Position numbers and translations under genes: made by a program
Notes under the pieces: generated by a model
What the model was told of the DNA's origin: nothing
What the model saw: the letters and a program-made list of their open reading frames with translations, nothing else
Databases searched by the model: none
In this document: positions 1 to 64,000 of the stretch, piece after piece
How positions within the stretch are numbered: position 1 is the first letter of the stretch
Layout: every line of letters starts with the position of its first letter
Source of the DNA: Candidatus Nanoarchaeia archaeon
GTDB taxonomy: Archaea > Nanobdellota > Nanobdellia > SCGC-AAA011-G17 > JACPNG01
Direction: 5' to 3'
DNA length: 64,000 nt
Assembly (NCBI GenBank): GCA_028713535.1
Contig: JAQTOC010000003.1
Span: 7,556-71,555, forward strand

Positions 1-33
1 GATGAATGTAAAAACTTTTTAATTCAAAAAGGG

Positions 34-420
34 GTGGATCAAAATAAAAATAATTATTCTGTTGTTTTAATAAATCCCGAAGGGGAAAATAAGAAGGGGG
101 GGATTATTATTTCAAGAGACACCGGCCTGCTCCTGGAGGTTGTGGATGGCACGGTTGAGGATATCTCTTATGGGATAAACCCCTCCATAAGTTACCAGAT
201 TGATTTTACAAGGGTCGGTCATCTTGAGGATAAGGTGATTTGGAATAAAGGAGGAAGTTTTGAGGATAAAAAACTAGTTAAGAGCATCTTGTCTTATCTG
301 ACATTGAACCCAGATTCCTTTAATCCGCTTTTCCTGAGGGGGTATTTTGAAGTTGTAATTACACAAACAGACGAAATAAAATTCATAGATTACAAAGTAA
401 ATAAAATGTATCTTAAATAA
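34..420 (+). CDS. hypothetical protein (128 aa)
   Basis: Intact ORF, no recognisable motifs; ends 6 nt into convergent NUDIX ORF. Confidence 0.4.
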   Translation: MDQNKNNYSVVLINPEGENKKGGIIISRDTGLLLEVVDGTVEDISYGINPSISYQIDFTRVGHLEDKVIWNKGGSFEDKKLVKSILSYLTLNPDSFNPLFLRGYFEVVITQTDEIKFIDYKVNKMYLK

Positions 421-823
421 ACTTGCTAAACCCGATTTCTTTATATTTATCTACATGCTCATGAAAGAATTCTGTTAGCTTTTCTTTGCTCTTATTCATC
501 TCAATCCACTCAAACCCAGAATGTTCATTGCTTAACTTAATATTTTTGTTTAATGCCCTGCATAAGAATATTAACATAGTTATTGTTTGTCCGTCATTCC
601 TTGTGAAATGTTTTACATCTATCGGATGCAGAACCTCTATATCTAACCCAGTCTCTTCCTTAGTCTCTCTTTTTAATCCTGCCTTAGGATCCTCTCCAAG
701 ATGCAATCTCCCTCCAGGAATTTCCCATGCCTCGGGGGTTTGTATGTCCTCGGAACTTCTTTTAATAATCAATAATCTTTCTCCATCAACTATGAATGCC
801 TTGGCAGCAACTCTAAAATCCAT
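413..823 (-). CDS. NUDIX hydrolase (ORF extends to 934; likely start at internal Met 'MDFRVAAKAFIV')
   Basis: Nudix box GGRLHLGEDPKAGLKRETKEETGLDIE (GX5EX7REUXEEXGU); the long ORF would overlap divergent lonB start by 29 nt, so the shorter start is preferred. Confidence 0.8.
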   Translation of the reverse strand: MDFRVAAKAFIVDGERLLIIKRSSEDIQTPEAWEIPGGRLHLGEDPKAGLKRETKEETGLDIEVLHPIDVKHFTRNDGQTITMLIFLCRALNKNIKLSNEHSGFEWIEMNKSKEKLTEFFHEHVDKYKEIGFSKFI

Positions 824-905
824 AAACTTGACTGGAAAAATTAAGTTATAAGTTTTTCCAAACCCCAATGCATACATTTTTAAATTTTTTCTATACATAT
901 ATCTC

Positions 906-2762
906 ATGGATTTTAAGACAACTAAAGACATCAAAGTATCTCCAAATCTTGTAGACCAGATTATTGGTCAGGGGCATGGAGTTGAAATAATAAAAAAAGC
1001 AGCAATCCAGAGAAGAAATGTTTTACTGATTGGAGATCCTGGAACAGGTAAATCAATGATAGGCCAGGCTCTTGCAGAACTTCTTCCAAAGGAAAAATTA
1101 GTTGATATAATTGCCTTGCCAAACCCTTCAGATGAAAACCTACCTTTAATAAGAACAGTACCAAAGGGACAGGCCAAGAATCTTATCACTCAATCTAGGC
1201 TTCAGGCAATGTCTTCATTTAAGAATCAGAGCATCATTATGTTTGTCCTTGTTATTGTAATCTCATTGATTCCTTATTATTTCTGGAAAACCGGAAAGAT
1301 TTCAGATGTGATTTATGCAGCATCAATGCTCTCCAGTGTGGTCTTAATTGTGGGCCTTGTTTTGTTTATTAATGTTGGTAAGAGAATGGCCCTTGGAAAA
1401 CAAAACATAGAGATTCCAAAACTCTTGGTAGATAATTCTAACCAGAAAAAAGCGCCATTCATAGATGCTACAGGAAGCCATGCAGGCGCCTTGTTAGGAG
1501 ATGTTTTGCATGACCCCTTGCAGTCTGGAGGATTAGGGACTCCAAGCTACCAGAGGTTGCTTTCTGGAATGATTCACAGGGCAAATGGCGGAGTTTTGTT
1601 TATAGATGAGCTTTCCACTTTGTCTCCAAGGTCCCAGCAAGAGTTGCTTACAGCTTTGCAGGAAAAAAAATATCCAATAACAGGCCAGTCAGAAAGATCT
1701 TCTGGAGCTCAAACAAGATCTGAGCCAGTTCCTTGTGATTTTATTCTTATTGCAGCAGGCAACGTAGAAACAATTAATCACATGCATCCTGCTTTAAGAT
1801 CAAGAATAAGAGGTTATGGTTATGAAGTTTATATGAACACAACAATGCCAGATACAAAAGAGAACCGAGAAAAAATTGCACAGTTTGTTGCCCAGGAAGT
1901 TATCAAGGATAAGAAGATTCCTCACTTTGACAAAGAAGCTGTTGAAGAAATCATCCAGGAAGCAAGAAAAAAAGCAGGCATGGCAGACAAGCTTACCTTA
2001 AGATTAAGAGAGCTAGGTGGTCTGGTGAGAGCAGCAGGAGACCTTGCATTAGAGCAGAAAGCAAAGGTTGTTACAAAAAAACACGTTAATGAAGCAAAGA
2101 TTTTGGCAAGAACATTAGAACAGCAAATGGCAGATCGTTATATTGAAAACAAGAAAAAATACGAAGTAATAATCACCCAGGGAAAGAAAGTTGGAAGAGT
2201 TAATGGTTTGGCTATAATCGGAACAGAAGGAGCTAACTCAGGAATTGTTCTTCCAATAGAATCAGAGGTCACACCTGGAGGAAAAAGAACTGAGTTTACT
2301 GCAACAGGTAAGTTAGGTCAGATTGCAAAAGAAGCAGTAAAAAATGTTTCAGCTATAATTTTAAAATACTTTGGAGAGGACATAAAAGAAAAGTATGATA
2401 TCTTCGTTCAGTTCCTTCAAACTTATGAAGGTGTAGAAGGGGATTCAGCCTCAATTGCAGTTGCAACCGCAATTATTTCTGCTTTGAAAGAAGTTCCAGT
2501 CCGCCAGGATACAGCAATGACTGGGTCTTTGTCTGTTAGAGGAAGGGTCCTTGCTATTGGGGGAGTTACCTCAAAAATAGAAGCTGCAATAGAAACCGGA
2601 ATCAAAAGAGTGATTATTCCAAGGGCAAACGAGAGAGATGTTATTCTATCAAAAGAAAGACTAAGAGACATAGAAATTATCCCCGTAGATACTCTCAAGG
2701 AAGTTTTACAATCTGCTATTGACTGGAAAGGCAAGGAAAAAATTCTTGAAAAGATTAAATAA
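906..2762 (+). CDS. lonB: archaeal membrane-bound Lon protease (LonB)
   Basis: Walker A GDPGTGKS, two TM helices inserted in AAA+ domain, Walker B FIDEL, C-terminal Lon S16 protease motif GDSASIA with catalytic Ser; archaeal LonB architecture. Confidence 0.9.
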
Positions 2763-2838
2763 TTACATATATATACCCCACAACCCTAAAAAAGCCAACA
2801 ACTAAGTTGCTGGCTAGTTAAAATAAAATAATGAGACC

Positions 2839-3036
2839 TTACTTTTTTCCAGCTGATTCTACTGCCGCCAGAAATAAGAAGAGGCCCATCAGGATTGTTA
2901 TGACCTTTTGAAAGGGGCTTAGCAACAGCATTTTATTCTCGTCAAAATGTTCCCCGAACAGGAAGATTCCGAACAAAATCATAAAAACCCCTAAAAAGAT
3001 CATTGCCCTTTTTCCATATAGCTCCCAATAATTCAT
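2839..3036 (-). CDS. small membrane protein (65 aa, 2 TM)
   Basis: Two hydrophobic helices; no known motif. Confidence 0.35.
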   Translation of the reverse strand: MNYWELYGKRAMIFLGVFMILFGIFLFGEHFDENKMLLLSPFQKVITILMGLFLFLAAVESAGKK

Positions 3037-3069
3037 ACAGTTCTCCTTTGTAAATTTTTTATACCATTA

Positions 3070-3573
3070 TTATTTGAGGAACTTTTGTTCTTTGAGGTCT
3101 TTTTCAATTTCCTTATGCCTCTTAATGGTCTCAAGAATTTTTTCATCTGGATGTTTTAATTTGAATATTTGTTTTGAAATATTTTTCCTTAATGTTCTTG
3201 CCTCTTTATATGCTAAATTTACTCTTGAAGGAAACCCAACAGATTCAAGCAGAACTTTAAATCCAGTCTCATCCCCCTTAAATCCCTTTACCATCGCTAT
3301 ATGCATACCCACTAACCCGCGGTAATCTAATACTTCCTTTTCGTCGATTTCACTCATAAATATTCGGCATAATATCTCAATTCCTTCCAATCTTAGTACC
3401 CACACAAACAAGATATCTAGAGAATGTCTTCTCCCCCAGAGGAGTGCATCCCATGCAGGATATCTCTCCCCAAGTTCTAAGAGGTTAAGAATCACCCACA
3501 ACTGTTCTTTAAGAGATTTGTAGTCTTTTTTTTCAGTTAATTTTAGCATTTCTAACTCCTTTGCTTTTTCCAC
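3070..3573 (-). CDS. hypothetical protein (167 aa), possibly HEPN-like
   Basis: Intact ORF, helical charged composition, Rx4-6H-like segments; weak. Confidence 0.4.
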   Translation of the reverse strand: MEKAKELEMLKLTEKKDYKSLKEQLWVILNLLELGERYPAWDALLWGRRHSLDILFVWVLRLEGIEILCRIFMSEIDEKEVLDYRGLVGMHIAMVKGFKGDETGFKVLLESVGFPSRVNLAYKEARTLRKNISKQIFKLKHPDEKILETIKRHKEIEKDLKEQKFLK

Positions 3574-3683
3574 CTTTTTTAAAAAAGGGTGTATAGAACA
3601 CTCTAGAAACCCCTTTTATCCAAAAAGCAGAAATTTTGTTTAATTTAAGTTTCTTTAGAGAATAAAATTATTTATAAGTCTTT

Positions 3684-3938
3684 CTAAACCATCTTCCTAA
3701 ACTGGCCATAAGCTTCATTAGTCATAACCCATTGTTTTCTTCTTATCGTGTTTTTATTTGCCTGTTTTACCAGCCCTTGTTTTTCCATCTCAACTAATAA
3801 CCTAAGAACAAACTCATCATCCCTGATAACCTCATTGGCAATATTGACAGTATACATAGGTTTTAAGTTAGCCTCATACAATAAATACAAAATGTCCTGT
3901 TTAATCCTTTCTATCTTCCCTTTGGATATCTGAGACAT
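3684..3938 (-). CDS. small winged-helix DNA-binding protein
   Basis: 84 aa, helix-turn-helix pattern 'YTVNIANEVIRDDEFVLRLLVEMEKQGLV'. Confidence 0.45.
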   Translation of the reverse strand: MSQISKGKIERIKQDILYLLYEANLKPMYTVNIANEVIRDDEFVLRLLVEMEKQGLVKQANKNTIRRKQWVMTNEAYGQFRKMV

Positions 3939-4046
3939 GAAATCCTCTAAATCTTTAAAATATTTAAATCTTGGCGTTTATTCGGTTAAAAGGATTATAA
4001 GGCATAATACAAAAAATACTTAAATAACGTTCCTTTTTCTAAAAAA

Positions 4047-5723
4047 ATGTTTGAAAAAGAAATAAAAAAAATTCTAAAAAATTACGTTGACGAGGCCGAC
4101 ATTTTAATTGAAATACCAAAAAACCCGGAGTTTGGGGACTATGCCTACCCTTGTTTCAGCCTCGCTAAAAAGCTGAAAAAGAACCCGGCTCAGATAGCAA
4201 AGGATCTTTCAATAAAAATTAAAAAAACAAATCTAATAGAAAAGATTCAGCCTCTTGGCCCTTATGTTAATTTTTTCATAAACAAAGAAAAGCTAAGTCA
4301 CAATATAATCCCAACAATCTTAAAAGAAAAAGAAAGCTATGGTAGTTTAACCCAGAAGCAGACCATAGTAATAGAGTCTCCAGGCCCAAATACCAATAAA
4401 CCATTGCATCTAGGCCATTTAAGGAACATGGCAATAGGCCTTTCCCTGTCAAATATCTTTAAGAAAGCAGGCAATAAGGTAGTTAATGTAGACATAATAA
4501 ACGACAGAGGGATCCATATCTGCCAGTCTATGATTGCCTATAAAAAGTATGGCAAGAACTCAAAGCCAAAAATAAAAACAGACCTGTTTGTAGGCAATTT
4601 TTATGTGTTATATAATCAAAAGCTGAAAGCCAATCCTGGCCTTGAAGATGAGTCTAAGTCCCTTTTGCTTAAATGGGAGCAGAAAGATCCAGAAACAATT
4701 AAATTATGGAAACAAATGACTGCGTGGGCTCTTGACGGCATGAAACAGACTTATGATAGGTTTGGCCTCAGGATAAACAAGGCTTATAGAGAATCAGAGC
4801 ACTACCAGAAAGGAAAAGACCTTATCCTTGATGCCCTGAGAAAAGGAATCCTTTCAAAGAACAAGGAAGGCGCAGTAATAATTGACCTTTCTGAAAATGG
4901 TCTTGGAGAAAAGGTTTTGTTAAGGGCAGATGGAACATCCATATACATAACCCAGGACATTTACCTTGCTAAAAAACGTTATGAAGATTTTAAGATGGAC
5001 AAGATGATTTATGTTGTAGCTTCAGAGCAGATATATCATTTCAAAGTTTTATTTGAAGTTCTTAAGAAGCTTGATTTTAAGTTTGCAGATAGATTTTATC
5101 ATCTTCCCTACGGGATGGTTTACCTTCCAGAGGGTAAGATGAAGTCAAGGGAAGGCAAGATCGTCGACGCAGATTCATTGCTGGATGAAGTTGTCAATCT
5201 TGCTAAGCAGGAAATAAAAAAAAGAGACCCAAAAGTTTCTAAAAAAGAGCTTGACCAGAGAGCAGAAAAGATAGGACTTGGAGCAATCAAGTTCTTTATC
5301 CTTAAATACGATCCAATGAAAGACTTTGTTTATGATCCAAATAAGTCTATTTCCTTTGAAGGAGAAACCGGTCCCTATATCCAGTATACTTATGCAAGGC
5401 TTAAGAGCATCTTGAGAAAGGAAAAGTTCAAATCCATTGTTAATTATGAGTCTCTTAATCAAGATTTAGACAAGCAGTTGATCAAGGTTCTTTCTGGATA
5501 TCCTGAAACAATCAAAAAGGCTTCAGAGGAATACAAACCCTCGCTGGTTGCAAATTACCTTACTGAACTGAGTCAGAACATAAACACATACTATGTCAAA
5601 TATCCAATCCTTAGATCTGAGCCAGAGCTCAAGAATGCAAGATTAGCCTTGATACTTGCCTGTTCCTATGTTCTTAAATCAGGGCTTAACCTCCTTGGAA
5701 TCGATGCTTTGGAAGTAATGTAA
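4047..5723 (+). CDS. argS: arginyl-tRNA synthetase
   Basis: Class I HIGH motif 'PLHLGHLRN', 558 aa, C-terminal anticodon-binding DALR-like region; overall ArgRS layout. Confidence 0.93.
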   Translation: MFEKEIKKILKNYVDEADILIEIPKNPEFGDYAYPCFSLAKKLKKNPAQIAKDLSIKIKKTNLIEKIQPLGPYVNFFINKEKLSHNIIPTILKEKESYGSLTQKQTIVIESPGPNTNKPLHLGHLRNMAIGLSLSNIFKKAGNKVVNVDIINDRGIHICQSMIAYKKYGKNSKPKIKTDLFVGNFYVLYNQKLKANPGLEDESKSLLLKWEQKDPETIKLWKQMTAWALDGMKQTYDRFGLRINKAYRESEHYQKGKDLILDALRKGILSKNKEGAVIIDLSENGLGEKVLLRADGTSIYITQDIYLAKKRYEDFKMDKMIYVVASEQIYHFKVLFEVLKKLDFKFADRFYHLPYGMVYLPEGKMKSREGKIVDADSLLDEVVNLAKQEIKKRDPKVSKKELDQRAEKIGLGAIKFFILKYDPMKDFVYDPNKSISFEGETGPYIQYTYARLKSILRKEKFKSIVNYESLNQDLDKQLIKVLSGYPETIKKASEEYKPSLVANYLTELSQNINTYYVKYPILRSEPELKNARLALILACSYVLKSGLNLLGIDALEVM

Positions 5724-5767
5724 AAATCACCAAAATATTTAAATAAACAATTTTTTCTATATATAAA

Positions 5768-6199
5768 ATGGCAGTAGTAGGATTTAATTTCGATAAAATA
5801 CTTGTAGAGAAAAAGAAAGTCCTTAAAGGCGACATAAAGGTAAAAAACAACCTTGATATAAAGAACATAAAAGAAGAGAGCATGGATCTTGGTGATTCTA
5901 AACAGAAGCTGATTAAATTTGAGTTTAAGTTTACCGTAGAATACGAGCCTTCTGCAGCGAGCATAGAGATTCTTGGTCATATCCTTTACACAGAATCCGA
6001 CGATAAAATCAAGAAAATCCTTGATGACTGGAAGAAGAAAAAAGATGTTGACATGGCTCTTAAAACAAGGTTAGTTAACATGGCCCTTACACGATGTAAC
6101 ATCAAAGCATTGGCGTTAACTCAAGATGTTAACTTGCCTCCGCACATAAGGCTTCCAATGGTTTCTCCAAAAGTTGACAAAACCAGCTATATTGGCTGA
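5768..6199 (+). CDS. hypothetical protein (143 aa)
   Basis: Intact ORF, Lys-rich, no motif recognised. Confidence 0.4.
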   Translation: MAVVGFNFDKILVEKKKVLKGDIKVKNNLDIKNIKEESMDLGDSKQKLIKFEFKFTVEYEPSAASIEILGHILYTESDDKIKKILDDWKKKKDVDMALKTRLVNMALTRCNIKALALTQDVNLPPHIRLPMVSPKVDKTSYIG

Positions 6200-6216
6200 T
6201 TTTTCTTGTTTTTTTA

Positions 6217-6234
6217 TTGAATCACTCACTCACA
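6217..6234. repeat. upstream copy of GTTGAATCAC(TCAC)n repeat, n=3
   Basis: ttgaatcactcactcacaccc; same core recurs 320 bp downstream inside the CDS at 6536. Confidence 0.7.
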
Positions 6235-6305
6235 CCCATTTGAAGCACAATTGAAGCACATAAAATTATTTAAATTTCTAAAACATTACTTATTTAGAGG
6301 AAAAA

Positions 6306-6926
6306 ATGGCTGAAAATGGCTTAAATTTTGTGGAAAACGTTAAATTATCCTTTAATAAGGCTAAAGACGATATAACTAACTTAGAATTAGAAATAAATAA
6401 GTTAAAACAAATTATTTCTGAACAAAACAAGAAAATAGTTGATTTAATTGAAAAAATAGATATTCTGACAATTAAAGAGAAGTTAGAGGTTTTTCCAGGG
6501 TCTTCCGAGAATAGTTCCATCGGAAGTCAAGGGGTTGAATCACTCACTCACTCACTCACTCACATCCAAAATAAGCCTAAAATGACCTCCTTTTCAGTTT
6601 TTAATACACATTTGATAGACTTGTTTAGTAAACTTACTCAGAAGGAGTTTCTTGTCTTTCTTACTATTTACCAGCTGGAAGAGGATAAAGGAAAGATCAC
6701 TTATGTCGACGTCGCTAACCACTCTGGCCTCTCAGAATCTGGTACCAGGTCTTATATCTCGAGGCTGATCTCAAAAGGGGCACCGGTCTTAAAAGAAAAA
6801 AGCAACAACAAACTCTCACTTTTCTATATTTCCCCAGAATTTAGGCAACTAAACCTCAAAAACAAACTTTTAGATATCTACTACCAGCGGGACCCAATGC
6901 AAAAACGCCTTTCAGATCCGTTCTGA
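6306..6926 (+). CDS. coiled-coil protein with C-terminal winged-helix domain; contains (TCAC)5 repeat
   Basis: N-terminal heptad-like region (LELEINKLKQIISEQNKKIVDLIEKIDIL), SLTHSLTHSLTH encoded by tetranucleotide repeat, C-terminal wHTH-like 'FLVFLTIYQLEEDKGKITYVDVANHSGLSESGTRSYISRLISKG'. Confidence 0.5.
   Translation: MAENGLNFVENVKLSFNKAKDDITNLELEINKLKQIISEQNKKIVDLIEKIDILTIKEKLEVFPGSSENSSIGSQGVESLTHSLTHIQNKPKMTSFSVFNTHLIDLFSKLTQKEFLVFLTIYQLEEDKGKITYVDVANHSGLSESGTRSYISRLISKGAPVLKEKSNNKLSLFYISPEFRQLNLKNKLLDIYYQRDPMQKRLSDPF
6536..6566. repeat. (TCAC)5 tetranucleotide SSR inside CDS 6306..6926
   Basis: ttgaatcactcactcactcactcacatcc read directly. Confidence 0.85.
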
Positions 6927-6930
6927 ACTC

Positions 6931-7539
6931 TCACTTCTGGATTTTTACCTTCTTTTTTTGCAGGTTTACGCCCTTTAAAACCTCACTTTTGTACTTTTCA
7001 TTGATATAGAACCGTTTTCTGCCGTCAGGTTCAGACCTCTCCTCGACTAAACCCTCAATTTTACGTTTTATGTTGTTTATCTGGCCTCTTATCGTGGACT
7101 GGTCCTTCCCAAGTATACTCTCTAAGTCCTCATAAGTCAGTCTCAGATCCGTATTTAATAGTGTCCATACCACCAGTCTCTCCATCATTGTTAAATTTTT
7201 TAGTTGAATTGCTGTTTGGACAGCTGTTTGGACAGGCTCAAACGCCTGTTTGGACACGTGTTTGTTTGTGCCTGTTTGTGTTTGGACAGCTGTTTGGACA
7301 GCTGTTTGTTTTTCAAACAGCGAAGCCAGTTTTTCTTCTACTCCATCTATCCTTGCATGAATATTAAGTATCTCTTTTTCATGGCCTTTGTGTTTATTAT
7401 CAAAATGAGAAAGCAACTTGGATATTTTTTCCATATCCCCCCTTACTTTTGAAAAAGAATTTTTAACATTACTATGAACATCATCTATCCTTGCATGAAT
7501 GCTCTCCTCTTTTTTTCTGGTGAAAAATCCAAATATCAT
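6931..7539 (-). CDS. coiled-coil protein with QTAV tandem repeats and C-terminal winged-helix domain
   Basis: Internal duplicated 'IHARIDxVxxxxxxxF' units, QTAVQTAVQT...QTAVQTAIQ, C-terminal 'LTYEDLESILGKDQSTIRGQINNIKRKIEGLVEE...RKRFY' wHTH-like. Confidence 0.5.
   Translation of the reverse strand: MIFGFFTRKKEESIHARIDDVHSNVKNSFSKVRGDMEKISKLLSHFDNKHKGHEKEILNIHARIDGVEEKLASLFEKQTAVQTAVQTQTGTNKHVSKQAFEPVQTAVQTAIQLKNLTMMERLVVWTLLNTDLRLTYEDLESILGKDQSTIRGQINNIKRKIEGLVEERSEPDGRKRFYINEKYKSEVLKGVNLQKKKVKIQK
7204..7316. repeat. 12-nt tandem repeat array (GCTGTTTGGACA) encoding QTAV units
   Basis: Two doublets of the 12-mer at ~7211-7234 and ~7290-7313 with degenerate copies between. Confidence 0.8.
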
Positions 7540-7579
7540 CTTAAAACACTAATCTCTTCTCATTTAAATAATTTTTCTA

Positions 7580-8401
7580 TTAGTCCAGTGGACTTTTTAT
7601 CTTTTTTATTTGCTCTTGCGAGACATGAGTATAAATTTGTGTGGTGCTTAACTGCGAATGCCCCAGCAGTTCCTGTATCAACCTTATATCTGTCCCGTTC
7701 TCCAGTAAATGTGTAGCAAAGCTGTGCCTAAGCGTGTGGGGTGTAACCCTTTTCTTTATTCCTGCCTTCATGGCAGTGTTCTGGATTATTTTTTGTATGT
7801 TTCTCGTCGTCAAAATATCCCTCCCTTGCCCAGGGAATATCCAAACATTTTCGCTCGGCAGCGTTTGAAGATATCTTTCAAGCTCTTTCAGGACTTTCCC
7901 TCCAACAATTGTCATTCTGTCCTTGCTTCCTTTTCCAGCTTTGACTCTTATTGTTTTTTCCTTGAAATTAATTTCATCGGTTTTTAACCTGACAAGCTCA
8001 GAGACTCGTAACCCCGTGCTGTAAAGCAGCTCGATTATTAATTTGGTTTTTTGGGATTTTGCATTTTTAATCAATAAAAATATTTCATCTCTGCTTAAAA
8101 CTTCCGGGTTTGACTTTGGGATCCTAGGAGTCTTCAAATTAATTATGTTTTTCTTTAAGATTTCATCATAAAAAAACTTCAGTGCACTTTTTTTCAGAGA
8201 AACACTTCTTGGTTTTAGCTTTAAGTCAGATATAATATAGCTCATATAACTTTTAATATCAGATTCAGTCACTTTATCCGGCTCTTTTTTTATATAATCC
8301 AGGAACAGCTTATTGTGCCGCATATAAGAGCTGAGCGTCTCTTTGGAAAAACCCCTTAGCTTTAATTCAACCTCTAGATTTTTTAACAATTTTTCACCCA
8401 A
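7580..8401 (-). CDS. xerA: tyrosine site-specific recombinase, XerA/XerC/XerD family
   Basis: C-terminal catalytic box 'HTLRHSFATHLLENGTDIRLIQELLGHSQLSTTQIYTHV' (R..HxxR..Y), 273 aa, typical of archaeal XerA. Confidence 0.85.
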   Translation of the reverse strand: MGEKLLKNLEVELKLRGFSKETLSSYMRHNKLFLDYIKKEPDKVTESDIKSYMSYIISDLKLKPRSVSLKKSALKFFYDEILKKNIINLKTPRIPKSNPEVLSRDEIFLLIKNAKSQKTKLIIELLYSTGLRVSELVRLKTDEINFKEKTIRVKAGKGSKDRMTIVGGKVLKELERYLQTLPSENVWIFPGQGRDILTTRNIQKIIQNTAMKAGIKKRVTPHTLRHSFATHLLENGTDIRLIQELLGHSQLSTTQIYTHVSQEQIKKIKSPLD

Positions 8402-8546
8402 CTCTCTTATAAAATCACAAAATATAAATGTTTCGCTTAATTTTTCAATAATAAATCATTTTAGTACTAAAACTTTTTAGCAGAACCCGTAACTTTTTCC
8501 CTTTTTTCTTTATCATCTATTTTAACCTTAATTATTATTTATTTTT

Positions 8547-9365
8547 ATGTTTAAATCCTTAAAGAGCATTGTTGATTCCTCACTCGACTGGAACGTGCAG
8601 GGTAATTTTCTGACAGAAGTGAAAGAGAGGAATGACTATGGAAACTATTACCGAGGGATATTGGAAAATGTTCATTACCTTCGTGGAAAGGATCGCGGGG
8701 AAGGTAAACTAATCTTTGAAATAAAACATAGACACCACCCAATTATTAAAGATATTTCTGATGGCCTTTACATTGGAGATATTCGCCATGATCCTTACAG
8801 GCTATTCTTCGAAAAAGGGCTCAAAGTTTTTCTTAAAGGCAACATACGTGGCTCTATATGCAATGTAGAAGACCTGTGGGCTGAAGAGTCTTATTCTAAA
8901 CTAAATAATCCTCCAAAAAGAAACCTATTGGATTATATCCACCAGAACCATCAATTGAAAGGAAAATTTCTAAGAGGGGTAGTAGATTCACACTATCCTT
9001 GTTCCAATTATTGGGGAATATTAACTGACGTCGTTGATATGGATTCAGAAATGAATGGAACTGGCAGGGTATTATTCCAGATATCCAGACGGATTCATAC
9101 CAATGATCGTTTGCTATATAACCAATTATTTAACTCAGGCGATATAATCTTAATAAATGCCTATTTTAACAAGAACATGTTGTGGTTTGTGAATGATTTT
9201 AAGGTTATTGGCCAAGCCCAGGAAAATATTGTTTCTCACTCTTATCTTAAGAAAGAGATCCTCACTCCAAAACCATCTCCACAGCTTCCTAAGGAAAATG
9301 TTAGACAGCAAACCCTGTGGGAAAGACCTAACAGAAATCTCATTTATCTTCCAAAAAAACCATAA
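8547..9365 (+). CDS. hypothetical protein with two internal repeats of an ~90-aa module
   Basis: Repeat 1 'YRGILENVHYLRGKDRGEGKLIFEIKHR..GLKVFLKGN' vs repeat 2 'YWGILTDVVDMDSEMNGTGRVLFQISRR..IILINAYFNKN'. Confidence 0.5.
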   Translation: MFKSLKSIVDSSLDWNVQGNFLTEVKERNDYGNYYRGILENVHYLRGKDRGEGKLIFEIKHRHHPIIKDISDGLYIGDIRHDPYRLFFEKGLKVFLKGNIRGSICNVEDLWAEESYSKLNNPPKRNLLDYIHQNHQLKGKFLRGVVDSHYPCSNYWGILTDVVDMDSEMNGTGRVLFQISRRIHTNDRLLYNQLFNSGDIILINAYFNKNMLWFVNDFKVIGQAQENIVSHSYLKKEILTPKPSPQLPKENVRQQTLWERPNRNLIYLPKKP

Positions 9366-9419
9366 CCTTTTCAGTATTTTATCATAAACTCTTTTTAATA
9401 AAACTTCATTGAAGACCTT

Positions 9420-9875
9420 ATGGATGAATATGTTAATCTAGTAGGTATCTTTGTCCAAGGAGAGATCCTTCCACCCAACTTAGACAACTCATTCTTTATT
9501 TATAAGGAAGGGACATATAGGGGAATTCTCAATTCTAAACAAGGAGAAAGAGTTTTATTTGAGATTTCAGGAAAGATATCTGTTCTTGAGAGTTATAATA
9601 TTATTCTTGAACCAGGTTGTACCCTTTATCTAAAGGGATATACAAATAAAAAGCTGTTTAGGGAGGGAAATCCACAAGACCCCATATTTTATGTTAAAGA
9701 TGTTGTAAAAGTGAGACCTGCAGGTTTAGAAGAAGAAGTCGATGAGGGATATGAAACCCAGTTAGAAGAGCCTACCAAGTATGAACCTCCATCAGAAGAG
9801 TCCGCCCTTGAAAATAAGTACTTAGGCGAGAATTATACTCCCAAACTCCCAAGAAGGAGAAACACTCTGTTCTGA
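9420..9875 (+). CDS. paralog (single module) of 8547..9365 with acidic C-tail
   Basis: 'YRGILNSKQGERVLFEISGK...TLYLKGYTNK' parallels the upstream gene's module. Confidence 0.5.
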   Translation: MDEYVNLVGIFVQGEILPPNLDNSFFIYKEGTYRGILNSKQGERVLFEISGKISVLESYNIILEPGCTLYLKGYTNKKLFREGNPQDPIFYVKDVVKVRPAGLEEEVDEGYETQLEEPTKYEPPSEESALENKYLGENYTPKLPRRRNTLF

Positions 9876-9919
9876 TAAAAAACAATAAAGTTTTTATATT
9901 TTATAATTTTCTAAATTGC

Positions 9920-10231
9920 ATGAAACGTTCGTTCATCAAAGCACCTTTATACGTTCTTACATTGGTTCTGCTTCTTATGTTGATTCTAAACTTAAGAGCA
10001 AAAGCACTTGGAACCTCGTTTGGCTCTGACTGGATGACCTTGAAGATTCTTATTGCAATATTTTTAGCATGGATCTTTTGGCTCAGGTCTTACTTCAAGG
10101 AAAAAGAAATAAAAAGAAAAGCTCTTGAAAAAGGCCAGGAAGTTGCAGAAGCAGAAATGAGATATGTTAACTTTGAGTTCAAATGGTTCTTGATACTCAT
10201 TGTTATTGTAATCCTGATATTGATTATCTAA
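9920..10231 (+). CDS. membrane protein (103 aa)
   Basis: Three hydrophobic segments. Confidence 0.4.
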   Translation: MKRSFIKAPLYVLTLVLLLMLILNLRAKALGTSFGSDWMTLKILIAIFLAWIFWLRSYFKEKEIKRKALEKGQEVAEAEMRYVNFEFKWFLILIVIVILILII

Positions 10232-10448
10232 TAACCGAGCCAGTTTTGCTCTAAAAGCCTGGCTTTTTTGCTTAAAATTAAGGATTTATTATATAAGGTT
10301 CGCTTAATGGTGCTTATGCGAATGTTTATAAATTCTTGATTTATTGGTATTTTGTACAAATTTCACAAATAACACGGTTTACCAACCTTAATCAGAATTC
10401 TCCTTTGAAAATCAAAGGGCTGGGAGAAACCGGAAAGGAGCTGAGCAT

Positions 10449-10730
10449 ATGAATCTTGAAGAAAAGATTGAAATATACAGGACTAAACGATATTTCATAA
10501 TCTTGTTAGGGATATTGGGGATACTCATCTTTGGGGTTACAGTACTATATCCGGTTTTGTATAAGACAATACCGCCGTTTTTTCCATTACTTGCCCTCTT
10601 ATCTCTATTATTTATCATAGTATGCATCTTGGGTTGGTATTATGCTTCTAAAGAAATAAAAGACCTCAAAAAGAGTTTGCAAAAATTGGAAAAAACGAAA
10701 ATAATTACAAAACTCAGCAAAAAAGACTGA
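10449..10730 (+). CDS. small membrane protein (cassette member 1)
   Basis: 2 TM; strong RBS GGAGCT/GGAGG upstream; C-terminus ...LSKKD. Confidence 0.45.
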   Translation: MNLEEKIEIYRTKRYFIILLGILGILIFGVTVLYPVLYKTIPPFFPLLALLSLLFIIVCILGWYYASKEIKDLKKSLQKLEKTKIITKLSKKD

Positions 10731-10742
10731 AAGGAGAACTAA

Positions 10743-11105
10743 ATGGAAATCAAACTTAGAAATGGGGAAACAAAGATCCTTGAATCTTTAAACCTCAAAG
10801 AAACCGAAGACGTTTTGGAGTACTATTCATCCAAGGTAGCAAATCTTCTAATTGGAGGGGTAGTTGACGCATTTTTTGCAGCAATGGTGTTTGGAATTAC
10901 CTTTCTGCATATGTCTTATTCTACTCCAAATACTCTTAACTTTGGGTTATCCATCGTGGGTATCCTGCTATTGAGTTTTTTTGTTGTAAGGGGAACTCTT
11001 AAGCTAACAAAGGCATCCATGATTTTTCCAACTCCAAAGGTTATCAAAGAACAAATAGTTCAACTCGGAGGTGGGCAACTAAACAAAAACAAACAAAAAA
11101 GCTGA
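10743..11105 (+). CDS. small membrane protein (cassette member 2)
   Basis: 2 TM; preceded by ACTGAAAGGAGAACTAA-ATG; ends ...KNKQKS. Confidence 0.45.
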   Translation: MEIKLRNGETKILESLNLKETEDVLEYYSSKVANLLIGGVVDAFFAAMVFGITFLHMSYSTPNTLNFGLSIVGILLLSFFVVRGTLKLTKASMIFPTPKVIKEQIVQLGGGQLNKNKQKS

Positions 11106-11116
11106 AAGGAGGCGTT

Positions 11117-11404
11117 ATGGGTACAGACTATGCAGACAATCCTTATACTTCTGAGGTTACACAAAACGGGGTTGTTGTGTGGGTATTCCTGAACATCCAT
11201 CATCAGTGTTGGATTTTTAAACCCTATGACTCATCCGGCAGACTGATTCCCTGCAAACAAAAGAAAGTACCCCTTCTTCATAACGCTGAGAGAGGAGATG
11301 GACGGAGAATTATCCATAGGGAGGACAGAATCAATTTAGAAAAAGAGATAAAGAAATTTATTCTCGATCTTCCAAACCAACCAAAAATCAGCAAAAAAAG
11401 CTGA
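11117..11404 (+). CDS. small soluble protein (cassette member 3)
   Basis: Preceded by GCTGAAAGGAGGCGTT-ATG; ends ...KISKKS. Confidence 0.4.
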   Translation: MGTDYADNPYTSEVTQNGVVVWVFLNIHHQCWIFKPYDSSGRLIPCKQKKVPLLHNAERGDGRRIIHREDRINLEKEIKKFILDLPNQPKISKKS

Positions 11405-11423
11405 AGAAAGGGAGGAGAAGATT

Positions 11424-11657
11424 ATGTGTCAAACACATACTCCTGAAGGACATAAAGAAATCCAATGTCCTTGCGGAGCTTTGATAGATCAAATGCGTAA
11501 TAAAAGTTGTCCAAGATGTAACAGGAGGCAGTGCCCTTCTTGCAAATGTTATAATACTGAAAGGTACAAAACTACAAATACAGATGGATGGTCTGACAAT
11601 GAATTGGAATATTACCACTGCAAGGATTGTGGAGCCAGCTGGACTGATTGGATTTAA
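11424..11657 (+). CDS. Cys-rich zinc-ribbon protein (cassette member 4)
   Basis: CPCG..CPRC, CPSCKC, CKDCG motifs; preceded by GCTGAAGAAAGGGAGG..ATG. Confidence 0.5.
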   Translation: MCQTHTPEGHKEIQCPCGALIDQMRNKSCPRCNRRQCPSCKCYNTERYKTTNTDGWSDNELEYYHCKDCGASWTDWI

Positions 11658-11781
11658 TGAACAAATGAAGGATTATATCTAATGTTCTATCCGTCAGTTT
11701 TACTGACGGTTTTTTAATTTATAATGTATATATAATCATATCCTATAAATCTTGTCATGATGATCAAAGTCTTCAAGGATA

Positions 11782-12021
11782 TTATGATCTGTATTTTTTC
11801 TTAAAATCCTCAATTGTTCCGATATGGATAGCTTTTTGTTTCTGGATCTTAAGAAGTTTTTCTACATACTCTGGCCTTAATTCAGGCTCTAAGATTACAT
11901 CCTGGTATTCCTTAGCCATCTTGTTTATTGCCTCAGATTTATCCTTTAAGGAGTACTTTGCTTTTAGAATATTTAAGACTTTATTTGCATCTTCCGAAAT
12001 GTTTACGATAGCTTGAACCAT
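11782..12021 (-). CDS. small hypothetical protein (79 aa), antitoxin-like/RHH-like
   Basis: 'MVQAIVNISEDANKVLNILKAKYSLKDKSEAINKMAKEY' resembles small DNA-binding antitoxins; no adjacent toxin seen. Confidence 0.35.
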   Translation of the reverse strand: MVQAIVNISEDANKVLNILKAKYSLKDKSEAINKMAKEYQDVILEPELRPEYVEKLLKIQKQKAIHIGTIEDFKKKYRS

Positions 12022-12076
12022 ATTAATATGGTATTAATAAAGGTTTTGGTCGGATAATATATGTTATGCGAAAGAA

Positions 12077-12772
12077 TTATTTAAGTAATTCTAGAAGAAT
12101 CGTAACCAATAAACTTAGGAAAGCTAATCCCCCCTCCACCCCCCAAGTCCATTTAATCCATCCCATAAAAGATGAAGAAGGAAAATATTGTATTTCAACC
12201 TTAATCCCCTCTTTTTTTAGTTCTTTTTTGATATTTTCAAAAAGGGCTATAGAAGAAATTCGAATTAATTCATAATTATACAAGCTTAGCCCCTTTTGAA
12301 GGGAATGTAAGTCTTTTTTGAGAGTTTTTTTATTCAGATTTATAAAAAAGATATATTCCTCCAGAAGATGTATATTTATCCTAAGAAAAGCTAAGACCTT
12401 TCTTTTATAACCATTCCATCTGAATGTTGAAAATTTGGATATTCTTTTTAATCTCTGGAAAATTAGTATCTTTTGATCTTCTCTTAAGGGGGCGGCAACA
12501 GGCCTTTGGATTACAGATTCGAATAGGTTTTGAATTCGAGAAGATACCTTAACAAGTTGTATGCTTCTCCCAAGCGTTGCTGCAAAGATTAGTAATATGA
12601 TATATCCAAAGAGTAGGGGGATAAGAGGAGGGATTTGTAGTTTATTAAAGAAAACAACTATGGATGCAAGAAACATAAAAGATAAAAATGCCACCCCTAA
12701 AAAATAAATAACCTGAACCAATTTTCCATGTTTATATATTTTTCTTATAACCCCAAAATCTTCAAATTTCAT
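12077..12772 (-). CDS. membrane protein (231 aa)
   Basis: Multiple hydrophobic helices at both termini. Confidence 0.5.
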   Translation of the reverse strand: MKFEDFGVIRKIYKHGKLVQVIYFLGVAFLSFMFLASIVVFFNKLQIPPLIPLLFGYIILLIFAATLGRSIQLVKVSSRIQNLFESVIQRPVAAPLREDQKILIFQRLKRISKFSTFRWNGYKRKVLAFLRINIHLLEEYIFFINLNKKTLKKDLHSLQKGLSLYNYELIRISSIALFENIKKELKKEGIKVEIQYFPSSSFMGWIKWTWGVEGGLAFLSLLVTILLELLK

Positions 12773-12853
12773 TATTTTAGATAAGGATATCTCATTTAAA
12801 TGGTTTTAGTAATTATGCTAAAATTATTTAAATAAGGAGGTTATAATTAGAAT

Positions 12854-13228
12854 ATGTGGAATTTAAATTATGAAGATCCGAAGAAATTTCATATAAGCCT
12901 TGGATTGGGTTTAATGTTGGCTGCAGGAATATTAATTTTTGGGAATAACTGGGCGTATTATACAGAAATATCAGATATTTTAGAAAAAGATTATTCTTTT
13001 TTGTATGAGCTGGAAGAAGGGGAAGAAGAAACAACTCCCAATTTTTCTATCCAGGCTAAATCTGTTTCGTTTAGATTAGAAACTCTCCAAAAGGTAATAG
13101 ATGCGAGAATGGATTTTATGTATACTCTTTTTATTATGGGAGCAATTTCTTTTTTGGGAGGATATGTTTTTTGGATTTTCCCTTATCTTAACGATTTCTT
13201 TAAGAGAATATTTAATAAAAAGAAATAA
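12854..13228 (+). CDS. membrane protein (124 aa)
   Basis: 2 TM flanking an acidic loop. Confidence 0.45.
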   Translation: MWNLNYEDPKKFHISLGLGLMLAAGILIFGNNWAYYTEISDILEKDYSFLYELEEGEEETTPNFSIQAKSVSFRLETLQKVIDARMDFMYTLFIMGAISFLGGYVFWIFPYLNDFFKRIFNKKK

Positions 13229-13260
13229 ATCTTTCGCATAATCCCTCTTATCCGAACCAT

Positions 13261-14265
13261 TTATAATTGAGCACTAATAAAATCATGTTCATGTATGTCC
13301 CGAATTGCAGCATAGACTGGCCCAGAAGCGCTTATTTCCTCTATTTTAGGGTATTCTTTGAAGAAATTATCAGACCTGGAAACAGTATCAGAAATAATAA
13401 ATCTGTCCAAACAATCACTTTTTTGGATGGTTTGAGCACTTTCACGGCTTGCTTTACAGTGAGATACCCCGCCTATCACCGTTGCTGCTCCTGCTTCCTT
13501 GCACAGTCTTCCAACATTTAAGATTGTGCTGCCAGTTACAGTTTCATCATCAAAAGTGAACGTAGCTCTTTCTTTTAATGACTTGCCATATAACTCAAGT
13601 CCATAACATTCAATCTCGCTCCCGCTTTTTCTTACCTTTTTTGCATATCCTGTTATGAGATTTATATCTGGATAAACTCTTCTTACTTCAGCTTCTAATG
13701 ATCCAGTCCTGTTATCCATTGCCCCCTTGTCAGGAGCAATCAAAGCGAATTTATCATATTCATTAAACACCGGAGCAAGATGTTCTACCAAGGTTTTTGA
13801 TAATAAGAGATTATAAAATGGCATTCCACAATCTTTTGTTATCTTAGGATTATGGAGATCTACTGCTAAAATTCTGTCAACATAAGCAGCTTTTAGAAAG
13901 TTTATGGTTGCTTTTGCAGATTCAGAATCATTAGTCTCAGTTGGTCTGTCCTGTCTCGCAAACCCAAAATAAGGTATAACCGCAGTGATCCTCGCAGAAC
14001 CAGCACGATGGGCAGAGTCGCAAAAGATCAACAATTGCAGGAGTTTAGTTGACAGCTCTGGCCTGCCCCCGACAGAAAATGTTTTATGAATTGATTGAAT
14101 AACAAAAACATCTTTTCCTTTCATATCCAGAGATGAATCTGGATGTACCCTGAATTCTTCATCGGGAAAGAACATTTCTGTTGCTTCAGCATTGTACCCT
14201 ATCCTTTCACCAAACTTTTTAGAAGAACTTAATGCAAAAATCATCGCATCATCTTTAAATCCCAT
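13261..14265 (-). CDS. prs: ribose-phosphate pyrophosphokinase (PRPP synthetase) family
   Basis: PRPP-binding motif 'FDDETVTGSTILNVGRLCKEAGAATVIGGVSHC'; divalent cation/ribose-5-P site 'PYFGFARQDR'. Confidence 0.85.
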   Translation of the reverse strand: MGFKDDAMIFALSSSKKFGERIGYNAEATEMFFPDEEFRVHPDSSLDMKGKDVFVIQSIHKTFSVGGRPELSTKLLQLLIFCDSAHRAGSARITAVIPYFGFARQDRPTETNDSESAKATINFLKAAYVDRILAVDLHNPKITKDCGMPFYNLLLSKTLVEHLAPVFNEYDKFALIAPDKGAMDNRTGSLEAEVRRVYPDINLITGYAKKVRKSGSEIECYGLELYGKSLKERATFTFDDETVTGSTILNVGRLCKEAGAATVIGGVSHCKASRESAQTIQKSDCLDRFIISDTVSRSDNFFKEYPKIEEISASGPVYAAIRDIHEHDFISAQL

Positions 14266-14336
14266 TAAATTCTAATGTTATCTGCCTTGAAAAGCATTAC
14301 CCATCTAGAAAATATAAAATAAAGAATGTAAAAAAG

Positions 14337-14627
14337 CTAGTTTCTTCCAGCTTTTTTTATCATTCCACCGACGATAAACAAAACTACTAATATGATTATT
14401 CCTGCCCACCAGACCCAGAGTATGTCAAACAGGCCTACTATGAATGCCACAAGTCCAAGGATCTGCAAGATCTTTCCTATGGTGATTAATAATGGGCTCT
14501 CTGGCTTCCTTGCTGGAATGTATTCTTTGAGGTCTGGAACCGGTTCGATTATTTGTTTAGCCTTGACAGGCTTTTTTGTTGCTCGTTTTTTTGCTGCTTT
14601 ACGGGTAACTTTCTTTTTTGTAGCCAT
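14337..14627 (-). CDS. small protein with Lys-rich basic N-tail and 2 TM helices
   Basis: MATKKKVTRKAAKKRATKKPVKAK then hydrophobic helices. Confidence 0.45.
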   Translation of the reverse strand: MATKKKVTRKAAKKRATKKPVKAKQIIEPVPDLKEYIPARKPESPLLITIGKILQILGLVAFIVGLFDILWVWWAGIIILVVLFIVGGMIKKAGRN

Positions 14628-14734
14628 TTTTCCTCCTGAAATATGATTTAATTAAAAAGGATATACCCCTTTATCTATTTTTCTCATTTAGTTCTTTGGT
14701 GAATATATGGCTAAAACTTTTAGGCAGAGCCTAA

Positions 14735-15040
14735 TCATTTTGATTTTATTTTGATGTCCTTGAATAGCTTATTGAAGATTTTATAGCAGGAATCCAGTTC
14801 TTTTTTCCCTTTTTTTGTCAAAGAATATATCTTTTTTCTTCCCTTTTGTTTTAATTTTATCAGTTTGTTTTCCCTTAAATATTTGAGTGCCGGGTATATC
14901 GTACCCGGCGTAAGTTTACCACCTCGTTTCTGGCCTATCGAATCTGCCAGTTCGTCCCCGCAGAGCTTCTTCTTATTGATTTCGTGAAGTATGAGAAAAC
15001 TGAGAAATCCGCCCATCCCGATATATTTTGGATAATTCAT
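14735..15040 (-). CDS. PadR-family transcriptional regulator
   Basis: 'LTPGTIYPALKYLRENKLIK' recognition helix/wing typical of PadR. Confidence 0.7.
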   Translation of the reverse strand: MNYPKYIGMGGFLSFLILHEINKKKLCGDELADSIGQKRGGKLTPGTIYPALKYLRENKLIKLKQKGRKKIYSLTKKGKKELDSCYKIFNKLFKDIKIKSK

Positions 15041-15084
15041 AACGAAAAATAAACCTTTTTTATATTTAAACTTATCGGTTATAC

Positions 15085-15170
15085 AATATATTGGATAAAC
15101 AATTATAGGCTTAACAATAGATTGGTTAACCTATATATAGGATAAACAATATATAAATTTTTAATAATAA
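15085..15170. promoter_or_regulatory. divergent padR/GNAT intergenic region with direct repeats GGATAAACAAT(x2) and palindrome GGTTAACC
   Basis: ttggataaacaattatagg ... ggttaacc ... aggataaacaatatata read directly. Confidence 0.4.
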
Positions 15171-15251
15171 AATTTTCAATCAAAACCTAAAACTTTTAGG
15201 CGCAAAAATACGCCCAAAAACTACTTAAACAATCAAAATTCTACTTAAAAA

Positions 15252-15578
15252 ATGAAAATCAAAACCAAGAACATAGACGTTAATGGAATAAAATTCTACA
15301 TAGAAAAAGATGGAAAAGAAATAGCGAGGGCATACCTCTATCTTATGTATAATGACCTCCATGACAAGCCTTTTGGCTTATTGGAAGATGTTTTTGTTGA
15401 AGAATCATTAAGGGGCCAGGGCATAGGAACAGAGTTATTGAATGAAGTCCTTGGTGAAGCGAGAAAAAGATGCTACAAATTGATTTGTACTAGTCGATAT
15501 TCCAGGCCAAGAGTCCATTCTTTGTATGAAAAACTTGGTTTTAAGGACCATGGAAAAGAATTCAGGATGGATTTTTAG
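15252..15578 (+). CDS. GNAT-family N-acetyltransferase
   Basis: Acetyl-CoA motif 'VEESLRGQGIGTELLNEVLGEARKRCYKL' (Q/RxxGxG/A). Confidence 0.75.
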   Translation: MKIKTKNIDVNGIKFYIEKDGKEIARAYLYLMYNDLHDKPFGLLEDVFVEESLRGQGIGTELLNEVLGEARKRCYKLICTSRYSRPRVHSLYEKLGFKDHGKEFRMDF

Positions 15579-16093
15579 TTTATCTCTAATTTTTTATAAT
15601 TAAACTTCTTTATTTCTTCCTCTATGTCCTTGAAAGTTTTTCCGCAGAGCATTCCGCCAGCCAAGAATTCTTCGTGAGTTACTTCTGCCAAACAGAAATC
15701 AGGCATTTTAAATTTATTTTTCTCTTCCATGCTTTTAAATTCAAAATCAATAACAACCAGCCCCTTTAATGCACCCTGAAAAATATCAATTTCAGCAGTT
15801 CTTCCATTATGCTCATAATAATATCTTAGTTTGTGTGTTTTTTTGCCGTCGATTTTGCTTAAATCATTAAATTCCTCTTCAGTTAGTATTATTGTCTGCT
15901 CGTTTTGATGTGAAGCATCATCAGTAACAGGCTCTTTCTTGGTCATTTCATATTTATTTCCGTTTTTTCTTATCCTTAATGTAGGATGCCTTCTTGATTT
16001 AGGGACATAAACATCAATTATCTCCTTGAATTTGCAATTCTTTAAGCCATCTGGAATTTTCTTTGCCAAAAACGTTCTTTCTAACTCAATCAT
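15575..16093 (-). CDS. CYTH-domain protein (triphosphate tunnel metalloenzyme)
   Basis: N-terminal 'IELERTFL' (ExExK-like) and overall CYTH size; overlaps the upstream nucleotidyltransferase gene by 8 nt. Confidence 0.6.
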   Translation of the reverse strand: MIELERTFLAKKIPDGLKNCKFKEIIDVYVPKSRRHPTLRIRKNGNKYEMTKKEPVTDDASHQNEQTIILTEEEFNDLSKIDGKKTHKLRYYYEHNGRTAEIDIFQGALKGLVVIDFEFKSMEEKNKFKMPDFCLAEVTHEEFLAGGMLCGKTFKDIEEEIKKFNYKKLEIN

Positions 16094-16586
16094 CTTTCAT
16101 GTCCTTTATTTTTTTGATTAAACTTGAGGTAGAATATCCTTCAATTATCTTGATTATGTAAACTTTTCCGCCATATTTTTTAACAGTCTCAGCCTCGATA
16201 CAATTTTCCCCGTACTCAGAGCCGTTTACATGGACATCAGGTTTAACACTTTCAACAAACTTCAAGCAGTCTGTCTCATCAAATAAATTTACATAATCCA
16301 CACATTCAAGAGCAGCAAGCATCCCCGCTCTTGCTGTCTGGTTGTTTAATGGTCTTTTATCCCAGTCCTTATAGCCAATGTGTTTTTTCCATCGTCTTAC
16401 AGAATCATCTGTATTCAAGCCAATGATCAAAACATCTCCTTGTCGCTTAGCTTCTTCTAGATATTTAATGTGCCCATAATGCAAAATGTCAAAAGAACCG
16501 TTGGTTGAAACTATTTTTTTCCCAGCCTTTCTTAATTTATCACAAATCTTAATTATTTCTTCCCTTGTTTTTATTTTATTCTCCAT
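16086..16586 (-). CDS. cytidylyl/adenylyltransferase, RfaE domain II (HldE-C)/TagD-like
   Basis: 'GSFDILHYGHIKYL' (HxGH nucleotidyltransferase motif), 166 aa; operon context with gmhA/gmhB/hldD. Confidence 0.75.
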   Translation of the reverse strand: MENKIKTREEIIKICDKLRKAGKKIVSTNGSFDILHYGHIKYLEEAKRQGDVLIIGLNTDDSVRRWKKHIGYKDWDKRPLNNQTARAGMLAALECVDYVNLFDETDCLKFVESVKPDVHVNGSEYGENCIEAETVKKYGGKVYIIKIIEGYSTSSLIKKIKDMKDD

Positions 16587-17472
16587 TTTTTAATAGCCAC
16601 TTATGATAGTCTTTTACTGCCTCTCTAAATTTCCATTCAGCCTTGAACTTAAGGTATTTTTCAGCTTTTTTTGTGTCTGCCTGCGACAAATTTTGATATT
16701 CTTCATAGGGATTCTCTATATACTCAATTTCAAAATCAGTTTTCATTGCTTCGTTTAAGGCATAAACTATTTCGCTAAAGTTTATTTTTTCTCCAGTGCC
16801 GACATTGTAAACCCCTGAAGGGGCATCTAAAGCCAATAAGTTTGCTCTGACAATGTCCTTGACATAAATCTGGTCTCTTGCCTGTGTCCCTGGCTTGAAC
16901 AGTCTTGGAGTCTCTCCATTCATCATGGTTTTTCTTAAGTGATACACCATTGATGCAGGCCTTCCCTTGTGGCTTTCTCTTGGTCCAAAAACATTAAAGT
17001 ATCTTAAACCAACTATATGCATTTTTTTAAAGTATGTTTCAGCAATCCTGTCCATTTCAATCTTGGATCTTGCATAGTCTGTCTGGGGGTCTTTTTCCTG
17101 GTCTTCTTCCATTGGGCATGGGCCGTTCCCATAAACAGATGCAGATGAAGCATAGACAAGTTTAGCATTGTCTTTTAGTGCAATATTAATGACATTATTG
17201 AATCCTTCAATGTTTTTTTTGAAGGTGTCTCCTCCCTCATATCTTGGGTCAGTTATTGCTGCCTCATGGAATATAACATCGAATTTTTCTCCAAGATCTT
17301 TTTTCTTGCATATATCCCATTCAATAAATCTTCCTTTAAACCCCCTAAGATTTTCTTTTTTCCCAGTAAATAAATTATCAACAACAACAACAACTTCATG
17401 GCCTTGTTTTTCCAGTTCTAAAACAAGATTAGATCCAATAAACCCTGCTCCACCAGTAACGAGACATTTCAT
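16576..17472 (-). CDS. hldD: NAD-dependent sugar epimerase, ADP-L-glycero-D-manno-heptose-6-epimerase-like
   Basis: N-terminal Rossmann 'MKCLVTGGAGFIGSN', catalytic YxxxK 'YARSK', SDR extended family; context. Confidence 0.75.
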   Translation of the reverse strand: MKCLVTGGAGFIGSNLVLELEKQGHEVVVVVDNLFTGKKENLRGFKGRFIEWDICKKKDLGEKFDVIFHEAAITDPRYEGGDTFKKNIEGFNNVINIALKDNAKLVYASSASVYGNGPCPMEEDQEKDPQTDYARSKIEMDRIAETYFKKMHIVGLRYFNVFGPRESHKGRPASMVYHLRKTMMNGETPRLFKPGTQARDQIYVKDIVRANLLALDAPSGVYNVGTGEKINFSEIVYALNEAMKTDFEIEYIENPYEEYQNLSQADTKKAEKYLKFKAEWKFREAVKDYHKWLLKNGE

Positions 17473-17473
17473 A

Positions 17474-18037
17474 TTAATCCCCCTTTAAAATCAGTTCCAC
17501 CGCATTATATAAATCTTTTTCTTTAAAGTCTGGACTGACTTTGTAGCCTCTGTCCTTTTTCCCTGCGTGCCCTGTTTCAACCAGAATTGTTTTGCATCCT
17601 GCATTTTTTCCAGCCAAAATGTCACAAAGATCATCTCCTATCATCCAGGAGTTTTTCAGGTCAATATTGAACTCCTTTTTTGCTTTTAACAGCATCCCTG
17701 GCTTTGGTTTTCTACAACTACAATCCATGTCAAAATCAGGGTGATGCGGGCAAAAATATTCTCCGTCTATCTTGATGTTTTCTTTGTTTAGCTCAGACAT
17801 AAAGTGCTTGTTAAAATCATGAAACTGCTCAAGTGTAAAATAGCCTCTTGCAATTCCAGACTGGTTTGTGATAATTATAACCTTGTATTTGCTTTTGTTT
17901 ATTTTTTTAAGTGCTTCCAATGAATTGGAAATGAAAATCAGGTCTTCTTTCTTATGGAGATAGTCTGTATTTTCATTAATTACTCCATCCCTGTCCAAAA
18001 AAATTGCTTTATTCATTTTTGAATAATTCTTGCTCAA
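17474..18037 (-). CDS. gmhB: D,D-heptose 1,7-bisphosphate phosphatase (HAD family)
   Basis: HAD motif I 'FLDRDGVIN', Zn-binding Cys cluster 'CPHHPDFDMDCSCRKPKPGM' characteristic of GmhB. Confidence 0.85.
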   Translation of the reverse strand: MSKNYSKMNKAIFLDRDGVINENTDYLHKKEDLIFISNSLEALKKINKSKYKVIIITNQSGIARGYFTLEQFHDFNKHFMSELNKENIKIDGEYFCPHHPDFDMDCSCRKPKPGMLLKAKKEFNIDLKNSWMIGDDLCDILAGKNAGCKTILVETGHAGKKDRGYKVSPDFKEKDLYNAVELILKGD

Positions 18038-18584
18038 CTAAGTCGCATATAATATGCCCAATTGTAATGTGTGCTTCCTGTATCCTTGGGGTGTCTGCAC
18101 TTGGAACATTGATTAAAATATCTACCAGCTCTTTCATCTTTCCCCCAGAATCTCCTGTGAATCCAACAATGAAAATATCTTTTTCCTTTGCAGCATTAAT
18201 GGCATTAATCACGTTTTTTGAATTTCCGCTTGTAGAGATTCCAATCAAGACATCGCCTTTAGCCCCAAAAGCCTCAATCTGTTTTGAAAAAATATCATCA
18301 AATGAAAAATCATTTCCTATGCAAGTTAAAACCGAGCTATCTGTAGTTAATGCTAACCCCGGCAGTGGTTTCCTGTTAATTCTGAACCTGTTTACAAATT
18401 CTCCTGCTAGGTGCTGGCAGTCAGCAGCGCTTCCCCCATTGCCGCAGAATAAGACCTTGTTTCCTTTTCTTAATGAGTTAATTATTGTTCTTGCTGTTTC
18501 CTCAATTCTTTCAGTTAAGACCTCGCTTACTTTGAGCTTTAATTCAGAGCTTTCCATAAGCTGTTTTCTTATTGCCCTTTCCAT
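18009..18584 (-). CDS. gmhA: phosphoheptose isomerase (SIS domain)
   Basis: SIS motif 'VLFCGNGGSAADCQHLAGEF', 191 aa. Confidence 0.85.
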   Translation of the reverse strand: MERAIRKQLMESSELKLKVSEVLTERIEETARTIINSLRKGNKVLFCGNGGSAADCQHLAGEFVNRFRINRKPLPGLALTTDSSVLTCIGNDFSFDDIFSKQIEAFGAKGDVLIGISTSGNSKNVINAINAAKEKDIFIVGFTGDSGGKMKELVDILINVPSADTPRIQEAHITIGHIICDLVEQELFKNE

Positions 18585-18687
18585 TTTTTAATGTTAGGGA
18601 TTTGTTTATTTAAAAGTTTATATTTTAAACTAATCAGTTATTTTTCCCTATAATAATCCTTAAATAACTACCCTGCTTACTAATACC

Positions 18688-19065
18688 ATGAAAAACAGCC
18701 TAAAAAGGCTAGGCTTTTTTGGAGCAACATTCCTAGTTTCATTGATATCTATCTTTCTTGTTTTTTTGATTGTGGATACGATTAAGGATCGTTTAATTGT
18801 TTCCCTTATCTTTGCAGTTATTTTAACATTGATAATTATAATCTTCAGGGCCCCATTCCAGAAAGAGATTGGGGATTCCCAGGAAGGTACAAGGTACACA
18901 ATGCTGTGCCATGACTGCGGATGGGAGTGGATGTCAAATATAACTCCCGGAGTTAAGCCGACAAGATGTCCTAACTGCAGGTCTGATACCCTCGAAACCC
19001 TCGGCTGGAGAAAAGTCAAAATCCAGAAGAAAAAAGAGCAGGACTTGAGGTCATTCTTTAAATAA
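18688..19065 (+). CDS. membrane-anchored zinc-ribbon protein
   Basis: 2 N-terminal TM + 'CHDCGWEW...CPNCRS'. Confidence 0.45.
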   Translation: MKNSLKRLGFFGATFLVSLISIFLVFLIVDTIKDRLIVSLIFAVILTLIIIIFRAPFQKEIGDSQEGTRYTMLCHDCGWEWMSNITPGVKPTRCPNCRSDTLETLGWRKVKIQKKKEQDLRSFFK

Positions 19066-19101
19066 AAACAATTATAAAGCCATTTATTTAAAAAATTCTG
19101 T

Positions 19102-19176
19102 GGGCCTTTAGCGCAGTCTGGCTAGCGCAGCTGACTCTTAATCAGTTGGTCGGGGGTTCAAATCCCTCAAGGCCCG
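19102..19176 (+). tRNA. tRNA-Lys (anticodon CUU)
   Basis: Cloverleaf folded by hand: acceptor gggcctt/aaggccc, D gcgc/gcgc, anticodon arm gctga-CTCTTAA-tcagt, T-loop ttcaaat; no encoded CCA. Confidence 0.8.
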
Positions 19177-19216
19177 TTCCATAACCTTTAAATATTCTTT
19201 TTAGATACTCATAGTA

Positions 19217-19852
19217 ATGAACAAAAAGAGGCTGGTTATTTTTATTAGTCTGATACTTATGGTGTTGCTTTTCTTCCTAAGCGAGACCATCTTGGGGTAT
19301 GTTATTTATCCAAATTCAACCCCCTCAGTTTCAGGGGGTTCAGACATCCTTGATATTTATTATCAATACGCAAACTGGATTGATTTTATATTGTTCCTTA
19401 TGATATTCCTTGGGATTGGCCAGGTCACAATAGGGAAGAGATTTGAGGGCTCAGGCAAGATTATCTTTGTTGCAGTAGGCATTGTGCTTGCTCTAGCTTT
19501 GTTAATCTGGGAAAATCGTACAGGATTTTATCTTCTTGAAGAGTTTGGGGGCATAATTTTCTGGGTTTTGATAATACTCCTTATCATCTTTGTGATAAAA
19601 AAATTCTCAGGCTCTGTAGGTGGTCTTAGCGTTGGAATTCCGATTGTTTTGCTTGTTGCCTATTTCCTTCTGTACGGAAAGATATTGTGGATGGAATATA
19701 TCTTTGAGGGATTTGCAAACAGTTACCCGCTTAACACGATATTTTATTCTCCGGGAATTTATAATATATTTTTCTTTGTCCACTGGATATGTGTTTTTGT
19801 TTTAATCTGGATGATCATCAAGTATGTCAAAGAGAAAAAAGGTTCATCATGA
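19217..19852 (+). CDS. polytopic membrane protein (211 aa)
   Basis: ~6 hydrophobic helices; first gene of a translationally coupled operon. Confidence 0.5.
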   Translation: MNKKRLVIFISLILMVLLFFLSETILGYVIYPNSTPSVSGGSDILDIYYQYANWIDFILFLMIFLGIGQVTIGKRFEGSGKIIFVAVGIVLALALLIWENRTGFYLLEEFGGIIFWVLIILLIIFVIKKFSGSVGGLSVGIPIVLLVAYFLLYGKILWMEYIFEGFANSYPLNTIFYSPGIYNIFFFVHWICVFVLIWMIIKYVKEKKGSS

Positions 19853-19962
19853 AAAAAGGGTTTTCCTCAACAAAAGTTATAGTTGGATTAATACTTTTTA
19901 TTATATTTGCAATCATTGTTGCTTTGGCAATGAGTGGCATGCTTAAGACGCTGTTAAAATGA
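19849..19962 (+). CDS. small (37 aa) membrane peptide with prepilin-like N-terminus
   Basis: MKKG-FSSTKVIVGLILFIIFAIIVALAM; ATG overlaps upstream stop and its stop overlaps the next ATG (ATGA); not in ORF track (<60 aa). Confidence 0.35.
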   Translation: MKKGFSSTKVIVGLILFIIFAIIVALAMSGMLKTLLK

Positions 19963-21077
19963 ACAAGAAAGGAATGGAGATGGAAACAGTAGTGAAGATG
20001 ATTCTTACAATTGTTTCTTTTATTATTATCTTTTTTGTTATGAGTATCTGGTTGATTCCCACAATGAATGATTCGTACAAGGATGCGGTTTGTAAGTTTA
20101 GCCTGTATATGGCTTCCTATTCCAGAGGAGGAATTCCTTTTATTGGAGTCAAGACTGGTTCTGTATTCAAGTTAAACTGCCCGATGCATGAAAGAAAAAT
20201 AAGTTCTCCAGATAAAGAAGAAACCATGAAAACAATTGCAAAAGAATCTGCAAGTTGCTGGAGTAAATTAGGAGAGGGCAACGTGGATTTTTATTCAGAC
20301 ATTAACTGGCCATGGGACCAAGGAACTGTCTTTTGTGTTATCTGTTCTAAACTAGAGCCAAAATCAACAAGTTATGATCAGTTCATCAACAATGATGATT
20401 ACATTAAGTTCCTTGCTGAAACTACATATCCAAAAGAAAAACTTACTTACTTAGAATACCTTGCTGGAGGCAAGGATAAGACTCTTCCTTCTTTTGTTGA
20501 GATGGAGTCTTCCTCTATTGCAGTTACAAAAGAAAATCCTTTGTATATTATATTTGCTGTGGATAAAAGTGAAGGCGTTGGTGAAAAATTTGCAAGAGCA
20601 TTTGGAATAGAAAATGAAGATGTTATTTCTTTGGCTGCAGCCCTAAAAGTTAAAGGGATGGCATCGTCTTCTGGAACCAAGGTTGGAGCAACAGCAGATA
20701 CAGCAGGAGACCTAGGTAAGTTAAGGGAGAAAGCAGATGGTCTTCTTACAAGTATAAGAAAGATGCCTGAAGGTTCTGCAGAGCGTATTGCTGCAAGAGC
20801 AGAGATGGATAATCTCTTGGCAAGGATTGGAACATTGATGAAAACAAATCCTGCAGAAGCAGGAATTGGTACAAAAGCCATAAAAGGCATATCAAAATTT
20901 ACAATAAAACCAGTTGCAAAAGTAGGATCCAAAGCACTAAAAGCCCTTCCTTATGTTGGAACCGCATTTATTATTATCGATGTATCCTCTTCAATCTTCG
21001 TATCGAAAAACTTTAATGCTAAGATACTCTACTTAAATTCAGAGCAGGCAGCAGGAGTATGTGATGAACTTATCTAA
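19959..21077 (+). CDS. membrane-anchored/secreted hypothetical protein (372 aa)
   Basis: MNKKG + hydrophobic anchor, Cys pairs, Ala/Gly/Lys-rich C-terminal half. Confidence 0.5.
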   Translation: MNKKGMEMETVVKMILTIVSFIIIFFVMSIWLIPTMNDSYKDAVCKFSLYMASYSRGGIPFIGVKTGSVFKLNCPMHERKISSPDKEETMKTIAKESASCWSKLGEGNVDFYSDINWPWDQGTVFCVICSKLEPKSTSYDQFINNDDYIKFLAETTYPKEKLTYLEYLAGGKDKTLPSFVEMESSSIAVTKENPLYIIFAVDKSEGVGEKFARAFGIENEDVISLAAALKVKGMASSSGTKVGATADTAGDLGKLREKADGLLTSIRKMPEGSAERIAARAEMDNLLARIGTLMKTNPAEAGIGTKAIKGISKFTIKPVAKVGSKALKALPYVGTAFIIIDVSSSIFVSKNFNAKILYLNSEQAAGVCDELI

Positions 21078-21213
21078 GAAAGGATCTTTGCACTGGGACA
21101 AGTTAGGAAATATCTTAATAGTCCTTTTTCTTTTAGTTGTCCTGATAATTATTTACTTAATTTTCAAGGACAAAATGGTTGAGGTGATTGAAAAATTCAA
21201 AGAATTTGTCTGA
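21064..21213 (+). CDS. small (50 aa) single-TM peptide
   Basis: MNLSKKGSLHWDKLGNILIVLFLLVVLIIIYLIF...; overlaps the upstream gene's stop; below ORF-track cutoff. Confidence 0.25.
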   Translation: MNLSKKGSLHWDKLGNILIVLFLLVVLIIIYLIFKDKMVEVIEKFKEFV

Positions 21214-21345
21214 ACAAAAAAGGGGTTGCAGTAAGGGAGATAATTACTATTATCCTTGTTTTGGTTGTAGTGATACTTATGATCCTATTTGCAAAAAACA
21301 TAATGCATTTAAAAGACCTAATCTTAAAAATATTTAAACTTTAAA

Positions 21346-22965
21346 ATGAAATACAATAGAAGAGGGGAAAGCACGTCACAAACCACAATAATATGGTGGA
21401 TTATTGGGTTAGTTGTTTTAGTCTTGATAATAGTTGCATTCCTGTTCTTTTGGTCAAGCTCCAAGAGAAAAACAGGCTCAATACAGGAACAGATTGAGGG
21501 TGTTGACTTAAACCTTGGGGACTTTTTCCAGGATGTAAGTGATCTAACGCAAGGAAAAGACTTAAAGTCTGTAGCTCTTGATTTAAGCATAAAATGCAGT
21601 GAAAGTTTTTCTGAAACAGAAAATAAGGAGCTGCTGAAAACGTTTGAAATAGGTTATAAGGATGCAAAAGAAAGAAAGCTCCCTGAAATTGAGGAAGGGT
21701 TCAAAACAAAAACAATGGAATGTAATCTTATTCTCAGGGATTATGATGAAGCAAAGAAATATGGTTATGATCTTGACAAGGTTTGTGATGGCAGCTGGAA
21801 CTCAGAACTAATAAACCAAATTGATATTATCACAAAGAAAACACCAATCCTTACTGAGGCTCAGCTTGAAAAAGCAAAAACAGATCTTAAAAATATTTGT
21901 GACCTCGAGGATAAGGACCTTAATAAGGATGTAAAGGCAAGAATCGAAGCTGCGATAAATGAGCTGGATGCAATGAAGCTTACATTGTTCAAATTAAATG
22001 ACCAGGACGAGACTGTAAAAGAATTTTCAAAAAAATTCAATGGATTAGTCCAGAAAACCATAGCTAAAGATTATACAGGAGCATTGGCAGATACAGGAGA
22101 TTTAATCAATAAAGTTAATGATCTTAAATACAAGAATATAGCAGAAAACAAGTATATTAAAACAAAGATTAAAACGATTTTGTACTTAATAAAATCAAGA
22201 TTGGTAATATACTCTGGCGGAAACTGCAATGATATCCCTACAGTTACAAACTACAAGGAGTTTGTAGGAACTTTATTCTCAGAAACGTCATTTAGCACTT
22301 ACTTTGATACAGGTCAAAAAGATTTTGAGGGATTTAAGGGAGTTATTGATTCTGCACCAAGCGCAGGAAGTTTAGACAGCACAGTCTACCCAGATGTCCA
22401 GCTTGCTTTTGACAAGGCAACCTGCCAGAAAAACAAGGGAAGCTTGGCTACAGCAGTAAAAATTTATGAAGACCTGCTTAAAAATTCAGACCTAAACGAA
22501 AACTCAAACATATACCCTGCAATTGTGATGGTGTTTGATGACTACTGCAACAATGCTAACGAAGGAAAAGCGCGTTCTACTGTAATGAACTGCGAAGACA
22601 GAAGTTTTGTCTCAGGCCAGAAAGGATTGTCTCACTGTGTGTTTATTGATGATTATGATGATTCAAATCTACATATAGCTGGCGTAACCCTTGACTTTGG
22701 GGCTAATGAAGGCTCATGTGTTTCTTGTGCAAGCGTTTTAAGAAGTTCCAGAAACTGCAAGGCCTATGAGCCAACAAACAAGGTCTGGTTAAGAGGGCAA
22801 AAAAGCATAGTGGATTTATATGCCTCTTTTGGTGATGATCACGAGGAAGGGTTTGGATCAAACTGGGACAGCACATGTGAAGATGATCCATGCAACTTCA
22901 ATAATGGAAATTGTAATCCTGTAGATGAATCTAATGTTTATGATGACAAGTGTCTTTCATCTTAA
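21346..22965 (+). CDS. secreted hypothetical protein with Cys-rich C-terminal region (539 aa)
   Basis: N-terminal 'RRG' + hydrophobic anchor; ~20 Cys concentrated in last 200 aa. Confidence 0.55.
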   Translation: MKYNRRGESTSQTTIIWWIIGLVVLVLIIVAFLFFWSSSKRKTGSIQEQIEGVDLNLGDFFQDVSDLTQGKDLKSVALDLSIKCSESFSETENKELLKTFEIGYKDAKERKLPEIEEGFKTKTMECNLILRDYDEAKKYGYDLDKVCDGSWNSELINQIDIITKKTPILTEAQLEKAKTDLKNICDLEDKDLNKDVKARIEAAINELDAMKLTLFKLNDQDETVKEFSKKFNGLVQKTIAKDYTGALADTGDLINKVNDLKYKNIAENKYIKTKIKTILYLIKSRLVIYSGGNCNDIPTVTNYKEFVGTLFSETSFSTYFDTGQKDFEGFKGVIDSAPSAGSLDSTVYPDVQLAFDKATCQKNKGSLATAVKIYEDLLKNSDLNENSNIYPAIVMVFDDYCNNANEGKARSTVMNCEDRSFVSGQKGLSHCVFIDDYDDSNLHIAGVTLDFGANEGSCVSCASVLRSSRNCKAYEPTNKVWLRGQKSIVDLYASFGDDHEEGFGSNWDSTCEDDPCNFNNGNCNPVDESNVYDDKCLSS

Positions 22966-23009
22966 AATTTAAAGAAACCAGATACAAATTCCTAAATAAA
23001 AATAAAAAA

Positions 23010-23309
23010 TTAGCCGAATAAGGCTCCAAGTCCTGCTGCTGCCTCTTCAGCTTTTTTCTCTTGATCTTCTTCTTTGTGTTCTTCTTTCTTCTCTGCATGG
23101 CTACTTGCTACCGGACCAGCACTTGCTACTGGAATTGCAGCTTCTTCAATTGCCTTGTCAATGTCAACACCATCAAGAGCAGCCACTAATGCTTTAATCT
23201 GACTACCATCTAAACTTAGTCCCACTGCATCAGCTACTTTCTTTACGTTGCCTTCGTTAATTTCTTTTCCTGCTTTGTGCAACAGCATTGCGATATAGAC
23301 TAGCTCCAT
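23010..23309 (-). CDS. rpl12: 50S ribosomal stalk protein P1 (L12)
   Basis: '[19 protein letters not shown]' archaeal P1 N-terminus, Ala/Glu-rich hinge, C-terminal 'GLGALFG'. Confidence 0.85.
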
Positions 23310-23327
23310 TTTAAACCTCCATCATGA

Positions 23328-24230
23328 TTATCGTTGGATTTCTCCGCCTGCCTCTCCCCACATAATTTTTTTGGTCAGGTCCTCTACCTCTTTTACCTTT
23401 TCTTCCTCACTAACTTCTTGAGTATTATTTTCTGTCTTGGTTTCAATGTTTAATTTTCCATCTACAGCTTTAGCTTCTATTTCAGCTTTCTTGATCATTA
23501 GCTCAACAGACTCCTTGCTGTAAATTCCAGCATATACTGCCAAATTAATAGACCACCTGTAAATGTTCTTGATGTCATTGATGACTTTTGCTTCATCGAT
23601 TCCAAGCACGTCTCTTTCATACATTACTCCGTTTTCATAAGCAAATATTAAGTTAATTCCAACTTCCATTGGTTCTATCTTTAATTTTGTCAAAACATCA
23701 GCAACTTTTGGTTTTATTATATCTCCGGCTTTGACAAGCAGCTTGTCATCCATGATAGAGACTTTTCCTTCTTCTACTCCTGTTTTTATTCCAAGCTGTC
23801 CTAGCTCTCCTATGATTGGGCCAGGAGCAAAAGGAGTTTTTCCTTTTTTTATGTAAATATCATTTGGAGCAGTCTGCCCAGCCTTTGCTGGTGCTGAGGA
23901 TTTTTCTTTTTGTAATTGTTTGTATAGCTTGAATGGATTTTCCTTGCTGAACACAACAGCAGGCATTCCGTTTACTTTTCCTTTTAATGTTTCAGTATCT
24001 TTTATTTTGTCTTTCAATTGGTCTAATGCAATCTTAATTAATCTTTTTTTGCCAACTTTAACAATTGCTTTCCCTGTAAGCTGTTTTTTCATTCTCTGTA
24101 ATTGTAAGGCTGGTAGGTTAGTGAGGTCTGCTACTCCGAAGACAGGATACTGGCTGATTAACCTCTTCATGTCTTCTACAGCGTCCTTTTTCCTTTGTGA
24201 AATTTTCTTACTCATTTTTTCCAATGACAA
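23328..24230 (-). CDS. rpl10: 50S ribosomal protein L10 (P0)
   Basis: 300 aa, archaeal P0 layout with acidic C-tail ending in the stalk consensus; sits in the L1-L10-L12 operon. Confidence 0.88.
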   Translation of the reverse strand: MSLEKMSKKISQRKKDAVEDMKRLISQYPVFGVADLTNLPALQLQRMKKQLTGKAIVKVGKKRLIKIALDQLKDKIKDTETLKGKVNGMPAVVFSKENPFKLYKQLQKEKSSAPAKAGQTAPNDIYIKKGKTPFAPGPIIGELGQLGIKTGVEEGKVSIMDDKLLVKAGDIIKPKVADVLTKLKIEPMEVGINLIFAYENGVMYERDVLGIDEAKVINDIKNIYRWSINLAVYAGIYSKESVELMIKKAEIEAKAVDGKLNIETKTENNTQEVSEEEKVKEVEDLTKKIMWGEAGGEIQR

Positions 24231-24858
24231 CTGGTTTTCCCATTGTTGTTTTGATCATCATGTTTTTTAAGTTCTGTTGTTCCTGTGGCAAATGATGTAT
24301 CACATAATTGTAAATGACCATTACGTTTTCAGCCACATCATCATCTTTTGAACTTTCCTTGCCGATAGGCACCTTAACAGACAAGTCCTTGTTTGTGAAT
24401 ATTCTTACTGTGTTTTGTAATTTTTCCTTTGTTTCTTTTAGGTTTGCAGTTGGAGGAATAACCTGGCCACCTTTTGGGCTTGGCATTTTTCCCCTCATCC
24501 CCAGTATTTTACCAAACTTCTTAGCAATGTCAACCATTATGTTTGCCTGAGCAATGAAAATATCATATTTTTTTCCTAGTTTTTTTACAGCCTTGTCATC
24601 ATAGTTTTTGAAATCATCTTTTGCTAGGAATCCATCAAGGTCCTTGGCCTGGGTAGTCATGTCCTTGTCAATTAAACCAAAAACCGTTCTTTTTGTGCCA
24701 ATCTTGTGTGGCAAGGTTATGAAGTAATCAACTTTCTGGTTAGTGTCCTTTAAGTTGATGCCTCTTAAATTAAGAATTAAATCAAAGGTTTGATCAAATT
24801 TCTTTTTGGGTTGTTCTCTTACCTTCTTGATTGCGTTTAATACTTCTTGTTTATCCAT
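24208..24858 (-). CDS. rpl1: 50S ribosomal protein L1
   Basis: 216 aa, L1 fold motifs 'FDQTFDLILNLRGINLKD', 'VIGKNE'; operon position. Confidence 0.88.
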   Translation of the reverse strand: MDKQEVLNAIKKVREQPKKKFDQTFDLILNLRGINLKDTNQKVDYFITLPHKIGTKRTVFGLIDKDMTTQAKDLDGFLAKDDFKNYDDKAVKKLGKKYDIFIAQANIMVDIAKKFGKILGMRGKMPSPKGGQVIPPTANLKETKEKLQNTVRIFTNKDLSVKVPIGKESSKDDDVAENVMVIYNYVIHHLPQEQQNLKNMMIKTTMGKPVVIGKNE

Positions 24859-24925
24859 TTTTCTCTCCTACTATCAAAGTAGTCTTAACGAGTATGTTTT
24901 AGCTGAAATTAAGGGTTTATAAACC

Positions 24926-25426
24926 TTACTGAATCAAAACAACATACAATTTTTCAAAGAATAGAGCCTCTTCCCCAAGGATTTTAGTCTTTAGGCCATA
25001 CTTCTTTGCTAACTCCAAAACATCCACAGAAAGAGAACTGTAAACCATCAAGCACTTCCCATTTTTATTAAGGTGCTCTTTTAATTCTTTTAAGAATCTT
25101 TCAATAACTTTGTCATCTGTGGTTATTACCCTTATTTCCTCATCTTCATCAGGGTCATAAGGCAGATAAGGAGGATTAAAAATAATCAAATCAAACCTAT
25201 CCTTTACATTAGAAAATAAGTCAGAAACAACAGCATTAATCCCTTTTTTCCTGCAAGCTTCAATAGCTTCTTTGTTTATATCCACAGCCAAAACATCTTT
25301 TGTTTTTTCCAAAGCAATCTCAGCCAGATACCCAGAACCAGTTCCCATGTCCAAGACTTTGCCTTTGGAATATTCTCTAACAAACTTTCCAAGCAAGAAA
25401 CTATCCTCTCTGGGTTCGTATATCAT
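24926..25426 (-). CDS. class I SAM methyltransferase with NPPY motif (Mtq2/HemK-like N5-glutamine MTase)
   Basis: SAM motif I 'VLDMGTGSGYLA', motif IV 'IIFNPPYLP'; 166 aa. Confidence 0.7.
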   Translation of the reverse strand: MIYEPREDSFLLGKFVREYSKGKVLDMGTGSGYLAEIALEKTKDVLAVDINKEAIEACRKKGINAVVSDLFSNVKDRFDLIIFNPPYLPYDPDEDEEIRVITTDDKVIERFLKELKEHLNKNGKCLMVYSSLSVDVLELAKKYGLKTKILGEEALFFEKLYVVLIQ

Positions 25427-25456
25427 ATAAAAAATAAAAGAAAAAGATTAATAAAT

Positions 25457-25648
25457 TTATTCAAAAAGTGTTTCCTCATCAATCTGAAGATCTTCATCAA
25501 CTTCGTCTAAGCTTTCTTCATCAAGAGTTTCTTCACTTATTCCGCTTTCTTTGTCAAACTCATCACTAGGCCCTTCTGAAGAAGTTTGGCATCCAACTAA
25601 AAAGACCAATGAAAGCACCAAAACAACTGAAATTATCTTTTTGATCAC
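25457..25648 (-). CDS. small acidic lipoprotein-like peptide
   Basis: Signal + 'LVGC' lipobox-like then D/E-rich tail. Confidence 0.4.
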   Translation of the reverse strand: MIKKIISVVLVLSLVFLVGCQTSSEGPSDEFDKESGISEETLDEESLDEVDEDLQIDEETLFE

Positions 25649-25649
25649 T

Positions 25650-26735
25650 TTAATCCACCTCTTTTATGATGTTTGGTTTAATCCCATTAGCCTTTAGTTC
25701 CTTATAAGCTTTTTTCAATGCCTCATGAGCAGCCTTTAAGTTGTTTCTCATGTCTTCAAAGTAAGTCTTAGCTTCTTTAAGTACAGCCAGCTTTTCATCC
25801 CCGGTTTTAGCCTTAGCATCTTCTATTTTTGCAGTGAACTTTGTATAAGCCTCTTCAGCCAAGACCATCTTAGCATCGAATTCAGTCATGTAAGTCTCTG
25901 CTTCACCAATTTCAGTTCCGGCTGTTTTTGCATCAGCGATTGTAACCTCTAAGTTATCTCCAAGGGTTCCCAATCTTTCCATTAGGTTTACCAAAGAATT
26001 TTTTGCATTCAATGTAACAGCAAGCCTTTCCTTTTCTCTTATTCTGTTCCATGCCTGGTTTATTTCCTTGGCAATCTCTTTTAATTCTTCTCTTGTTGTT
26101 GCAGCACCTACCTTAACTTTAAGGTCTTCAATGTTCTTGATTTCAGCATCAATCGCAGCAATCAATTCAGTTGCTTCTTCTTCAGTAATTTCCTCATTGC
26201 TTTCTATTTTGCTTTTAACTTTTTCAAGATGGGATATCATTTTGTCTGCAGATCTTGTTACAACTTCCTTTACATGCTCAATTAATTTAGTTTCTTTTTC
26301 AGTGCAGTTTTCAGTGCATTCTTTTCTTGCTTTTTTAGCCTCTTCCCATGCTAGTTTCTTTTCTTCAAATTCTAGTTTTGACTTCTCAAATTTTTCCTTG
26401 GCTCTCAGGAAATTTTCTTTTGCCTTGTCAATTTTGATTTTGTTTAGGGCTCTTTCCTTATTTGCTATGACATTTTCAAATCTTTCCTGCCAGGTTTTTT
26501 TGCCTGAATCATCACTTTCTTCATCTTCAGTTTCGTCTTCATCATCAGCACCCTGTTCCATTGTTCGTATTTGTATGTCTTCTCCCTGGTTTTTGATTTC
26601 ATTCGTTTCTTCTTCTAAACCGTCGTTTCCATTACCTTGTCCGTTTTCCTTAGCTAAAATCCCTGAAGGGATTATTCCTAAAAGAAAAACAAGCAAGATT
26701 GTCATTCCAATTATTTTCTTCATATTATCCTCCAA
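25650..26735 (-). CDS. secreted coiled-coil protein (361 aa)
   Basis: Sec-type signal (…IPSGILA|KENG), extended Glu/Lys heptad-rich sequence. Confidence 0.5.
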   Translation of the reverse strand: MEDNMKKIIGMTILLVFLLGIIPSGILAKENGQGNGNDGLEEETNEIKNQGEDIQIRTMEQGADDEDETEDEESDDSGKKTWQERFENVIANKERALNKIKIDKAKENFLRAKEKFEKSKLEFEEKKLAWEEAKKARKECTENCTEKETKLIEHVKEVVTRSADKMISHLEKVKSKIESNEEITEEEATELIAAIDAEIKNIEDLKVKVGAATTREELKEIAKEINQAWNRIREKERLAVTLNAKNSLVNLMERLGTLGDNLEVTIADAKTAGTEIGEAETYMTEFDAKMVLAEEAYTKFTAKIEDAKAKTGDEKLAVLKEAKTYFEDMRNNLKAAHEALKKAYKELKANGIKPNIIKEVD

Positions 26736-26894
26736 AGTATTATGAAAACCAGAATATCAGTTTCTTTATAAACAAACTTTCAGAATTAAAAACTTAAAAG
26801 TTCATAATCCTTTATAATCCTTCAAAAGAGCAGAAATTGCTTTATTTTTCCCAAAGAAAAGATTTTTATATGAATTTAACCAAAATAATAATAA

Positions 26895-27530
26895 ATGCTC
26901 AAACAAATAATCTTGGCATTAATTTTGGTATCTTCAATAGCCCAGGCAGCAACAATAACTGGAACAATCTATGATTTAGACTTTTCAAAAGTTGAAGAGG
27001 TCCTAGTAACAGTAAACTCAGTTCCAGAACAAAAATATTTTTCCAGTGATGGATCTTATAAGTTTGAGCTTCCTCCAGGAGAGTATACAATAATCGCAAG
27101 ACAGGAAGATCTTTTAGCTGAAGAGAATATAGAAGTTATCTCAGAAGGGAACTATGTAATTGATTTATTTTTGTTTCCTTCATTTGAAGAAGAAACCCAA
27201 CTCTTAGATGAAGAAGAATCTGTTCCAGATGTTGGAGATGGCCCCTCTTCCTGGATATGGATTGTTCCCATCTTTATTCTCATAAGTTTGATTATATTTT
27301 ATTTTCTTAGAAAAAAACCAAAAAAAGAAGAAAAAGAAATAATAAAAGAAGACCTGGAAAAATTGATTCAGATTATAAAAAAACATGGTGGAAGAACAAC
27401 CCAGAAAGAGCTTAGAAAAGAATTATTCTTGTCAGAAGCAAAGATAAGCTTGATGGTTACAGAACTTGAATCCATGAACAAGGTCAAAAGGATCAAGAAA
27501 GGAAGGGCAAACGTAATCATTCTAATTTAA
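26895..27530 (+). CDS. single-pass transmembrane protein: signal peptide + extracytoplasmic beta-sandwich (CarboxypepD_reg-like) + TM + cytoplasmic winged-helix
   Basis: Signal 'LVSSIAQA|A', 'ATITGTIYDLDFSKVEEVLVTVNS...GEYTIIARQ', TM 'WIWIVPIFILISLIIFYFL', C-terminal 'TQKELRKELFLSEAKISLMVTELESMNKVKRIKKGRANVI'. Confidence 0.55.
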   Translation: MLKQIILALILVSSIAQAATITGTIYDLDFSKVEEVLVTVNSVPEQKYFSSDGSYKFELPPGEYTIIARQEDLLAEENIEVISEGNYVIDLFLFPSFEEETQLLDEEESVPDVGDGPSSWIWIVPIFILISLIIFYFLRKKPKKEEKEIIKEDLEKLIQIIKKHGGRTTQKELRKELFLSEAKISLMVTELESMNKVKRIKKGRANVIILI

Positions 27531-27982
27531 AACTTTTTGACAGCCTCAAAGTATTCTCTGACTCGTTCCTGAATGTTTTCAAGGAAGAACTTCTCAATTT
27601 TCTTGTTGTAGATAAGGTCTAAATCTTCAAACTCAGAAACCCTGTAATTATTGTTTACGCATTCAATGATGAAAATATCCTTTAGTTTTTTTAGCTGCCT
27701 TCTTATGTTTGAGGGGGCAACACCCTTAAGCTCAAGATTATTTTCCTTCCTGTAATCAGTTGCTCTTTTCTGGACTTCTGCAGAGCTTAAAGCTTCTTTG
27801 TTTTTTTTGGCAATCAGCAAAACAGCAAGAATATCAACTATAATATCCCTTGAATCTCCGGGTTGCAATAAACCAAGGCTTAAGCAGAATTTTCTTATTA
27901 ATTCCCTGCCTTCAAGGTCAAAAGGTTTTTCATACCTTCTCAACGTAATTTCTGACAGGGGCAGATCCTTGCTTATTCTCAT
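27527..27982 (-). CDS. hypothetical protein (151 aa)
   Basis: Intact ORF convergent with 26895..27530; no motif recognised. Confidence 0.45.
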   Translation of the reverse strand: MRISKDLPLSEITLRRYEKPFDLEGRELIRKFCLSLGLLQPGDSRDIIVDILAVLLIAKKNKEALSSAEVQKRATDYRKENNLELKGVAPSNIRRQLKKLKDIFIIECVNNNYRVSEFEDLDLIYNKKIEKFFLENIQERVREYFEAVKKF

Positions 27983-28013
27983 AGATTAAAGAAAAAATAA
28001 GAGGCTTATAAAT

Positions 28014-28265
28014 TTATTTAATTCTTATTTTAACGCCAGACTTGCATTTTGTGATGTCAAAGCTTTTTGCTTTCTTGCTCTCAGCCCACTTCTTTGCAGC
28101 GTCTTCTGTTTTAAACTTCTTGAATGGTTTTTTATTTGTTATATTATTTACATCTCTAGGAAGGTGTGTTCCAACTCCCATCCTTCTTTTTTGTTTTGTA
28201 TGGATTTTCATGGCTTTCATAGAATAGGAAAACTTTATAAAGATTTTCTTTCTCAACACCCCCAT
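28014..28265 (-). CDS. small basic protein (83 aa)
   Basis: Lys/Arg-rich; possible nucleic-acid binding. Confidence 0.35.
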   Translation of the reverse strand: MGVLRKKIFIKFSYSMKAMKIHTKQKRRMGVGTHLPRDVNNITNKKPFKKFKTEDAAKKWAESKKAKSFDITKCKSGVKIRIK

Positions 28266-28617
28266 GACAACATTAATAGCATGCCTGTCAACAGGAAAAG
28301 GAACCTGGGGTCACGTATCCAGGGTTATCCAAGACCGAGAATGGGAAAAAGTATATCTTATTACAAATGACTTCGGTAAGGAAAACTTTACAAAGGACGA
28401 TAAAACCGAATTTATTGTTATAGATGCAAACAAATCTGTTCTAGAGATTATAGAAGACCTGAAAACAAGCCTTAAGGACAAGGTAAACGGGGATATTGCT
28501 GTGAATATGGTTTCAGGCACAGGAAAGGAGCATATGGCTCTGTTGTCTGCCCTGCTTAAACTCGGAGTTGGAATAAGACTTGTTGCCCTGACAAAGGACG
28601 GCATCCAAGAACTTTGA
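28264..28617 (+). CDS. hypothetical protein (117 aa)
   Basis: Intact ORF; alternating beta/alpha pattern. Confidence 0.4.
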   Translation: MTTLIACLSTGKGTWGHVSRVIQDREWEKVYLITNDFGKENFTKDDKTEFIVIDANKSVLEIIEDLKTSLKDKVNGDIAVNMVSGTGKEHMALLSALLKLGVGIRLVALTKDGIQEL

Positions 28618-28665
28618 TTTTCTTAAAAAATAAAATTTATAAACTCTTAAAATTCCAAAACAGTC

Positions 28666-29187
28666 ATGGAAGTCGTAGATAAACAAAAATGTCCGTTCTG
28701 TCTTAAGAAAACCCTGACTCTGACAGAGGATCAGATGGACATTCCTTTTTTTGGAAAAACATATATTTTTAGTATGACTTGTTCTAACTGCAAATACCAT
28801 AAGTCTGATATTGAAGCAGAAGAAACAAAAGATCCTGTAAGATATACTCTTGAAATTGATAATGCAAAGGACATGAATATACGGGTTGTCAAGGGTTCTG
28901 AAGCTACAGTTTCAATCCCTAACTTGAAAATGACTATGGAATCTGGGCCATCTTCAGATGGTTTTGTTACAAACGTTGAAGGTATGCTTCAGAGATTTAA
29001 AAAAATAATTGAATCAGAAAGGGATAATACAGACGAAGAAGACGTGCGAAAAGAAGCAAAGAATTTGTTAAAAAAACTCTGGAAGGTTGAGCTTGGAGAG
29101 CAGAAAGTAAAGCTTATCATTGAGGATCCAACAGGAAACTCTGCAATAATTTCTGAAAAGGTTAAAGTTGAAAAACTTAAAAAATAA
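28666..29187 (+). CDS. ZPR1-type zinc-finger protein
   Basis: 'CPFCLKK...(24)...CSNCKYHK' ZPR1-type C4 finger followed by beta-rich A-domain-like region. Confidence 0.55.
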   Translation: MEVVDKQKCPFCLKKTLTLTEDQMDIPFFGKTYIFSMTCSNCKYHKSDIEAEETKDPVRYTLEIDNAKDMNIRVVKGSEATVSIPNLKMTMESGPSSDGFVTNVEGMLQRFKKIIESERDNTDEEDVRKEAKNLLKKLWKVELGEQKVKLIIEDPTGNSAIISEKVKVEKLKK

Positions 29188-29795
29188 TGAAAAAAATATT
29201 TATTGAGGCAAAATCCAAAGAAGATATTTCCGAAGTTCTAACTAAAGTAAAATTAAACTGCAGGATTGGTCTCGCTTCATCAATTCAGTTCTTGGATCAG
29301 CTGAAGATTGCAAACAAACAATTAAAGAATTCGATTATCGCAGGCCAGGTCCTTGGCTGCAATGCAGATAGTTGCAGGAAAATTAAAAATAGAGTGGACT
29401 GTTTTTTATACATTGGCTCAGGGGAGTTTCATCCAACAAGGGTTGCTATTGAAACAAGTAAGCCAGTTTACATTGCAAACCCACTGACAAACACATTTTC
29501 AAAGTTAGACTCAAAAATAGTCGAAAATTATAAAAAAAGCGTTCAGGGAAAGCTGTCTAAGTTTTACAGGGCAGAAAAAGTTGGGATTATCTTTTCCACA
29601 AAATCCGGCCAGAATAAACTTGCTCATATTGAATCAATAAAGAAAAAAATAAAAAAGGAAACTTATTTGTTTGTTGCAGACTTCATAGACACTCGTGAAC
29701 TTGAGAATTTTCCAGACATTGACATCTGGGTTAACACTGCCTGCCCGAGAATTGAAGACAAAAGCATTATAAATTTGGAAGATTTGAGAATTTGA
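29187..29795 (+). CDS. diphthamide synthase Dph2-like protein, short form
   Basis: 'YIGSGEFHP', 'IWVNTACPRI' resemble Dph2 domain motifs; only 202 aa vs ~330 for archaeal Dph2. Confidence 0.5.
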   Translation: MKKIFIEAKSKEDISEVLTKVKLNCRIGLASSIQFLDQLKIANKQLKNSIIAGQVLGCNADSCRKIKNRVDCFLYIGSGEFHPTRVAIETSKPVYIANPLTNTFSKLDSKIVENYKKSVQGKLSKFYRAEKVGIIFSTKSGQNKLAHIESIKKKIKKETYLFVADFIDTRELENFPDIDIWVNTACPRIEDKSIINLEDLRI

Positions 29796-29796
29796 A

Positions 29797-31296
29797 ATGA
29801 AACAGGAATTTTTGAAAGAACTGGTATCTTTTATACAGAACAAAGGATTTATCTGGGGGCCTGAACCAGAGATATATTCTGGATCTGCAGGATTTTATAC
29901 TTATGGTCCTCTTGGAAAATTATTAAAGAACAAAGTTGAAAATTCTGTAAGAAAAGTCTTCCAGTCAAACGGATTATGGGAATTGGAAGCTCCGACAGTA
30001 CTGCCAGATGTTGTTTGGGAAGCCTCAGGCCATCTTAATACCTTTAAGGAAAAAATAATTGAATGTGAAAAATGCAAATCAGTTTTTAGGGCAGATAAAT
30101 TAATAGAAGAAGAACATGACGTTAAGGCTGAAACATTTTCAGACAAGCAGCTCCTTGATTTTATCAAAAAAAATAATGTGCGATGCCCTTCTTGCAAAGG
30201 TTCATTCAAGCCGGAGATAAAAACCCAAAGTTTAATGATGAAAACAACAGTTGCAGGAAAGGATTTTTCATTAAGGCCTGAAACTGCGACAGCAACATAT
30301 CTCCCATACAAGAGATTCCATGATTTCTTCAGGGGAAAAGTTCCTTTTGGAGTGTTCCAGATAGGAAAAGCTTACAGGAATGAGATCTCCCCAAGGCAGC
30401 ATGTTATAAGGTCAAGGGAGTTCACCCAGGCAGAAGGCCAGATATTTATTGATCCCAAGGAAAAAAACAACTGGGAAAAGTATGAGTTAATAAAAGACAC
30501 AAAACTTCCATTATGGACTTACAAACAGCAAAAATCAAATATCCAGCCAAAACTTGTTAAGCTGAATGATTTAGTTAAGTCCAAGGATATTAAAACAAAG
30601 GCATATGCCTGGTGCATCTGGTTGGCATATCAGCAGTATATTTCAATGGGAATTCCCTCTGAAAAAATAAGGTTAAGGCAGCATCATCCTGATGAAAAAG
30701 CATTTTATGCTGATGATGCCTGGGACGTAGAAATAAATCTTAATTCATTTGGATGGACCGAAGTCTGCGGAGTTCATGACCGAACCGATTATGATCTAAA
30801 ACAGCATTCTAAACACTCAAAAACAGAATTGATTGCAAGAAGAGAGGATAATTCTACGTTTGTTCCTCATGTCCTTGAGATAGCATTTGGGACAGACAGG
30901 CCTGTTTTCTCATTGCTTGATATTTTTTACGTAAAAAAGGAAAAGGGCGAAGGTAAAACAATGTTTGAACTGCCTTATAATATTGCTCCAGTTGATGTTT
31001 CAATATTTCCTCTGATGAAAAAACCTGAATTAACAACAATTGCAACAGAAATAAAAGAACAGCTTGAAAAAGAATTTATTGTAGATTACGATGTTTCCGG
31101 AAGCATTGGAAAAAGATATCTGAGAAGTGCAGAATCCGGGACACCATTTGCAATAACCATAGACTATGATTCCATAACAAACAAGGATGTTACAATAAGG
31201 GACCGAGATTCAGAAAAACAGATTAGGGTTAAAATTGAGGAAATTTCAGAAACATTAAGAAAATTCTTGAACAGAGAAATGAGTTTTGGAGATTGA
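29797..31296 (+). CDS. glyS: glycyl-tRNA synthetase, archaeal/eukaryal alpha2 type
   Basis: N-terminus 'GFIWGPEPEIYSGSAGFYTYGPLG', class II motifs 2/3 'FQIGKAYRNEISPR', C-terminal anticodon-binding domain; CxxC...CxxC insertion. Confidence 0.92.
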   Translation: MKQEFLKELVSFIQNKGFIWGPEPEIYSGSAGFYTYGPLGKLLKNKVENSVRKVFQSNGLWELEAPTVLPDVVWEASGHLNTFKEKIIECEKCKSVFRADKLIEEEHDVKAETFSDKQLLDFIKKNNVRCPSCKGSFKPEIKTQSLMMKTTVAGKDFSLRPETATATYLPYKRFHDFFRGKVPFGVFQIGKAYRNEISPRQHVIRSREFTQAEGQIFIDPKEKNNWEKYELIKDTKLPLWTYKQQKSNIQPKLVKLNDLVKSKDIKTKAYAWCIWLAYQQYISMGIPSEKIRLRQHHPDEKAFYADDAWDVEINLNSFGWTEVCGVHDRTDYDLKQHSKHSKTELIARREDNSTFVPHVLEIAFGTDRPVFSLLDIFYVKKEKGEGKTMFELPYNIAPVDVSIFPLMKKPELTTIATEIKEQLEKEFIVDYDVSGSIGKRYLRSAESGTPFAITIDYDSITNKDVTIRDRDSEKQIRVKIEEISETLRKFLNREMSFGD

Positions 31297-31330
31297 AAAG
31301 ATTTTTAACTTGTTTTTTTCCAGTTATTTT

Positions 31331-32557
31331 ATGAATTGTAAGTTTGGCACATCAGGGATAAGAGGCCCATACCCGGAGTCTATAAATGAAGAAGTTTTAT
31401 TTAGGTTAGGTGTTGTTCTATCCAGAGAATTTAACCTAGTTTATGTTGGAATGGATATCAGAGATTCCTCTGAGTCTCTTTTAAATTCGCTAATTAAAGG
31501 ATTATTAACAAATAAGATTGAGGTGATTAATTTAGGTTTAGCTCCCGTAGGTGCACTTGCCTCACTTTCAAAAAATAGCCTGGGAGTTTACATAACTGCA
31601 AGCCACAACCCATTTGATCATAATGGCTTTAAGATATTTTACAAAGGTGGAGAGGTTTATGGAGACCTTGAAAAACAAATTGAAAATAATCTTAATTCAA
31701 TTATCCCTCCTGAAAGTAAAACCCTTGGAATTCTAAAAACAATGGATTGGAAATGGGCATATAAAAAATCACTGCCTTTTTTAGGGATGGGTTCAGCAAA
31801 AATTGTTTTGGCATGCAATGGTTCAGCAAAAGTTGTTTTACCCACACTCTTATCAGAATTAGGTTATGAATTAATATGTTTAAATGAAGAAATTCCGATT
31901 GAGCAATATGACCGAAAAATTATCAGCAAAAAAATAAGAGAAACAAACTCAGATATATGTTTTTTGCTGGATGCAGATGGAGATCGTCTTATTGTTTTTG
32001 ATGAAAACGGAGAAGAAATCCAAAAAGATATTCAATTAAATCTCGCACTTGATTTTTTAAAGCCAGCAAAGCCTGTTTTGACAGTTGAATCTTCGCATTC
32101 TTCCACAAAGATAATGAGTGATAGGATTATTACCGCAGTCGGAAGCAAGAACGTTGGCTCTATAATGATGCAGTTAAATTCCAGCTTTGGAGGAGAGCCT
32201 GCCGGAGAATTTATTTATTCTTCATTAAGCTATTGCCCGGATGGAATTGCTACAGCGCTTCTTTTTTTAGAAATATTAAAACAAGGCAAGATCTCTAACT
32301 TAAGGAAAAAATACGAAATTCCAAAGATATACAGAGAAAAATATTTAGTTTTAGACAGGGATAGATCTATGGAAATCATCAAAAAGAGCATTATCCCATA
32401 TTTTAACAATGTTAGTCTCATAGATGGAGTGAGAATCGAACAATCTGATGGATTCGCATTGATAAGACCAAGTGGAACAGAATCTTTAATAAGGCTGACC
32501 TATGAGAATTTTAATGATATAGAAACAGTTAAAAAGATTATTGAAGAATCAATTTAA
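31331..32557 (+). CDS. phosphoglucomutase/phosphomannomutase (alpha-D-phosphohexomutase)
   Basis: 'FGTSGIRG' N-terminus, active-site phosphoserine loop 'ITASHNPFDHNGFK', metal loop 'DADGDR'; ORF track starts at 31286 but in-frame ATG 31331 matches the family N-terminus. Confidence 0.85.
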   Translation: MNCKFGTSGIRGPYPESINEEVLFRLGVVLSREFNLVYVGMDIRDSSESLLNSLIKGLLTNKIEVINLGLAPVGALASLSKNSLGVYITASHNPFDHNGFKIFYKGGEVYGDLEKQIENNLNSIIPPESKTLGILKTMDWKWAYKKSLPFLGMGSAKIVLACNGSAKVVLPTLLSELGYELICLNEEIPIEQYDRKIISKKIRETNSDICFLLDADGDRLIVFDENGEEIQKDIQLNLALDFLKPAKPVLTVESSHSSTKIMSDRIITAVGSKNVGSIMMQLNSSFGGEPAGEFIYSSLSYCPDGIATALLFLEILKQGKISNLRKKYEIPKIYREKYLVLDRDRSMEIIKKSIIPYFNNVSLIDGVRIEQSDGFALIRPSGTESLIRLTYENFNDIETVKKIIEESI

Positions 32558-32558
32558 T

Positions 32559-32630
32559 GGGCTGGTAGTATAACGGTTAGAATCTCGCTTCGGCATGGCG
32601 GGGATCCGGGTTCAAATCCCGGCCAGTCCA
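32559..32630 (+). tRNA. tRNA, probably tRNA-Ala (anticodon GGC); G3:U70 pair present
   Basis: Acceptor gggctgg/ccagtcc gives G3:U70 (Ala identity element); T-arm ccggg-ttcaaat-cccgg; anticodon arm tcgct-TCGGCAT-ggcgg; D-stem weak. Confidence 0.65.
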
Positions 32631-32637
32631 TCCCAAA

Positions 32638-33045
32638 ATGACAGACTGCATATTTTGCAAAATAATCAAGAACGAAATCCCATCTAATAAAATCTATGAA
32701 AATAAAACCACTCTAGCATTTTTGGATATTAATCCAGTAAACAAAGGCCACACAATTGTAATCCCAAAACAGCATTTTGAAACTATTGAGGGAACCCCCG
32801 AAGATGTTCTATGTGAAATAATCAAAACTACCAAAAAACTTATTCCAGCAATAAACCAAGCAGTCAATCCAATAGGTGTTAACTTGGGATTAAACAACAA
32901 GAGCGGAGCAGGCCAGATAGTGCCTCATATACACCTTCATATAATGCCCAGATTTAACAATGATGGCCACAGCTTGTTTGGTGGTAAAAAAGCCTCTTCT
33001 GAAGAGCTTAAGCTTCTCTCAGATAAAATCAAAAACCTTTTATAA
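32638..33045 (+). CDS. HIT-family (histidine triad) nucleotide hydrolase
   Basis: 'CIFCKII' N-terminus and HIT motif 'HIHLHIMPR'. Confidence 0.85.
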   Translation: MTDCIFCKIIKNEIPSNKIYENKTTLAFLDINPVNKGHTIVIPKQHFETIEGTPEDVLCEIIKTTKKLIPAINQAVNPIGVNLGLNNKSGAGQIVPHIHLHIMPRFNNDGHSLFGGKKASSEELKLLSDKIKNLL

Positions 33046-33068
33046 CCTTCATTCTCTGTTTTCAACAT

Positions 33069-33142
33069 GCCGCTGTAGCTCAGCTGGTTAGAGCACCGCT
33101 CTCATGAGGCGGGGGTCGCAGGTTCAACTCCAGCCAGCGGCA
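33069..33142 (+). tRNA. tRNA-Met/Ile2 (anticodon CAU), elongator-type
   Basis: Acceptor gccgctg/cagcggc, D gctc/gagc, anticodon arm ccgct-CTCATGA-ggcgg; G1:C72 rather than initiator A1:U72; one A:A mismatch in T-stem. Confidence 0.72.
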
Positions 33143-33143
33143 T

Positions 33144-34832
33144 TTAATATTTTCCAGATTCTAAATCAATTAGGTGTTGAATGTGCTCGGTTCTTATTTT
33201 GCTGAAGTTCCCTGATGAAACTTTTTTGAATAAACTGCCCATTGCTTCAGCAGAAAATACATGGGGGATTATGACATAATCTGCTCCCCTTTCATACAAG
33301 TCAAGGGCATCGCCTATGTTTTTTGCAGAAACAAAGATCCTTACCCTGTCGTTTATCCCTTTTACATGCCTTATCATACTGAGATTATTGTCAATGTCCT
33401 CTATAGTGGATATTACCAGTTCAGATTCCATGAAATTTATTTTTTTAAGTATCTCATAGTTGTTCATCTCACCATAATAACAGCCTGTCCTGCTTTTTAT
33501 TAATCTGCCAATCACACCAGGATCATGGTCTATTACCAAAACATTTGCTTTGCCAAGGGTTCTAAGAAATATTTTGCCCATCCTGTTGCATCCAAATAAT
33601 ACAACCTTATGCTTGTTGTCTTTTGCCTCAAACCCGAGCTTTTTCTTTTTTGTTGACAAAACCCCAAACAGCCTCAAGAACCAAGACAGTTTATCATAAA
33701 TGCCTGAAGAGTATTTTATCAGATAAGAAGTTATTACCATTGTGATTACAGTTAAGAAAACAATCAGGGAAAAAAACTCTTGGCTTAAGTGCCCTGACAC
33801 ATAAAATCCTATTGAACCAAGCAGCAGAGAAAATTCAGACACCTGTCCAAGTGACAGGGATGTTAAAAAAGCAGTTCTTGTCTCGTAGCTCGCAATGCTT
33901 GTGATAATCATTACTATCAATGGTTTCAATAAAATCACTGCCAGAACCAGCACAAGGAGCAATACTAACAACTCTGTGCTTATCATGACAAGCTGCATCC
34001 CCAACGAGACAAAGAAGATAGTCGAGAAAAAATCCTTTAACGAAACAACCCTGCCAACAATCTCATAGTTGTAAGGCAGGTTCGCCAAACCAACTCCAAT
34101 CATGAATGCGCCTATTGCTATTGAAAAATCAAGCAGGTATGCAAGTATTGCAAACAAAAAGCACAGGCTTATTGCAATCAGGAAAATTAATTCTCTTGAT
34201 TTTGCTGCAAAGTCAAAGACCTTCTTCAATAAAAATCTGCTTAGAAGGAATACAGCTCCAATGAGGATTGCTCCCTGTATTATAGACGTAATTATTACTC
34301 CCCCGTTCAGCTCTTCCTTTGTCAGGAAGGACAATGCAAATACAGCAACCAAGTCCTGTACCAATAATATTCCTAGGAGTATTCTGCCATGTAACGTGTT
34401 TATGTGCCCTTTGTCAGAAAGCAGCTTAACAACAATCATCGTGCTGCTGAATGTGATTATTAATCCAATATACACGCTTGTTAATTTTTGAAATCCCATT
34501 AACTGTCCAATAAAGAATCCAACCAGAAATGTTAATATGATCTGGATCAAACCTCCAAACAAAGCTATCCCTGCAACGTTTTTTATTTTTTTAATGTTAA
34601 TTTCCAGGCCAACCAAGAATAATAAAAATGCAATTCCTATCTCAGACAACGCCCTTATTAATTCAATGTCTTTAACAAACCCCAGTCCAATTGGCCCGAG
34701 TATAACTCCGGCAAGGATGTAAGCAGGAATTAGTGGTTGTTTTATTAACTGGGCTAAATAAGCTAGCACCGTAGCCAGAATGATGATCAATCCCAGATCA
34801 ATAAGTATGTTGGATGGTACAGCCATAATCAA
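33144..34832 (-). CDS. monovalent cation:proton antiporter (CPA2, Kef-type) with C-terminal RCK/TrkA-N domain
   Basis: ~12 TM N-terminal region, C-terminal Rossmann 'VVLFGCNRMGKIFLRTL'. Confidence 0.85.
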   Translation of the reverse strand: MIMAVPSNILIDLGLIIILATVLAYLAQLIKQPLIPAYILAGVILGPIGLGFVKDIELIRALSEIGIAFLLFLVGLEINIKKIKNVAGIALFGGLIQIILTFLVGFFIGQLMGFQKLTSVYIGLIITFSSTMIVVKLLSDKGHINTLHGRILLGILLVQDLVAVFALSFLTKEELNGGVIITSIIQGAILIGAVFLLSRFLLKKVFDFAAKSRELIFLIAISLCFLFAILAYLLDFSIAIGAFMIGVGLANLPYNYEIVGRVVSLKDFFSTIFFVSLGMQLVMISTELLVLLLVLVLAVILLKPLIVMIITSIASYETRTAFLTSLSLGQVSEFSLLLGSIGFYVSGHLSQEFFSLIVFLTVITMVITSYLIKYSSGIYDKLSWFLRLFGVLSTKKKKLGFEAKDNKHKVVLFGCNRMGKIFLRTLGKANVLVIDHDPGVIGRLIKSRTGCYYGEMNNYEILKKINFMESELVISTIEDIDNNLSMIRHVKGINDRVRIFVSAKNIGDALDLYERGADYVIIPHVFSAEAMGSLFKKVSSGNFSKIRTEHIQHLIDLESGKY

Positions 34833-34898
34833 GCCTCTTTTTAATAAATAATATAATTTTTATTATTTAAAGTTTATTAAAAACAAAAAAAGAAGAAA

Positions 34899-35201
34899 TT
34901 ACTTCTTTCCTAATGTGATTTCAATTGTGCTGACCCTTACTTGTTTCCCTTCTTTGTTTTCAAACCCTTCAGAGTCAATCTTGATGTCTTTTACTTCTAC
35001 AGTATTTTCTAAAAATCTTTTTGAAGCCACTTCAGCAATGTCAACAGCTCTTGAGATAAACTTGCCTCTTGCTTTGATAACGACTTCATCTGCTCCCTGT
35101 GTTGTGAACTGCATTACAACTCCGGTCACATAATTCATAAATGGTTTAGGCCCGATAAAAACTGTGTGATTGTTTTCCTGTTTTTGTAATTTCTCTGACA
35201 T
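34899..35201 (-). CDS. albA: Alba (Sso10b) chromatin/RNA-binding protein
   Basis: 'NTVFIGPKPFMNYVTGVVMQF..GADEVVIKARGKFISRAVDIAEV' matches Alba consensus. Confidence 0.85.
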   Translation of the reverse strand: MSEKLQKQENNHTVFIGPKPFMNYVTGVVMQFTTQGADEVVIKARGKFISRAVDIAEVASKRFLENTVEVKDIKIDSEGFENKEGKQVRVSTIEITLGKK

Positions 35202-35214
35202 AGTTGATACCCCC

Positions 35215-35421
35215 TTAGTCTAGGACAATATCTTTTTCTCTCTTTTTGACTGCTCTTACAAGGTATCCTGAGATTGTGTTTCTTAGCTTTTTTGAAGGAA
35301 TCTGGGCTACCTCATCAAGAACTTTCTTATTCTTATCAAAGTCTTTTGTAAGCCTGTCTTTATGTATTCTAAGTATCTTGTCTCCAGTTCTCTTAATCTG
35401 TTTGGTTTTTATCCTTCCCAT
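35215..35421 (-). CDS. rps17e: 30S ribosomal protein S17e
   Basis: 'MGRIKTKQIKRTG...IPSKKLRNTISGY' matches eS17 N-terminal consensus. Confidence 0.85.
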   Translation of the reverse strand: MGRIKTKQIKRTGDKILRIHKDRLTKDFDKNKKVLDEVAQIPSKKLRNTISGYLVRAVKKREKDIVLD

Positions 35422-35455
35422 GGTCTGAGAGTTTATAGTAGAGGATATATAAACC

Positions 35456-36232
35456 TTATGTTTTTTTCTTAAAGAACAAAAAACCGCCCCTTTTGGCGTT
35501 TTTATTGGTTTTAGGCAGTTTTATGGGTTTGCCCTCAAATACAGCAATTACATCCTCTTTGTCAATAAATTCCTTTCTTAAACCACGTCTGTCCATTTCT
35601 ATGCACATTCTCTCGCACAATTCAAGAAACTTTCTTGCTACCCCATTTGACCTGTCAGATATATAGTCTGCTGCAGCTTCTGTAAAAAGATTTTTTCCCT
35701 TTGTCCTTACCTTAAGTAAAGTTTTGGCATCTTTTCTTGAGAGCTTGTTCATTTTTATTACTCTTTCCCCAATTCTTGATTTTATTGCCTTGGAAAAATT
35801 ACTCAGATCTGGTATCTGAGAGATAACTATGGATTTAATATAGCCATTTTCCCAGTGCAGTTTTAACAATCCTTTTAGTGTGTCTTTTGCTACTTGGGCC
35901 TCATCCAGTAATAAGACAACATTTTTTGGATATTCTTTGAAGAAACTCCTGAACAGGCTGTTATGTTGTTTTAAATATTCTTCAAAATTAAAAGTCTCAT
36001 CAAGTCCCTCACAATCAATATATACTGGTGTATGGCCTTTTATTTTTAGTTCCAGCCATTTTAATATAGATGTTTTTCCTGTACCAGACTCCCCTGTAAC
36101 AAAGCAAACATTGCCTCCCAGCGCATAGTCCATCAGCTTTTTTTGCTGTTCTTCTGCTCCAATTAAGTTGGGATTAAACTTTATATCAAAAGGATTTTCT
36201 TTAAAGCCATATCTGGTGTACCATGGTTTCAT
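35456..36232 (-). CDS. P-loop NTPase, AAA+-like (258 aa)
   Basis: Walker A 'TGESGTGKTS', Walker B 'VVLLLDEA'. Confidence 0.55.
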   Translation of the reverse strand: MKPWYTRYGFKENPFDIKFNPNLIGAEEQQKKLMDYALGGNVCFVTGESGTGKTSILKWLELKIKGHTPVYIDCEGLDETFNFEEYLKQHNSLFRSFFKEYPKNVVLLLDEAQVAKDTLKGLLKLHWENGYIKSIVISQIPDLSNFSKAIKSRIGERVIKMNKLSRKDAKTLLKVRTKGKNLFTEAAADYISDRSNGVARKFLELCERMCIEMDRRGLRKEFIDKEDVIAVFEGKPIKLPKTNKNAKRGGFLFFKKKT

Positions 36233-36264
36233 CCCTTATTTTTGTTTAATCAACTTAAAAAACA

Positions 36265-37374
36265 TTATGGACTTAAAACATATATTTCTCTATCAATCAG
36301 ATTGCCGGGAGACTGATAATTAAAAACAAAATCAACTTTCATGTTTAGTTTTTTAAGGATGGTTTCCATTTCTGGTTTTGTCGAGCCTCTCCTGAAAGGG
36401 ATAATGGGAGAAATAAACACAATCTTTTTCCTTGTGATCTTTTTTAATTCTTTCAGGCTGTCAAAATAAAGTCTTGTTAACTCATTTTTTATTCTTGTTG
36501 CTTTCTGCTCATCAGGCATAACGTTTAGGAATGGCCCAAGATAAGGCTCTGTTACAACACAGTCAACTTCCCTTACAAATTTAGATGATTCTCTTGCATC
36601 CCCGTAAAACACTTCAAATTTTGAGGTTTTATAATTCTTTTTCAGCCAGGTAAGATTTGACTTGCATCCTTCATAGGTCTTATGGTCTTTTTCAATCCCA
36701 TAGCAGTTTATTCCCAGCAATAATGCTTCTTGCAGTATTGTTCCAGTACCGCAGAAAGGGTCAAGCAAGGACCCTCCTTCTTTTATTCCAGAAAGATTGA
36801 TTAAAATCTTGGAAAGCCTTATTGAAGTTACTTTTAATCTGTCAAAATAAGGTTTTGAATCTCTTTTTATGTACTGTAATGGATCTGAAACCAGGATTGT
36901 TTTTGCTATATAATTGTTGTAGACAACAAAATCAATAAAATTCCCCTTTTCAGACGGGCTGAACTTGTTTTCTTTTTTTGGTTTTTTGATGATAACTTTT
37001 GTTTTTTGTGACTTAAAATAATCCTTTAATTTCCTGTCTATCTCCTTGAAGTTCTTATAACCATAAATGCTGAACCCGTATTTAATCTTGTCTTGGTTTA
37101 TGTTAATGTCCTTGATGTTAAATACCTCAGCAATCTTTACTGTCCCACCCAATTCATCAATTATTTTTTCATTCAGGTTGTTTATTGCAGCTAGGACAAT
37201 CTTTTTGTTTTCTTCTTTTATTGTGAAATCATACCTTCTTGATTTTAAGTAGCTCTTTATCTCAGCGACACTCAACTCTGGATCCCTTCCAAGCACAAAG
37301 ATATAGTCTTTCATAAGATAACCCTGAGATTTTAGTTTAAATAGGTTGCTATCAAAAATTTTAAATAAACGCAT
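36265..37374 (-). CDS. THUMP-domain tRNA (guanine-N2) methyltransferase, Trm11/Trm14 family
   Basis: N-terminal THUMP-like region; SAM motif I 'DPFCGTGTILQEA', catalytic 'VTEPYLG' (DPPY-type). Confidence 0.7.
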   Translation of the reverse strand: MRLFKIFDSNLFKLKSQGYLMKDYIFVLGRDPELSVAEIKSYLKSRRYDFTIKEENKKIVLAAINNLNEKIIDELGGTVKIAEVFNIKDININQDKIKYGFSIYGYKNFKEIDRKLKDYFKSQKTKVIIKKPKKENKFSPSEKGNFIDFVVYNNYIAKTILVSDPLQYIKRDSKPYFDRLKVTSIRLSKILINLSGIKEGGSLLDPFCGTGTILQEALLLGINCYGIEKDHKTYEGCKSNLTWLKKNYKTSKFEVFYGDARESSKFVREVDCVVTEPYLGPFLNVMPDEQKATRIKNELTRLYFDSLKELKKITRKKIVFISPIIPFRRGSTKPEMETILKKLNMKVDFVFNYQSPGNLIDREIYVLSP

Positions 37375-37388
37375 TAAGTCTTAATACC

Positions 37389-38459
37389 ATGAAAAAAGGG
37401 GTTATCTCGCAGAGTTTTATATATATCTTTGCTGCAATAATCATGATCCTGATTTTAATCCTTGGTTTTTCAATATTTTCAAAATCCAAAAAATATGCAG
37501 AAGACGTTGATATACAAAGCTTTGTTCAAACATTAAACTCAAAAATAACTAAGATTAATGGCCTTGAAGAAGGGTCTGAATCAGTTTTTTCGTATGCTTT
37601 GCCCTCTAGCATTAATAAAATTTGTTTTGCAACAAATGCAAAGAGTTCAGATGCAGATTTAATATCTGTTTATAATCCTGAAAAAAATCTGTATATGTTT
37701 CCTGGCAATGCCTATTCTTTGAATGAAATTTATTTAGAAAATCCTATTTGTGTTTCCGGAAATAATCTAAACCTAAAACTGCTTAAACTGAAACAGGGAG
37801 TTACTATAACCTCTGAACAAGTCTCTCAGAAATGTAATACTCTCTTGTTTAACAAGGAAGATAATCTGGATATTCTGTTTATTTCAGACTCCTATCAAAA
37901 TATTAATGAATTTGTTGAAGATTCAAAAGAATATGTTAATTCTCTTCTTTCCAAAGAGCCATTAAAATCTAAAAAACAACTGCTTAATTTTTATTCCCTT
38001 AATCAATTCCCAGACCTTGGCTGCACAAAAGATTCCCTCTTGATTTGTGATACATTGTTAGTGCAAAAAGCAGCTTTAGACTGCCCTCATGACATTATTG
38101 TTGTTTTGTCTGAATCCGGCATGTTTTCCGGATTAAGGTCAACAAGTCTTGGAAATGTTATCTCAATAGCTACTGGAGACAATAATCTTGTTTTAAGCCA
38201 CGAACTTGGTCATGCTTTGGGTTTGTCAGATGAATATACAATGCCTGGATTCAAAAGCAGCTTAGAAGATTCTCCAAACTGCGATGTATCTCCCTGTGAA
38301 AAATGGGATAAGAACGGATGTTTTGAAGGATGTTCAAGTTCAGCTTATAACAGGCCATCAAAAGATTCTATCATGAAAAGCTATGGCCTTTTTTCAGTAA
38401 ACGAATTCAATGAACCTTCAAAGGAAGCAATGAGCAAAAAACTGGAGGTTTATGAATGA
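37389..38459 (+). CDS. secreted/anchored putative zinc metallopeptidase
   Basis: MKKG + hydrophobic anchor; 'HELGHALGLSDEY' HExxHxxGxxD motif. Confidence 0.5.
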   Translation: MKKGVISQSFIYIFAAIIMILILILGFSIFSKSKKYAEDVDIQSFVQTLNSKITKINGLEEGSESVFSYALPSSINKICFATNAKSSDADLISVYNPEKNLYMFPGNAYSLNEIYLENPICVSGNNLNLKLLKLKQGVTITSEQVSQKCNTLLFNKEDNLDILFISDSYQNINEFVEDSKEYVNSLLSKEPLKSKKQLLNFYSLNQFPDLGCTKDSLLICDTLLVQKAALDCPHDIIVVLSESGMFSGLRSTSLGNVISIATGDNNLVLSHELGHALGLSDEYTMPGFKSSLEDSPNCDVSPCEKWDKNGCFEGCSSSAYNRPSKDSIMKSYGLFSVNEFNEPSKEAMSKKLEVYE

Positions 38460-39001
38460 AAAGAATAATCTTGCTGTTTGTTTTTGTGGTATTAACCAGT
38501 ATGACTTTTGCTTCAGAGATTTATGTTTTGGATTTGGAATATGACCATGGGAGTATTAATGTTTTGGATAAGAACATTTATGATGGGTACCCTCCAGACT
38601 ATAAGATTTCAGAAGGTTCATACTCTCTAGATATATTTAACAATGATGACCAGAAAATAAAGACAATCAGCTTTAAACCGCCTTTGACCCTTTACTCCGA
38701 TGTTTCAAACAATGATTCAATAGATGGTTCTGTGGAAGAATTAACCTATGTCAAGTTCTCTCTTGCATTCCCTTATTCAGAAGAAATAAAAGAAGTCAAG
38801 ATAACAAATGATTCCAAAGAAATTGTTATAATTGATCTTTCAGATATTTCCCAGAAAAAATCAAATGTTTTAATCTGGATTTTGACGCTTTTGGTTATTC
38901 TTCTGATTTTCTTGTTAGTTATGTTTTTTATGAGAAAAAAAGATAAATTTATATTAAACAAACACCAAGAGATACAACAATGGAACCGGGAAAAATTTTA
39001 G
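38456..39001 (+). CDS. secreted protein with C-terminal TM anchor (181 aa)
   Basis: Sec signal 'LTSMTFA|SEIY'; C-terminal 'ILTLLVILLIFLLVMFFM'; start overlaps upstream stop (ATGA). Confidence 0.45.
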   Translation: MKRIILLFVFVVLTSMTFASEIYVLDLEYDHGSINVLDKNIYDGYPPDYKISEGSYSLDIFNNDDQKIKTISFKPPLTLYSDVSNNDSIDGSVEELTYVKFSLAFPYSEEIKEVKITNDSKEIVIIDLSDISQKKSNVLIWILTLLVILLIFLLVMFFMRKKDKFILNKHQEIQQWNREKF

Positions 39002-39183
39002 AAAAGGTTCTTTTGGGCCTGCCTTTGATTGTAGCAATCATTTATTTGGTTTATCTTTTAGTCCCAAAACCAATGCCTGAAGGGCTTCAGCCCGCACCAA
39101 TAAGCAAGACATTAATATTTTCTACAGGATCTTTTATCCTAGGTTATGGATTATTCTTGATGTTTATATATAAGAAAAAATAA
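38980..39183 (+). CDS. small 2-TM membrane protein
   Basis: Hydrophobic profile only. Confidence 0.35.
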   Translation: MEPGKILEKVLLGLPLIVAIIYLVYLLVPKPMPEGLQPAPISKTLIFSTGSFILGYGLFLMFIYKKK

Positions 39184-39187
39184 AAAA

Positions 39188-39598
39188 TTAACAGACCCAT
39201 TCACAGATTTTTACATTTCTAAATTTAGAAGCTTCGCAATTATTCTTCGATTTCATACTATTACAGGTTTTCCCAAATTGTTCTTCTTTATCTGGATCTC
39301 TGGTCCTACAATAACAACCGCTTCCTCCAGCGCCTCCCCCGGGACCCCCACCAACTCCAACAGAGGACATACTTTCAGAAGCAAAACTCCAAAAAGCATC
39401 CCACCAACCTCGACTATAAGCTTGTCCAACAACATTCCCCTCTTCGTCATAAACTGGTTCATAATTTGTTTGAGCTTCATGAATACCGATTGTAACTACA
39501 GCAACTATTGCAACCAAACCAACTACAAGAATATAAGGTAAATATCCTTTGCTTTCCCTCTTTTTTGTTTTTTTCAAAATAATCGCCTCCTTTATCAA
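39188..39598 (-). CDS. membrane-anchored Gly-rich protein (136 aa)
   Basis: N-terminal TM; 'GVGGGPGGGAGGSGCYCRTRD'; Cys-containing C-terminus. Confidence 0.45.
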   Translation of the reverse strand: MIKEAIILKKTKKRESKGYLPYILVVGLVAIVAVVTIGIHEAQTNYEPVYDEEGNVVGQAYSRGWWDAFWSFASESMSSVGVGGGPGGGAGGSGCYCRTRDPDKEEQFGKTCNSMKSKNNCEASKFRNVKICEWVC

Positions 39599-40590
39599 GT
39601 AAGGTATAAATAACTAAACTCATAGATTCTATTTAAAGTTTCCGAATTCATTAGAACAAAAGTTTCTATGACTGCACCAATCAAAAACAAAATAAAAGCA
39701 AAAACAAATACCCAGTAATAATCTGTGAATAGTTTGTAGCTTTTAGCATTCTCAAACAACCTACTTAGTAAATAAACCAGCAAAAAGGTTAAGCCTATTG
39801 AAAATATTTTTAATAATAAGAACTGGTCAAGGTAATACAAAACCATATAGGCTCCAACAAAGATTAATATTGAAATTCCAAGTATGCTGAAGAATTTCTT
39901 GACTTTTTTTGAGTTGGTGATTAACAATGAAATCTTTGCTCCCGAAACCGCAGCAAAGACATAAGCCAAGCCCTCAAAAAAGAAATGTGGAAGAGTAATC
40001 AAAAAGATTAACAACAAATAAAGCCATGCACTCTCCCCAGAGTATAATGCTGCAGTTAATGCCCTATACCCAAACAAAGTCCCCCATGCAGACGCATTCC
40101 AGATGATAAAAAATATTCCTCCTTCAACAAAAAACAAGCTTAAGACAAAGCAGGCTAATAAAACCCAGAAGTTATTCATGAATATGCTTCCCATCAAACT
40201 GAAATCAAACGCACTCCCTCTCAATGCAGGATCAACGAACAGTTGCTCTTTTAAAATGCTTGATGTATCGAATCCAATCTGCGGCAAAACAAACGAATAA
40301 ACTGTAAATACTAAAAATACTCCTAAGAAAATCACAAAATAACTCCAGATGATGTTTTTTGTTAAAAAATAAAACCTCAAGCAACAATTATTTCTGGTCT
40401 TATTTTCTTTTTCAAAAATCTTTTTCATAATCGGCAAGAACAACAATGAAATAAACACAATTGCAACCAGTCCAGAATTTGCTCCAAATAATAATCTTGA
40501 AAGTGCCAATCCAATTGCAGAATAAGCAACAGAGATTAAGAATAACCACCTCTTTTTTATTTCCCTAGCAAAAAGCCGTTCAAAAACCAT
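39595..40590 (-). CDS. polytopic membrane protein (331 aa)
   Basis: ~8 hydrophobic helices; overlaps downstream gene by 4 nt. Confidence 0.5.
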   Translation of the reverse strand: MVFERLFAREIKKRWLFLISVAYSAIGLALSRLLFGANSGLVAIVFISLLFLPIMKKIFEKENKTRNNCCLRFYFLTKNIIWSYFVIFLGVFLVFTVYSFVLPQIGFDTSSILKEQLFVDPALRGSAFDFSLMGSIFMNNFWVLLACFVLSLFFVEGGIFFIIWNASAWGTLFGYRALTAALYSGESAWLYLLLIFLITLPHFFFEGLAYVFAAVSGAKISLLITNSKKVKKFFSILGISILIFVGAYMVLYYLDQFLLLKIFSIGLTFLLVYLLSRLFENAKSYKLFTDYYWVFVFAFILFLIGAVIETFVLMNSETLNRIYEFSYLYLT

Positions 40591-40591
40591 A

Positions 40592-40930
40592 TTACTTCTT
40601 CTTTTTTCCTCTGGCCTTAGCTTTTCTTTTTACTGTTTTTTTGCTAGCATGTTTCTTATGTTTAGAACTCTTTTTTATTATATGTTCCTCATGGACAAAC
40701 ATTGCTGCAAGCAAGTAAGAAACAATCAAGATTGCTGGTGCTGCTCCCAAGACTGCGCCTATAACTTGTAAGAATCCTGGAGGTGCACATGCTCCCAAAA
40801 ATTCGCATTTGAATGACTTGCTGATTATGTCCCATTCTCCAAAGAAAGTTGCGATTAAACTGAATAATACAAATATGGAAAATAAAGCCATTTTTTGGCC
40901 GTTTGGTTTTAAAGCGTCTTTCCAACCCAT
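40592..40930 (-). CDS. membrane protein with Lys-rich C-tail (112 aa)
   Basis: 2 TM; C-terminal 'KKHASKKTVKRKAKARGKKKK'. Confidence 0.45.
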   Translation of the reverse strand: MGWKDALKPNGQKMALFSIFVLFSLIATFFGEWDIISKSFKCEFLGACAPPGFLQVIGAVLGAAPAILIVSYLLAAMFVHEEHIIKKSSKHKKHASKKTVKRKAKARGKKKK

Positions 40931-40966
40931 ATTTAAAAATATATTCTAGGCTTTATATAAATGTTT

Positions 40967-42145
40967 CTATTCCCACAGATAAACCTGGTCGTTTTCCCTT
41001 ACAACCTCAGAGCGCATTGTTATTATGTCTCCCTTTTTAGCCTCACTGATTGCCTGGTTGTTTTTCATAATCTCTTTTACTTTAATTTCCTTGACGCCTG
41101 TTTTGTTTCCAATAATTAATAAGGTATTTCCAACCTTTATTTTTTCAGCTTCAACCTTTAAAACAAGGACATTATTTTTTTTGTAATAGTTTATTATTTT
41201 TCCTATGTATATTTTTTTCTTTGTTGCCTGGCTTCCATAACTTCCTGCAAATCCTTCTCCCCCAGGAACCTTAAAATAAAATCCAGAATGGAAACCCCGG
41301 TTGTATACTCCCGAAACTTCTTTCATCAGCTCTTTTTTTAGTTTATCATCTAATTCATTAGAATAATATGCATCAATTGCTCTTCTGTAAGCAGAGGTAA
41401 CAACCTTTACATACTCCGGGCTTCTCCCTCTTCCTTCAATTTTAAATGCATCCAAGAACATTAATCTTTCAATAAATGGAATTGAGCACAAATCTTTTGG
41501 GCTTAATACATAATTATTTCCTAACTTTAATTCATACTCCCTGTCAACGTCTTTTATGATATATTCTCTCCTGCATGGTTGCAGGCATTCTCCTCTATTA
41601 GCACTCTTCCCAAATATTTCCTGGCTCATAAAGCATCTTCCTGAAAAAGCAACACACATCGCGCCATGGATAAAAACTTCCAGTTCAGCATTAGTTTTTT
41701 TCTTTAATTCTTTGAGTTGTTTTAAATCTAGTTCTCTTGCCAAGACAAATCTTTTGGCCCCAAGTTTCTGGTATTGTTTTATTGCTTCAGAGTTTGCAAC
41801 GCTTGCCTGCGTGCTTATGTGCGCTTCAATGCCGATTTCTTTTGCCAGTTTTAATGCAGCTAAATCCCACACAATTACCGCATCTATGTTATTTGAGTAG
41901 GCGCTTTCAATTATTTTTCTTGCCTTTTTTATCTCATTGTCATAGATTATTGTGTTGACCGTTAAATATTTTTTGATTTCTTCTTTGCCAATCTTTCTCA
42001 AGTCACCTAAGCTGAAATTTTTAGCCCCAAGGTTTCTCATGTTTAATCCTTTAATTCCAAAATAAACAGAATCTGCACCAGCTTGTTTTGCAGCTTCCAA
42101 CATTGCAAAGTTTCCTACTGGGCTTAACAACTCCGGTTTTTTCAT
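40967..42145 (-). CDS. peptidase U32 family protein
   Basis: 'MKKPELLSPVGNFAMLEAAKQAGADSVYFG' conserved U32 N-terminus; Cys cluster 'ECLQPCRRE'. Confidence 0.85.
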   Translation of the reverse strand: MKKPELLSPVGNFAMLEAAKQAGADSVYFGIKGLNMRNLGAKNFSLGDLRKIGKEEIKKYLTVNTIIYDNEIKKARKIIESAYSNNIDAVIVWDLAALKLAKEIGIEAHISTQASVANSEAIKQYQKLGAKRFVLARELDLKQLKELKKKTNAELEVFIHGAMCVAFSGRCFMSQEIFGKSANRGECLQPCRREYIIKDVDREYELKLGNNYVLSPKDLCSIPFIERLMFLDAFKIEGRGRSPEYVKVVTSAYRRAIDAYYSNELDDKLKKELMKEVSGVYNRGFHSGFYFKVPGGEGFAGSYGSQATKKKIYIGKIINYYKKNNVLVLKVEAEKIKVGNTLLIIGNKTGVKEIKVKEIMKNNQAISEAKKGDIITMRSEVVRENDQVYLWE

Positions 42146-42170
42146 AAGAATAAGTCAAAAACCTAATTAT

Positions 42171-43115
42171 TTAAATTTGTCTAAATATCAGTCCAGGCAG
42201 ATTATTTCCCAAGAATTTCTCAGCGCTCTTGCTTAACTTGCCAGAGCTCAAGAACAATACAGGCAGCTGTTTTTGCGTTGCCTCGTGGTGTGCCAACGTT
42301 AAGTCTCCCTCATTGATGCTGTTTTTTTTTCTGGCCTTGACATAGTATCTAAGCCCGCCGACATTTGATTTAAGGTTAACCACAAAGCCGTATTCAATGT
42401 TCTTTTTTATTGTTTCTTCCTTTAATATTTCAACGTCGTTCTCAGTGAAATATTTTAATAATAATTCCTTGAATGTTGACTCATCATCTCTTTTTTTCAG
42501 TGTTTTTTCTTTTGCAGGTCTTTTTATTTTTACCTTTGGTTTTTCCATGACTGGTTCCTCAGGTTTAATTTCTTCTTTTGTCTCAGGAATTACCTCTATA
42601 ACTTCTTCTTTTTTCTCTTCAATTATTTCTTCAGTCTTGTTTTCTTTGTTTACTTTCTTCATTAATTCAGGATCTGCCTTGAGAACCTCTTCAATTAGTG
42701 GCTTTACTTCATTCTCCTTTGTGAGATACCATTTCCAGAATATTTCAGAGTCAGACTCTATTGTAACTCTTAATGGGACTGCAAAATCTTTTATCTCCCT
42801 CAATGCAACTCTCTGCCATGGTTCGCATTCCTTGTCTCTAAGAACTCTTTTTTGTCTTAGTATGTCATAAATTTTTCCTGGTTTCTCTCCGAGATAGTCC
42901 CTTAATCTGTCTAATTTGTATTCCTGTCCTGGAGTATAATACAATGGGCTCCCTCCGATTTTTGCTTTAGTCAGAAAAACATCTTTCTTGTCAACTAACT
43001 CAGATAAGATCGCGCCTGAAAATAATATGTTTGTCTCAAGATGCTTGTTTATTTCAGAAGGAAGTACAGGGCCATGTGCTTTAACAAACGCCAAAGCTTT
43101 TTCTCTTAACTCCAT
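42171..43115 (-). CDS. hypothetical protein with N-terminal winged-helix and acidic central linker
   Basis: 314 aa, E/K-rich low-complexity middle. Confidence 0.5.
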   Translation of the reverse strand: MELREKALAFVKAHGPVLPSEINKHLETNILFSGAILSELVDKKDVFLTKAKIGGSPLYYTPGQEYKLDRLRDYLGEKPGKIYDILRQKRVLRDKECEPWQRVALREIKDFAVPLRVTIESDSEIFWKWYLTKENEVKPLIEEVLKADPELMKKVNKENKTEEIIEEKKEEVIEVIPETKEEIKPEEPVMEKPKVKIKRPAKEKTLKKRDDESTFKELLLKYFTENDVEILKEETIKKNIEYGFVVNLKSNVGGLRYYVKARKKNSINEGDLTLAHHEATQKQLPVLFLSSGKLSKSAEKFLGNNLPGLIFRQI

Positions 43116-43161
43116 GTTACTTAGACTTTATTTCAAATTTAAAAATATTTGTATAAACCAG

Positions 43162-43680
43162 TTAGGGTCTTACCCAGTTAACCTCGTAGTAAGTTACAGA
43201 ATCTTCTTCATCAACTATCCCAAGTAACAAAGCTTTTTTAGTTGAATGTGCAACCCTGTTTTTTGCAGAAAATTCATACCATGTTAATGTGTCAGCTTCT
43301 GCAATAGGATATACAATCCATTTTGCATGATCCTCTCCTGGACTAACTCCCTTGTCATATACTCTGAAGTCAGCTCCGAACTTTAATGCGGTTTTTACAA
43401 TATATCCTCTCTCTCTTAAATCCTTGAAGACACAGTATCTTATCCAGAAGTTAGGCTCTATTTTTTGTGCTTTTTTGATAAACTCATTTTCCTTAATTTC
43501 TTTGTCTTTGCTGTCAAGAACTTTCATTTTTTGTTGCTGAATTAAAAACAACGCTTCAGACAGACTGTAATGTACTTTTTTGTCTTTTAATTCTCCAAAT
43601 CTTGATTTTTCATACATTTGGTTTGCTAACTCGTTGTTATCTGCAAAAACCCTTTCTCTTGAAAATACAGCGTTGATCAT
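43162..43680 (-). CDS. endA: tRNA-splicing endonuclease (catalytic subunit)
   Basis: 'YCVFKDLRERGYIVKTALKFGADFRVYDKG...HAKWIVYPI' matches EndA catalytic domain (Y, H, K triad). Confidence 0.85.
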   Translation of the reverse strand: MINAVFSRERVFADNNELANQMYEKSRFGELKDKKVHYSLSEALFLIQQQKMKVLDSKDKEIKENEFIKKAQKIEPNFWIRYCVFKDLRERGYIVKTALKFGADFRVYDKGVSPGEDHAKWIVYPIAEADTLTWYEFSAKNRVAHSTKKALLLGIVDEEDSVTYYEVNWVRP

Positions 43681-43729
43681 AATGCTCTAAAAGCAAAACT
43701 ATTTAAAAACTTTCCTGTATCCTATATTT

Positions 43730-44617
43730 ATGAAAATAACTTTTTTAGGTACAGGTTCGATGGTGCCAACATTGGAAAGGAATCACAGTGCAATCCTGAT
43801 TAGTTATAACAATGAAAATCTTTTGTTTGATTGCGGTGAAGGAACCCAAAAACAGTTTAGAAAAGCGAAAATCTCTCCTGCAAAAATAACAAGGATATTA
43901 CTGACTCACTGGCACGGCGATCATGTGTTTGGCATCCCTGGTTTGCTAACAACAATGTCCTGGTCAAATTATGCAAGGCCATTCGAGATTTACGGGCCAA
44001 AAGGAACTAAAAAACATCTTGAGAATCTTATGAAAGGATTTATCCAGCAGATGGACTTAAAATCAAATATAAAAGAAATAACTTCTGGAAAAGTTCTTGA
44101 AACAAACGAGTTTTATGTTGAGGCATTTCCTTTGTCTCATGGATGCCCTTGCTTGGCTTATAACTTCATAGGAAAAGACAAAAGAAACATCGATATGGGT
44201 TACCTCAAAAAATTTGGCTTGAAAAATAATCCAATCCTGAGAAAGCTTTCACAGGGCAAGGATATTACTTATAACGGAAAAAAAATATCAGCAAAAAAAG
44301 CAACAAGAATAACCAAAGGCAAGAAAATCTCCATCATACTTGATACGAGTTTTAACAAGAACTTAGTTAAAATTGCAAAGAACGCAGATATTTTAATTTG
44401 TGAATCTACCCATTTGTCAGGAACAAAGGAAGCAGCCGGGTATAAGCATCTGACTTCAGAGCAGGCTGCTTTGATAGCTAAAAAATCAAAATCAAAAAAA
44501 TTAATATTGACTCATTTCAGTCAGAGATACAACGATGTAACTCCTTTGGAAAAAGAAGCCAAGAAAATATTCAAAAATACAATTTCAAGCAAGGATTTAA
44601 TGGAAGTTACTGTTTAA
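43730..44617 (+). CDS. rnz: ribonuclease Z (tRNA 3' endonuclease, metallo-beta-lactamase)
   Basis: 'HWHGDHVFG' (HxHxDH) and downstream His/Asp ligands; 295 aa. Confidence 0.9.
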   Translation: MKITFLGTGSMVPTLERNHSAILISYNNENLLFDCGEGTQKQFRKAKISPAKITRILLTHWHGDHVFGIPGLLTTMSWSNYARPFEIYGPKGTKKHLENLMKGFIQQMDLKSNIKEITSGKVLETNEFYVEAFPLSHGCPCLAYNFIGKDKRNIDMGYLKKFGLKNNPILRKLSQGKDITYNGKKISAKKATRITKGKKISIILDTSFNKNLVKIAKNADILICESTHLSGTKEAAGYKHLTSEQAALIAKKSKSKKLILTHFSQRYNDVTPLEKEAKKIFKNTISSKDLMEVTV

Positions 44618-45440
44618 ACTTATTCTTGTAAGCATTAAATAAAAACAAGTCAGCCCATATTAGCCTTACTAGTCTGAACAGGACATAAATTATAGTTCCC
44701 AAGCCGACAATCAACCACGTGAGTGTGTTAAACAAGACAAATGTATCAACTCCATAAGTCAATCCAAAGCTGAATAGCCAAAGAATCAGGTCTGTAACCG
44801 CCAATAATATTAACACCAAAATAGTATACCCTGGCTTTCTGATAAAGCATTTAATAGAAGAAATTAATGACTTAAACGTTGTTTTTTTGTCCAGGAATAA
44901 GTCTGCATACCTAAACAATAAAAATAATTTTATTATGATGACTGCTAAAATAATAAGGATAAGCATTATTGTAAACGCAGCATTAAATCCAAGCAGTTTA
45001 TTCATTAATGCCCATATGACTATTGCGAGGATAAACAAAACTGTTCCAATTATAAAAACATAAAGCCTCATAAGGACAACTCTCAAAAATCCTTTTTCTG
45101 ACTTGATCAATTTAAAAAATTCATATTTTTCTCCTCTCACAGTTTTTTTGATTAGATTAAACTTCAAGGCCATCAATCCAGAGCCAAGTATAAAGTTAGT
45201 TACAGCAAAGACAATCAAGAAAATAATTATTTTCAGGAGATTGTCTGCTATGAATTTAGTCCCATTTGATTCAAAGAAAGACTCAACATTAAAATTTGAA
45301 ATAGAGCCGAACTGCGAAAGTCCGGTTGTAAGCATGAAAAGCATCAGTAATCCATAGTTCACTATGACAATGATTAAGTCCGGAACAAATAATAAGAGAT
45401 TTAGCTGTTTCCAGGATTTAATATACGCCTCTTTAAGCAT
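44607..45440 (-). CDS. polytopic membrane protein (277 aa)
   Basis: ~7 TM helices. Confidence 0.5.
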   Translation of the reverse strand: MLKEAYIKSWKQLNLLLFVPDLIIVIVNYGLLMLFMLTTGLSQFGSISNFNVESFFESNGTKFIADNLLKIIIFLIVFAVTNFILGSGLMALKFNLIKKTVRGEKYEFFKLIKSEKGFLRVVLMRLYVFIIGTVLFILAIVIWALMNKLLGFNAAFTIMLILIILAVIIIKLFLLFRYADLFLDKKTTFKSLISSIKCFIRKPGYTILVLILLAVTDLILWLFSFGLTYGVDTFVLFNTLTWLIVGLGTIIYVLFRLVRLIWADLFLFNAYKNKFKQ

Positions 45441-45471
45441 AAACTAAGATAAAAACAAGAACTATATAAAA

Positions 45472-46383
45472 TTACTCTTTCTTCTTGACCTGGTCTTTAA
45501 GATTTAATTTATTCAATAATTCCTTATACCTGTTTCTTATCGTAACTTCTGTAACACCTGCTGTGTCTGCAACTTCTCTTTGTGTTTTTTTCTCATTGTT
45601 AATCAAAGCAGCAACATACAATGAAGCAGCAGCAATTCCAGTTGGGCCTCTTCCAGAAGTCAACTCAGAATTCTGAGCCATTTCTAAAATTTCAACAGCT
45701 TTGCTCTGAGTATCAGCGCTTAATTTCAAAGCAGATGCAAATCTTGGAATATAATCAACAGGATTACTTGGAAGTATTCTAATTCCTAACTCTCTTGTTA
45801 TGAACCTGTAAGTTCTTCCAACTTCTTTCTTGTCAATTCCAGATGCTTCAGAGATTTCATCAAGTGTTCTTGGAACTTCGTGTCTTCTGCATGCAGCATA
45901 CAATGCTCCAGCTACAACGCTTTCCATTGATCTTCCTCTAACAAGCCCCCTCTGAACAGCTAAAGTATAAATTCTTGAAGCTTCCTCTTCAACAGACTTA
46001 GGCAATTTCAAATATGAAGCAACTCTTCTTAATTCAGCCAAAGCCAATTTTAAGTTTCTTTCAATTGCTGTACTAACTCTGTACTGCCATTTTCTTAACC
46101 TGAAGTATTTATTCTTACCTTTTCCTTCTAGTTTGTAAATATCACCTTTCTGGCCAACGTCAGTGCCAATTCCCTTGTCAAACTTGGTATAAGTGATTGG
46201 AGCACCCGTTCTTCTCATCTTGTCAGCCTGGTCATGGTCAAATTCTCTCCATTCCTGGCTGAAATCAATCATTTTTTCTTCTATGACTAGGCCACAGTCC
46301 TTACATATAATCTCACCTTTTTCATGGTTCAGAATTAAGTTAATGCCACCGCATTCAGGGCATTTTTTTATATATTGTGCCAT
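45472..46383 (-). CDS. tfb: transcription initiation factor IIB (TFB)
   Basis: N-terminal Zn-ribbon 'CPECGG...CKDCG', B-reader, two cyclin-fold repeats, 303 aa. Confidence 0.93.
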   Translation of the reverse strand: MAQYIKKCPECGGINLILNHEKGEIICKDCGLVIEEKMIDFSQEWREFDHDQADKMRRTGAPITYTKFDKGIGTDVGQKGDIYKLEGKGKNKYFRLRKWQYRVSTAIERNLKLALAELRRVASYLKLPKSVEEEASRIYTLAVQRGLVRGRSMESVVAGALYAACRRHEVPRTLDEISEASGIDKKEVGRTYRFITRELGIRILPSNPVDYIPRFASALKLSADTQSKAVEILEMAQNSELTSGRGPTGIAAASLYVAALINNEKKTQREVADTAGVTEVTIRNRYKELLNKLNLKDQVKKKE

Positions 46384-46499
46384 GGTTTTTTAAACTCCCA
46401 ATAACCACTTATGAATAATATCAGCATAAGTTTTATATATACTACTAAGAGTTTATTTATAAAGCTTCCGGTTTTAAGTCCTTCTGAACCAAAACCAAA

Positions 46500-46540
46500 T
46501 TTGTCCTAAGATGCCAATAAACTGCCATCTTAGCCAGTTT
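46500..46540. terminator. candidate hairpin (8-bp inverted repeat CTAAGATG...CATCTTAG) between rps8e end and tfb start
   Basis: gtcctaagatgccaataaactgccatcttagcc read directly; T-run on the minus strand downstream. Confidence 0.3.
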
Positions 46541-46575
46541 AGCGTTAAATTTTAGTAAATTCTTAGAAAGTAAAA

Positions 46576-46953
46576 TTACTGCAATATAGCCTGTATTCCA
46601 GCATCCTGTCCAGGCCTGTTGGTTACCCTTGCTTTTCCTTTGTCAGTCTCAAGTATTGTTCCTTTTGTTATAATATTTCTTCTTACGTAGTTTCTGTTTG
46701 CAGGGTTGTCAACTACGCTTAGTATCTTTGCTTTTACATATTTTTTAGTTTTAGGATCATAAACGTTTGCAGCTTCTTCAAATAATGTTTTGAATTTGCA
46801 GTTACCGCCAATTGTTCTTACTTTTTTTATTTTTCTTTCTGCAATCTTAGTTAAAACTGGTCTGCTTCCTAACTCGCCTAGTTTCTTCTTTCTCCAAGGC
46901 CTGTATCTCCCGCCAGTTACCTTTCTCTTTGATCTTTTCTGAGAAATTGCCAT
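46576..46953 (-). CDS. rps8e: 30S ribosomal protein S8e
   Basis: 'MAISQKRSKRKVTGGRYRPWRKKK' matches eS8 N-terminus. Confidence 0.88.
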   Translation of the reverse strand: MAISQKRSKRKVTGGRYRPWRKKKLGELGSRPVLTKIAERKIKKVRTIGGNCKFKTLFEEAANVYDPKTKKYVKAKILSVVDNPANRNYVRRNIITKGTILETDKGKARVTNRPGQDAGIQAILQ

Positions 46954-47043
46954 GCAACTTTTAAAAAATAAGCCATTTATAAAACTTACTATTGACAGTT
47001 ATTAGAAACCTTTAAATACTATCCATTTAACTTAAACCTTAAA

Positions 47044-47274
47044 ATGGAAACCGAGAATAGACCTTTAGATGCACTTAACCAGTCTCGTGGTAAGAGAGTT
47101 ATGGTTGAGTTGAAGAATCAAAAACAGCTTATTGGCAAATTAAGGGCATTTGATATTCATATTAACACCGTATTGGAAGACACAGAAGAGCTTGAGAACG
47201 GACTGACAAAAAGAAAACTCGGTTTGGTCTTTGTAAGAGGGGACACAATAGTTTTAATTTCCCCGGCACACTAA
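47044..47274 (+). CDS. Sm-like archaeal protein (SmAP/LSm)
   Basis: Sm1/Sm2 motifs '[28 protein letters not shown]...[15 protein letters not shown]'. Confidence 0.88.
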
Positions 47275-47275
47275 A

Positions 47276-47440
47276 ATGGTTAAGGGAACTCATTCTATGG
47301 GATTGAAGTCTGGTAAAAAGAATTTTATCAGATGCAGGCGTTGCGGCAAAAAAACCTATCATATCAAGCATAAAAAATGTGCTAGCTGCGGTTTTGGAAA
47401 GTCTTCTAAGTTGAGAAAGTATTCCTGGCAGAAAAAGTAA
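47276..47440 (+). CDS. rpl37e: 50S ribosomal protein L37e
   Basis: Hand-translated 54 aa '[54 protein letters not shown]' with C4 zinc ribbon; Sm-L37e operon; not in ORF track (<60 aa). Confidence 0.85.
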
Positions 47441-47500
47441 TTTATTACCACTATCCAATTGTTACAATTAGAAAGATTTATATAATTTATCTATTTTGCT

Positions 47501-48112
47501 TTGGGCATGGTTAGCGCACTGGAAACCCTTGCAAAAGAAGAATTCAATAGGAATATTCTTGACGAAAACAGAACATTTAATGGATTTAGGTATTCTAGAT
47601 TAGCAAGAGAATTTTTAGGAGACAACCCTTCAGCTAGCGTTAGTGATGTTCACAATCATATTTTAAATGAGTTTAATAATAACAATGAAGACTATAAGTT
47701 GCATTTTTATAATCCTACTTTGGTTTACAGGCACGCAAAAGAATTTATTTCTTCGATAGTTCATCCAACAAGCCTAATCCATAGAATTAGAGATTATTTT
47801 GGAATGAAAACTCCATTCATAAAAGCTAAGGCTCTAAAGGAAGGATTGACTTCATTTTCCGGACCAAATAATCAACAAAGATCCCTTCTGGATAATGAAG
47901 ACAAGGATAACTTTAAGTATCCAGCAAGGATTATGAATAAAGTAATTGCTTATAAGAATTTAATTAGCTACTTGGTTTCAGGCGAGGGTCTTGGAAGCAC
48001 ATCATACCATTCTTATAGCCAGAAAATCGATAAACAGGTAAATAGAGGTTATTCTAAATTTAAAAGAATATTTTCAAGACCTGTTAAGAAAATAACCCAA
48101 CCAGTTAACTAA
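47501..48112 (+). CDS. hypothetical protein (203 aa)
   Basis: Intact ORF; no motif recognised. Confidence 0.4.
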   Translation: MGMVSALETLAKEEFNRNILDENRTFNGFRYSRLAREFLGDNPSASVSDVHNHILNEFNNNNEDYKLHFYNPTLVYRHAKEFISSIVHPTSLIHRIRDYFGMKTPFIKAKALKEGLTSFSGPNNQQRSLLDNEDKDNFKYPARIMNKVIAYKNLISYLVSGEGLGSTSYHSYSQKIDKQVNRGYSKFKRIFSRPVKKITQPVN

Positions 48113-48212
48113 CTATTCTGTTATAACTTAATTTTTTGCATAGAATGTCATAAAAAAATTTATATATACCTATATTTATAACAATCATAGAAAAACTGAA
48201 AAGAGGATATGC

Positions 48213-49403
48213 ATGGTGTCTGGTAATAAAGGGAAATCTACGAATAAGGATAGCCCTAAAAATAAAAATCCACGAAAGTTTTATGTTACAGATTTACTAA
48301 GAAACTTTTCAAATCATTCTGTTGCAGATATCATGCATCAGGTAAAATATGAGCTTAAAACCCAGCCAGATTACGCAATTGATGCATTCGAAGAACAATG
48401 GAAATACCTTGAAGAACAGAGAGCTAGAGCAAAGGGAGAACACGTAAATTCTTTGGATTTAGCTAATCGATTGCTTGGGATGGAACAGGGTCTTGCTTAT
48501 AAAAATCTAAATTTTAAAAATTTAAGAGAAGAACTGAGTAAAACTACTGATAAAAAAAAGCAGGAAAAATTGGAAAAGGATATGTTGGTTCTTCTTGTAA
48601 ATGCAGTCCATGATAAACAACAAGAGATTGGGAGAATTGCTCAGGAAGCAAAGCTGGATAAACCCGGTGGAAAATATCTTCAAGGAACGATTGAAGATCT
48701 AATAAAATACAATCAGCTTAACTTTGATTACCAAGGCAAAAAGAAGTTTGATACTGTTGGTGCTCAAAAGTATATTGAGGAACAACTAAGGGCGGGAAAA
48801 TCCAAGGAAGAGATTGCAGATTCAATGTATAAAAATATGGATAAGTACGAAAAAGATTCTGGTTTGCTTTACAGGATGAAAGGCGTAGGAGAATTCTTTA
48901 GGGCATTGAGGCATCCAAAAAGAAATATTTTTGACAGGACCAGGCGTAAACTTGGCTTATCAAATTATTCTGGTGGTGGAAAAGAATACTTAAATGAGGT
49001 AACTGAATTGTTAAAAGAAAACAAAGGGATTATTTCTGATAAAGTTGAAGATTCGGTTAACAAAATAAAAAAAGCAGAGGCTTACAAGGGTGTAGTCGAA
49101 CTTCTTCATGAAGGAGGATATATGAAAAGCAAGTCAGACTACCACACTTTGTCTGATGCTATAAGAGTTTATGGCAAAACTCACAAAAAGGAGATGAAAA
49201 AGCACATGTTAGAAGATTTGGCAGCAGCAATATTGTTCTGGGCTGCAGGAATTGTCGCTTTGGTAAGGGCAAAAGGATCACCAATCACAGGAGCAGTTGT
49301 AATATCAAATATTAATTTAGACCCCAATAATATCTTGTTTATAATTGGGTTCTTATGCTTGATTGTAGGTACAGCGGTGTTCTTGCACAGCAGACATAAA
49401 TAA
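48213..49403 (+). CDS. hypothetical protein with C-terminal TM anchor (396 aa)
   Basis: Charged helical body, two C-terminal hydrophobic helices. Confidence 0.45.
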   Translation: MVSGNKGKSTNKDSPKNKNPRKFYVTDLLRNFSNHSVADIMHQVKYELKTQPDYAIDAFEEQWKYLEEQRARAKGEHVNSLDLANRLLGMEQGLAYKNLNFKNLREELSKTTDKKKQEKLEKDMLVLLVNAVHDKQQEIGRIAQEAKLDKPGGKYLQGTIEDLIKYNQLNFDYQGKKKFDTVGAQKYIEEQLRAGKSKEEIADSMYKNMDKYEKDSGLLYRMKGVGEFFRALRHPKRNIFDRTRRKLGLSNYSGGGKEYLNEVTELLKENKGIISDKVEDSVNKIKKAEAYKGVVELLHEGGYMKSKSDYHTLSDAIRVYGKTHKKEMKKHMLEDLAAAILFWAAGIVALVRAKGSPITGAVVISNINLDPNNILFIIGFLCLIVGTAVFLHSRHK

Positions 49404-49442
49404 GAAAATTTATAAAAGAACTATTTCTAGAATTCCCTATAT

Positions 49443-49526
49443 GCGGGAGTGCCGGAGCGGTCAAACGGGATAGGTTTAGGCCCTATTGGCTTAGTGCCTG
49501 CGCAGGTTCGAACCCTGTCTCCCGCA
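49443..49526 (+). tRNA. tRNA-Leu (anticodon UAG), long variable arm
   Basis: Acceptor gcgggag/ctcccgc, anticodon arm atagg-TTTAGGC-cctat, long variable arm, T-loop ttcgaac; 3' end 4 nt from stop of convergent giant ORF. Confidence 0.8.
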
Positions 49527-49529
49527 GAA

Positions 49530-52500
49530 TTATAATTTAATGCTTAACTTTTCAGAATATTCTTTTCCGTCTATTTTTACTTTAATCGAGAATGTGTACC
49601 ATCCGCCTGTTTCAAATCTATCTAAATTAATGACTAACTGATTATTGTTTTTTATTTCAACATCAACCTTAAACATGTTTGCCGTAGCTTCAGCAGACTC
49701 AACATCTGTGTTGAGGTCAATTGTTAATTCCTTTCCATTAGAAGAATATTTTTTAATTAGTTTTTCATTGCATTTAGTATTCTCACAGCCAAACACACAT
49801 TCCTGGCTTGTTTTTAATTCATTGCTTTCGCATTTTATGATGCTTTTTTTATCATCGCTGCATTTAAGTCCTCCTTCCTTTAAGCCACTGCATCCATCTT
49901 CTTTTGCTTCCTCAGTTTTTTCAGCAGCAACCTCGCTTTTTTTCTCAAAGACATCGCCATGATCCCCTTCACTCCTGTAATCTTCTTTTCCTTTTCCAGC
50001 TTCAAGATAAATGAATCCGGTCTGGTAATATATTTCTGCTCTAAGCTCACTGTTCTGAACAGAATCCAATAATGCCTGCAATTCTTTTACGCTTTTTGTG
50101 TTTTTAATCTCGCTTAACTTAGTCTCTTTCTCTTCATCAGTCAGGGCAGTTATTCCCTTGTTCCTTAAATTTTCTACCTTTTTCTCTTCAAGATAGGAAG
50201 ATACATTTTCATAATTGCTAAGTGAGTCAAGACTAAAGCTTCTTGTGTCTAGCCAGCAGTCTCCAAGCGCAATCCCGTTGCTGTCTTTTCCGCAGCTTCC
50301 AGCTCTTCTCCAATAATCGTTCTCAGAATTTCCATCTGGATCATTAACAGAACAAATTCTCCTTATGCTGTCGGTGCTTGATCCAACTCCAGTTATGGTG
50401 TCCAGACTTTCTTCAATCTTTGATTTTTCTTCAGGAACACACTCTTCTTCATTTGTAATTTCTTTTGTTGCTTCTTCAGCAACAGCGTCGTCCTGCAGTT
50501 TATTTAATGCATAATCTGTTGTTACCCTTCCAAATCCGCATTCAGTTACCTCATTTATTTCAATGCACACCTCTTCAAAGCCTTCCCCTGCCACAGTATC
50601 AACATTCTTTGTGACATAGCCTCCATATTCTATCTGGCCTTTTGATTCGCTTGTGCTTCCTTCATCCCCAAATGTAACATAATGCCTTCTTCCAGTGCTG
50701 CTGTCTCTTAAATAGACTCTGTAGCTTAACTGTGTTGGTGCATTTGCTTCCTGTGTTGTTCCTGCATATATGTGGAAGAACACATTGTATTCATTTGCTC
50801 CAAATTTCTCACTGTATGTTTTTGAGCTTAATGTTGCTATGTATTGTGGTGGATCTCTTGGATTTACCAGTTTTGTTATAAACTCTCCAAGATTTGGTAT
50901 TGATCCAGTAACAACACCCTTGCATAACTCCATTTTTATCTGGGTTAATTTTGTTGATTTGTAAGATTGATCTACAATTGTTCCATACTCGCTTGTGAAA
51001 AATTCAACACTTTTCAATGCGGTTTCATAGCTGCTTGAGAAGTCTAGGTATTCTCCCCCGCCATCTGTGCTACTGCTGCTAATCATATTTCCATTGAAGA
51101 AATTGCTGATAAATTGGGTTGCTCCTTCTGCTTCTCTCCAGAAAACATCACAAATGTAGATGCTTTGTATTTTGTCGCATAAACCTACACTCTTTCCGTC
51201 TTCTTTTTGTGTTGTCAAGCAATCTTTTCCTGATTGGAATATAGATCTTATGTTCTTTAACCCAGCTAATATTCCTGTTGCACAAACAGGGAGTATGTCT
51301 CCAGAACCTTGTGGCAATACAATAGATCCGATAATGCCGGATCTTACTACATCCTTGACATACCAGTTGCCGCCTGCATTAAATCTTGAGACAGGGCATA
51401 CGATTGGATCGCATACATTGAATAACATTTTGCAGTCAGAGACACTCATCGAATCTGTGCAGTGGCCTATTGCTTTGTTTAGTTCTTTGTTTGCAGCATT
51501 TGTTTCGCAGTTAAACCATTTTCCGTCTTTGCTTTTTATTCTTTGTCCTTGTGTGCAGGTCTTTAATGAGTTTACATATGTCTGATACTTTAATAATTTG
51601 GAGGGTTCTTTTTCCTTTAGGAAACTGCTGCTCTCTAAACTGATGTCATCACCAGTGCATAATTTTCCGTCAGGGCCAACATTGTATGAACTGATTTCTC
51701 CTGCGCTTCCGTCAGCAAGTTGTTTTGTGACTTTTAAGTATACTCCTTTCTCATAAGGAACGCAGTAGGGTTTTCCGTCAGAGTAGAATTCTGCCGCAGC
51801 ATTCTTGTCATAATCTTTTCTTTCCCCTTTGTTGTCAGTTTCTTTTAGTACTAAATAACAGCCATTACTTGATGTGTATAATGAAGAAGCGCCAACAATC
51901 TTATTTAAATTCCCGCTGACATCCACACGATTAAGATCATTTATTGTTTGTACAGTTTTTCCTTCGTTGTCTACAACAAACCCAACCCCCTTTCCATTTT
52001 CAATTACAACCTCTGATATCGAGCCAGTTATTTCTTCGCATCCAACAGGTTTTTTATCTGTATTTGCCTTCCATTCTGACTGTCTTTTCTTGAAAGTCTC
52101 TGAACTTTGTGATTCAAGGCTGCTGTAAACAGTGTCGAATATTTTCTTTTTGTTCTCGTCGCTCTTTATGTCCTCTCCGAATAGGCTTTTAACCTCTGAA
52201 TATATCTCATTCTTTTTCTGCACGCTTTTTATTAAAGTATCCTTTTGTTTTTTTATTGTTTCAAAATATGCCTTTTCTTTTCCGCTGGTTCCATCTGGTT
52301 TATTATTGAGTATTGAGTTTAAGAAGAGATATTCTTTAACTTCATCGCTGTCAACCGTTAGTTCCTTTCCATTTTCATCAATTTTTGCTTCTTTTGCAAG
52401 ATCGCTATAAGCTTGTGTAGAATAAATGTTCCCATCTTTTAATGCATCATTGAAATCCTCTATTTTCTCATCTACCTCATCAATAATATTCTCTGCAAAC

Positions 52501-55481
52501 GCTCCTGTTTCAGTCAAGCACTTATCGTAGCTTTCATAGTATTTTCCGACCTTGCTTACAGACTCCAGATTTATGTTCATGATGCTGTTAGTCTGACAGA
52601 ACTCTTTTATTCCCATAACATTATCGTAGCCATTCATTACAACACTTCTTGCATCAGCTTTGTTCCCCAGCAAGAAGTTCTTGGCTGTTATGAACATGAA
52701 TGTTGCACCGCAACCAATAGTCCACCCCTTTACTATGTCTTCTGTTTTGTTAATAATTCCATTTAAGCTGTCTATAACAGAGTCAAGATTGTCTATATGG
52801 GTATCTAATTCCTCTGTTGTTAAATTAAATAATTTAATTCCCTTGTCAATTGGTATGTTTACATTGAACTCACTTGTGCTGTACACATTTGCTCTCCCAG
52901 GGATTATGGAAATCTGGGCTGCCTTGATTGCTTTAACTTCTTTAAGCTCAACTTCAATCTCCTTGCCAGAACTGTCCTTAATTTTTTCTTCTTCGTTTAT
53001 TTTTAATGTTTTTGAATCATCAGCTTTTGCTGATGGAAAATGATATCCGTTTTTTAATTGTTCAGAATTTTTGTTGTAGTTGCTGTTTCCAAGGAGGGCG
53101 TTTTCTAGCTGGTTTCTCAATTCAATTATTTTTTCGACATAAGTTTCATCTGCTGCTTGTTTTTCGCCGTCACAGGACATTCCATTGTATAATCTCAGTG
53201 CTCTTTCCCAACCCTTGTAATTTTTCCACGTTTCAATATAACTTGTGCAGTATGTGTTGTCCTTTAATCTGTCAACCATTGAGTTGTAGCTTGTTGCATC
53301 TTTGGTTTTTTCATATTTTAATTTTAGGAACTTAACTCCTGCTTTGATGTTTTCCTCAGCATCAAACCTTATATCCTGTTCCTTTGTTTTTTCAGATTTG
53401 CTTAGCTCAGCCAACTGTTCCAGATATTTTTTGTTATCTATCTTATATGCACAGGTTGATTTTTGTCCTTCAAGCTCCTTGTAGATATTTTCATCTTTTA
53501 TCCCTGCCTCATTTGCTGCCCCAGGCATTAACTGCATCAAACCCACTGCGCCGCAATAACCCTCGTTTGTTTTTGATATTGCTTTTGTATCAAATCCGCT
53601 TTCAATAGCAATCAGTGCTTTTACCAGTAATGGATCAACATCATACTCCTTGGAATATTTTAGGATTAAACTGTCATAATCATTTTTTATTGTTCTCCCG
53701 CCTATTTGTGTTGCACTTATTGCAATATCACTTTCTGTCAAAGCAGTTGGGTTTTTGATGTAATCCCCTGTTGTAATAATGATATTCTTGTCATTTATCT
53801 CAACAACCTTGTAGTCTGTTCCCTTTAATTTGGCTGATATCCCATAACTGTCTACTTGGTTGTCAACACTTACTTTTGCAGAAGCTCCAACCTGTTTTTT
53901 TATTGTTTTTAGCTCGATAATTGCTTCTTCTCCGTCAATATCTATGTTTTCTGAGGATGAGACCGTTGTTCCAATTGCATCCTTGAGATATTCTCCGTAC
54001 ATTGGAAGCAAGGCCGGATTTTTTATGTTTCCTAGCTCATCTAAAATCCTGCTCTTGAAAGAGTTGACATCATCCAATTCATTTGCATTTGTTGCTTTTT
54101 TTATTAAGTCCCTGTAAGCTAAGATAATCTGTTCTGTATATCTGTCCCAATCGTCTGCATTAGATATGACATACTCTCTTGCCCTGTTGAAGTTTGCGAT
54201 GGCTTCGCAATCCAAATCAAATGTTAAATCACTTTCAGGGTCTGGATTGCTTTTTGATCCTGAACATGGATTTACATTGCTGTAAGTTTGTTCATTTTTG
54301 TTTATTATTAAATTAATGGTCTTTTCTTCTTTTTTGTTGGTTAGTTTAACCTCTCCAGATTCATCTTCATCTTTTATTTCTTCAACAAACCAGTCTGTCC
54401 CAGATATGTAATTATTTTCAAATGCTTCAATTATGTTTATCTGATCTTCTTTGTATATCTCAAAAATTGCGCTTTTGCCCAACGAGTTAAGTATGCTGTC
54501 AAGCCTAACTCTTATCGTATCTGTTGCAGAGCTGCTGAACAATGAACTAAGTCCGCCCAAAGACATTGCAGATGTAGTCTCGCCAACCTTTAATGTTTGG
54601 AGTCCGCCAACAGAAGTTAATGTATTGTCATAAACCTGGATTGTTGCAGAATCATCCTCTATATTGTCTAGTCTTACATAATAAGCTCCATCTAAGAAAG
54701 AATCTTGGTAAGTTGAATCAATTCCTTCTGCAAAAGAAGTTGCTCCCTGATCTGTTCGTCTGCTTAATTTTTCTGTTAACGAAGTCCAGATATTTCGCAG
54801 CCCCTCAGTAACTGTTCTGGATTCCCTTGACGCATCTCCCGCGAACTCATCTTTGCTCTTCTGGTATATCAATTTTGTTAGTTGTCCATAGTTTAAGGTT
54901 CTGGCAGTACTAAACTCAATCCTTGCACTCAGGTTTAAGTCTATATTCTCTGGGATTTGATCTTCACTGCTGAATTTATTTAGCTCAATAATAACAATCC
55001 CAAGATTGTCTAAATCATTGTATTCCATTGTGCCAAGTGCACTTTTGATAGGAGACAATTGATCTAGATAAAAACTGGTTGGGGGGTAATAATCAATGCT
55101 TTTTATGTATGGATTGTATGATAGTGGGGTTATTATAATGTTATTTATTGTAGGAACTCCGATTGTGGGTTCGCCTGTGGAAATCTGTTCCCCCAGGAAA
55201 CTCCCGAGAGTGTTTCCACTAAGGTAAACAAACACAGGAACATTTCCTTTTGTTAATAAATTGCTGCTTAATACATTTGGTTCATAATCAGTAGGATAAA
55301 CATTTATTGCCTCTCCTAAATTATCATAGTAGCTTAATCCGCTTCTTATCGTGTCTGTGGAAGCATATCTTGAAATTGTCTGGCTGCTTCTTGAGCTTGG
55401 CTGGGTTCTTGTTGTGGCAGCAAATGATACATTGCTAAGTAAGAAAATTACTATCAATGTTATTGCAATAATCTTTTTCAT
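49530..55481 (-). CDS. giant secreted protein (1983 aa) with internal GH23/SLT lytic-transglycosylase-like domain and Cys-rich C-terminal region
   Basis: Sec signal 'SNVSFA|ATT'; SLT motifs 'ALIAIESGFD...GAVGLMQLMPGAA'; >40 Cys in C-terminal half; start overlaps upstream gene's stop (ATGA). Confidence 0.85.
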   Translation of the reverse strand: MKKIIAITLIVIFLLSNVSFAATTRTQPSSRSSQTISRYASTDTIRSGLSYYDNLGEAINVYPTDYEPNVLSSNLLTKGNVPVFVYLSGNTLGSFLGEQISTGEPTIGVPTINNIIITPLSYNPYIKSIDYYPPTSFYLDQLSPIKSALGTMEYNDLDNLGIVIIELNKFSSEDQIPENIDLNLSARIEFSTARTLNYGQLTKLIYQKSKDEFAGDASRESRTVTEGLRNIWTSLTEKLSRRTDQGATSFAEGIDSTYQDSFLDGAYYVRLDNIEDDSATIQVYDNTLTSVGGLQTLKVGETTSAMSLGGLSSLFSSSATDTIRVRLDSILNSLGKSAIFEIYKEDQINIIEAFENNYISGTDWFVEEIKDEDESGEVKLTNKKEEKTINLIINKNEQTYSNVNPCSGSKSNPDPESDLTFDLDCEAIANFNRAREYVISNADDWDRYTEQIILAYRDLIKKATNANELDDVNSFKSRILDELGNIKNPALLPMYGEYLKDAIGTTVSSSENIDIDGEEAIIELKTIKKQVGASAKVSVDNQVDSYGISAKLKGTDYKVVEINDKNIIITTGDYIKNPTALTESDIAISATQIGGRTIKNDYDSLILKYSKEYDVDPLLVKALIAIESGFDTKAISKTNEGYCGAVGLMQLMPGAANEAGIKDENIYKELEGQKSTCAYKIDNKKYLEQLAELSKSEKTKEQDIRFDAEENIKAGVKFLKLKYEKTKDATSYNSMVDRLKDNTYCTSYIETWKNYKGWERALRLYNGMSCDGEKQAADETYVEKIIELRNQLENALLGNSNYNKNSEQLKNGYHFPSAKADDSKTLKINEEEKIKDSSGKEIEVELKEVKAIKAAQISIIPGRANVYSTSEFNVNIPIDKGIKLFNLTTEELDTHIDNLDSVIDSLNGIINKTEDIVKGWTIGCGATFMFITAKNFLLGNKADARSVVMNGYDNVMGIKEFCQTNSIMNINLESVSKVGKYYESYDKCLTETGAFAENIIDEVDEKIEDFNDALKDGNIYSTQAYSDLAKEAKIDENGKELTVDSDEVKEYLFLNSILNNKPDGTSGKEKAYFETIKKQKDTLIKSVQKKNEIYSEVKSLFGEDIKSDENKKKIFDTVYSSLESQSSETFKKRQSEWKANTDKKPVGCEEITGSISEVVIENGKGVGFVVDNEGKTVQTINDLNRVDVSGNLNKIVGASSLYTSSNGCYLVLKETDNKGERKDYDKNAAAEFYSDGKPYCVPYEKGVYLKVTKQLADGSAGEISSYNVGPDGKLCTGDDISLESSSFLKEKEPSKLLKYQTYVNSLKTCTQGQRIKSKDGKWFNCETNAANKELNKAIGHCTDSMSVSDCKMLFNVCDPIVCPVSRFNAGGNWYVKDVVRSGIIGSIVLPQGSGDILPVCATGILAGLKNIRSIFQSGKDCLTTQKEDGKSVGLCDKIQSIYICDVFWREAEGATQFISNFFNGNMISSSSTDGGGEYLDFSSSYETALKSVEFFTSEYGTIVDQSYKSTKLTQIKMELCKGVVTGSIPNLGEFITKLVNPRDPPQYIATLSSKTYSEKFGANEYNVFFHIYAGTTQEANAPTQLSYRVYLRDSSTGRRHYVTFGDEGSTSESKGQIEYGGYVTKNVDTVAGEGFEEVCIEINEVTECGFGRVTTDYALNKLQDDAVAEEATKEITNEEECVPEEKSKIEESLDTITGVGSSTDSIRRICSVNDPDGNSENDYWRRAGSCGKDSNGIALGDCWLDTRSFSLDSLSNYENVSSYLEEKKVENLRNKGITALTDEEKETKLSEIKNTKSVKELQALLDSVQNSELRAEIYYQTGFIYLEAGKGKEDYRSEGDHGDVFEKKSEVAAEKTEEAKEDGCSGLKEGGLKCSDDKKSIIKCESNELKTSQECVFGCENTKCNEKLIKKYSSNGKELTIDLNTDVESAEATANMFKVDVEIKNNNQLVINLDRFETGGWYTFSIKVKIDGKEYSEKLSIKL

Positions 55482-57403
55482 GTTAGTTTTGGATATTCAA
55501 AAAATATATTTTCTGGATATCTTGAAAGTTCATCTGCAAATGCTGCAGGGTCTTCATATATTGTGTCTGAGTTGTCATAAACCGCGTAGAATATTATTTT
55601 GCTTGAACTCTTTAATTCATCCCTGTTTATGCTAAAGCTGAAATCTCCTCCGCCAATAAGATTTTGTTTAAAGCTCTGTTCAGGTATTGTATTCTCTATG
55701 CATTCGCTCTTTGTCTTCCCAAGCAAACCCAAGATCCCATCAGGGATATCAACACATTTTGTGAATTTTCTTTCTGGCATTGTGATTGTTTTCCCTTCTT
55801 CAGACATAACATAAGAGTTTATGCTGTATTCTCCAGGAATTATTTTGATTTTTCCTGTTGGATTGCTTAGGACTGTGTTGTAATTATCACTTTTAATCTC
55901 AAACATAACCTGTTCATCCTCTACCTCTCGTGTTGCTCCTGTATTCTTGTTGATTAATTGTACCTCATAATCTAGGTAGTAATAAGGTTCTAGATAGACT
56001 GTGATTTCATTTTCCCTTGTTGTTGAGAGTATCTGGCTTCCTACTCCAAGGTCCTTGTTCTCTGCGACAATCTCCCCATTGACGCAGCTTGGGAAATAAC
56101 TTGTCATTGTTCCGTCGCTTTCCCCGATGTAGCAGTTGCTTACACCGCAGTTATAAGACACCTGCGCAGGAATTTCTTCAAACGTTTCAATGTCTAGTGT
56201 TCTCACATTGACTTCCTTGTTCCTTGAGTTGCATATTGTGTCCTTGAAGTTTGAAACATTCAAGTTTGTTATTGTGTCCACTCTTGGCTGGTTTTTTTCT
56301 ATAACAACCATCGTGGCAAATTGGAATATATCTCCATCAGCCATCAATGTAACTAAAACCGGATATTTTATATCATACGCAAAGTTGTAATTATTTATGC
56401 AGACCATTCCGGATAGAATTTGATTTATTTCACTCCCACCAGCAGCAGAGCCCTTTGCAATTAATAAGTCTCCTTCCCTTGGCTGGACCTCAATTTCAAA
56501 TGGCCAGGTTTCTAAGTACCTTAAATTTACATTAATATCATATTGTTTCTTTAAAGCAGACCACTCGAAATATTTTTCTGTATTTTCATAATTTGTTCCC
56601 TTTATCTTTATGTTTGGGATGTTTAGTTCTATTATTTTTTTAAGTTTAGTAATTATATCATCTACAAACCATGTTTTTACCCCGCAATTAAACTCAGTTC
56701 CAGAATACGGGATATCCTCATATACAGTTAGCATATCAATTGTTTTTTCCTCAAGATAATATTCTTTGCTTTCATCATCAAAAATTTGCCTTGCTACCTT
56801 GTATAATTCTCCAAGGTTTGAATTTACAGAAGTACTGAACTCATCCAGCTTGTATTCGTTGTCCCCTTTCTTTATGGTAACTGGCATGTCCAAACCAACA
56901 CCTATTTTCTTGTCCTGGATGGTTATGTCCACTCTTTTCTCTCCAGTATGGATAGCATACCCTTGGAAATCTGTGAAATTACTAAGACACAATTCCAATG
57001 CGCTTTCAATGAATAATTTTAAGTCGGATTCCATATCAGTTATTGCAGGATAGTTTGTTTTATCAACATTGTTTGCTTTTTTGTAGTACCAATATGGAAC
57101 TTTTGCGTTTCCTGTGGTTAATGCATTTGAAAATTTATTGAAGTCAGAGGCAGGGATGCTATCTTCTTCAACAACAAGGTAACCACCCTGCAAACCAATA
57201 ATCCTCGACCCAATTAGTGTTGTTCTTGCAAGACAGCCCTCTATGTTGCTTCTTACCGCCTCGACTTCTTCACCACCTTTTTCCCCAGAAATAATCTCTG
57301 TACCCTTTTCTAGGATAGAATCCCTGAAAACAAGGAATATAGCAACAAGTACTACCAATATAATACCGATGATGACAAACAGTGAAACCTGGCCTCTTTT
57401 CAT
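55478..57403 (-). CDS. large surface protein (641 aa) with archaeal class III (prepilin-like) signal peptide
   Basis: N-terminus 'MKRG|QVSLFVIIGIILVVLVAIFLVF' fits [KR]G/A-Q + hydrophobic prepilin-peptidase substrate pattern; remainder beta-rich with Cys pairs. Confidence 0.7.
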   Translation of the reverse strand: MKRGQVSLFVIIGIILVVLVAIFLVFRDSILEKGTEIISGEKGGEEVEAVRSNIEGCLARTTLIGSRIIGLQGGYLVVEEDSIPASDFNKFSNALTTGNAKVPYWYYKKANNVDKTNYPAITDMESDLKLFIESALELCLSNFTDFQGYAIHTGEKRVDITIQDKKIGVGLDMPVTIKKGDNEYKLDEFSTSVNSNLGELYKVARQIFDDESKEYYLEEKTIDMLTVYEDIPYSGTEFNCGVKTWFVDDIITKLKKIIELNIPNIKIKGTNYENTEKYFEWSALKKQYDINVNLRYLETWPFEIEVQPREGDLLIAKGSAAGGSEINQILSGMVCINNYNFAYDIKYPVLVTLMADGDIFQFATMVVIEKNQPRVDTITNLNVSNFKDTICNSRNKEVNVRTLDIETFEEIPAQVSYNCGVSNCYIGESDGTMTSYFPSCVNGEIVAENKDLGVGSQILSTTRENEITVYLEPYYYLDYEVQLINKNTGATREVEDEQVMFEIKSDNYNTVLSNPTGKIKIIPGEYSINSYVMSEEGKTITMPERKFTKCVDIPDGILGLLGKTKSECIENTIPEQSFKQNLIGGGDFSFSINRDELKSSSKIIFYAVYDNSDTIYEDPAAFADELSRYPENIFFEYPKLT

Positions 57404-57591
57404 TTTAATGCTATTACTAATTTTGATCCTCCGAGTTTTTTTATCTTGACTAATTTTTTCTTTTGCATATCTTCAATTATGTCTGTGACAGTGGCATTTT
57501 TTATGTTAAAGAAACCAGCAATCATACTGAAATTTACTAGGTTATCCCTCTTCTTTACAAAGTCCAGTATCTCTTCTTCCTTGGGTATCAT
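57400..57591 (-). CDS. small winged-helix protein (63 aa), first gene of the operon
   Basis: 'FSMIAGFFNIKNATVTDIIEDMQKKKLVKI' HTH-like; stop overlaps downstream ATG. Confidence 0.5.
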   Translation of the reverse strand: MIPKEEEILDFVKKRDNLVNFSMIAGFFNIKNATVTDIIEDMQKKKLVKIKKLGGSKLVIALK

Positions 57592-57723
57592 TTAAAGCAC
57601 TTTAAAAGCTTTATTTTAGTCTAAAAGGCTAAAAAAGCCTTTGTTCTTGGTTTAAAATATTTTAAAACCTTTAATAAACTAAGAACATATAGACAGAACT
57701 AATATATAAATATTTTGAAAAGA

Positions 57724-57819
57724 ATGGGCCCGGGGCGAATCGAACGCCCGACCTCCTCCACGTCAAGGAGACGTCATACCTTTGCCCGTTCTTTTTTGGA
57801 GAACTCTAGACCACGGGCC
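57724..57819 (-). tRNA. tRNA-Val (anticodon GAC) with ~23-nt intron in the D-loop region
   Basis: Minus-strand fold: acceptor gggcccg/cgggccc (A73), anticodon arm tctcc-TTGACGT-ggagg, var aggtc, T-arm gggcg-ttcgatt-cgccc; 96 nt = 73-nt mature + 23 nt (ttctccaaaaaagaacgggcaaa) inserted after 'gtctagag'. Confidence 0.7.
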
Positions 57820-57830
57820 CCTTTAAAAAA

Positions 57831-57902
57831 GAGCCCCAGGAGGGACTTGAACCCCCGACCCCCTGATTACAAGTCAGGTGCTCTACCACTGAGCTACTGG
57901 GG
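57831..57902 (-). tRNA. tRNA-Thr (anticodon UGU)
   Basis: Minus-strand: acceptor gccccag/ctggggc, D gctc/gagc, anticodon arm cctga-CTTGTAA-tcagg, T-arm ggggg-ttcaagt-ccctc. Confidence 0.85.
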
Positions 57903-58016
57903 CATAGAGATAACTCATCCTAAGCTTTTTAAAAACATTTCTATTAATACAAATATATACTTAGGATGGAAAAGAGAAGGAATTTCCCTCTCTTATAACT
58001 TGCTTTTGGTTATATA

Positions 58017-58379
58017 TTATATTATTACTGTGGGTGGAGGTTTATCTTCTTCTTTAATGATACTCCTTTCGCTTGTTTCATCTTTTATTGTTTTTTGCAT
58101 ATCCTCCGGTAGGTCTAAAAGAACCTTCTCTAGTTCGCTGGGCGATAGACTACATATGAGTTTGTAGGCGTTGGCTGTATGTATACTTGTTTCAGTGGAT
58201 GGGACTGCGGGGTGTGGTTTGTCTTCTAGATTCATCAGTTTATCTATAGGCACTGATTTTGTTTGAAAAGCCAATCTAGCTATACCTCTGCTGGCAATTA
58301 TCGCACAGACTGCATCTTTAATTGATACAATCTGAGAAGGATCTTCACCGAAATCTTCTGTTTCTTTTTTAGCTGACAA
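58017..58379 (-). CDS. hypothetical protein (120 aa)
   Basis: Intact minus-strand ORF; the overlapping plus-strand ORF 57715..58167 is antisense to two tRNAs and rejected. Confidence 0.4.
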   Translation of the reverse strand: MSAKKETEDFGEDPSQIVSIKDAVCAIIASRGIARLAFQTKSVPIDKLMNLEDKPHPAVPSTETSIHTANAYKLICSLSPSELEKVLLDLPEDMQKTIKDETSERSIIKEEDKPPPTVII

Positions 58380-58520
58380 TTGACCCCCTTCCTTCTTCCG
58401 GTTTTTCCGAAAGATTTCAGAAATTTGCTATGACTATAACTACCAAAAGCTTAAGTTATTTTTGAGAAATTTCCCTTCTCTTTAAATGAAACAGAAAAAT
58501 TATGTAGCACAAATTCCTAT

Positions 58521-60290
58521 TTAAATCTTAGCTTTTAAGACTTCGGCCCCTCTTTTAGTAATCCTAAGCTCTTTTTTCCAGCCCTTGTCATGTTTAATAA
58601 CTTCTGTGGCGATTAAACCAAGATCCTCTAATTTTTTCTTTATGGCATTTCCCCTTCTTACGCTAATTTTAAATAACTCATAAATCTTTGAAATATTAAA
58701 TCCTTCATTCTTAGCTATAAAATCTAAGAACTTTTTTTCTTCATTGTCAAGCTTAAACTCAGGTTTTTTGATTTTAACTTGTTCTTCTAAAAATTCTTTT
58801 GGGGCTGCAACTCCAGAAGCTTTGAAGATATCATCCATTTTTTCTTTTTCTTCATTGACTTCTTTTTCAACTCTCTCTTCAACATAGCCCTTTTCAACCT
58901 CGTCTTGAATTACTTTTTGCCCCATCTTTACTCTTAAATCTTCATCTGTTACAACCTCCTCCTTAAGGCGTACTAAAGGAGTTTTTATCATAAAAGGAGT
59001 TGTATGTCTCTCAGATAATTTTACAAGGGCTTCACCTACCTGCAGCATTGAGAAGTAATCTTTGTGCTCTCTTAGCTGCATGATTCCTGATACTTGTTCA
59101 AGATCATCTGGCAAAACCTGCTGGAAAGCTACATTGCATGCGCTGTTTCCTGCCACAACGTCACTTAACTTAGATATGTGCTGGTCTAAGCAGATTAATC
59201 CAACCCCATACTCCCTGATCTCTCTGTAAACAACCTCTGTTGCGCCTTCTTTTATGAAATTAGGCTTGTCCTTTAAGAATATGTTATGTGCCTCGTCGAT
59301 TATTATTGCCTGGGTGAATTCCCCTCTTGTGGCATTTTCGTTTGTTTTTTTGTATTTGTACAAATAACTTAAGATAAATTCACAGAAGAATTTTTTCTGT
59401 GAGCTGTTTAATGAATGCAATTCAAATAATAACTTATCTCCAAAATAATCTTCAACTTTTACGCTGTCTTTTCCTTTATAGCCTATAACGTCCCCAAAGT
59501 CTCCAAAAGTTAATGCATGTGCTATTCTTAATGCAGAAATCAGCCATTCACTCTCTCTGTTTCTTATCTTCATTTCTTCTTCCTTGATTTCTAATCTGTC
59601 TTTAATCTGATGCCAGGTAGGATAATTTTCAGAACCTTCATACACCCCAAATTCTCTAAATGATTCATCCAAGGTTTCAACAATTATTTTATGTACTCCA
59701 TAGCTTGCAAAGAAACTCTCTGTAACCATATCTGCTAACAGGCTGATCCATTCTTTAGGAGGAACTCCTTGAGGCGGCCTGTTGATGTTTATCTTGAAGT
59801 TATTGTTTATCTTGGAGTTGCCTATCGTGTAAACTTTTATTTGGTTGTCAACTAAAACCAAAGACCTAAAACTTTTTTTCCAGTCAAATATCCAGAAGGG
59901 CTTGTTATTTTTTATTAAGTTTCCAATAATTACAAAAGCAAAATTTGTTTTTCCAGATCCGCTCATCCCGCTGATGCATACGTGTCTTGGCCAGTCTTTG
60001 TCTCTTAACCCAAAAGGATAATAGTCTTTTTCAGCATAAGTTATTACCCCCAATGGATAATCTCCGCCTATTATTTCTTTTTTTGGAGGCTCAAGAAGTA
60101 TTTTCTGGCTCAGCATGCTCTGATTTAAATGTTTGTGATACAAAGCACTTATTGCCTGTTCAATTTCAAATTTCTCGTCCCCTCTTTCTGCTAATCTGTA
60201 TCTTAGATAAAGGGCATCAATCTTTTTACCAAAGACAGGCCTTAGTTTCCTGCATAGTTCTTCTATAGTTAATTCTTTATCAAATGCCAT
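58521..60290 (-). CDS. HerA/FtsK/VirB4-superfamily (DUF87-like) ATPase with C-terminal winged-helix domain
   Basis: Walker A 'ISGMSGSGKTNFA', Walker B 'AIIIDEAHNIF', 589 aa, acidic linker then wHTH-like 'FLDFIAKNEGFNISKIYELFKISVRRGNAIKKKLEDLGLI'. Confidence 0.75.
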   Translation of the reverse strand: MAFDKELTIEELCRKLRPVFGKKIDALYLRYRLAERGDEKFEIEQAISALYHKHLNQSMLSQKILLEPPKKEIIGGDYPLGVITYAEKDYYPFGLRDKDWPRHVCISGMSGSGKTNFAFVIIGNLIKNNKPFWIFDWKKSFRSLVLVDNQIKVYTIGNSKINNNFKININRPPQGVPPKEWISLLADMVTESFFASYGVHKIIVETLDESFREFGVYEGSENYPTWHQIKDRLEIKEEEMKIRNRESEWLISALRIAHALTFGDFGDVIGYKGKDSVKVEDYFGDKLLFELHSLNSSQKKFFCEFILSYLYKYKKTNENATRGEFTQAIIIDEAHNIFLKDKPNFIKEGATEVVYREIREYGVGLICLDQHISKLSDVVAGNSACNVAFQQVLPDDLEQVSGIMQLREHKDYFSMLQVGEALVKLSERHTTPFMIKTPLVRLKEEVVTDEDLRVKMGQKVIQDEVEKGYVEERVEKEVNEEKEKMDDIFKASGVAAPKEFLEEQVKIKKPEFKLDNEEKKFLDFIAKNEGFNISKIYELFKISVRRGNAIKKKLEDLGLIATEVIKHDKGWKKELRITKRGAEVLKAKI

Positions 60291-60291
60291 C

Positions 60292-60768
60292 TTAGTCTAG
60301 AATCTTGTCCAGCATGTTTGCTTCACTCTGTTTTTCCCTTAATTCCTTGCTCCACTCTCTTAATTCTTTTTTAAGCAAGGCAATGTCTCTCCAGCATTCA
60401 AGTTTTTCTTTAACCTTCATCTCTTCCAGTTCTGCTTTTTTCTTGAGTAAGTTTAGCCTCTCGCTTGAAGCGTTAGGATCCATTGTAGATACGCTTATGG
60501 TCATTGTATTAATCTGGCTTACAATTTTATCAATGTCATTCATAAGTTCCTTTGTTAGTTTTTTTCTTTCTTCAATAAGCTCGGCAATCTCTCTTTGGCT
60601 TTCTATCAATGAGTTGATATCTTTCTTTTGTATGTCCTTAAGAATTTCGTCTCCGCCAATAACCTGGTCTTCAAAGGCCGCACTATAGTCTTTTAACTTT
60701 GGCCTTTCCTTCTTATGTTCCATCTCTAGGTCAGACAGGAACCCTTCTAAAATATCTTTTTTTGCCAT
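60292..60768 (-). CDS. coiled-coil protein (158 aa), translationally adjacent to the ATPase
   Basis: Heptad-rich E/K sequence; stop 1 nt from ATPase start codon. Confidence 0.5.
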   Translation of the reverse strand: MAKKDILEGFLSDLEMEHKKERPKLKDYSAAFEDQVIGGDEILKDIQKKDINSLIESQREIAELIEERKKLTKELMNDIDKIVSQINTMTISVSTMDPNASSERLNLLKKKAELEEMKVKEKLECWRDIALLKKELREWSKELREKQSEANMLDKILD

Positions 60769-60853
60769 TTTAACTGCTTAGTAATAAAACTGTTAGAATA
60801 ATATTATATATAAACCTTTCGGTTATTCCGGGGTCTTCCGAGGTATTCCATCC

Positions 60854-61039
60854 CTAATCATCAACTACTTTTACAGCCCCTTCAGGAGCATTTGCTTCAC
60901 ATGCTCTGCATCCAATACAGTCCTCAGGTCTTTTGACAACTATTTTTCCATTCTCTTTTTCAAATACGTTTGCAGGACAGATAGCAATGATCTCGTCATG
61001 ATTTCCTAATTTTTCATGGTTAATTATCGGCCTGGGCAT
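60854..61039 (-). CDS. small single-cluster [4Fe-4S] ferredoxin-like protein
   Basis: 'AICP' ... 'CIGCRAC' (CP + CxxCxxC ligand pattern), 61 aa. Confidence 0.5.
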   Translation of the reverse strand: MPRPIINHEKLGNHDEIIAICPANVFEKENGKIVVKRPEDCIGCRACEANAPEGAVKVVDD

Positions 61040-61040
61040 T

Positions 61041-61604
61041 TTAAACTCCCCGCTTTATTTTTGAAAAATCGCAGAACGTAACAGGGTAAGTCTTTTTTAG
61101 GGAATTTTTGATGTTAAACTGGACCTTCCCCCTTATGACTTCCATCATAAGCTCAGAATATTTTGTTTCATGGACAAATTTTGTTAAGCCTTCTTTTAGC
61201 TGTTTTCTTATTGTTGTTAATACGCTGTTAACAGTCTTTCCCTTAGTGATTATGACTGGTTTTAATACCACATCAACCCCATCACTTGTTTTTAGTTTAA
61301 AAGAATCAGCTACTTTTGAAGAATTAACCCTCACAGACCTTTTTATGCTTGATTGAGGTATTTCATATCCAACCAATTCTGTGAACGCTCCTTTGTCTTT
61401 TACATCTGTAACCTTGAATATGAGTTTAACATTAGATTTCTTGGAGTCAGCTATCTTGCTGGCATCAACAGTGATATTTCTGCCCTTGAGTTCACTAACT
61501 TCATAAGCAGGCGATTCCCCAATTATCTGCTCTCTGAACTCCTTAGGAGCATATATTTCAAACCATTTCTTCTTTCCCTTCTTTATAGCTGCTTTGGTTG
61601 CCAT
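61041..61604 (-). CDS. rps3ae: 30S ribosomal protein S3Ae (eS1)
   Basis: 'KKWFEIYAPKEF' N-terminal signature, 187 aa. Confidence 0.9.
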   Translation of the reverse strand: MATKAAIKKGKKKWFEIYAPKEFREQIIGESPAYEVSELKGRNITVDASKIADSKKSNVKLIFKVTDVKDKGAFTELVGYEIPQSSIKRSVRVNSSKVADSFKLKTSDGVDVVLKPVIITKGKTVNSVLTTIRKQLKEGLTKFVHETKYSELMMEVIRGKVQFNIKNSLKKTYPVTFCDFSKIKRGV

Positions 61605-61641
61605 TTTTAGAATCAGCGATTTAATCCCTTAATAAAGCTTT

Positions 61642-63000
61642 CTATTCCTCCTCGCTAAGAACCTTAGTTGCGACCTCTATGAACTCATTTTCCTTTTCCT
61701 GGGGGATTGTTGAGCCGCATGCAACACTATGTCCACCCGATACATAATCCCCAATTTTCTTTGTTATTTTTACAAGCTTGCTTCTGATATCTACATCCTT
61801 CCCGCCAGAAACTCTTCCTGAAATTTTTGTTTCGCCTATAACATTGTTAGCCATTACAAAAATCATCTTGCCTTTTTCATATACGTTTGAATGGGAAATT
61901 AGAGATGCAACAACTCCTGCAATATTTATGTCAATGTTGTTTTCTGCATTTATTATAACATAATTTTTAGCCTCAATAAATTTATCCTTGTTTTTATAGA
62001 ACCATTCTAATGATTTTCCTATCTTATTTCTGTACTCATCCAATATTTTTGTTCCATCCTCTCTTGCCTTTTCTTTGTCTAAGCAAAAAGAGACCCCTAA
62101 GGAAGTTTTGTTTAGTCTTGCACACGCATTCAGTAACGTTGAGAATTCTCTTAAGTCATTGAATTCATTGTTATTTAAAATATAGGCCTTTCTAAAAATA
62201 TTTTCAGGTTCTTCCTCGCTTCCAATCCTTTTTAGTATGACTGCTGGAATGATTTTTTTAAGTTCATCACCACTTAACTCTGAGATTTTTCTGAACCCAT
62301 TTTCATTTTTGATTTCAATCCCTATTTCTTTAAGGAAATTGATTGCTCCTTCCTCCTTGCCGGTAACCCCGGGGATGTATGGTTCAAAGCAATATTGCAG
62401 CGCCTTGTAAATTGGCCTGTTTCTAGAACCGAAAATGTAGAAGTCCTCCTTGACCTCAATATATTTGTTTTCAACTGCTTCTTCCAAAATTATTTTGTTT
62501 AACCCAAAAAATTCATTTCTCTCCTGATTGTCTCCTAATGCACCAGCAAGAGCTAAAAACCCAAGCTCTTTGTTTTTTTCATTTAATTCTCTTGCAAACA
62601 AATATGAAATTCCAGAAGAGGAAACATCCTCATAGTTCAGGCTTTTGCTTGGATTTAGGTTTATAATTTCCCCTTTGTAATCCTCATAAACATGATGGTC
62701 GAGAACAAAAATATTTTTTTCTTTTAGTCTTTTTTCAATGTCTTTTAGCATTGCAGATCCAAGGTCAAGGAAAAAAAATGTTTCATAATCTTCCCTCTTT
62801 AATTCATCCAGGAAACTATAAGTCAACTGCCTTACAAAAGAAACAGAAAAATTAAGATCTTCTCTTGAGAATGCCTTAATTAAAATTGCTGCAGAACTTA
62901 ATCCGTCTGCATCTAGCTGGCTTATTATTCTTATGGGTTTTTTAGGGAGCTGCCTGAACTTTTTGACAGCTTCCTTTATCCCACTTAAAAATAAATCCAT
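61642..63000 (-). CDS. DHH/DHHA1 phosphoesterase, archaeal RecJ/GAN (Cdc45-like) family
   Basis: DHH motifs 'DADGLSSAAI', 'LDHH'; DHHA1 'GGGH'-type 'YVSGGHSVACG'; conserved position between rps15 and rps3ae. Confidence 0.85.
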   Translation of the reverse strand: MDLFLSGIKEAVKKFRQLPKKPIRIISQLDADGLSSAAILIKAFSREDLNFSVSFVRQLTYSFLDELKREDYETFFFLDLGSAMLKDIEKRLKEKNIFVLDHHVYEDYKGEIINLNPSKSLNYEDVSSSGISYLFARELNEKNKELGFLALAGALGDNQERNEFFGLNKIILEEAVENKYIEVKEDFYIFGSRNRPIYKALQYCFEPYIPGVTGKEEGAINFLKEIGIEIKNENGFRKISELSGDELKKIIPAVILKRIGSEEEPENIFRKAYILNNNEFNDLREFSTLLNACARLNKTSLGVSFCLDKEKAREDGTKILDEYRNKIGKSLEWFYKNKDKFIEAKNYVIINAENNIDINIAGVVASLISHSNVYEKGKMIFVMANNVIGETKISGRVSGGKDVDIRSKLVKITKKIGDYVSGGHSVACGSTIPQEKENEFIEVATKVLSEEE

Positions 63001-63001
63001 T

Positions 63002-63457
63002 TTAACTTACAAGCAACTTGGCCTTGTCTTTGTCATATTTCCAGTCTTCAGGTAATTTGCCTGTTTTCTTGTAGTATTTTGTTAATCTCCTTATCTTGCT
63101 TCTGGTCAATAATAGACCTCTCTTTGCGCCTTCGTCTTTCTTGTTTTTTTCCAGATGCTTCATGATTATTGTTTCTCTCTTGATTAAAGCTGTAAAGTCT
63201 TCTGGAAGCTCGCCAGAAAGTTTATTCTCTGATAATATCTTAGTTATAGTCTTGCCTGTTATAATATTTACATCAGGAATACCATAAGAGTCTCTTAATT
63301 CTATTCCTATCTGACTTGCAGTTTTTCCTTTCTTTGCAATTTTAATAACAAGCTGTTCCACTTCCTTATCATCTCTCTTTAACCATACTGGTTTTGTTTT
63401 GTTTGATGGTTTCTTGCTTGAGCTTTTTCCTTTTGCTCTTGAATGCATTCTTGCCAT
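63002..63457 (-). CDS. rps15: 30S ribosomal protein S15 (uS15/S13e)
   Basis: 151 aa, 'MARMHSRAKGKSSS' N-terminus and C-terminal S15 helical domain. Confidence 0.88.
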   Translation of the reverse strand: MARMHSRAKGKSSSKKPSNKTKPVWLKRDDKEVEQLVIKIAKKGKTASQIGIELRDSYGIPDVNIITGKTITKILSENKLSGELPEDFTALIKRETIIMKHLEKNKKDEGAKRGLLLTRSKIRRLTKYYKKTGKLPEDWKYDKDKAKLLVS

Positions 63458-63558
63458 GTTTGTAATCCTCCTACTCAGAAATAGCTCTCTATTTCTGGTA
63501 TAAGCAAGCCTAAACCGGCTTATCCATTCCTTTTTGTTTTAATCCTCTGTTTATAAAT

Positions 63559-63807
63559 CTAACTTATTTTATAGATCTTGTCTGTTTTCCTTGCAAGATC
63601 CTTTACTTTAATTCCAACAGAGTCTCCTGCGCGAGCTGCCTTTACAGGTTTTCTGTCTATCTGCATGCTTTCAACAACCTGTTCAAATTCTGTTGTAGCA
63701 CCCTTCACTTTTATCTTATCTCCAATCTTTAGACTTCCGCTAAGGGTTATCGCTATGACCCCTATCTTTGAAAAATAATCTTCTACTTTTCCGATTTCTT
63801 TTTCCAT
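63559..63807 (-). CDS. small beta-barrel protein (82 aa), EF-Tu domain-2-like
   Basis: 'GDKIKVKG..EFEQVVESMQIDRKPVKAARAGDSVGIKV' resembles translation-factor domain II barrels. Confidence 0.4.
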   Translation of the reverse strand: MEKEIGKVEDYFSKIGVIAITLSGSLKIGDKIKVKGATTEFEQVVESMQIDRKPVKAARAGDSVGIKVKDLARKTDKIYKIS

Positions 63808-64000
63808 TTTAGACTGAATACCCCCACCATATCTAAGTATAAATATTATATAAAAATATCTAAATTAAACTTAAAGTCCAGCTCTGGCTAGAATATGCCT
63901 GAGAAGTTATTCCATATGGAACGTCTTCCAAGCAGAAATATAAATCTTCTTGTCCTTCTCCGTTACTGTTATTCCCAGCATTTAATATAGAACTGGTTAT

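Follow-up and report, generated by a model that had tools for sequence, protein, structure and literature searches.

A small-protein operon in a putative array of dif-like site-bounded modules beside xerA in a DPANN archaeon

Four small genes in one operon

The window, by which we mean the whole stretch of 64,000 nt that was analysed, belongs to a MAG of Candidatus Nanoarchaeia archaeon (DPANN; GCA_028713535.1, contig JAQTOC010000003.1, positions 7,556-71,555, forward strand). The four ORFs considered here (Table 1) are one real operon of small lineage-specific proteins, with a promoter region and a terminator of its own, a long 5'UTR and closely coupled starts led by Shine-Dalgarno sequences (SDs). 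A first-pass annotation had described these ORFs as a cassette, and their coordinates, lengths (93, 120, 95 and 77 aa) and C-termini were all confirmed; the hydrophobic spans and the Cys pattern likewise bore out its division into two proteins with two transmembrane (TM) spans (ORF1 and ORF2), a soluble one (ORF3) and a Cys-rich one (ORF4). Besides a Cys at position 2, ORF4 possesses the groups CxC, CxxC, CxxCxC and CxxC, which make it a probable zinc ribbon. It is annotated by NCBI as PHT54_01375 and was skipped by Logan's gene caller.

Table 1. Features of the locus by position in the window (+, forward strand; -, reverse strand;., no strand given)
Feature	Position	Strand	Description
xerA	7580..8401	-	Pfam Phage_integrase (9.5e-46) and Phage_int_SAM_4; sole tyrosine recombinase gene in the window
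Site 0	8431..8440	+	half-site TTTCGCTTAA adjoining the xerA start; right arm decayed
Module 1	8547..10231	+	genes of 272, 151 and 103 aa; lineage-specific family and membrane protein
Upstream terminator	10238..10270	+	hairpin and T-run ending the upstream operon (AGCCAG...CTGGCT TTTTT), read from sequence; conserved in L234
Site A	10299..10322	.	TTCGCTTAA tggtgc TTATGCGAA; dif-like 9-6-9 core (11-6-11 with flanks)
Promoter region and 5'UTR	10323..10432	+	TATA-like TTTATAAAT at 10325-10333; predicted promoter
ORF1	10449-10730	+	93 aa; two hydrophobic (TM) spans; basic tail ...LSKKD; variable slot 1
Linker J1 (type 1)	10719..10742	+	AAAAAAGAC TGA AAGGAGAAC; 21-nt exact match to L234 2934-2954, with unrelated ORFs upstream
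ORF2	10743-11105	+	120 aa; two hydrophobic (TM) spans; C-terminus ...KNKQKS; conserved core gene of the operon
Linker J2	11095..11116	+	AAAAAAGC TGA AAGGAGGCGTT; left copy of the 12-nt direct repeat (D6) around the ORF3 unit
ORF3	11117-11404	+	95 aa; soluble, basic; C-terminus ...KISKKS; absent from L234
Linker J3 (type 2)	11388..11423	+	TCAGC A7 GCTGA AGAAAGGGAGGAG; 5-bp inverted repeat spanning the stop codon
ORF4	11424-11657	+	77 aa; 10 Cys; probable zinc ribbon; variable slot 3
Operon terminator	11691..11715	+	hairpin CCGTCAG TTTTA CTGACGG and T-run, 3' of ORF4
Toxin remnant	11736..11777	-	remnant of a ParE/RelE-like toxin gene (LEDFDHHDKIYRI*); intact gene is L003 17321-17593
DUF2683 gene	11782..12021	-	antitoxin partner; Pfam PF10884 (4.9e-10); 72% identity to the L003 copy
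Site B	12049..12072	.	minus strand: TTCGCATAA catata TTATCCGAC; L234 copy at 3847-3870 with the same spacer
Module 3	12077..13228	.	231-aa gene (-) and 124-aa gene (+), no family match; absent from L002 and L234
Site C	13233..13256	.	TTCGCATAA tccctc TTATCCGAA; between two convergent gene ends

GGAGG had been reported before each of the four ORFs; it does precede ORF3 and ORF4, while ORF1 and ORF2 have AGGAG. In every case the SD lies 5-9 nt upstream of the ATG, the stop-SD-ATG spacing in the cassette is 11-19 nt, and both AGGAG and GGAGG are complementary to the 16S 3' end. Strong SDs of this type are found at 4 of 4 cassette ORFs and at only about 12 of the 74 window genes; even among 21 closely coupled genes outside the cassette, only three have an SD of the GGAG/GAGG type. 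Moreover, the codon (coding) scores are 0.09 for ORF1, 0.13 for ORF2, 0.00 for ORF3 and -0.21 for ORF4, against 0.24 +/- 0.13 for the window genes. Strong SDs and low codon scores relative to the window genes were together counted in favour of a foreign character of the operon. The 5'UTR was also considered as a riboswitch or as pairing with the SD, but its fold is not significant (z = -1.3) and it has no Rfam match.

As two concatenated queries, the four proteins matched only themselves among 5.8 billion proteins; P0015, an ORF2 homologue of 45% identity, escaped this search, which was thus of low sensitivity. When ORF3 was run with HMMER against all 1.84 billion representatives, the self match came with one artefact, rejected as a false positive: residues 6-27 are matched by each of the 14 identical repeats of a Calx-beta protein. 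The concatenated cassette had no match in viral, metagenome or genome contigs, tblastn with the four ORFs as queries detected nothing in the loci retrieved for comparison, and a PDB sequence search was empty as well. In Pfam, PHROGs, NCBIfam and PADLOC, none of ORF1-4 has a match above any curated cut-off, defence and toxin-antitoxin families included, and the match of ORF4 to the TFS/TFIIS C-terminal zinc ribbon falls below the cut-off (TFS_arch, E = 0.48, 11 bits vs 64.75; Zn_ribbon_TFIIS, E = 0.48). The single-sequence AF2 model of ORF4 has a C-terminal three-stranded sheet with a pLDDT of only 54, and from this low-confidence model Foldseek retrieved nothing below E = 0.5; the ORF3 model (pLDDT 59) gave no match. 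Compared as paralogues, ORF1 and ORF2 reach E = 0.006 across 35 residues only. A PRPP synthase search at the strict cut-off of 1e-30 returned the self match only, and the 90%-identity clusters of ten flanking proteins contained short contigs only and were of no use.

Stop/SD linkers and the related operon of L234

The three stop/SD junctions of the cassette are far more similar to one another than the usual gene ends of the window. In a 30-nt window around the stop, each of the three cassette pairs is identical at 19 of 30 positions, a value reached by only 7 of 2701 gene pairs. The three junction genes all end in TGA, while the stops of the window are TAA 49, TGA 17 and TAG 8. With up to three mismatches, the 17-mer AAAAAGCTGAAAGGAGG has five matches where 0.72 are expected, and three of the five are inside the cassette. 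It is exact only at 11096-11112, and the other two junctions differ from it by three mismatches, so that of the three near-identical junctions described in the first-pass annotation the excess likeness stood and the exact identity was confined to one junction. In addition, a 12-nt direct repeat, AAAAAAGCTGAA, is present on both sides of the ORF3 unit. A search for extra linker copies in relatives, which that annotation had proposed, covered 389 kb of DNA from related archaea and met neither linker beyond the operon, so they are not an element dispersed through the genome. Their composition is partly generic: gene ends rich in Lys/A are common in the window, and the SD core recurs at another operon junction near 39590.

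The earlier idea of fixed linkers with swapped ORF bodies is supported by the JGI contig L234, because it has the same linkers with different ORFs on the same scaffold; this claim is based on two genomes, the window and L234. Site A, the 5'UTR, ORF2 and site B are all kept in L234. The 5'UTR region is 89% identical, compared with 60-74% for the neighbouring genes, and ORF2 has a full-length counterpart, ORF2' (45% identity, E = 3e-30). The slot of ORF1 is occupied there by an unrelated soluble ORF of 112 aa (segment test z = 1.6) and that of ORF4 by an unrelated ORF of 140 aa, while ORF3 is missing. When the two operons are compared, no exact match is longer than those at the linkers, of 21 nt (AAAAAAGACTGAAAGGAGAAC) and 17 nt (AAAAAGCTGAAGAAAGG); the homologous ORF2 body has exact runs of 10 nt at most, and the gene itself is 60-67% identical. 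J3 and L234 3306-3322 are identical at 17 of 17 positions within 60 nt that are 78% identical (z = 11.5), and beyond J3 the ORF bodies are unrelated on both sides. No other sequences of the operon are as well conserved as the linkers.

The basic C-termini had been taken as a feature common to three of the proteins. The same nucleotides, AAACTCAGCAAAAA, terminate ORF1 of the window and ORF2' of L234 in different reading frames. As they are read in two frames in two genomes, the basic tail that they encode is probably an element of the nucleotide sequence rather than a peptide motif.

Dif-like sites and modules beside xerA

The only tyrosine recombinase gene of the window, xerA, encodes a protein of 273 aa, and no paralogue of it was found in the window. 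Among solved structures, the protein is closest to XerA of T. acidophilum (5hxy, 1.7e-49), followed by that of P. abyssi (4a8e, 4.9e-48); residues 19-267 align with 56-308 of 5hxy, while IntI4 matches in two stretches only and with a lower score. The gene has the same position in STA_51 (locus L002; 84% aa identity) and in L003 (77%). These two loci and L234 served as relatives, and the whole case is based on four genomes.

Three full near-palindromic sites (A, B and C) lie within 3 kb, all of them intergenic, where 0.1-0.2 would be expected per 64 kb. Their 9-6-9 cores extend to 11-6-11, and with the half-site next to xerA they all lie within 5 kb. The left arm CTTTCGCATAA agrees at 8 of 11 positions with the XerC arm of E. 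coli. The arm order TTCGCATAA...TTATCCGA is common to site B on the minus strand and site C on the plus strand, so these two sites point in opposite directions; the two arms of site A resemble each other, and all arms are nearly palindromic. The L002 counterpart of site 0 is a full site with an 8-nt spacer (TTCGCTTAA aattagtc TTATCCGAA, 14374-14399). These Xer-type sites, which bound the whole operon, fall outside the coordinates covered by the first-pass annotation.

In both archaea and bacteria, dif consists of 11-nt inverted arms and a 6-nt spacer (PMC2958812, PMC8371274), and chromosomal dif is present as a single copy per chromosome (PMC8371274). The three full sites and the half-site within 5 kb do not agree with a single copy, though one of the sites may still be the chromosomal dif. 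Cumulative GC skew was followed over only 21-64 kb in the window, L002 and L003, and does not change direction at the island in any of them. A generic search for ..TAA-N6-TTA.. palindromes in 389 kb of archaeal loci gave matches only in xerA-linked islands, and exact copies of sites A and C were absent from viral contigs. In metagenomes the pattern is frequent among bacteria, whatever their GC content, in the form of single palindromes that are taken to be ordinary dif-type sites; the metagenome scan therefore adds nothing to the archaeal case.

Site A is identical, spacer included, in the window, in L002 (16676-16699) and in L234 (2459-2482), and both flanks of the L002 site are unrelated to those of the window. 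Site C is identical in L002 (17487-17510) and has one mismatch in L003 (17012-17035), so that it is seen in three different contexts. In the window, six genes occupy the 2.9 kb from A to C, where L002 holds one TPR gene; a 115-aa gene of L002 was compared as a positional homologue of ORF1 or ORF2 and was rejected. To the right of site B, the DNA of the window and that of L234 are unrelated. Module 1 has orthologues in L234 (67%, 58% and 91% aa identity) and is also present in L002. The DUF2683 gene is an insertion relative to L234, where it is absent between the terminator and site B; together with its toxin, it appears to have come in at site B, the toxin being lost later by deletion. Both genome types were found in one sample, SRR22315509. 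Sites, their identity across genomes, breakpoints of homology and a mosaic pattern are all seen directly in these comparisons, by which the operon is located in a hypervariable island cut into modules by dif-like sites.

Proposed exchange, its alternatives and known systems

On the sequence comparisons, we consider it probable that Xer-type (dif-like) sites delimit a module whose cargo is the operon, in a hypervariable island next to the chromosomal xerA, and that exchange takes place at two levels. We infer that XerA acts on the sites, and the linker recombination route and the protein functions are inferred in the same way. At the module level, XerA homodimers would bind the near-palindromic 11-6-11 sites, and recombination between same-spacer sites on different DNA molecules (A with A, C with C) would replace the interval, while the unlike spacers (tggtgc, catata and tccctc) would stop the array from deleting itself. 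At the ORF level, single ORF units would be replaced, inserted or lost between the stop/SD linkers, most likely by homologous or microhomology-mediated recombination at linkers of 12-21 nt, which may double as termination-reinitiation coupling elements. As a guess of low confidence, the products may form a membrane-anchored accessory or conflict system around ORF2, the 2-TM protein that is conserved. A toxin/immunity or membrane-stress role, as the first-pass annotation suggested, is a conjecture that these results neither favour nor disfavour. Modules of A. baumannii that lie between Xer sites failed to excise in tests (PMC11705084), and for this reason flanking sites are no proof of Xer mobility. 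A stronger formulation, which we offer as tentative and regard as possible but doubtful, is a two-tier shuffling platform beside xerA in this DPANN lineage: a heterospecific dif-like module array exchanged by the housekeeping XerA, as an archaeal chromosomal equivalent of dif modules or integrons, and ORF cassettes swapped within the module at fixed stop/SD linkers that are kept as nucleic-acid elements.

The most serious alternative, though a rather unlikely one, is an ordinary lineage-specific operon, in which the likeness of the junctions reflects an A-rich Lys tail, TGA and a standard SD selected for coupling, and the content differs by illegitimate recombination or gene loss. It agrees with the frequency of at least two Lys among the last six residues (27 of 74 genes), with the SD core AAAGGAGGCG at an unrelated operon junction, with the lack of linker copies outside the operon and with GGAGG not being enriched in the window. 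What it does not accommodate is that exact matches are longest at the linkers (21 and 17 nt), the homologous gene being 60-67% identical with runs of 10 nt at most, that breakpoints fall at linkers on both sides of two slots, that tail nucleotides are conserved across different reading frames, and that all three junction pairs rank among the seven most alike of 2701 gene pairs. Recoding might instead take place at the A6-A7 runs that precede the stops, where frameshifting or transcriptional slippage would fuse ORF2 to ORF3 (-1) and ORF3 to ORF4 (+1); indeed, the frame is open for 38 codons upstream of the ORF3 start and 24 upstream of the ORF4 start, which ranks in the top 3% and 8% of window genes. 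This idea is extremely improbable and was rejected because frame relations differ in L234, where the equivalent junction is in frame with one TGA; moreover, canonical X XXY YYZ phasing is lacking, and the downstream ORFs are each provided with an SD and an ATG.

Another account, which we judge improbable, is that ORF3 and ORF4, perhaps also ORF1, are not genes, the slots being decaying or non-coding spacer 3' of ORF2 as the sole real gene. The coding scores of ORF3 and ORF4, the empty HMMER scan of ORF3, the omission of ORF4 by Logan's gene caller and the poor AF2 models are in line with it, but every ATG has its SD, the ORFs fill the space up to a single terminator, the alternative frames score below ORF1-3, and the slots of L234 also hold full-length ORFs. 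Furthermore, the 10 Cys of ORF4 occur mostly in CxC/CxxC groups, where about two would be expected from base composition by a rough estimate. The palindromes themselves (TTCGCWTAA-N6-TTATSCGAA) could be operators of a dimeric transcription factor regulating the island genes, and this we find improbable to the same degree. In favour of this, both site A and site B are upstream of operons, at 126 nt from ORF1 and 27 nt from the DUF2683 start respectively, the half-site is within the xerA promoter region, and the neighbourhood includes a PadR gene and a wHTH gene. However, site C is between two convergent gene ends in the window and in L002, the distance from site to start varies (45 nt for site A in L002, 126 nt in the window), and the sites coincide with homology breakpoints. 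Their arms are similar to known Xer arms, and their spacers are base-identical within a site type and different between types, as expected of a recombinase core and not of an operator.

Archaeal Xer/dif has so far been described as a single-copy dimer-resolution system, and in the literature searched we found no report of an archaeon in which arrays of dif-like sites delimit variable gene modules. Should XerA act on the sites, a housekeeping recombinase would double as a gene-exchange device in genome-reduced DPANN archaea, which would help explain their turnover of many orphan small proteins and would take the concept of dif modules out of Acinetobacter plasmids and into a second domain of life. 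As a signature, the sites are easy to search for, and linker-bounded ORF swapping would be a concrete, testable case of new small genes slotting into an expressed operon.

Several known systems resemble parts of this locus. The linkers share the stop-SD-ATG spacing and the SD types of archaeal SD-led translational coupling, but coupling alone leaves the conservation upstream of the stop across reading frames unexplained. Lambdoid and other phages exchange genes in mosaic fashion at conserved gene-boundary sequences; as there, unrelated genes occupy the same slot between short junctions that are better conserved than the genes, whereas here the context is cellular, without phage genes, and the junction consists of stop, SD and A-run, with a 5-bp inverted repeat in the type 2 linker. 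Integrons, including archaeal ones (PMC9668308), likewise have a tyrosine recombinase gene beside an array of exchangeable units, with a site directly beside that gene (attI there, the half-site here). However, the recombinase here is of the XerA type, without the IntI-specific extra domain, the sites are dif-like duplex palindromes of 24-28 nt and not attC, and the modules carry their own promoters and terminators, run in both orientations and may hold several genes. An integron was rejected, since the additional domain of IntI near patch III is missing and no attC was found between units; the island contains only the 24-28-nt sites with 6-nt spacers, and an Rfam gathering scan of the window gave tRNAs only. 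IMEX (CTXphi, TLCphi, the gonococcal island) also use the host Xer recombinase and dif-like sites, and their successive insertions produce site arrays; the position of the DUF2683/toxin unit, exactly against site B, is the one expected of an insertion. Unlike IMEX, the modules here are without replication, phage or transfer genes, and the spacers differ strongly between sites.

The closest likeness in these comparisons concerns the dif modules (pdif/xrs) of Acinetobacter Rep_3 plasmids, accessory modules bounded by 28-bp Xer-type sites of the form 11-6-11. In those modules, sites with identical spacers react, single modules are replaced, and toxin-antitoxin genes and small orfs are typical cargo (PMC13141974). 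Here, too, the modules between identical-spacer sites differ between related replicons and carry a TA pair and small orfs, and some sites are decayed and some modules fused, as in Acinetobacter (PMC13141974, PMC6449649). The differences are that an archaeal chromosome is concerned instead of bacterial plasmids, that the array begins right at the recombinase gene, and that one XerA and near-palindromic arms take the place of distinct XerC/XerD arms, for which reason a C/D alternation is not definable here. The mechanism of the Acinetobacter modules is itself disputed (PMC11705084). By analogy, we read the locus as a putative archaeal, XerA-linked counterpart of the Acinetobacter dif modules, with ORF-level mosaicism inside.

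The four-ORF operon and its junctions

The window is part of a MAG designated Candidatus Nanoarchaeia archaeon, with locus tags PHT54_... and from Logan run SRR22315509, and its G+C content is ~35%. Genes for aminoacyl-tRNA synthetases and an archaeal LonB, together with five tRNAs, mark it as chromosomal DNA. Most of its genes lack a Shine-Dalgarno sequence (SD), start a few bases past A/T-rich sequence and are probably leaderless. This DPANN archaeon also encodes, in the window, a giant protein (1983 aa) that resembles cell-wall hydrolases and carries SLT and glucosaminidase domains.

The four ORFs form one unit, and their coordinates and lengths agree with the first-pass annotation (see table). 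ORF1 and ORF2 have two hydrophobic spans each, ORF3 is soluble and basic, and ORF4 is Cys-rich (10 Cys, mostly in CxC/CxxC groups). None of the four matched Pfam, PHROG, NCBIfam or PADLOC models above the cut-off, or any solved structure by sequence. ORF4 resembled a TFS-type zinc ribbon only faintly (E = 0.48) and gave a low-confidence single-sequence model with a C-terminal three-stranded sheet, for which Foldseek returned nothing. ORF3 had no relative among 1.84 billion representatives, its sole non-self match being a repeat artefact. Concatenated protein queries are insensitive, so the absence of homologues is firm for ORF3 only; the word-indexed search with a concatenated query missed the homologue P0015 (45% identical, full-length and present in the collection), and negatives from that mode are therefore weak. 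That ORF1 and ORF2 are paralogues is unproven. The codon-usage scores (ORF1 0.09, ORF2 0.13, ORF3 0.00, ORF4 -0.21) are each lower than the mean for the window (0.24 +/- 0.13) and, together with the atypical SDs, suggest that these ORFs were recently acquired.

GGAGG had been reported before each ORF; a strong SD indeed precedes all four, with AGGAG or GGAGG as the motif. Such SDs occur in ~12 of the 74 window genes, four of them the cassette ORFs, so the pattern is unusual here, and a GGAG/GAGG-type SD is present in just 3 of 21 closely coupled window genes outside the cassette. All three junction genes stop at TGA (window stops: TAA 49, TGA 17, TAG 8). Identity around the stop is 19/30 for each of the three junction pairs, a level reached by 7 of 2701 window gene pairs, and two of the junctions match at 21 of 24 positions (10708-10731 and 11382-11405). 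The likeness of the junctions is above chance. The 17-mer described as shared has an exact copy once only, while the other two junctions are similar to it and 3 bases off. An operon junction elsewhere in the window, TGA T AAAGGAGGCGATTAT, has the SD core AAAGGAGGCG in common with the ORF2/ORF3 linker.

The frames of ORF3 and ORF4 are open for 38 and 24 codons 5' of the start codon, which places them in the top 3% and the top 8% of genes, and could be reached by -1 and +1 shifts at the A-runs. This pattern is not kept in L234, a contig of a closer relative, and recoding was rejected for this lack of frame conservation. A structured element in the 5'UTR was rejected because the predicted fold is not significant.

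Coordinates of the features (window numbering unless a contig is named)
Feature	Position	Strand	Remarks
ORF1	10449-10730	+	93 aa
ORF2	10743-11105	+	120 aa
ORF3	11117-11404	+	95 aa
ORF4	11424-11657	+	77 aa
Inter-ORF spacers			12, 11, 19 nt
Hairpin + T-run	10238-10270		closes preceding operon
Non-coding DNA from this hairpin to ORF1			~180 nt
Strong hairpin terminator	11691-11715		3' end of four-ORF unit
Upstream open frames	11003-11116; 11352-11423		ORF3; ORF4
Site A	10299-10322		spacer tggtgc
Site B	12049-12072		spacer catata on minus strand
Site C	13233-13256		spacer tccctc
Half-site	8431-8440		beside xerA start
DUF2683/toxin pair region	11736-12021	-	
ParE/RelE-like toxin remnant	11736-11777	-	last 14 codons (LEDFDHHDKIYRI, then stop); next after DUF2683 gene
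DUF2683 and ParE/RelE-like genes	L003 17092-17593		overlapping
Motif family members	8547-9365, 9420-9875; L234 271-2036; L002 14794-15720; L003 15749-16129		
High-identity block	10150-10432; L234 2310-2590		103-aa gene, terminator, site A, 5'UTR
Operon junction	39586-39600	-	
1983-aa protein	49530-55481	-	
Repeat array	L136 1-2426		metagenome contig
Paired dif-like sites	L135 1326-1469; L222 12503-12646		metagenome contig; IMG/VR contig

Linkers and bodies in a closer relative

L234, a 4.1-kb JGI contig, was reached by way of the proteins that cluster with the 103-aa protein at 90% identity. It shares with the window the island start, the dif-like sites A (24/24) and B, and the 5'UTR (89% identical). 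In place of ORF1 stands a soluble ORF of 112 aa that is unrelated to it, and in place of ORF4 an equally unrelated ORF of 140 aa; ORF3 is lacking, and ORF2 is retained at 45% identity (E = 3e-30). In a segment test, z was 121 for the site A/5'UTR block, 68 for the type 1 linker (after ORF1) plus ORF2, 11.5 for the type 2 linker (after ORF3) against the second junction of L234, and near 0-1.6 for the variable slots. When the two operons are compared for exact matches, the junctions supply all of the longest ones, of 21 nt (AAAAAAGACTGAAAGGAGAAC), 17 nt (AAAAAGCTGAAGAAAGG) and then 14, 12 and 11 nt; in the homologous body of ORF2, exact runs reach at most 10 nt. The first-pass annotation had proposed fixed linkers with swapped bodies, and the comparison, which covers two genomes only (the window and L234), bears this out.

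The shared basic C-terminus is probably not a peptide motif. The 14-mer AAACTCAGCAAAAA ends both ORF1 in the window and the ORF2 homologue in L234, in different reading frames, and the conserved object is therefore probably the nucleic acid and not a Lys-rich peptide. The type 2 linker carries a 5-bp inverted repeat spanning the stop codon (TCAGC-A5-7-GCTGA) in both genomes, and in the window 12 nt of the linker recur as a direct repeat on either side of the ORF3 unit. No further copy of either linker was found in 389 kb of related DNA.

Identity between the window and L234 is mosaic, being 89-100% in the 103-aa gene, site A and 5'UTR and 60-74% in adjacent genes. The high-identity block suggests recent exchange, or else strong constraint on its non-coding part.

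A variable island with dif-like sites

A scan anchored on ArgRS turned up L002 (STA_51, 73% identity) and L003 (STA_39, 72%), both of them related MAGs of the same study. All three genomes share the gene order from ArgRS to xerA on the left of the cassette and, on the right, padR and the gene of a 96-100-aa protein; the PRPP synthase gene is common to just the window and L002. What lies between these flanks is different in each. L002 lacks the cassette and has, after xerA, homologues of the 272-aa and 103-aa genes of the window, and after them a 115-aa gene and a TPR gene; L003 has different genes again, including an intact DUF2683 and ParE/RelE-like pair. An L002-type contig (L235, Logan SRR22315509) came from the sequencing run of the window genome, so exchange partners coexist; the two related Nanoarchaeia in this run have identical sites A and C and different modules. 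In every case the first module beside xerA holds a lineage-specific protein family with the repeated motif Y(R/W)G(I/A)L...G.(K/R)(L/V)(I/L)F(E/Q)I; the family is without Pfam or PHROG match, and its 272-aa member has the motif twice.

The sites, traced from a repeat (D9) common to two plus-strand operons, have the near-palindromic consensus TTCGCWTAA-N6-TTATSCGAA. Three are present in the window, all intergenic, with 0.1-0.2 expected by chance per 64 kb. Sites A and C of L002 are the same as in the window down to the spacer, and L002 also has a full site beside xerA with an 8-nt spacer; a site of C type is present in L003. When 389 kb of archaeal loci were searched for generic ..TAA-N6-TTA.. 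palindromes, the matches were confined to these islands, and in more distant Woesearchaeota loci both xerA and the sites are missing from this position. In site-pattern scans of collections, probable bacterial dif sites predominate among the matches listed.

At site A, the window and L002 are identical over no more than the site and a few flanking bases, with unrelated flanks on both sides; at site C the right flank (PRPP synthase 3' end) is orthologous and the left unrelated, and L003 has site C in a third context. From A to C, the window has 2.9 kb with six genes, and L002 has a single TPR gene. Reading the sites as operators is disfavoured by the position of site C between convergent gene ends. 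An integron was rejected, as there is no IntI domain and no attC; the sole tyrosine recombinase of the window has its nearest solved relatives in XerA proteins and is without the insertion specific to integrons. In its larger context, the operon appears to belong to a set of modules arrayed beside xerA and bounded by Xer sites.

DUF2683 looks like an antitoxin, given the paired, overlapping ParE/RelE-like gene in L003. In the window this unit abuts site B exactly, and it is missing from L234, which fits insertion at site B; the toxin would then have been lost by deletion.

Proposed exchange and comparison with known systems

Every mechanistic step is inferred from sequence. The linkers may serve translational coupling and, as the sole sequence common to otherwise unrelated units, could be preferred joints for homologous or microhomology-mediated exchange. 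The dif-like sites would be XerA substrates, whose unlike spacers would prevent self-deletion and permit replacement of whole modules.

The metagenome contig L136 is a cassette array: three 164-nt direct repeats, 89-96% identical and each with a dif-like core (spacer cagcgc), stand between single genes, one for a HAD hydrolase and one a 145-aa ORF. Two contigs, L088 and L134, start or end in such a repeat, and L135 and L222 carry dif-like site pairs exactly 120 nt apart.

The left arm CTTTCGCATAA agrees at 8/11 positions with the XerC arm of E. coli dif. In architecture, the window sites share the ~11-nt inverted arms and 6-nt spacer of dif, in which cleavage occurs at the spacer borders (PMC2958812, PMC3646895, PMC8371274). 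For the dif modules of Acinetobacter no excision was seen experimentally (PMC11705084), a caveat for the likeness. In that system, sites with identical spacers react and single modules are replaced, the usual cargo being toxin-antitoxin genes and small orfs (PMC13141974), and the site pattern of the window, L002 and L003 matches this described behaviour.

Follow-up and report, generated by a model that had tools for sequence, protein, structure and literature searches.

Four of the five steps leading to ADP-L-glycero-beta-D-manno-heptose are encoded side by side in an archaeal genome, with no gene for the sugar kinase among them and a CYTH gene at their end. Could such a cluster serve a working pathway, where would it have come from, and does the CYTH protein take part in it? 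The stretch of DNA analysed here (hereafter the window) covers 64 kb of an 81-kb contig. Its host is a DPANN archaeon, Woesearchaeales-like and of the small symbiont type; it is named 'Candidatus Nanoarchaeia archaeon' at NCBI, and an archaeal host, as originally proposed, is confirmed by the genes for TFB, tRNA-intron endonuclease, S3Ae, S8e, P0 with its insertion domain, Dph2 and LonB found in the window. The explanation that we favour, and to which we give as a whole a probability of about 60%, is that an intact cluster serves these four steps, that genes for the kinase and the heptosyltransferase lie elsewhere, and that the CYTH protein is a bystander. The enzyme identities in this explanation rest on the results of search tools, while the remainder is what we infer from them.

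Arrangement of the gene cluster

The ORF listing of the window confirms five closely packed minus-strand genes at positions 15575-18584. The unit is headed by gmhA, encoding a D-sedoheptulose-7-phosphate isomerase with a SIS domain (18009..18584, 191 aa). It is followed by gmhB, for a D-glycero-beta-D-manno-heptose-1,7-bisphosphate 7-phosphatase of the HAD-IIIA type (17474..18037, from a TTG start), an hldD-type SDR gene for an ADP-glycero-manno-heptose 6-epimerase-like protein (16576..17472, 298 aa), hldC, for a standalone heptose-1-phosphate adenylyltransferase of the RfaE domain II type (16086..16586, 166 aa), and lastly the gene for a NeuTTM-like CYTH protein, or triphosphate tunnel metalloenzyme (TTM; 15575..16093, 172 aa). 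All five reading frames are intact and the catalytic motifs are present.

Overlaps are found at the CYTH/hldC (8 nt), hldC/hldD (11 nt) and gmhB/gmhA junctions (8 nt, or 29 nt if the TTG start is used), and a 1-nt gap separates hldD from gmhB; the description of five overlapping genes thus holds for three junctions, the remaining one being an abutment. The true start of gmhB is more likely the ATG at 18016 (180 aa) than the TTG, because the N-termini of GmhB from E. coli and from a related archaeal cluster (locus L012) agree with it. The four heptose genes and the CYTH gene appear to form a single transcription unit. Its promoter is tentatively presumed, from reading the sequence, to lie in the upstream intergenic region (18585..18660, minus strand), where A/T-rich elements resembling a TATA box (tttaaaatataaac and cttttaaataaac) occur some 25-55 nt 5' of the gmhA ATG in a genome of 35% GC.

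Identity of the heptose enzymes

The four enzymes named in the original prediction proved to be correctly identified, as the NCBIfam families and PDB matches are all those of the heptose pathway and far beyond chance. GmhA exceeds the cut-off of TIGR00441 (219.5 bits against 209.45), matches PF13580 (E 9e-31) and has B. pseudomallei GmhA as its top PDB match (2XBL, E 5.5e-61). It is annotated at NCBI as D-sedoheptulose 7-phosphate isomerase (MDD5177930), where the heptose operon genes of the window were already annotated. GmhB exceeds the cut-offs of both NF006506 (beta-heptose-1,7-bisphosphate 7-phosphatase; 192.2 bits against 178) and TIGR00213 (167.4 bits against 149.6) and matches E. coli GmhB (3L8E, E 1e-34); alignment to the latter displays the expected zinc cluster (C-x-H...C-x-C) and the DxDGV motif (DxDGT/V). 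HldD narrowly misses the cut-off of TIGR02197 (269.2 bits, E 4e-80, against 274.6), scoring there about 150 bits over GalE, and its top PDB matches are the AGME structures of H. pylori (3SXP, 1e-50) and E. coli (1EQ2, 2e-39). HldC likewise misses the cut-off of TIGR02199, rfaE_dom_II (163.6 bits, E 2.5e-48, against 181.5), with the next specific family, TagD, about 120 bits lower at 45.7 bits, and matches B. pseudomallei HldC (5X9Q, E 3e-28). Since HldD and HldC fall just under their equivalog cut-offs, we infer the substrates of these two.

The nucleotidyltransferase motif claimed for HldC is present, as HYGH together with (I)xxGxSTS. As far as the commentary PMC11461863 describes the (F/L)xxGxSTT motif, Arg at position 5 ('STTR5') confers promiscuity towards CTP and UTP. 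The window protein (I147-I-E-G-Y151-S-T-S), which belongs to the standalone 'HENase' subgroup of that account, has Tyr in place of this Arg, and its nucleotide is for this reason predicted to be adenine.

In the proposed pathway, GmhA would convert sedoheptulose-7-phosphate to D-glycero-D-manno-heptose-7-phosphate, an anomeric kinase (the step not encoded in the window) would produce heptose-1,7-bisphosphate, GmhB would remove the 7-phosphate, HldC would form ADP-D,D-heptose, and HldD would epimerise it at C6. The bacterial pathway of E. coli, B. pseudomallei and H. pylori comprises GmhA, HldE or HldA plus HldC, GmhB and HldD. The window encodes recognisable homologues of GmhA, GmhB, HldC and HldD that keep the motifs for catalysis and metal binding; its nucleotidyltransferase is a free-standing HldC, like that of Burkholderia, and not part of an HldE. 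What sets the window apart from the bacterial systems is the absence of a kinase, whether HldA or HldE domain I, from the operon and the 64 kb, the absence of GT9, an archaeal host without LPS, and a CYTH gene appended to the operon.

Related clusters and horizontal transfer

The view of this pathway as a bacterial one for LPS or S-layer glycans, implying horizontal acquisition by the archaeon, is unsupported or goes too far. Woesearchaeota, Nanoarchaeota and Methanosarcinales widely carry the same heptose genes, and functional archaeal NDP-heptose enzymes have been described (Tang et al. 2024, Science 385:678, as presented in the commentary PMC11461863). The window HldC falls within an archaeal clade, together with that of L012, in a crude NJ tree, and the GC content of the operon (0.357) is like that of its surroundings (0.33-0.39). 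We therefore replace the claim by a more limited one: inter-domain transfer, if any, would be old, and the recent event would be shuffling among DPANN archaea.

The archaeal clusters compared (L010, L012, L015, L016, L021, L023, L052 and L089, from the three groups named above) comprise the same enzyme families along with a PfkB-type HldA, usually a GT9 and often AglB/STT3 nearby; the window lacks all three and, unlike them, carries a CYTH gene downstream. The order is STT3-GT2-DUF2304-GT4-gmhA-PfkB-gmhB-hldD-hldC-GT9 in L012 and STT3-GT2-DUF2304-GT9-gmhA-x-PfkB-gmhB-hldC in L010 and L011, and that of the window (gmhA ... gmhB-hldD-hldC) is the L012 order minus PfkB (hldA) and GT9. Of about 14 distinct archaeal loci, about 11 have PfkB adjoining hldC or within about 2 kb of it, and the same linkage is found in L107-L109. 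Three archaeal loci are without PfkB: the window, the syntenic contig of a sister genome (L001), and L036. GmhB and HldC are fused in two of these three, in opposite orders (HldC::GmhB in L001).

Comparison with the sister contig points to a composite history. Flanking orthologues (63-83%), CYTH (79%) and HldD (72%) are well conserved between the two, whereas identity is limited to 43% for HldC and 46% for GmhB; the window HldC is 82% identical to P0122, the HldC of the complete L012 cluster, and the HldC proteins of window and sister fall in different clades of the crude NJ tree. The window cluster would derive from the standard Woesearchaeal one by trimming and have a mosaic make-up. The phosphatase, nucleotidyltransferase and epimerase have been retained in both lineages despite replacement, which speaks for a function still in place.

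This standard cluster would be gmhA-hldA(PfkB)-gmhB-hldD-hldC-GT9, located beside the oligosaccharyltransferase AglB and supplying glycan heptosylation. Heptosylated surface glycans, part of the original prediction, are made plausible by the AglB/STT3 and GT9 genes of relatives, but the window itself offers no glycosyltransferase for them.

The missing kinase

The absence of a kinase from the operon, pointed out at the start, extends to the whole 64 kb by three methods: Pfam and NCBIfam scans, which took in essentially every ORF of 110 aa or longer, found no PfkB or GHMP kinase, tblastn with three archaeal HldA proteins found no HldA (best E 0.6), and neither did a profile HMM built from 115 archaeal-type HldA sequences against six-frame ORFs (best E 1.4). 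These searches cover 64 of the 81 kb of the contig, and the MAG may be incomplete. No GT9 heptosyltransferase, STT3 or any other glycosyltransferase occurs within the window. Among the best 120 homologues of an archaeal HldA (down to 46% identity), none has an accession from the block of this MAG (MDD5177xxx) or of the sister genome (MDD5253xxx), and none bears the organism name of either.

These absences would also fit a true loss of the kinase (along with gmhA in the sister lineage), with GmhB, HldC and HldD either using heptose-1,7-bisphosphate or heptose-1-phosphate derived from a host organism or persisting as a decaying remnant. We hold this to be unlikely overall, though it is the most serious competitor. 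A host-derived substrate would suit the episymbiotic lifestyle of DPANN archaea, and the GmhB-HldC fusions in two of the three PfkB-less loci channel specifically the segment from bisphosphate to ADP-heptose. On the other hand, gmhA is intact in the window and over its equivalog cut-off, and would be useless without a kinase; we know of no precedent for the uptake of sugar bisphosphates. Heptose genes are often dispersed in bacterial genomes, many hldC loci of Chlamydiae and Verrucomicrobia being solitary, so the local absence of a kinase is weak evidence. As for decay, purifying selection acts on HldD with the strength seen for a ribosomal protein (dN/dS of about 0.07 between window and sister genome, with dS saturated, equal to L10/P0 and GNAT), which suggests that the heptose pathway is probably in use in the window lineage. 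Neither the kinase nor the heptosyltransferase is present at the locus; that they are encoded elsewhere in the genome is an assumption, but the most likely one. The sister locus lacks gmhA as well as the kinase, an observation that counts against the favoured explanation and could reflect progressive loss.

The CYTH protein

The CYTH protein exceeds the cut-off of PF01928 (30.2 bits against 23.2) and matches the inorganic triphosphatase NE1496 in the PDB (E 2e-8; a family profile brings this to 2e-12). Its AF2 model (pLDDT 91.4), with a predicted eight-stranded tunnel fold, has 2FBL/3TYP as top Foldseek match (TM 0.66/0.76). It thus belongs to the same superfamily as NeuTTM (NE1496, 2FBL/3TYP) and the archaeal SaTTM (Saci_0718, 7NS8-7NSF), keeping the TTM residues E3, E5, R40, R42, K52, K88, R90, E101/D103 and D116/E118, and the family alignment (A1) shows no variation in the acidic and basic residues of the tunnel. 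Identity to NeuTTM is 25-28%, family function being predicted from sequence and fold. In contrast to NeuTTM, the family has a near-invariant Thr for the Lys of the hallmark ExExK (ExE[KR]T) and is extended at the C-terminus by about 30 aa, with a conserved AGGxxCGK loop. The discriminators HF (class IV cyclase) and WxRxR (ThTPase; PMC8233210) are absent from its sequence. It is predicted to be a phosphatase-type, NeuTTM-like TTM acting on inorganic or nucleoside triphosphates.

The overlap with hldC recurs in L001 (4 nt), so that joint expression of CYTH and the heptose genes is almost certain in both lineages and co-transcription in the window is probable; this is also compatible with a functional link. 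The original prediction found no assigned role for CYTH in the pathway, and rightly so, but the link it implied between the two finds no support beyond the sister genome, the only other place where CYTH adjoins heptose genes. No heptose gene accompanies CYTH at seven or more other loci of the family for which the sequence extends 0.7 kb or further upstream (none occurs over the 0.7-10 kb upstream in L003, L094-L098, L100 and L103), the neighbours being GGDEF/VWA in L003 and DUF2238/GatB in L006. Conversely, in about 14 archaeal hldC loci no CYTH lies within 10 kb of hldC except in L001. The family, a Woesearchaeal one of strong conservation and wide distribution, has 1359 homologues (E <= 0.001), the best 120 of which are 64-79% identical; the match at rank 120 is still 65% identical, compared with 53% at the end of the HldC list, which includes bacterial sequences, and this difference in fall-off suggests a wider distribution for CYTH than for the heptose genes. 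With its heptose neighbourhood limited to the window and its sister, CYTH is probably a bystander, its co-transcription being attributable to genome compaction and lineage-specific synteny rather than to action on heptose intermediates.

Could it instead be a non-orthologous anomeric kinase, or hydrolyse a (poly)phosphate by-product and so pull the HldC reaction? TTM-fold enzymes such as Vtc4 are able to transfer the gamma-phosphate of ATP. The gene sits directly after hldC, translationally coupled, in both kinase-less sister lineages, and the family differs from classic TTMs in the altered ExE[KR]T motif and the family-specific extension, whose near-invariant AGGxxCGK loop is followed by a helix. 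We nevertheless consider such a role improbable, given the family's loci without heptose genes and a distribution that seems much wider than theirs; nor is there a CYTH in the sequence compared for L036, the third locus without a kinase. Moreover, HldC releases PPi whereas NeuTTM-type enzymes prefer PPPi, the residue at position 153 of the Walker-A-like motif varies (S/T/K/A/V/D) and there is no P-loop fold, and we found no literature linking CYTH to heptose metabolism.

More doubtful still is a bypass by a divergent alpha-D-phosphohexomutase encoded 13 kb from the operon (31286-32557; PGM/PMM superfamily, all four domains), which would turn heptose-7-phosphate into heptose-1-phosphate via a bisphosphate intermediate and make a kinase unnecessary. 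Even the best-matching family, archaeal GlmM, is a poor fit to the protein (230 bits, with a cut-off of 439), but a housekeeping GlmM/PMM role is enough to account for the gene, which is unlinked to the operon. Phosphohexomutases normally give alpha-1-phosphates, whereas NCBIfam assigns HldC and GmhB to the beta-pathway type, and the bypass would leave GmhB superfluous, yet the window has retained it and relatives have it fused to HldC. Membership of the enzymes in another sugar-nucleotide pathway (mannose, glycerol-phosphate or other) is least likely of all, for although HldC and HldD lie slightly under their cut-offs and one close HldC homologue is called glycerol-3-phosphate cytidylyltransferase by the JGI pipeline, heptose families are by far the best match for all four proteins, TagD scores far below rfaE_dom_II, and close homologues cluster with PfkB HldA and GT9 heptosyltransferases.

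An archaeal ADP-heptose pathway being already known, the cluster described here is an ordinary addition to it, with minor curiosities.

Identity and organization of the heptose genes

The four enzymes that the original prediction had assigned to the heptose cluster appear to be correctly named, according to their best NCBIfam families, their best PDB matches and their aligned motifs. The first gene, gmhA (18009-18584, minus strand), encodes a sedoheptulose-7-phosphate isomerase of the ADP-heptose pathway, scoring 219.5 bits against TIGR00441 (cut-off 209.45) and matching Burkholderia pseudomallei GmhA (PDB 2XBL) with an E-value of 5.5e-61. The product of gmhB (17474-18037, minus strand, with a start probably at the ATG at 18016) scores 192.2 bits against NF006506 (cut-off 178) and carries the features of the 7-phosphatase, as its DxDGV motif and its Cys-His-Cys-Cys zinc site both line up with those of Escherichia coli GmhB (3L8E); among the NCBIfam models, it scores higher on the beta-anomer family than on the alpha one. 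The third gene (16576-17472, minus strand) encodes an HldD-type short-chain dehydrogenase/reductase (SDR; TIGR02197, 269.2 bits for a cut-off of 274.6, E-value 4e-80), in which the GxxGxxG and S/Y/K signatures of SDR enzymes are visible as GGAGFIGS, SSASVYG and YARSK, and whose top PDB matches are the AGME structures 3SXP (Helicobacter pylori) and 1EQ2 (E. coli). The fourth (16086-16586, minus strand) codes for a standalone HldC-type nucleotidyltransferase with HYGH and S-T-S motifs, for which TIGR02199 is the best match (163.6 bits, equivalog cut-off 181.5) and Burkholderia pseudomallei HldC (5X9Q, E-value 3e-28) the top PDB match. HldD and HldC thus fall below their equivalog cut-offs, yet in each case the heptose family is more than 100 bits ahead of the next NCBIfam family, and the best solved-structure matches of all four enzymes are the cognate heptose enzymes of B. 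pseudomallei, E. coli and H. pylori. The last gene (15575-16093, minus strand) encodes a CYTH-domain protein (PF01928, 30.2 bits, cut-off 23.2). NCBI already annotates the cluster, with names such as D-sedoheptulose 7-phosphate isomerase, adenylyltransferase/cytidyltransferase family protein and CYTH domain-containing protein.

The five genes almost certainly form one transcription unit, judging from junctions that leave no room for internal promoters (overlaps of 8 nt between the CYTH gene and hldC, 11 nt between hldC and hldD and 8 nt between gmhB and gmhA, and a 1-nt gap between hldD and gmhB) and from an A/T-rich, TATA-like stretch upstream of gmhA. As for the product of the pathway, a passage of PMC11461863 associates an Arg at position 5 of the (F/L)xxGxSTT motif with CTP/UTP promiscuity. 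The HldC examined here reads I-I-E-G-Y151-S-T-S at this motif, with Y151 instead of Arg, and its expected product would be ADP-heptose.

The archaeal host

That the host is an archaeon, as first proposed, is borne out by the genes that the window carries for TFB, tRNA-intron endonuclease, S3Ae, S8e, S15/S13N, Dph2, ZPR1 and an archaeal LonB, together with one for ribosomal protein P0 with its insertion domain. The window has a GC content of 35% and is rich in orphan ORFs, and its proteins are deposited at NCBI as MDD5177907-982, from an 81,330-bp contig of Candidatus Nanoarchaeia archaeon. Three of the loci compared (L002, L105 and L106) all come from the sequencing run SRR22315509, which contains both the window organism and a syntenic sister about 75% identical to it (GCA_028714095.1), so that a single sample harbours two related Nanoarchaeia populations.

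Some of the other ORFs deserve mention. One of them (1983 aa; 49530-55481, minus strand) has as its only recognizable part an SLT lytic transglycosylase/glucosaminidase-like domain at about residues 605-792, and may be a surface protein attacking the cell wall of a host; a 641-aa orphan (55478-57403) comes after it. Beside a tRNA-Leu gene, a 396-aa orphan (48213-49403, plus strand) weakly matches a plasmid replication DNA-binding protein family (E-value 1e-4, 22 bits for a cut-off of 85), which may mark an integrated element or be a chance match.

Heptose clusters in related archaea

All the homologues of the window HldC among the matches listed are standalone proteins of about 160 aa, and the closest of them (82% identity) belongs to L012, an archaeal locus with the order STT3/AglB-GT2-DUF2304-GT4-gmhA-PfkB-gmhB-hldD-hldC-GT9-radical SAM. 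The heptose genes of this locus are in the same order as those of the window, but L012 has a PfkB kinase gene between gmhA and gmhB, and the heptosyltransferase gene (GT9) that follows hldC has its place taken by the CYTH gene in the window. A second related locus, L010, has the order STT3-GT2-DUF2304-GT9-gmhA-x-PfkB-gmhB-hldC. In both (L010 1-5029; L012 1-4956 and 8524-14724), the heptose genes have next to them an STT3/AglB of very large size that carries fused rotamase (PPIase) domains, as well as GT2, GT4, GT9, DUF2304 and several B12-binding radical-SAM enzymes; the region looks like a dedicated locus for a heptose-containing glycan.

A GTDB-wide scan, annotated by tblastn, yielded about 14 distinct archaeal hldC loci, from Woesearchaeota, Nanoarchaeota and Methanosarcinales; the best match to the window HldC was 68% identical in this database, where the window genome is not a species representative. 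The PfkB gene adjoins hldC or lies within about 2 kb of it in about 11 of these loci. Besides the window, two archaeal loci are kinase-less. The first is the sister contig L001 (GCA_028714095.1, 509 kb), where hldD is followed by an HldC::GmhB fusion and then by the CYTH gene, with gmhA absent; in the second, a Woesearchaeota locus (L036), hldD and a GmhB::HldC fusion lie beside sulfate-activation genes and sulfotransferases. The two fusions (L001 6958-8004, 348 aa; L036 9470-10453, 327 aa) have opposite domain orders, belong to different Woesearchaeota/Nanoarchaeia lineages and are both found in loci with no adjacent PfkB kinase. The sulfate-activation set of the Woesearchaeota locus is a full one (L036 1323-7666: CysN/C-like, CysD-like, APS kinase and CysQ-like, plus two sulfotransferases), which suggests that this organism makes sulfated glycans.

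Probable gene replacement within the cluster

Synteny between the window and the sister contig extends over more than 16 kb, with orthologues 63-83% identical (integrase 83%, GNAT 81%, CYTH 79%, PadR 76%, L10 73%, HldD 72%). Within this block, HldC (43%), GmhB (46%) and the Prs protein (encoded at 13261-14265; 33%) are far more divergent, and their low identity indicates a probable replacement of these genes in place by distant homologues. In a crude neighbour-joining tree of HldC, the window sequence clusters with those of L012, L014, L010 and L015, and that of L001 with other Nanoarchaeota. It therefore seems that hldD and the CYTH gene are vertically inherited neighbours, and that at least one of the two lineages has had its hldC and gmhB replaced. 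The integrase of the block, a tyrosine recombinase of the phage-integrase family (7580-8401, minus strand), is its most conserved protein, and is more likely an XerA-type chromosomal recombinase than the integrase of a mobile element.

The horizontal acquisition of the cluster that had been proposed is not supported, given the grouping of the window HldC in the tree and the composition of the operon, whose GC content shows no anomaly and so gives no hint of a recent horizontal transfer. Deeper in the tree, archaeal HldC sequences are intermingled with bacterial ones, and inter-domain transfer is part of the history of the HldC family, not a feature of the window locus.

The missing kinase

The kinase step, already noted as missing from the operon, is missing from the whole 64-kb window. 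Neither a PfkB (HldA or HldE domain I) nor a GHMP kinase (HddA, for the alpha route) was found by Pfam and NCBIfam scans of about 65 ORFs (practically all those of at least 110 aa), and no HldA was detected when three archaeal HldA proteins served as tblastn queries (best E-value 0.6) or with a profile HMM of 115 archaeal-type HldA sequences run against the six-frame ORFs of the window with all filters off (best E-value 1.4). In the same scans, none of the window ORFs matched GT9 (PF01075), STT3 or any further glycosyltransferase family, and tblastn with two archaeal GT9 proteins gave nothing better than an E-value of 0.59. Among the best 120 HldA homologues (down to 46% identity), none bears the organism name Candidatus Nanoarchaeia archaeon or an accession from the block of the window genome (MDD5177907-982) or of its sister (located by its CYTH protein, MDD5253737), and two kinase matches found only in Logan (P0260 and P0249) derive from other samples.

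The pathway appears to be in use. HldD has a dN/dS of about 0.07 between the two kinase-less lineages (the window and L001), equal to that of ribosomal P0 and GNAT, a value that is semi-quantitative as dS is saturated (above 2). The phosphatase, nucleotidyltransferase and epimerase have also been kept in both lineages through gene replacement. Together, this constraint and this retention argue for a working pathway, and so for a supply of heptose-1,7-bisphosphate, which would come most economically from a kinase encoded elsewhere in the genome.

Far less probable, at about 5%, is that a Woesearchaeales subgroup makes ADP-heptose with neither a PfkB nor a GHMP kinase, the CYTH protein phosphorylating heptose-7-phosphate at the anomeric position or otherwise completing the pathway. 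This reading would draw on the translational coupling of the CYTH gene to hldC, on the altered ExExT motif of its product and on a glycine-rich C-terminal loop resembling a phosphate-binding one. As for the Prs-like gene (13261-14265), it can be dismissed as an alternative C1-phosphoryl donor, being a genuine ribose-phosphate diphosphokinase (TIGR01251, 147.6 bits, cut-off 113) separated from the heptose operon by GNAT, PadR and membrane-protein genes. The window also encodes an alpha-D-phosphohexomutase (31286-32557, plus strand) with all four PGM/PMM domains and a poor fit to archaeal GlmM (230 bits for a cut-off of 439), flanked by a class II aminoacyl-tRNA synthetase gene and a tRNA-Ala gene, with an HIT-family gene next.

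The CYTH protein

The CYTH protein belongs to a large family (1359 homologues with E-values of 0.001 or less), the best 120 of which are 64-79% identical to it and, where named, come from Woesearchaeota or Nanoarchaeota. Its AlphaFold2 model (pLDDT 91.4) has eight main strands, in keeping with the tunnel fold expected from its superfamily profile, and the top 25 Foldseek matches to the model are all TTM/CYTH proteins. The nearest characterized relative is the inorganic triphosphatase NeuTTM, both by sequence (E-value 2e-8, or 2e-12 with the family profile) and by fold (TM-scores of 0.66/0.76 to the model). Residues lining the tunnel are invariant or nearly so (E3, E5, R40, R42, K52, K88, R90, E101/D103, D116/E118). 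The N-terminal hallmark of the superfamily, ExExK (PMC8233210), is replaced by E3-L-E5-R-T7: across 40 members both Glu are invariant and the Lys site is a near-invariant Thr, giving ExE[KR]T as the motif of the Woesearchaeal family in our alignment. Neither the HF that marks class IV cyclases nor the WxRxR of thiamine triphosphatases (PMC8233210) is present in the window protein. The similarity to NeuTTM and the conserved basic and acidic tunnel residues lead us to predict that it is a triphosphatase. Unlike NeuTTM, the family has a C-terminal extension of about 30 aa, which carries a near-invariant AGGxxCGK loop and, after it, a helix; its GGxxCGK[ST] has the formal look of a Walker A motif but is not a true P-loop, since the Ser/Thr site varies and the protein ends only about 20 residues further on.

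The CYTH gene is adjacent to heptose genes only in the window and in the sister contig. Heptose genes are absent beside it in L003-L007 and L094-L103, where its neighbours vary (GGDEF/VWA in L003, DUF2238/GatB in L006, for example), and all seven metagenomic loci that extend at least 0.7 kb upstream of it, one of them 75% identical, are free of heptose genes (these come from a scan of 11 mostly short loci, enough for a test of the upstream neighbour but too few for statistics). Conversely, no archaeal hldC locus other than the window and L001 was found to contain a CYTH gene, and nothing relevant linking CYTH proteins, or Woesearchaeota, with heptose was found in the literature. The adjacency of the CYTH gene and hldC is therefore a peculiarity of one small lineage. 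With a neighbourhood conserved in these two contigs only, the link with the heptose pathway raised in the original prediction is not supported; a role of any kind in this pathway is very unlikely, and we treat the CYTH gene as a probable co-transcribed bystander of the heptose genes.

Implications

As it stands, the window cluster matters little, being one more DPANN example, because archaeal NDP-heptose genes have already been documented (Tang et al. 2024, as cited in a passage of PMC11461863) and those of this genome were annotated automatically. If the CYTH protein did supply the kinase step, it would have a catalytic role new to its superfamily, and a major agonist of innate immunity would be made by a new route; a useful small point is that the Woesearchaeal CYTH family is very conserved and has an atypical active-site motif. 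The position of the standard cluster in these archaea, beside the oligosaccharyltransferase AglB and a GT9, suggests that archaeal protein or surface glycans contain heptose, and the heptose genes have been exchanged and rearranged among DPANN, with loss of the kinase from the locus and GmhB-HldC fusions in both orders. Were the complete genome really kinase-less, how an episymbiont would obtain heptose bisphosphate would be a question of interest for DPANN-host metabolism.

What the first reader, a model, noticed from the sequence alone, without database searches (positions are those of the whole stretch)
19217..22965. Translationally coupled operon of a membrane protein, two tiny TM peptides and two large secreted proteins
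Five ORFs share overlapping stop/start codons. They are a 211-aa polytopic membrane protein, a 37-aa peptide (MKKG-FSSTKVIVGLILFII...), a 372-aa protein (MNKKG + anchor), a 50-aa peptide, and a 539-aa protein (RRG + anchor) with a Cys-rich C-terminal third. Several N-termini start with [KR][KR]G followed by a hydrophobic stretch, reminiscent of archaeal prepilin signals. The two peptides are below the ORF-track cutoff. This looks like a surface-structure or adhesion module.
Basis: seen in the sequence. Interest (0 to 1): 0.6.

Follow-up and report, generated by a model that had tools for sequence, protein, structure and literature searches.

The report
Detached pilus-subunit operon of a DPANN archaeon
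This six-gene operon in a tiny symbiotic (DPANN) archaeon most likely encodes the subunits and one membrane accessory protein of a type IV pilus-like surface filament, and one of its three mini-genes has no normal start codon and has been missed by every annotation.

Summary
The operon is real, but it has six genes, not five. The 132-nt "gap" (21214-21345) holds a third micro-ORF (ORF4b, ...NKKG|VAVREII...), conserved in all four relatives, with no ATG/GTG/TTG start.

All three micro-ORFs are under purifying selection (pN 0.17-0.33, pS 0.47-0.88). A [KR][GA] site ahead of the hydrophobic helix is kept in five of the six gene families.

No protein matches a curated family, and close homologues occur only in a few Ca. 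Nanoarchaeia MAGs. The 6-TM ORF1 belongs to a wider family (510 hits).

In every distant locus with enough upstream sequence, the ORF1 homologue lies just downstream of a ~710-aa 8-9-TM protein. In at least seven loci a FlaI/TadA-type (T2SSE) ATPase precedes that protein. In most loci with enough downstream sequence, the homologues of ORF2, ORF3, ORF4, ORF4b and ORF5 follow in the same order. Some neighbouring pilin-like genes carry lysozyme or M23 domains.

The finding is therefore the pilin/accessory half of a DPANN-type type IV filament cluster. Here it is detached from its ATPase and has its own leaderless promoter.

Cleavage, filament formation and the location of the ATPase and peptidase are untested.

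This is a new variant of a known kind, of moderate interest.

The parts
19188..19195 (+). TATA box TTTAAATA. It lies 22 nt before the ORF1 ATG, which implies a leaderless operon mRNA.
   Evidence: The motif is identical and at the same distance from the ATG in the window, L004, L001 and L002. The spacing rule is established knowledge of archaeal promoters. The transcription start was not measured.
19217..19852 (+). ORF1. A 211-aa, 6-TM membrane protein from a widespread uncharacterised family that is linked to type IV filament loci.
   Evidence: - No Pfam or NCBIfam hit.
- 510 family members at E<=1e-3. Y48, D56, F64 and E99 are invariant.
- The AF2 model is a helical bundle with pLDDT 78.6 and no PDB fold match.
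- In distant loci the homologue sits next to the T2SSE ATPase and the ~710-aa membrane gene.
19849..19962 (+). ORF2. A 37-aa micro-protein, MKKG|FSSTKVIVGLILF..., and a candidate minimal pilin-like subunit.
   Evidence: - Its ATGA start overlaps the ORF1 stop.
- Conserved in L001, L002 and L004.
- pN 0.22-0.33 against pS 0.62-0.88.
- A positional counterpart is present in distant loci, but three of these lack the K-G leader.
19959..21077 (+). ORF3. A 372-aa protein, MNKKG|MEMETVV..., with an N-terminal helix and an extracellular domain holding 6 invariant Cys.
   Evidence: - Homologues lie in the same position in L010, L012, L013, L015, L018 and L021 (phmmer E from 1e-27 to 2e-15).
- C45, C74, C100, C126, C129 and C368 are invariant.
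- No Pfam or PDB relative.
- The AF2 model is unusable, pLDDT 42.
21064..21213 (+). ORF4. A 49-aa micro-protein, MNLSKKG|SLHWD..., with an acidic residue at +5. A GTG at 21061 is an alternative start.
   Evidence: - Conserved in all relatives.
- dN/dS 0.05-0.15.
- Homologues in L010, L013 and L018.
- Weak, sub-threshold Flp1_like hit, E=0.02.
21175..21200 (+). A 26-nt block, ATGGTTGAGGTGATTGAAAAATTCAA, invariant at the nucleotide level. It contains an 8-nt Shine-Dalgarno complement (GAGGTGAT, 21181-21188) and a conserved ATT at 21195.
   Evidence: - Identical in four genomes.
- Seven consecutive synonymous sites are frozen, against a 33% background (Fisher p=0.003).
- The SD-to-ATT spacing is 6 nt. 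It resembles the P. abyssi aEF1A SD GGAGGUGAU (PMC6237735).
21195..21344 (+). ORF4b, a hidden third micro-protein, (IQRICL)NKKG|VAVREIITIILV.... The conserved part starts at 21213. The proposed start is ATT at 21195.
   Evidence: - The frame is open only from the TGA at 21189-21191 and has no ATG, GTG or TTG before the TM core.
- Conserved in L001, L002 and L004, with pN 0.18-0.22 against pS 0.47-0.64.
- Homologues in L010, L013, L015, L018 and L021 have ATG or TTG starts right before KKG.
- No gene caller called it in any of the four genomes.
21346..22965 (+). ORF5. A 539-aa protein, MKYNRRG|ESTSQTTIIWWIIG..., with an N-terminal helix, a helical middle region and a Cys-rich C-terminal domain (16 Cys).
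   Evidence: - 100% identical to NCBI PHT54_01465 of a Ca. Nanoarchaeia MAG. Orthologues in L001 and L002 are 45% and 32% identical.
- A positional counterpart with a weak match exists in L010 (E=2e-5).
- No Pfam or NCBIfam hit.

Best explanation
The region is a six-gene operon transcribed from its own archaeal promoter as a leaderless mRNA. I propose it encodes the subunit and accessory half of a DPANN-specific type IV filament (TFF, archaeal type IV pilus-like) system.

**Proposed mechanism**
- Five products have class III (prepilin-type) signal peptides: three 37-49-aa micro-proteins (ORF2, ORF4, ORF4b) and two large Cys-rich proteins (ORF3, ORF5).
- Each has a short basic leader ending in [KR][GA], then a polar stretch of a few residues that often includes an acidic residue at +3 to +5, then a hydrophobic helix of about 20 residues.
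- The proteins are inserted N-in.
- A PibD/FlaK-type peptidase trims them.
- A FlaI/TadA-type ATPase with its membrane partner polymerises them through their N-terminal helices.
- The micro-proteins would form or prime the fibre core.
- ORF3 and ORF5 would display disulfide-bonded extracellular domains, most plausibly for attachment to a host cell.
- ORF1, a 6-TM protein with invariant acidic residues at the outer membrane face, would be a conserved accessory of the machinery rather than the peptidase.

In this clade the ATPase and platform genes are not adjacent and would be encoded elsewhere in the genome.

**Shown:** gene content, conservation, selection, motif conservation, and synteny with the ATPase in relatives.

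**Inferred:** cleavage, polymerisation, adhesion, the role of ORF1, and AUU initiation of ORF4b.
For: 1. **Conservation.** The operon, all micro-ORFs included, is conserved in three other Nanoarchaeia genomes. Selection is purifying: pN 0.14-0.47 against pS 0.47-0.88.
2. **Signal motif.** K/R at -2 and G/A at -1 are conserved in all five families and in most distant homologues. D/E at +5 is conserved in ORF4, and E at +3 to +6 in ORF4b. These are the criteria given for archaeal class III signals in PMC4371748 and PMC3387779.
3. **ORF1 family context.** The family has 510 members.
   - In all 10 metagenomic loci with enough upstream sequence, the homologue lies within about 1.1 kb downstream of a ~710-aa 8-9-TM protein.
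   - That protein follows a T2SSE ATPase in 7 loci (Pfam PF00437 down to 3e-15). The best NCBIfam matches are FlaI (1e-35) and TadA (6e-35).
4. **Collinear downstream genes.** Homologues of ORF3 (E down to 1e-27), ORF4 (6e-10), ORF4b (4e-7) and ORF5 (2e-5) follow in the same order in those loci. ORF2 has only a positional counterpart, with no phmmer match at E<=0.01.
5. **Other class III proteins.** The same loci carry further class III-type proteins, including a lysozyme and an M23 peptidase.
6. **Clustering in the window.** Five of the ten [KR][KR]G + hydrophobic N-termini found in the 64-kb window lie in this operon.
7. **Promoter.** A conserved TATA box sits 22 nt before the ORF1 ATG.
8. 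**Prior report.** DPANN T4P islands with unrecognisable pilins have been reported in general terms (PMC6393860).
Against: - **No machinery nearby.** No ATPase or platform gene was found in the window or in the fetched flanks of the orthologous loci (tblastn). Pfam scans of 36 window proteins gave no T2SSE or A24 hit. About 15 smaller ORFs were not scanned.
- **No curated match.** No curated pilin model is matched above threshold. The best are Flp1_like (E=0.02) and the prepilin N-terminal domain (E=0.023).
- **Atypical spacer.** The hydrophobic core starts 3-9 residues after the putative cleavage site, sometimes with charged residues in between. That is more than in textbook pilins.
- **Leaderless homologues.** ORF2-like peptides in L010, L012 and L013, and ORF4-like peptides in L015 and L021, start directly with ME... 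and have no K-G leader. This could mean they are not peptidase substrates.
- **Unidentified platform.** The ~710-aa protein has no detectable T2SSF/FlaJ similarity and no internal repeat.
- **No structural support.** The ORF3 model is unusable, and ORF1 has no fold match.
Confidence: 0.7

Rival explanations
1. The proteins belong to the type IV filament apparatus but are not filament subunits. In this view the micro-proteins and the two large proteins are uncleaved single-pass membrane proteins. Together with ORF1 they would form a membrane-embedded assembly, anchoring or alignment sub-complex, and the KKG motif would be only a positive-inside anchor signal.
For: - Some distant homologues of ORF2 and ORF4 have no K-G leader at all.
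- The polar spacer between G and the hydrophobic core is atypical.
- Mature products of 33-42 aa would be shorter than characterised archaeal pilins (my knowledge).
- No curated pilin model is matched.
- ORF1 and these genes travel together even when they are detached from the ATPase.
Against: - Position -1 is strictly G, with A as the only substitution, across five paralogous families and deep divergence.
- An acidic residue recurs at +3 to +5. A plain anchor would not need either feature.
- The homologues without a leader begin almost exactly at the predicted +1 residue, as expected if the leader is a removable unit.
Confidence: 0.2
2. After detaching from the ATPase and platform genes, the module works on its own in this clade. 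It would be a cell-envelope or adhesion complex that no longer depends on any type IV filament machinery.
For: - No ATPase or platform gene lies within the window or within the 7-8 kb flanks fetched around the orthologous loci.
- The module has its own conserved promoter.
- Its position between tRNA-Lys and the rpl12-rpl10-rpl1 genes is stable.
- The closest ORF1 relatives (L005, L008) also lack the ATPase and have different neighbours.
Against: - Archaeal pilin genes are often unlinked from ATPase/TadC genes (PMC4858521), so separation is not evidence of independence.
- The class III-type motif is still under selection.
Confidence: 0.07
3. This rival concerns only how ORF4b is expressed. ORF4b would not be an independent gene. 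It would be made as a fusion to ORF4 by a programmed -1 ribosomal slip on GAA-AAA-T (21190-21196), giving a two-TM protein of about 90 aa.
For: - ORF4b lies in the -1 frame of ORF4 and has no canonical start.
- The lysine tRNA can re-pair on A-AAA.
- The surrounding 26 nt are invariant and include an SD-like element.
Against: - There is no tandem slippery heptamer.
- The SD-like element is only 4 nt from the slip codon. That spacing favours +1 shifts, not -1 (knowledge of prfB and dnaX).
- No stable downstream RNA structure is predicted (z=-0.7).
- Distant homologues are separate genes with their own ATG or TTG.
- The NKKG motif matches the N-termini of the sister genes.
Confidence: 0.1
4. The operon is cargo of an integrated virus or mobile element inserted at tRNA-Lys.
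For: It lies immediately downstream of tRNA-Lys(CTT), and all its proteins are ORFans to curated databases.
Against: - There is no integrase, attachment repeat or capsid gene next to it.
- The same location and gene order occur in genomes whose proteins are only 32-75% identical.
- tblastn of ORF1 and ORF3 against 50,697 phage records found nothing.
- Base composition does not stand out.
Confidence: 0.02

Closest known systems
Archaeal type IV pilus/TFF loci with several class III-signal pilins, for example the Epd pilus of Methanococcus maripaludis ("system 1") and subsystem 4A loci reported in some DPANN/Nanoarchaeota (PMC4858521; bioRxiv 10.64898/2026.04.22.720090)
   Same: - Several small pilin-like genes plus larger pilin-like surface proteins in one operon.
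- K/R at -2 and G at -1, with an acidic residue near +5.
- In relatives, linkage to a FlaI/TadA-type ATPase followed by a polytopic membrane gene, with accessory genes downstream of it.
   Different: - No sequence match to any described pilin, platform or accessory family.
- No Q at +1 (the EppA signature).
- A single ~710-aa membrane partner that is not recognisable as FlaJ/TadC.
- An extra conserved 6-TM protein (ORF1).
- Predicted mature micro-proteins of only 33-42 aa.
- In this clade the block is separated from the ATPase.
Bacterial Flp/Tad pilins
   Same: They are very small prepilins whose mature part is little more than the hydrophobic helix. ORF4 has a weak Flp1_like hit (E=0.02).
   Different: - The hit is below threshold.
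- The Flp G/xxxxEY motif (my knowledge) is absent.
- The obligatory basic residue at -2 is the archaeal signature.
- No TadB/C, CpaC or TadV genes are present.
[quoted passage not shown]
   Same: Large extracellular proteins (here ORF3 and ORF5) carry a pilin-type N-terminus. They may be mounted on a pilus-like scaffold encoded elsewhere in the genome.
   Different: There are no solute-binding domains or ABC transporter genes, and the extracellular domains are novel and Cys-rich.
"Dark matter" type IV pilus islands of DPANN genomes (Makarova et al. 2019, PMC6393860)
   Same: The same general claim was made there. DPANN loci with FlaI, TadC and many signal-peptide ORFans were predicted to encode divergent pilins.
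   Different: - That description is generic.
- In the papers I read, I did not find the ORF1 family, the conserved order 6-TM / micro-peptide / Cys protein / two micro-peptides / large protein, the detached version next to rpl12, or the gene without a start codon.

Membership tests
Archaeal class III (prepilin-type) signal peptide proteins / type IV pilin-like proteins | A charged residue at -2 and G/A/S at -1 close to the N-terminus | tested here: met
   All five families (ORF2, 3, 4, 4b, 5) have [KR][KR]G in the window. Orthologues change only G to A. Criteria are from PMC4371748 and PMC3387779.
Archaeal class III (prepilin-type) signal peptide proteins / type IV pilin-like proteins | The processing site precedes, rather than follows, a hydrophobic H-domain of about 20 residues | tested here: met
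   A stretch of 20-25 hydrophobic residues follows the site in every case. The caveat is a 3-9-residue partly polar spacer, longer than in model pilins. FlaFind itself could not be run.
Archaeal class III (prepilin-type) signal peptide proteins / type IV pilin-like proteins | An acidic residue around +5 (frequent but optional in archaea) | tested here: met
   - ORF4 has D/E at +5 in 5 of 6 homologues that carry the site.
- ORF4b has E at +5 in the window clade and at +3 to +6 elsewhere.
- ORF3 has E at +4 in the window clade and L018, and is variable elsewhere.
- ORF5 is variable.
Archaeal class III (prepilin-type) signal peptide proteins / type IV pilin-like proteins | A match to a curated pilin or archaellin model | tested here: not met
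   Only sub-threshold hits were found: PF16982 Flp1_like E=0.02 (cut-off 33.5 bits, score 14.8) and NF007660 prepilin-type N-terminal domain E=0.023.
Archaeal class III (prepilin-type) signal peptide proteins / type IV pilin-like proteins | Genomic linkage to a TFF ATPase (T2SSE/FlaI family) and a platform protein | tested here: inconclusive
   - Not met in the window or in the fetched flanks of the close orthologous loci.
- Met for homologues in at least 7 distant loci.
- The rest of this genome could not be searched.
Archaeal class III (prepilin-type) signal peptide proteins / type IV pilin-like proteins | Cleavage by a PibD/FlaK/EppA peptidase and incorporation into a filament | not testable with these tools
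   This needs N-terminal proteomics, a cleavage assay or imaging.
Prepilin peptidase, Peptidase_A24 (considered for ORF1) | A sequence match to A24, and two catalytic Asp (one in GxGD) near the cytoplasmic face | tested here: not met
   - No Pfam or NCBIfam hit, even at E<=1.
- The family invariants are Y48, D56, F64 and E99, with no GxGD.
- By the positive-inside rule applied to the AF2 helices, D56 and E99 sit at the outer ends of TM2 and TM3 (inference).
Prepilin peptidase, Peptidase_A24 (considered for ORF1) | A fold like FlaK or PibD | tested here: not met
T2SSF / FlaJ / TadC platform proteins (considered for the ~710-aa neighbour in distant loci) | A sequence match to T2SSF/FlaJ, and an internally duplicated architecture | tested here: not met
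   - The best Pfam T2SSF hit is E=5.1, in one of five proteins.
- No NCBIfam hit.
- No PDB relative.
- hhalign of the two halves gives probability <1%.
- The platform role is inferred only from position, size and 8-9 TM segments.
T2SSE / FlaI-TadA secretion ATPases (the neighbour in distant loci) | A match to the T2SSE domain | tested here: met
   PF00437 hits 7 loci, best E=3.3e-15. NCBIfam gives FlaI at 1.3e-35 and TadA-family at 5.9e-35, both below the equivalog cut-offs. This shows superfamily membership, not orthology.

The most novel reading that the evidence does not exclude
The most novel reading has four parts.

1. The three micro-proteins are the smallest type IV pilins known. Their mature forms would be 33-42 aa, essentially bare alpha-1 helices.
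2. Together with a previously unrecognised core membrane component (the ORF1 family), they build a DPANN-specific filament.
3. That filament carries large Cys-rich adhesins and, in sister lineages, pilin-fused murein hydrolases (lysozyme, M23). It would be a pilus used to contact and breach host or prey cell walls.
4. One subunit gene (ORF4b) is translated from a conserved AUU codon behind a perfect Shine-Dalgarno sequence. AUU initiation would be exceptional for archaea.
Probability: 0.2. Interest if true: 0.7.

Novelty: new variant of a known kind. Interest (0 to 1): 0.42.

Why it matters
DPANN archaea make up a large share of archaeal diversity and are thought to live attached to hosts, yet the molecules of attachment are almost unknown. 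This analysis contributes four things.

- **A conserved gene set.** It links a block of complete ORFans to a FlaI-type machinery: a 6-TM protein, three micro-proteins and two Cys-rich surface proteins. That gives concrete candidates for the attachment filament.
- **A new family.** It defines a membrane-protein family of about 500 members that tracks these loci.
- **A possible link to cell-wall attack.** Some of these loci encode pilin-like murein hydrolases. This may connect to the proposed predatory lifestyle of Woesearchaeota-like archaea (PMC9723730).
- **An annotation lesson.** A conserved, selected 44-49-aa gene is absent from all four public gene calls because it has no ATG, GTG or TTG start.

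Tried and rejected
**Searches that found nothing useful**
- Pfam and NCBIfam on all six proteins gave nothing above threshold.
- Word-indexed homologue searches found only 2-4 relatives per protein.
- AF2 of ORF3 with 4 sequences gave pLDDT 42, which is unusable.
- PDB profile searches with the ORF3 family and the ~710-aa family returned only noise.
- A test for internal duplication in the ~710-aa protein was negative.
- Pfam on 26 long ORF1-family fusion proteins gave no informative domains.
- Rfam on the whole window found tRNAs only.

**Ideas rejected**
- ORF1 as the prepilin peptidase. It has no A24 match or GxGD motif, its acidic invariants face outward, and it has no FlaK-like fold.
- A provirus at tRNA-Lys. 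There is no integrase nearby, synteny is conserved, and there are no phage matches.
- A -1 frameshift as the main route to ORF4b. It is judged less likely than AUU initiation (and the spacing argument).

**Limits**
- The GGTGAT motif is not enriched in the window, so the Shine-Dalgarno argument rests on cross-genome conservation alone.
- Attempts to read beyond the window edges on the 81-kb contig failed.
- The genome-contig scan found only the two known sister species.

Full report
**1. What is in the sequence**

The window comes from a low-GC (about 35%) Candidatus Nanoarchaeia (DPANN) genome. ORF5 is 100% identical to NCBI protein PHT54_01465 of such a MAG.

On the + strand, downstream of tRNA-Lys(CTT) (19101-19177) and convergent with rpl12/rpl10/rpl1 (23010-24858), lie these ORFs:

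| Gene | Coordinates | Size | N-terminus |
|---|---|---|---|
| ORF1 | 19217-19852 | 211 aa, six predicted TM helices | MNKKR... (no G/A site) |
| ORF2 | 19849-19962 | 37 aa | MKKG... |
| ORF3 | 19959-21077 | 372 aa | MNKKG... |
| ORF4 | 21064-21213 (alt. GTG at 21061) | 49 aa | MNLSKKG... |
| ORF5 | 21346-22965 | 539 aa | MKYNRRG... |

The fourth does not. There are 132 nt between the ORF4 stop and the ORF5 start.

**2. A hidden sixth gene**

The gap is coding. The frame that opens after the TGA at 21189-21191 reads KIQRICLNKKGVAVREIITIILVLVVVILMILFAKNIMHLKDLILKIFKL and stops at 21344, 1 nt before the ORF5 ATG.

The same frame, with the same NKKG + helix + amphipathic tail, is present in all three related genomes (L001, L002, L004). 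In none of them does it have an ATG, GTG or TTG before the TM core, and no gene caller annotated it.

It is under purifying selection, with pN 0.18-0.22 against pS 0.47-0.64.

In distant relatives the homologous gene has an ordinary ATG or TTG directly before KKG, so the gene is real.

How it is translated in the window clade is unresolved:
- The codon at the ancestral start position is not conserved. It is CTG in the window, TTA in L004 and L002, and ATA in L001.
- An ATT at 21195 is conserved in all four genomes. It lies 6 nt downstream of GAGGTGAT, an 8-nt complement of the archaeal 16S 3' end. For comparison, the P. abyssi aEF1A Shine-Dalgarno sequence is GGAGGUGAU (PMC6237735).
- The 26 nt ATGGTTGAGGTGATTGAAAAATTCAA are invariant. 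Seven consecutive synonymous sites of ORF4 are frozen, against a 33% background (p=0.003).

I therefore favour AUU initiation. A -1 slip on GAA-AAA-T is possible but less likely:
- There is no tandem slippery site.
- The SD-like element is too close to the slip codon.
- No downstream RNA structure is predicted (z=-0.7).

GGTGAT is not generally enriched in the window, so this argument rests on cross-genome conservation only.

**3. Are the micro-ORFs genes?**

Yes. ORF2, ORF4 and ORF4b are retained in genomes whose large proteins are only 32-75% identical. Their synonymous sites are near saturation (pS 0.47-0.88), while pN is 0.17-0.33. That is as constrained as, or more constrained than, ORF3 and ORF5.

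**4. No known family**

- Pfam and NCBIfam give nothing above threshold for any of the six proteins. The only hints are sub-threshold N-terminal pilin-type hits: Flp1_like at E=0.02 and the prepilin N-terminal domain at E=0.023.
- Word-indexed searches of 5.8 billion proteins found 2-4 homologues each, all from Nanoarchaeia MAGs or metagenomes.
- The GTDB species scan found only two species.

**5. The decisive evidence: context in distant relatives**

An exhaustive profile search with ORF1 found a much larger family: 510 proteins at E<=1e-3 and 94 at E<=1e-10. The core motif is conserved...Y.QY..W[IF]DF.IFL.IFLG.G...LL.WE..TGF..., with Y48, D56, F64 and E99 invariant.

Nineteen metagenomic loci carrying family members were fetched and their gene order analysed.

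*Upstream.*
- In all ten loci with at least 2.5 kb of upstream sequence, the ORF1 homologue lies directly or within about 1.1 kb downstream of a ~710-aa protein with 8-9 TM segments.
- In at least seven loci that protein follows a 755-1050-aa T2SSE-family ATPase. Pfam PF00437 reaches 3e-15, and the best NCBIfam matches are FlaI (1e-35) and TadA (6e-35). Two of these ATPases carry inteins.

*Downstream, in the same order as in the window.*
- In some loci a 64-68-aa two-TM protein comes first. It is absent from the window.
- A 34-42-aa peptide occupies the position of ORF2, with no sequence match at E<=0.01.
- A 277-394-aa protein is homologous to ORF3 (phmmer 1e-27 to 2e-15, with six invariant Cys).
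- Two peptides of about 45 aa are homologous to ORF4 (6e-10) and ORF4b (4e-7).
- A larger class III-type protein is weakly similar to ORF5 (2e-5).
- Several more class III-type proteins follow. One has a Phage_lysozyme domain (L013:3472-4623) and one a Peptidase_M23 domain (L018:10468-11526).

ATPase, then polytopic membrane protein, then a string of class III-signal genes is the canonical layout of archaeal type IV filament loci (PMC4858521; bioRxiv 10.64898/2026.04.22.720090). The window's operon is the downstream half of this cluster.

**6. The signal-peptide test**

The published criteria for archaeal class III signals are (PMC4371748, PMC3387779):
- G/A/S at -1.
- A charged residue at -2.
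- Optionally, an acidic residue at +5.

All five families meet the first three in the window clade, and the only substitution seen at -1 is G to A. ORF4 has D/E at +5 (SLHWD, EIHWD, EMHWE, SFHFD). ORF4b has E at +5 (VAVRE, IAVRE, LETSE) in the window clade.

Two cautions apply.
- The hydrophobic core begins 3-9 residues after the site.
- In some distant loci the ORF2-like and ORF4-like peptides start directly with ME... and have no K-G leader. These begin close to the predicted +1 residue, which fits a removable leader. It also fits the rival view that these peptides are not peptidase substrates.

**7. ORF1**

- An AF2 model built with 36 homologues is a helical bundle with pLDDT 78.6.
- Foldseek found no PDB match.
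- ORF1 has no A24 or T2SSF signature.
- By the positive-inside rule, its invariant D56 and E99 sit at the outer ends of TM2 and TM3. That is the wrong side of the membrane for a prepilin peptidase.

I treat it as a conserved filament-associated accessory protein of unknown mechanism.

**8. What is missing here**

No T2SSE ATPase or ~710-aa partner is detectable in the window or in the 7-8 kb flanks fetched around the orthologous loci (tblastn). Pfam scans of 36 window proteins gave no T2SSE or A24 hit. About 15 smaller ORFs were not scanned. The rest of the genome could not be reached.

Unlinked pilin genes are common in archaea (PMC4858521), so this does not contradict the model. It does leave the key dependency untested.

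The block has its own promoter. TTTAAATA lies 22 nt before the ORF1 ATG and is identical in four genomes, which implies a leaderless transcript.

**9. Rivals**

- (a) Uncleaved membrane subunits of the machinery rather than filament subunits: 0.2.
- (b) A module that has become independent of any type IV filament machinery: 0.07.
- (c) An ORF4-ORF4b frameshift fusion, which concerns that junction only: 0.1.
- (d) Mobile-element cargo at the tRNA: 0.02. Conserved synteny and the lack of phage matches argue against it.

**10. Novelty and verdict**

Makarova et al. (PMC6393860) already noted that DPANN T4P islands contain unrecognisable pilins, so the kind is known.

The following were not described in the papers I could read:
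- The specific conserved gene set.
- The ORF1 family as a marker of these loci.
- Predicted mature subunits of 33-42 aa.
- The detached arrangement next to the rpl12 operon.
- The conserved gene without a canonical start codon.
- Pilin-type murein hydrolases in sister loci.

The verdict is a new variant of a known kind. The observation needs correcting to six genes, three of them micro-ORFs.

Noticed in passing
window 49530-60290 (- strand): A second surface or secretion locus. It has a 1983-aa protein with SLT lytic-transglycosylase and glucosaminidase domains (49530-55481). Next is a 641-aa protein with a textbook class III N-terminus, MKRG|QVSLFVIIG (55478-57403). A HerA/DUF87-type ATPase follows (58521-60290). 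Large murein transglycosylases in Woesearchaeota have been linked to a predatory lifestyle (PMC9723730).
   Followed up: partly
L013:3472-4623 and L018:10468-11526; also L005:255-1001 and L008:56-592: In distant loci of the same filament system, proteins with class III-type N-termini carry Phage_lysozyme or Peptidase_M23 domains. In L005 and L008 an SLT protein lies just upstream of the ORF1 homologue. The filament may present cell-wall hydrolases.
   Followed up: partly
window 37389-38459 (+): A 356-aa protein with a MKKG|VISQSF... N-terminus and a Peptidase_M64 hit (E=1.5e-13). It is another candidate class III-signal surface enzyme outside the operon.
   Followed up: no
window 21285-21301 (+), inside ORF4b: A second block invariant at the nucleotide level, TTTGCAAAAAACATAAT, followed by ATTTAAA. 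It is conserved in four genomes. It might be an internal BRE/TATA-like promoter for ORF5, or it may only reflect the conserved peptide FAKNI.
   Followed up: no
window 18688-19065 (+); L001:2964-3347: A 125-aa protein with two TM helices and a C-terminal zinc ribbon, conserved just upstream of tRNA-Lys in L001. Zn-ribbon membrane proteins (arCOG07264) have been noted next to Sulfolobus bindosome loci (PMC4858521). The link here is untested.
   Followed up: no
L016:33-3194 and L009:12-2966: The T2SSE ATPases of two distant loci are interrupted by inteins (LAGLIDADG_3 and Intein_splicing hits).
   Followed up: no
L010:6507-6701, L012:854-1045, L013:506-703, L018:6635-6841: A conserved 63-68-aa two-TM protein (...ILTILGGAWPL...IPS.G..YQ.III..G..A.LYG...) sits between the ORF1 and ORF2 homologues in distant loci. 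It is absent from the window clade.
   Followed up: no
window 20447-20932 (- strand): A 161-aa TTG ORF antisense to the Ala/Gly/Lys-rich middle of ORF3. It is probably a by-product of the biased composition of that segment. Its conservation was not examined.
   Followed up: no
window 7580-8401 (- strand): A 273-aa tyrosine recombinase (Phage_integrase, E=1e-45). It lies 11 kb from the operon, is not adjacent to the tRNA-Lys, and may be the chromosomal Xer.
   Followed up: no
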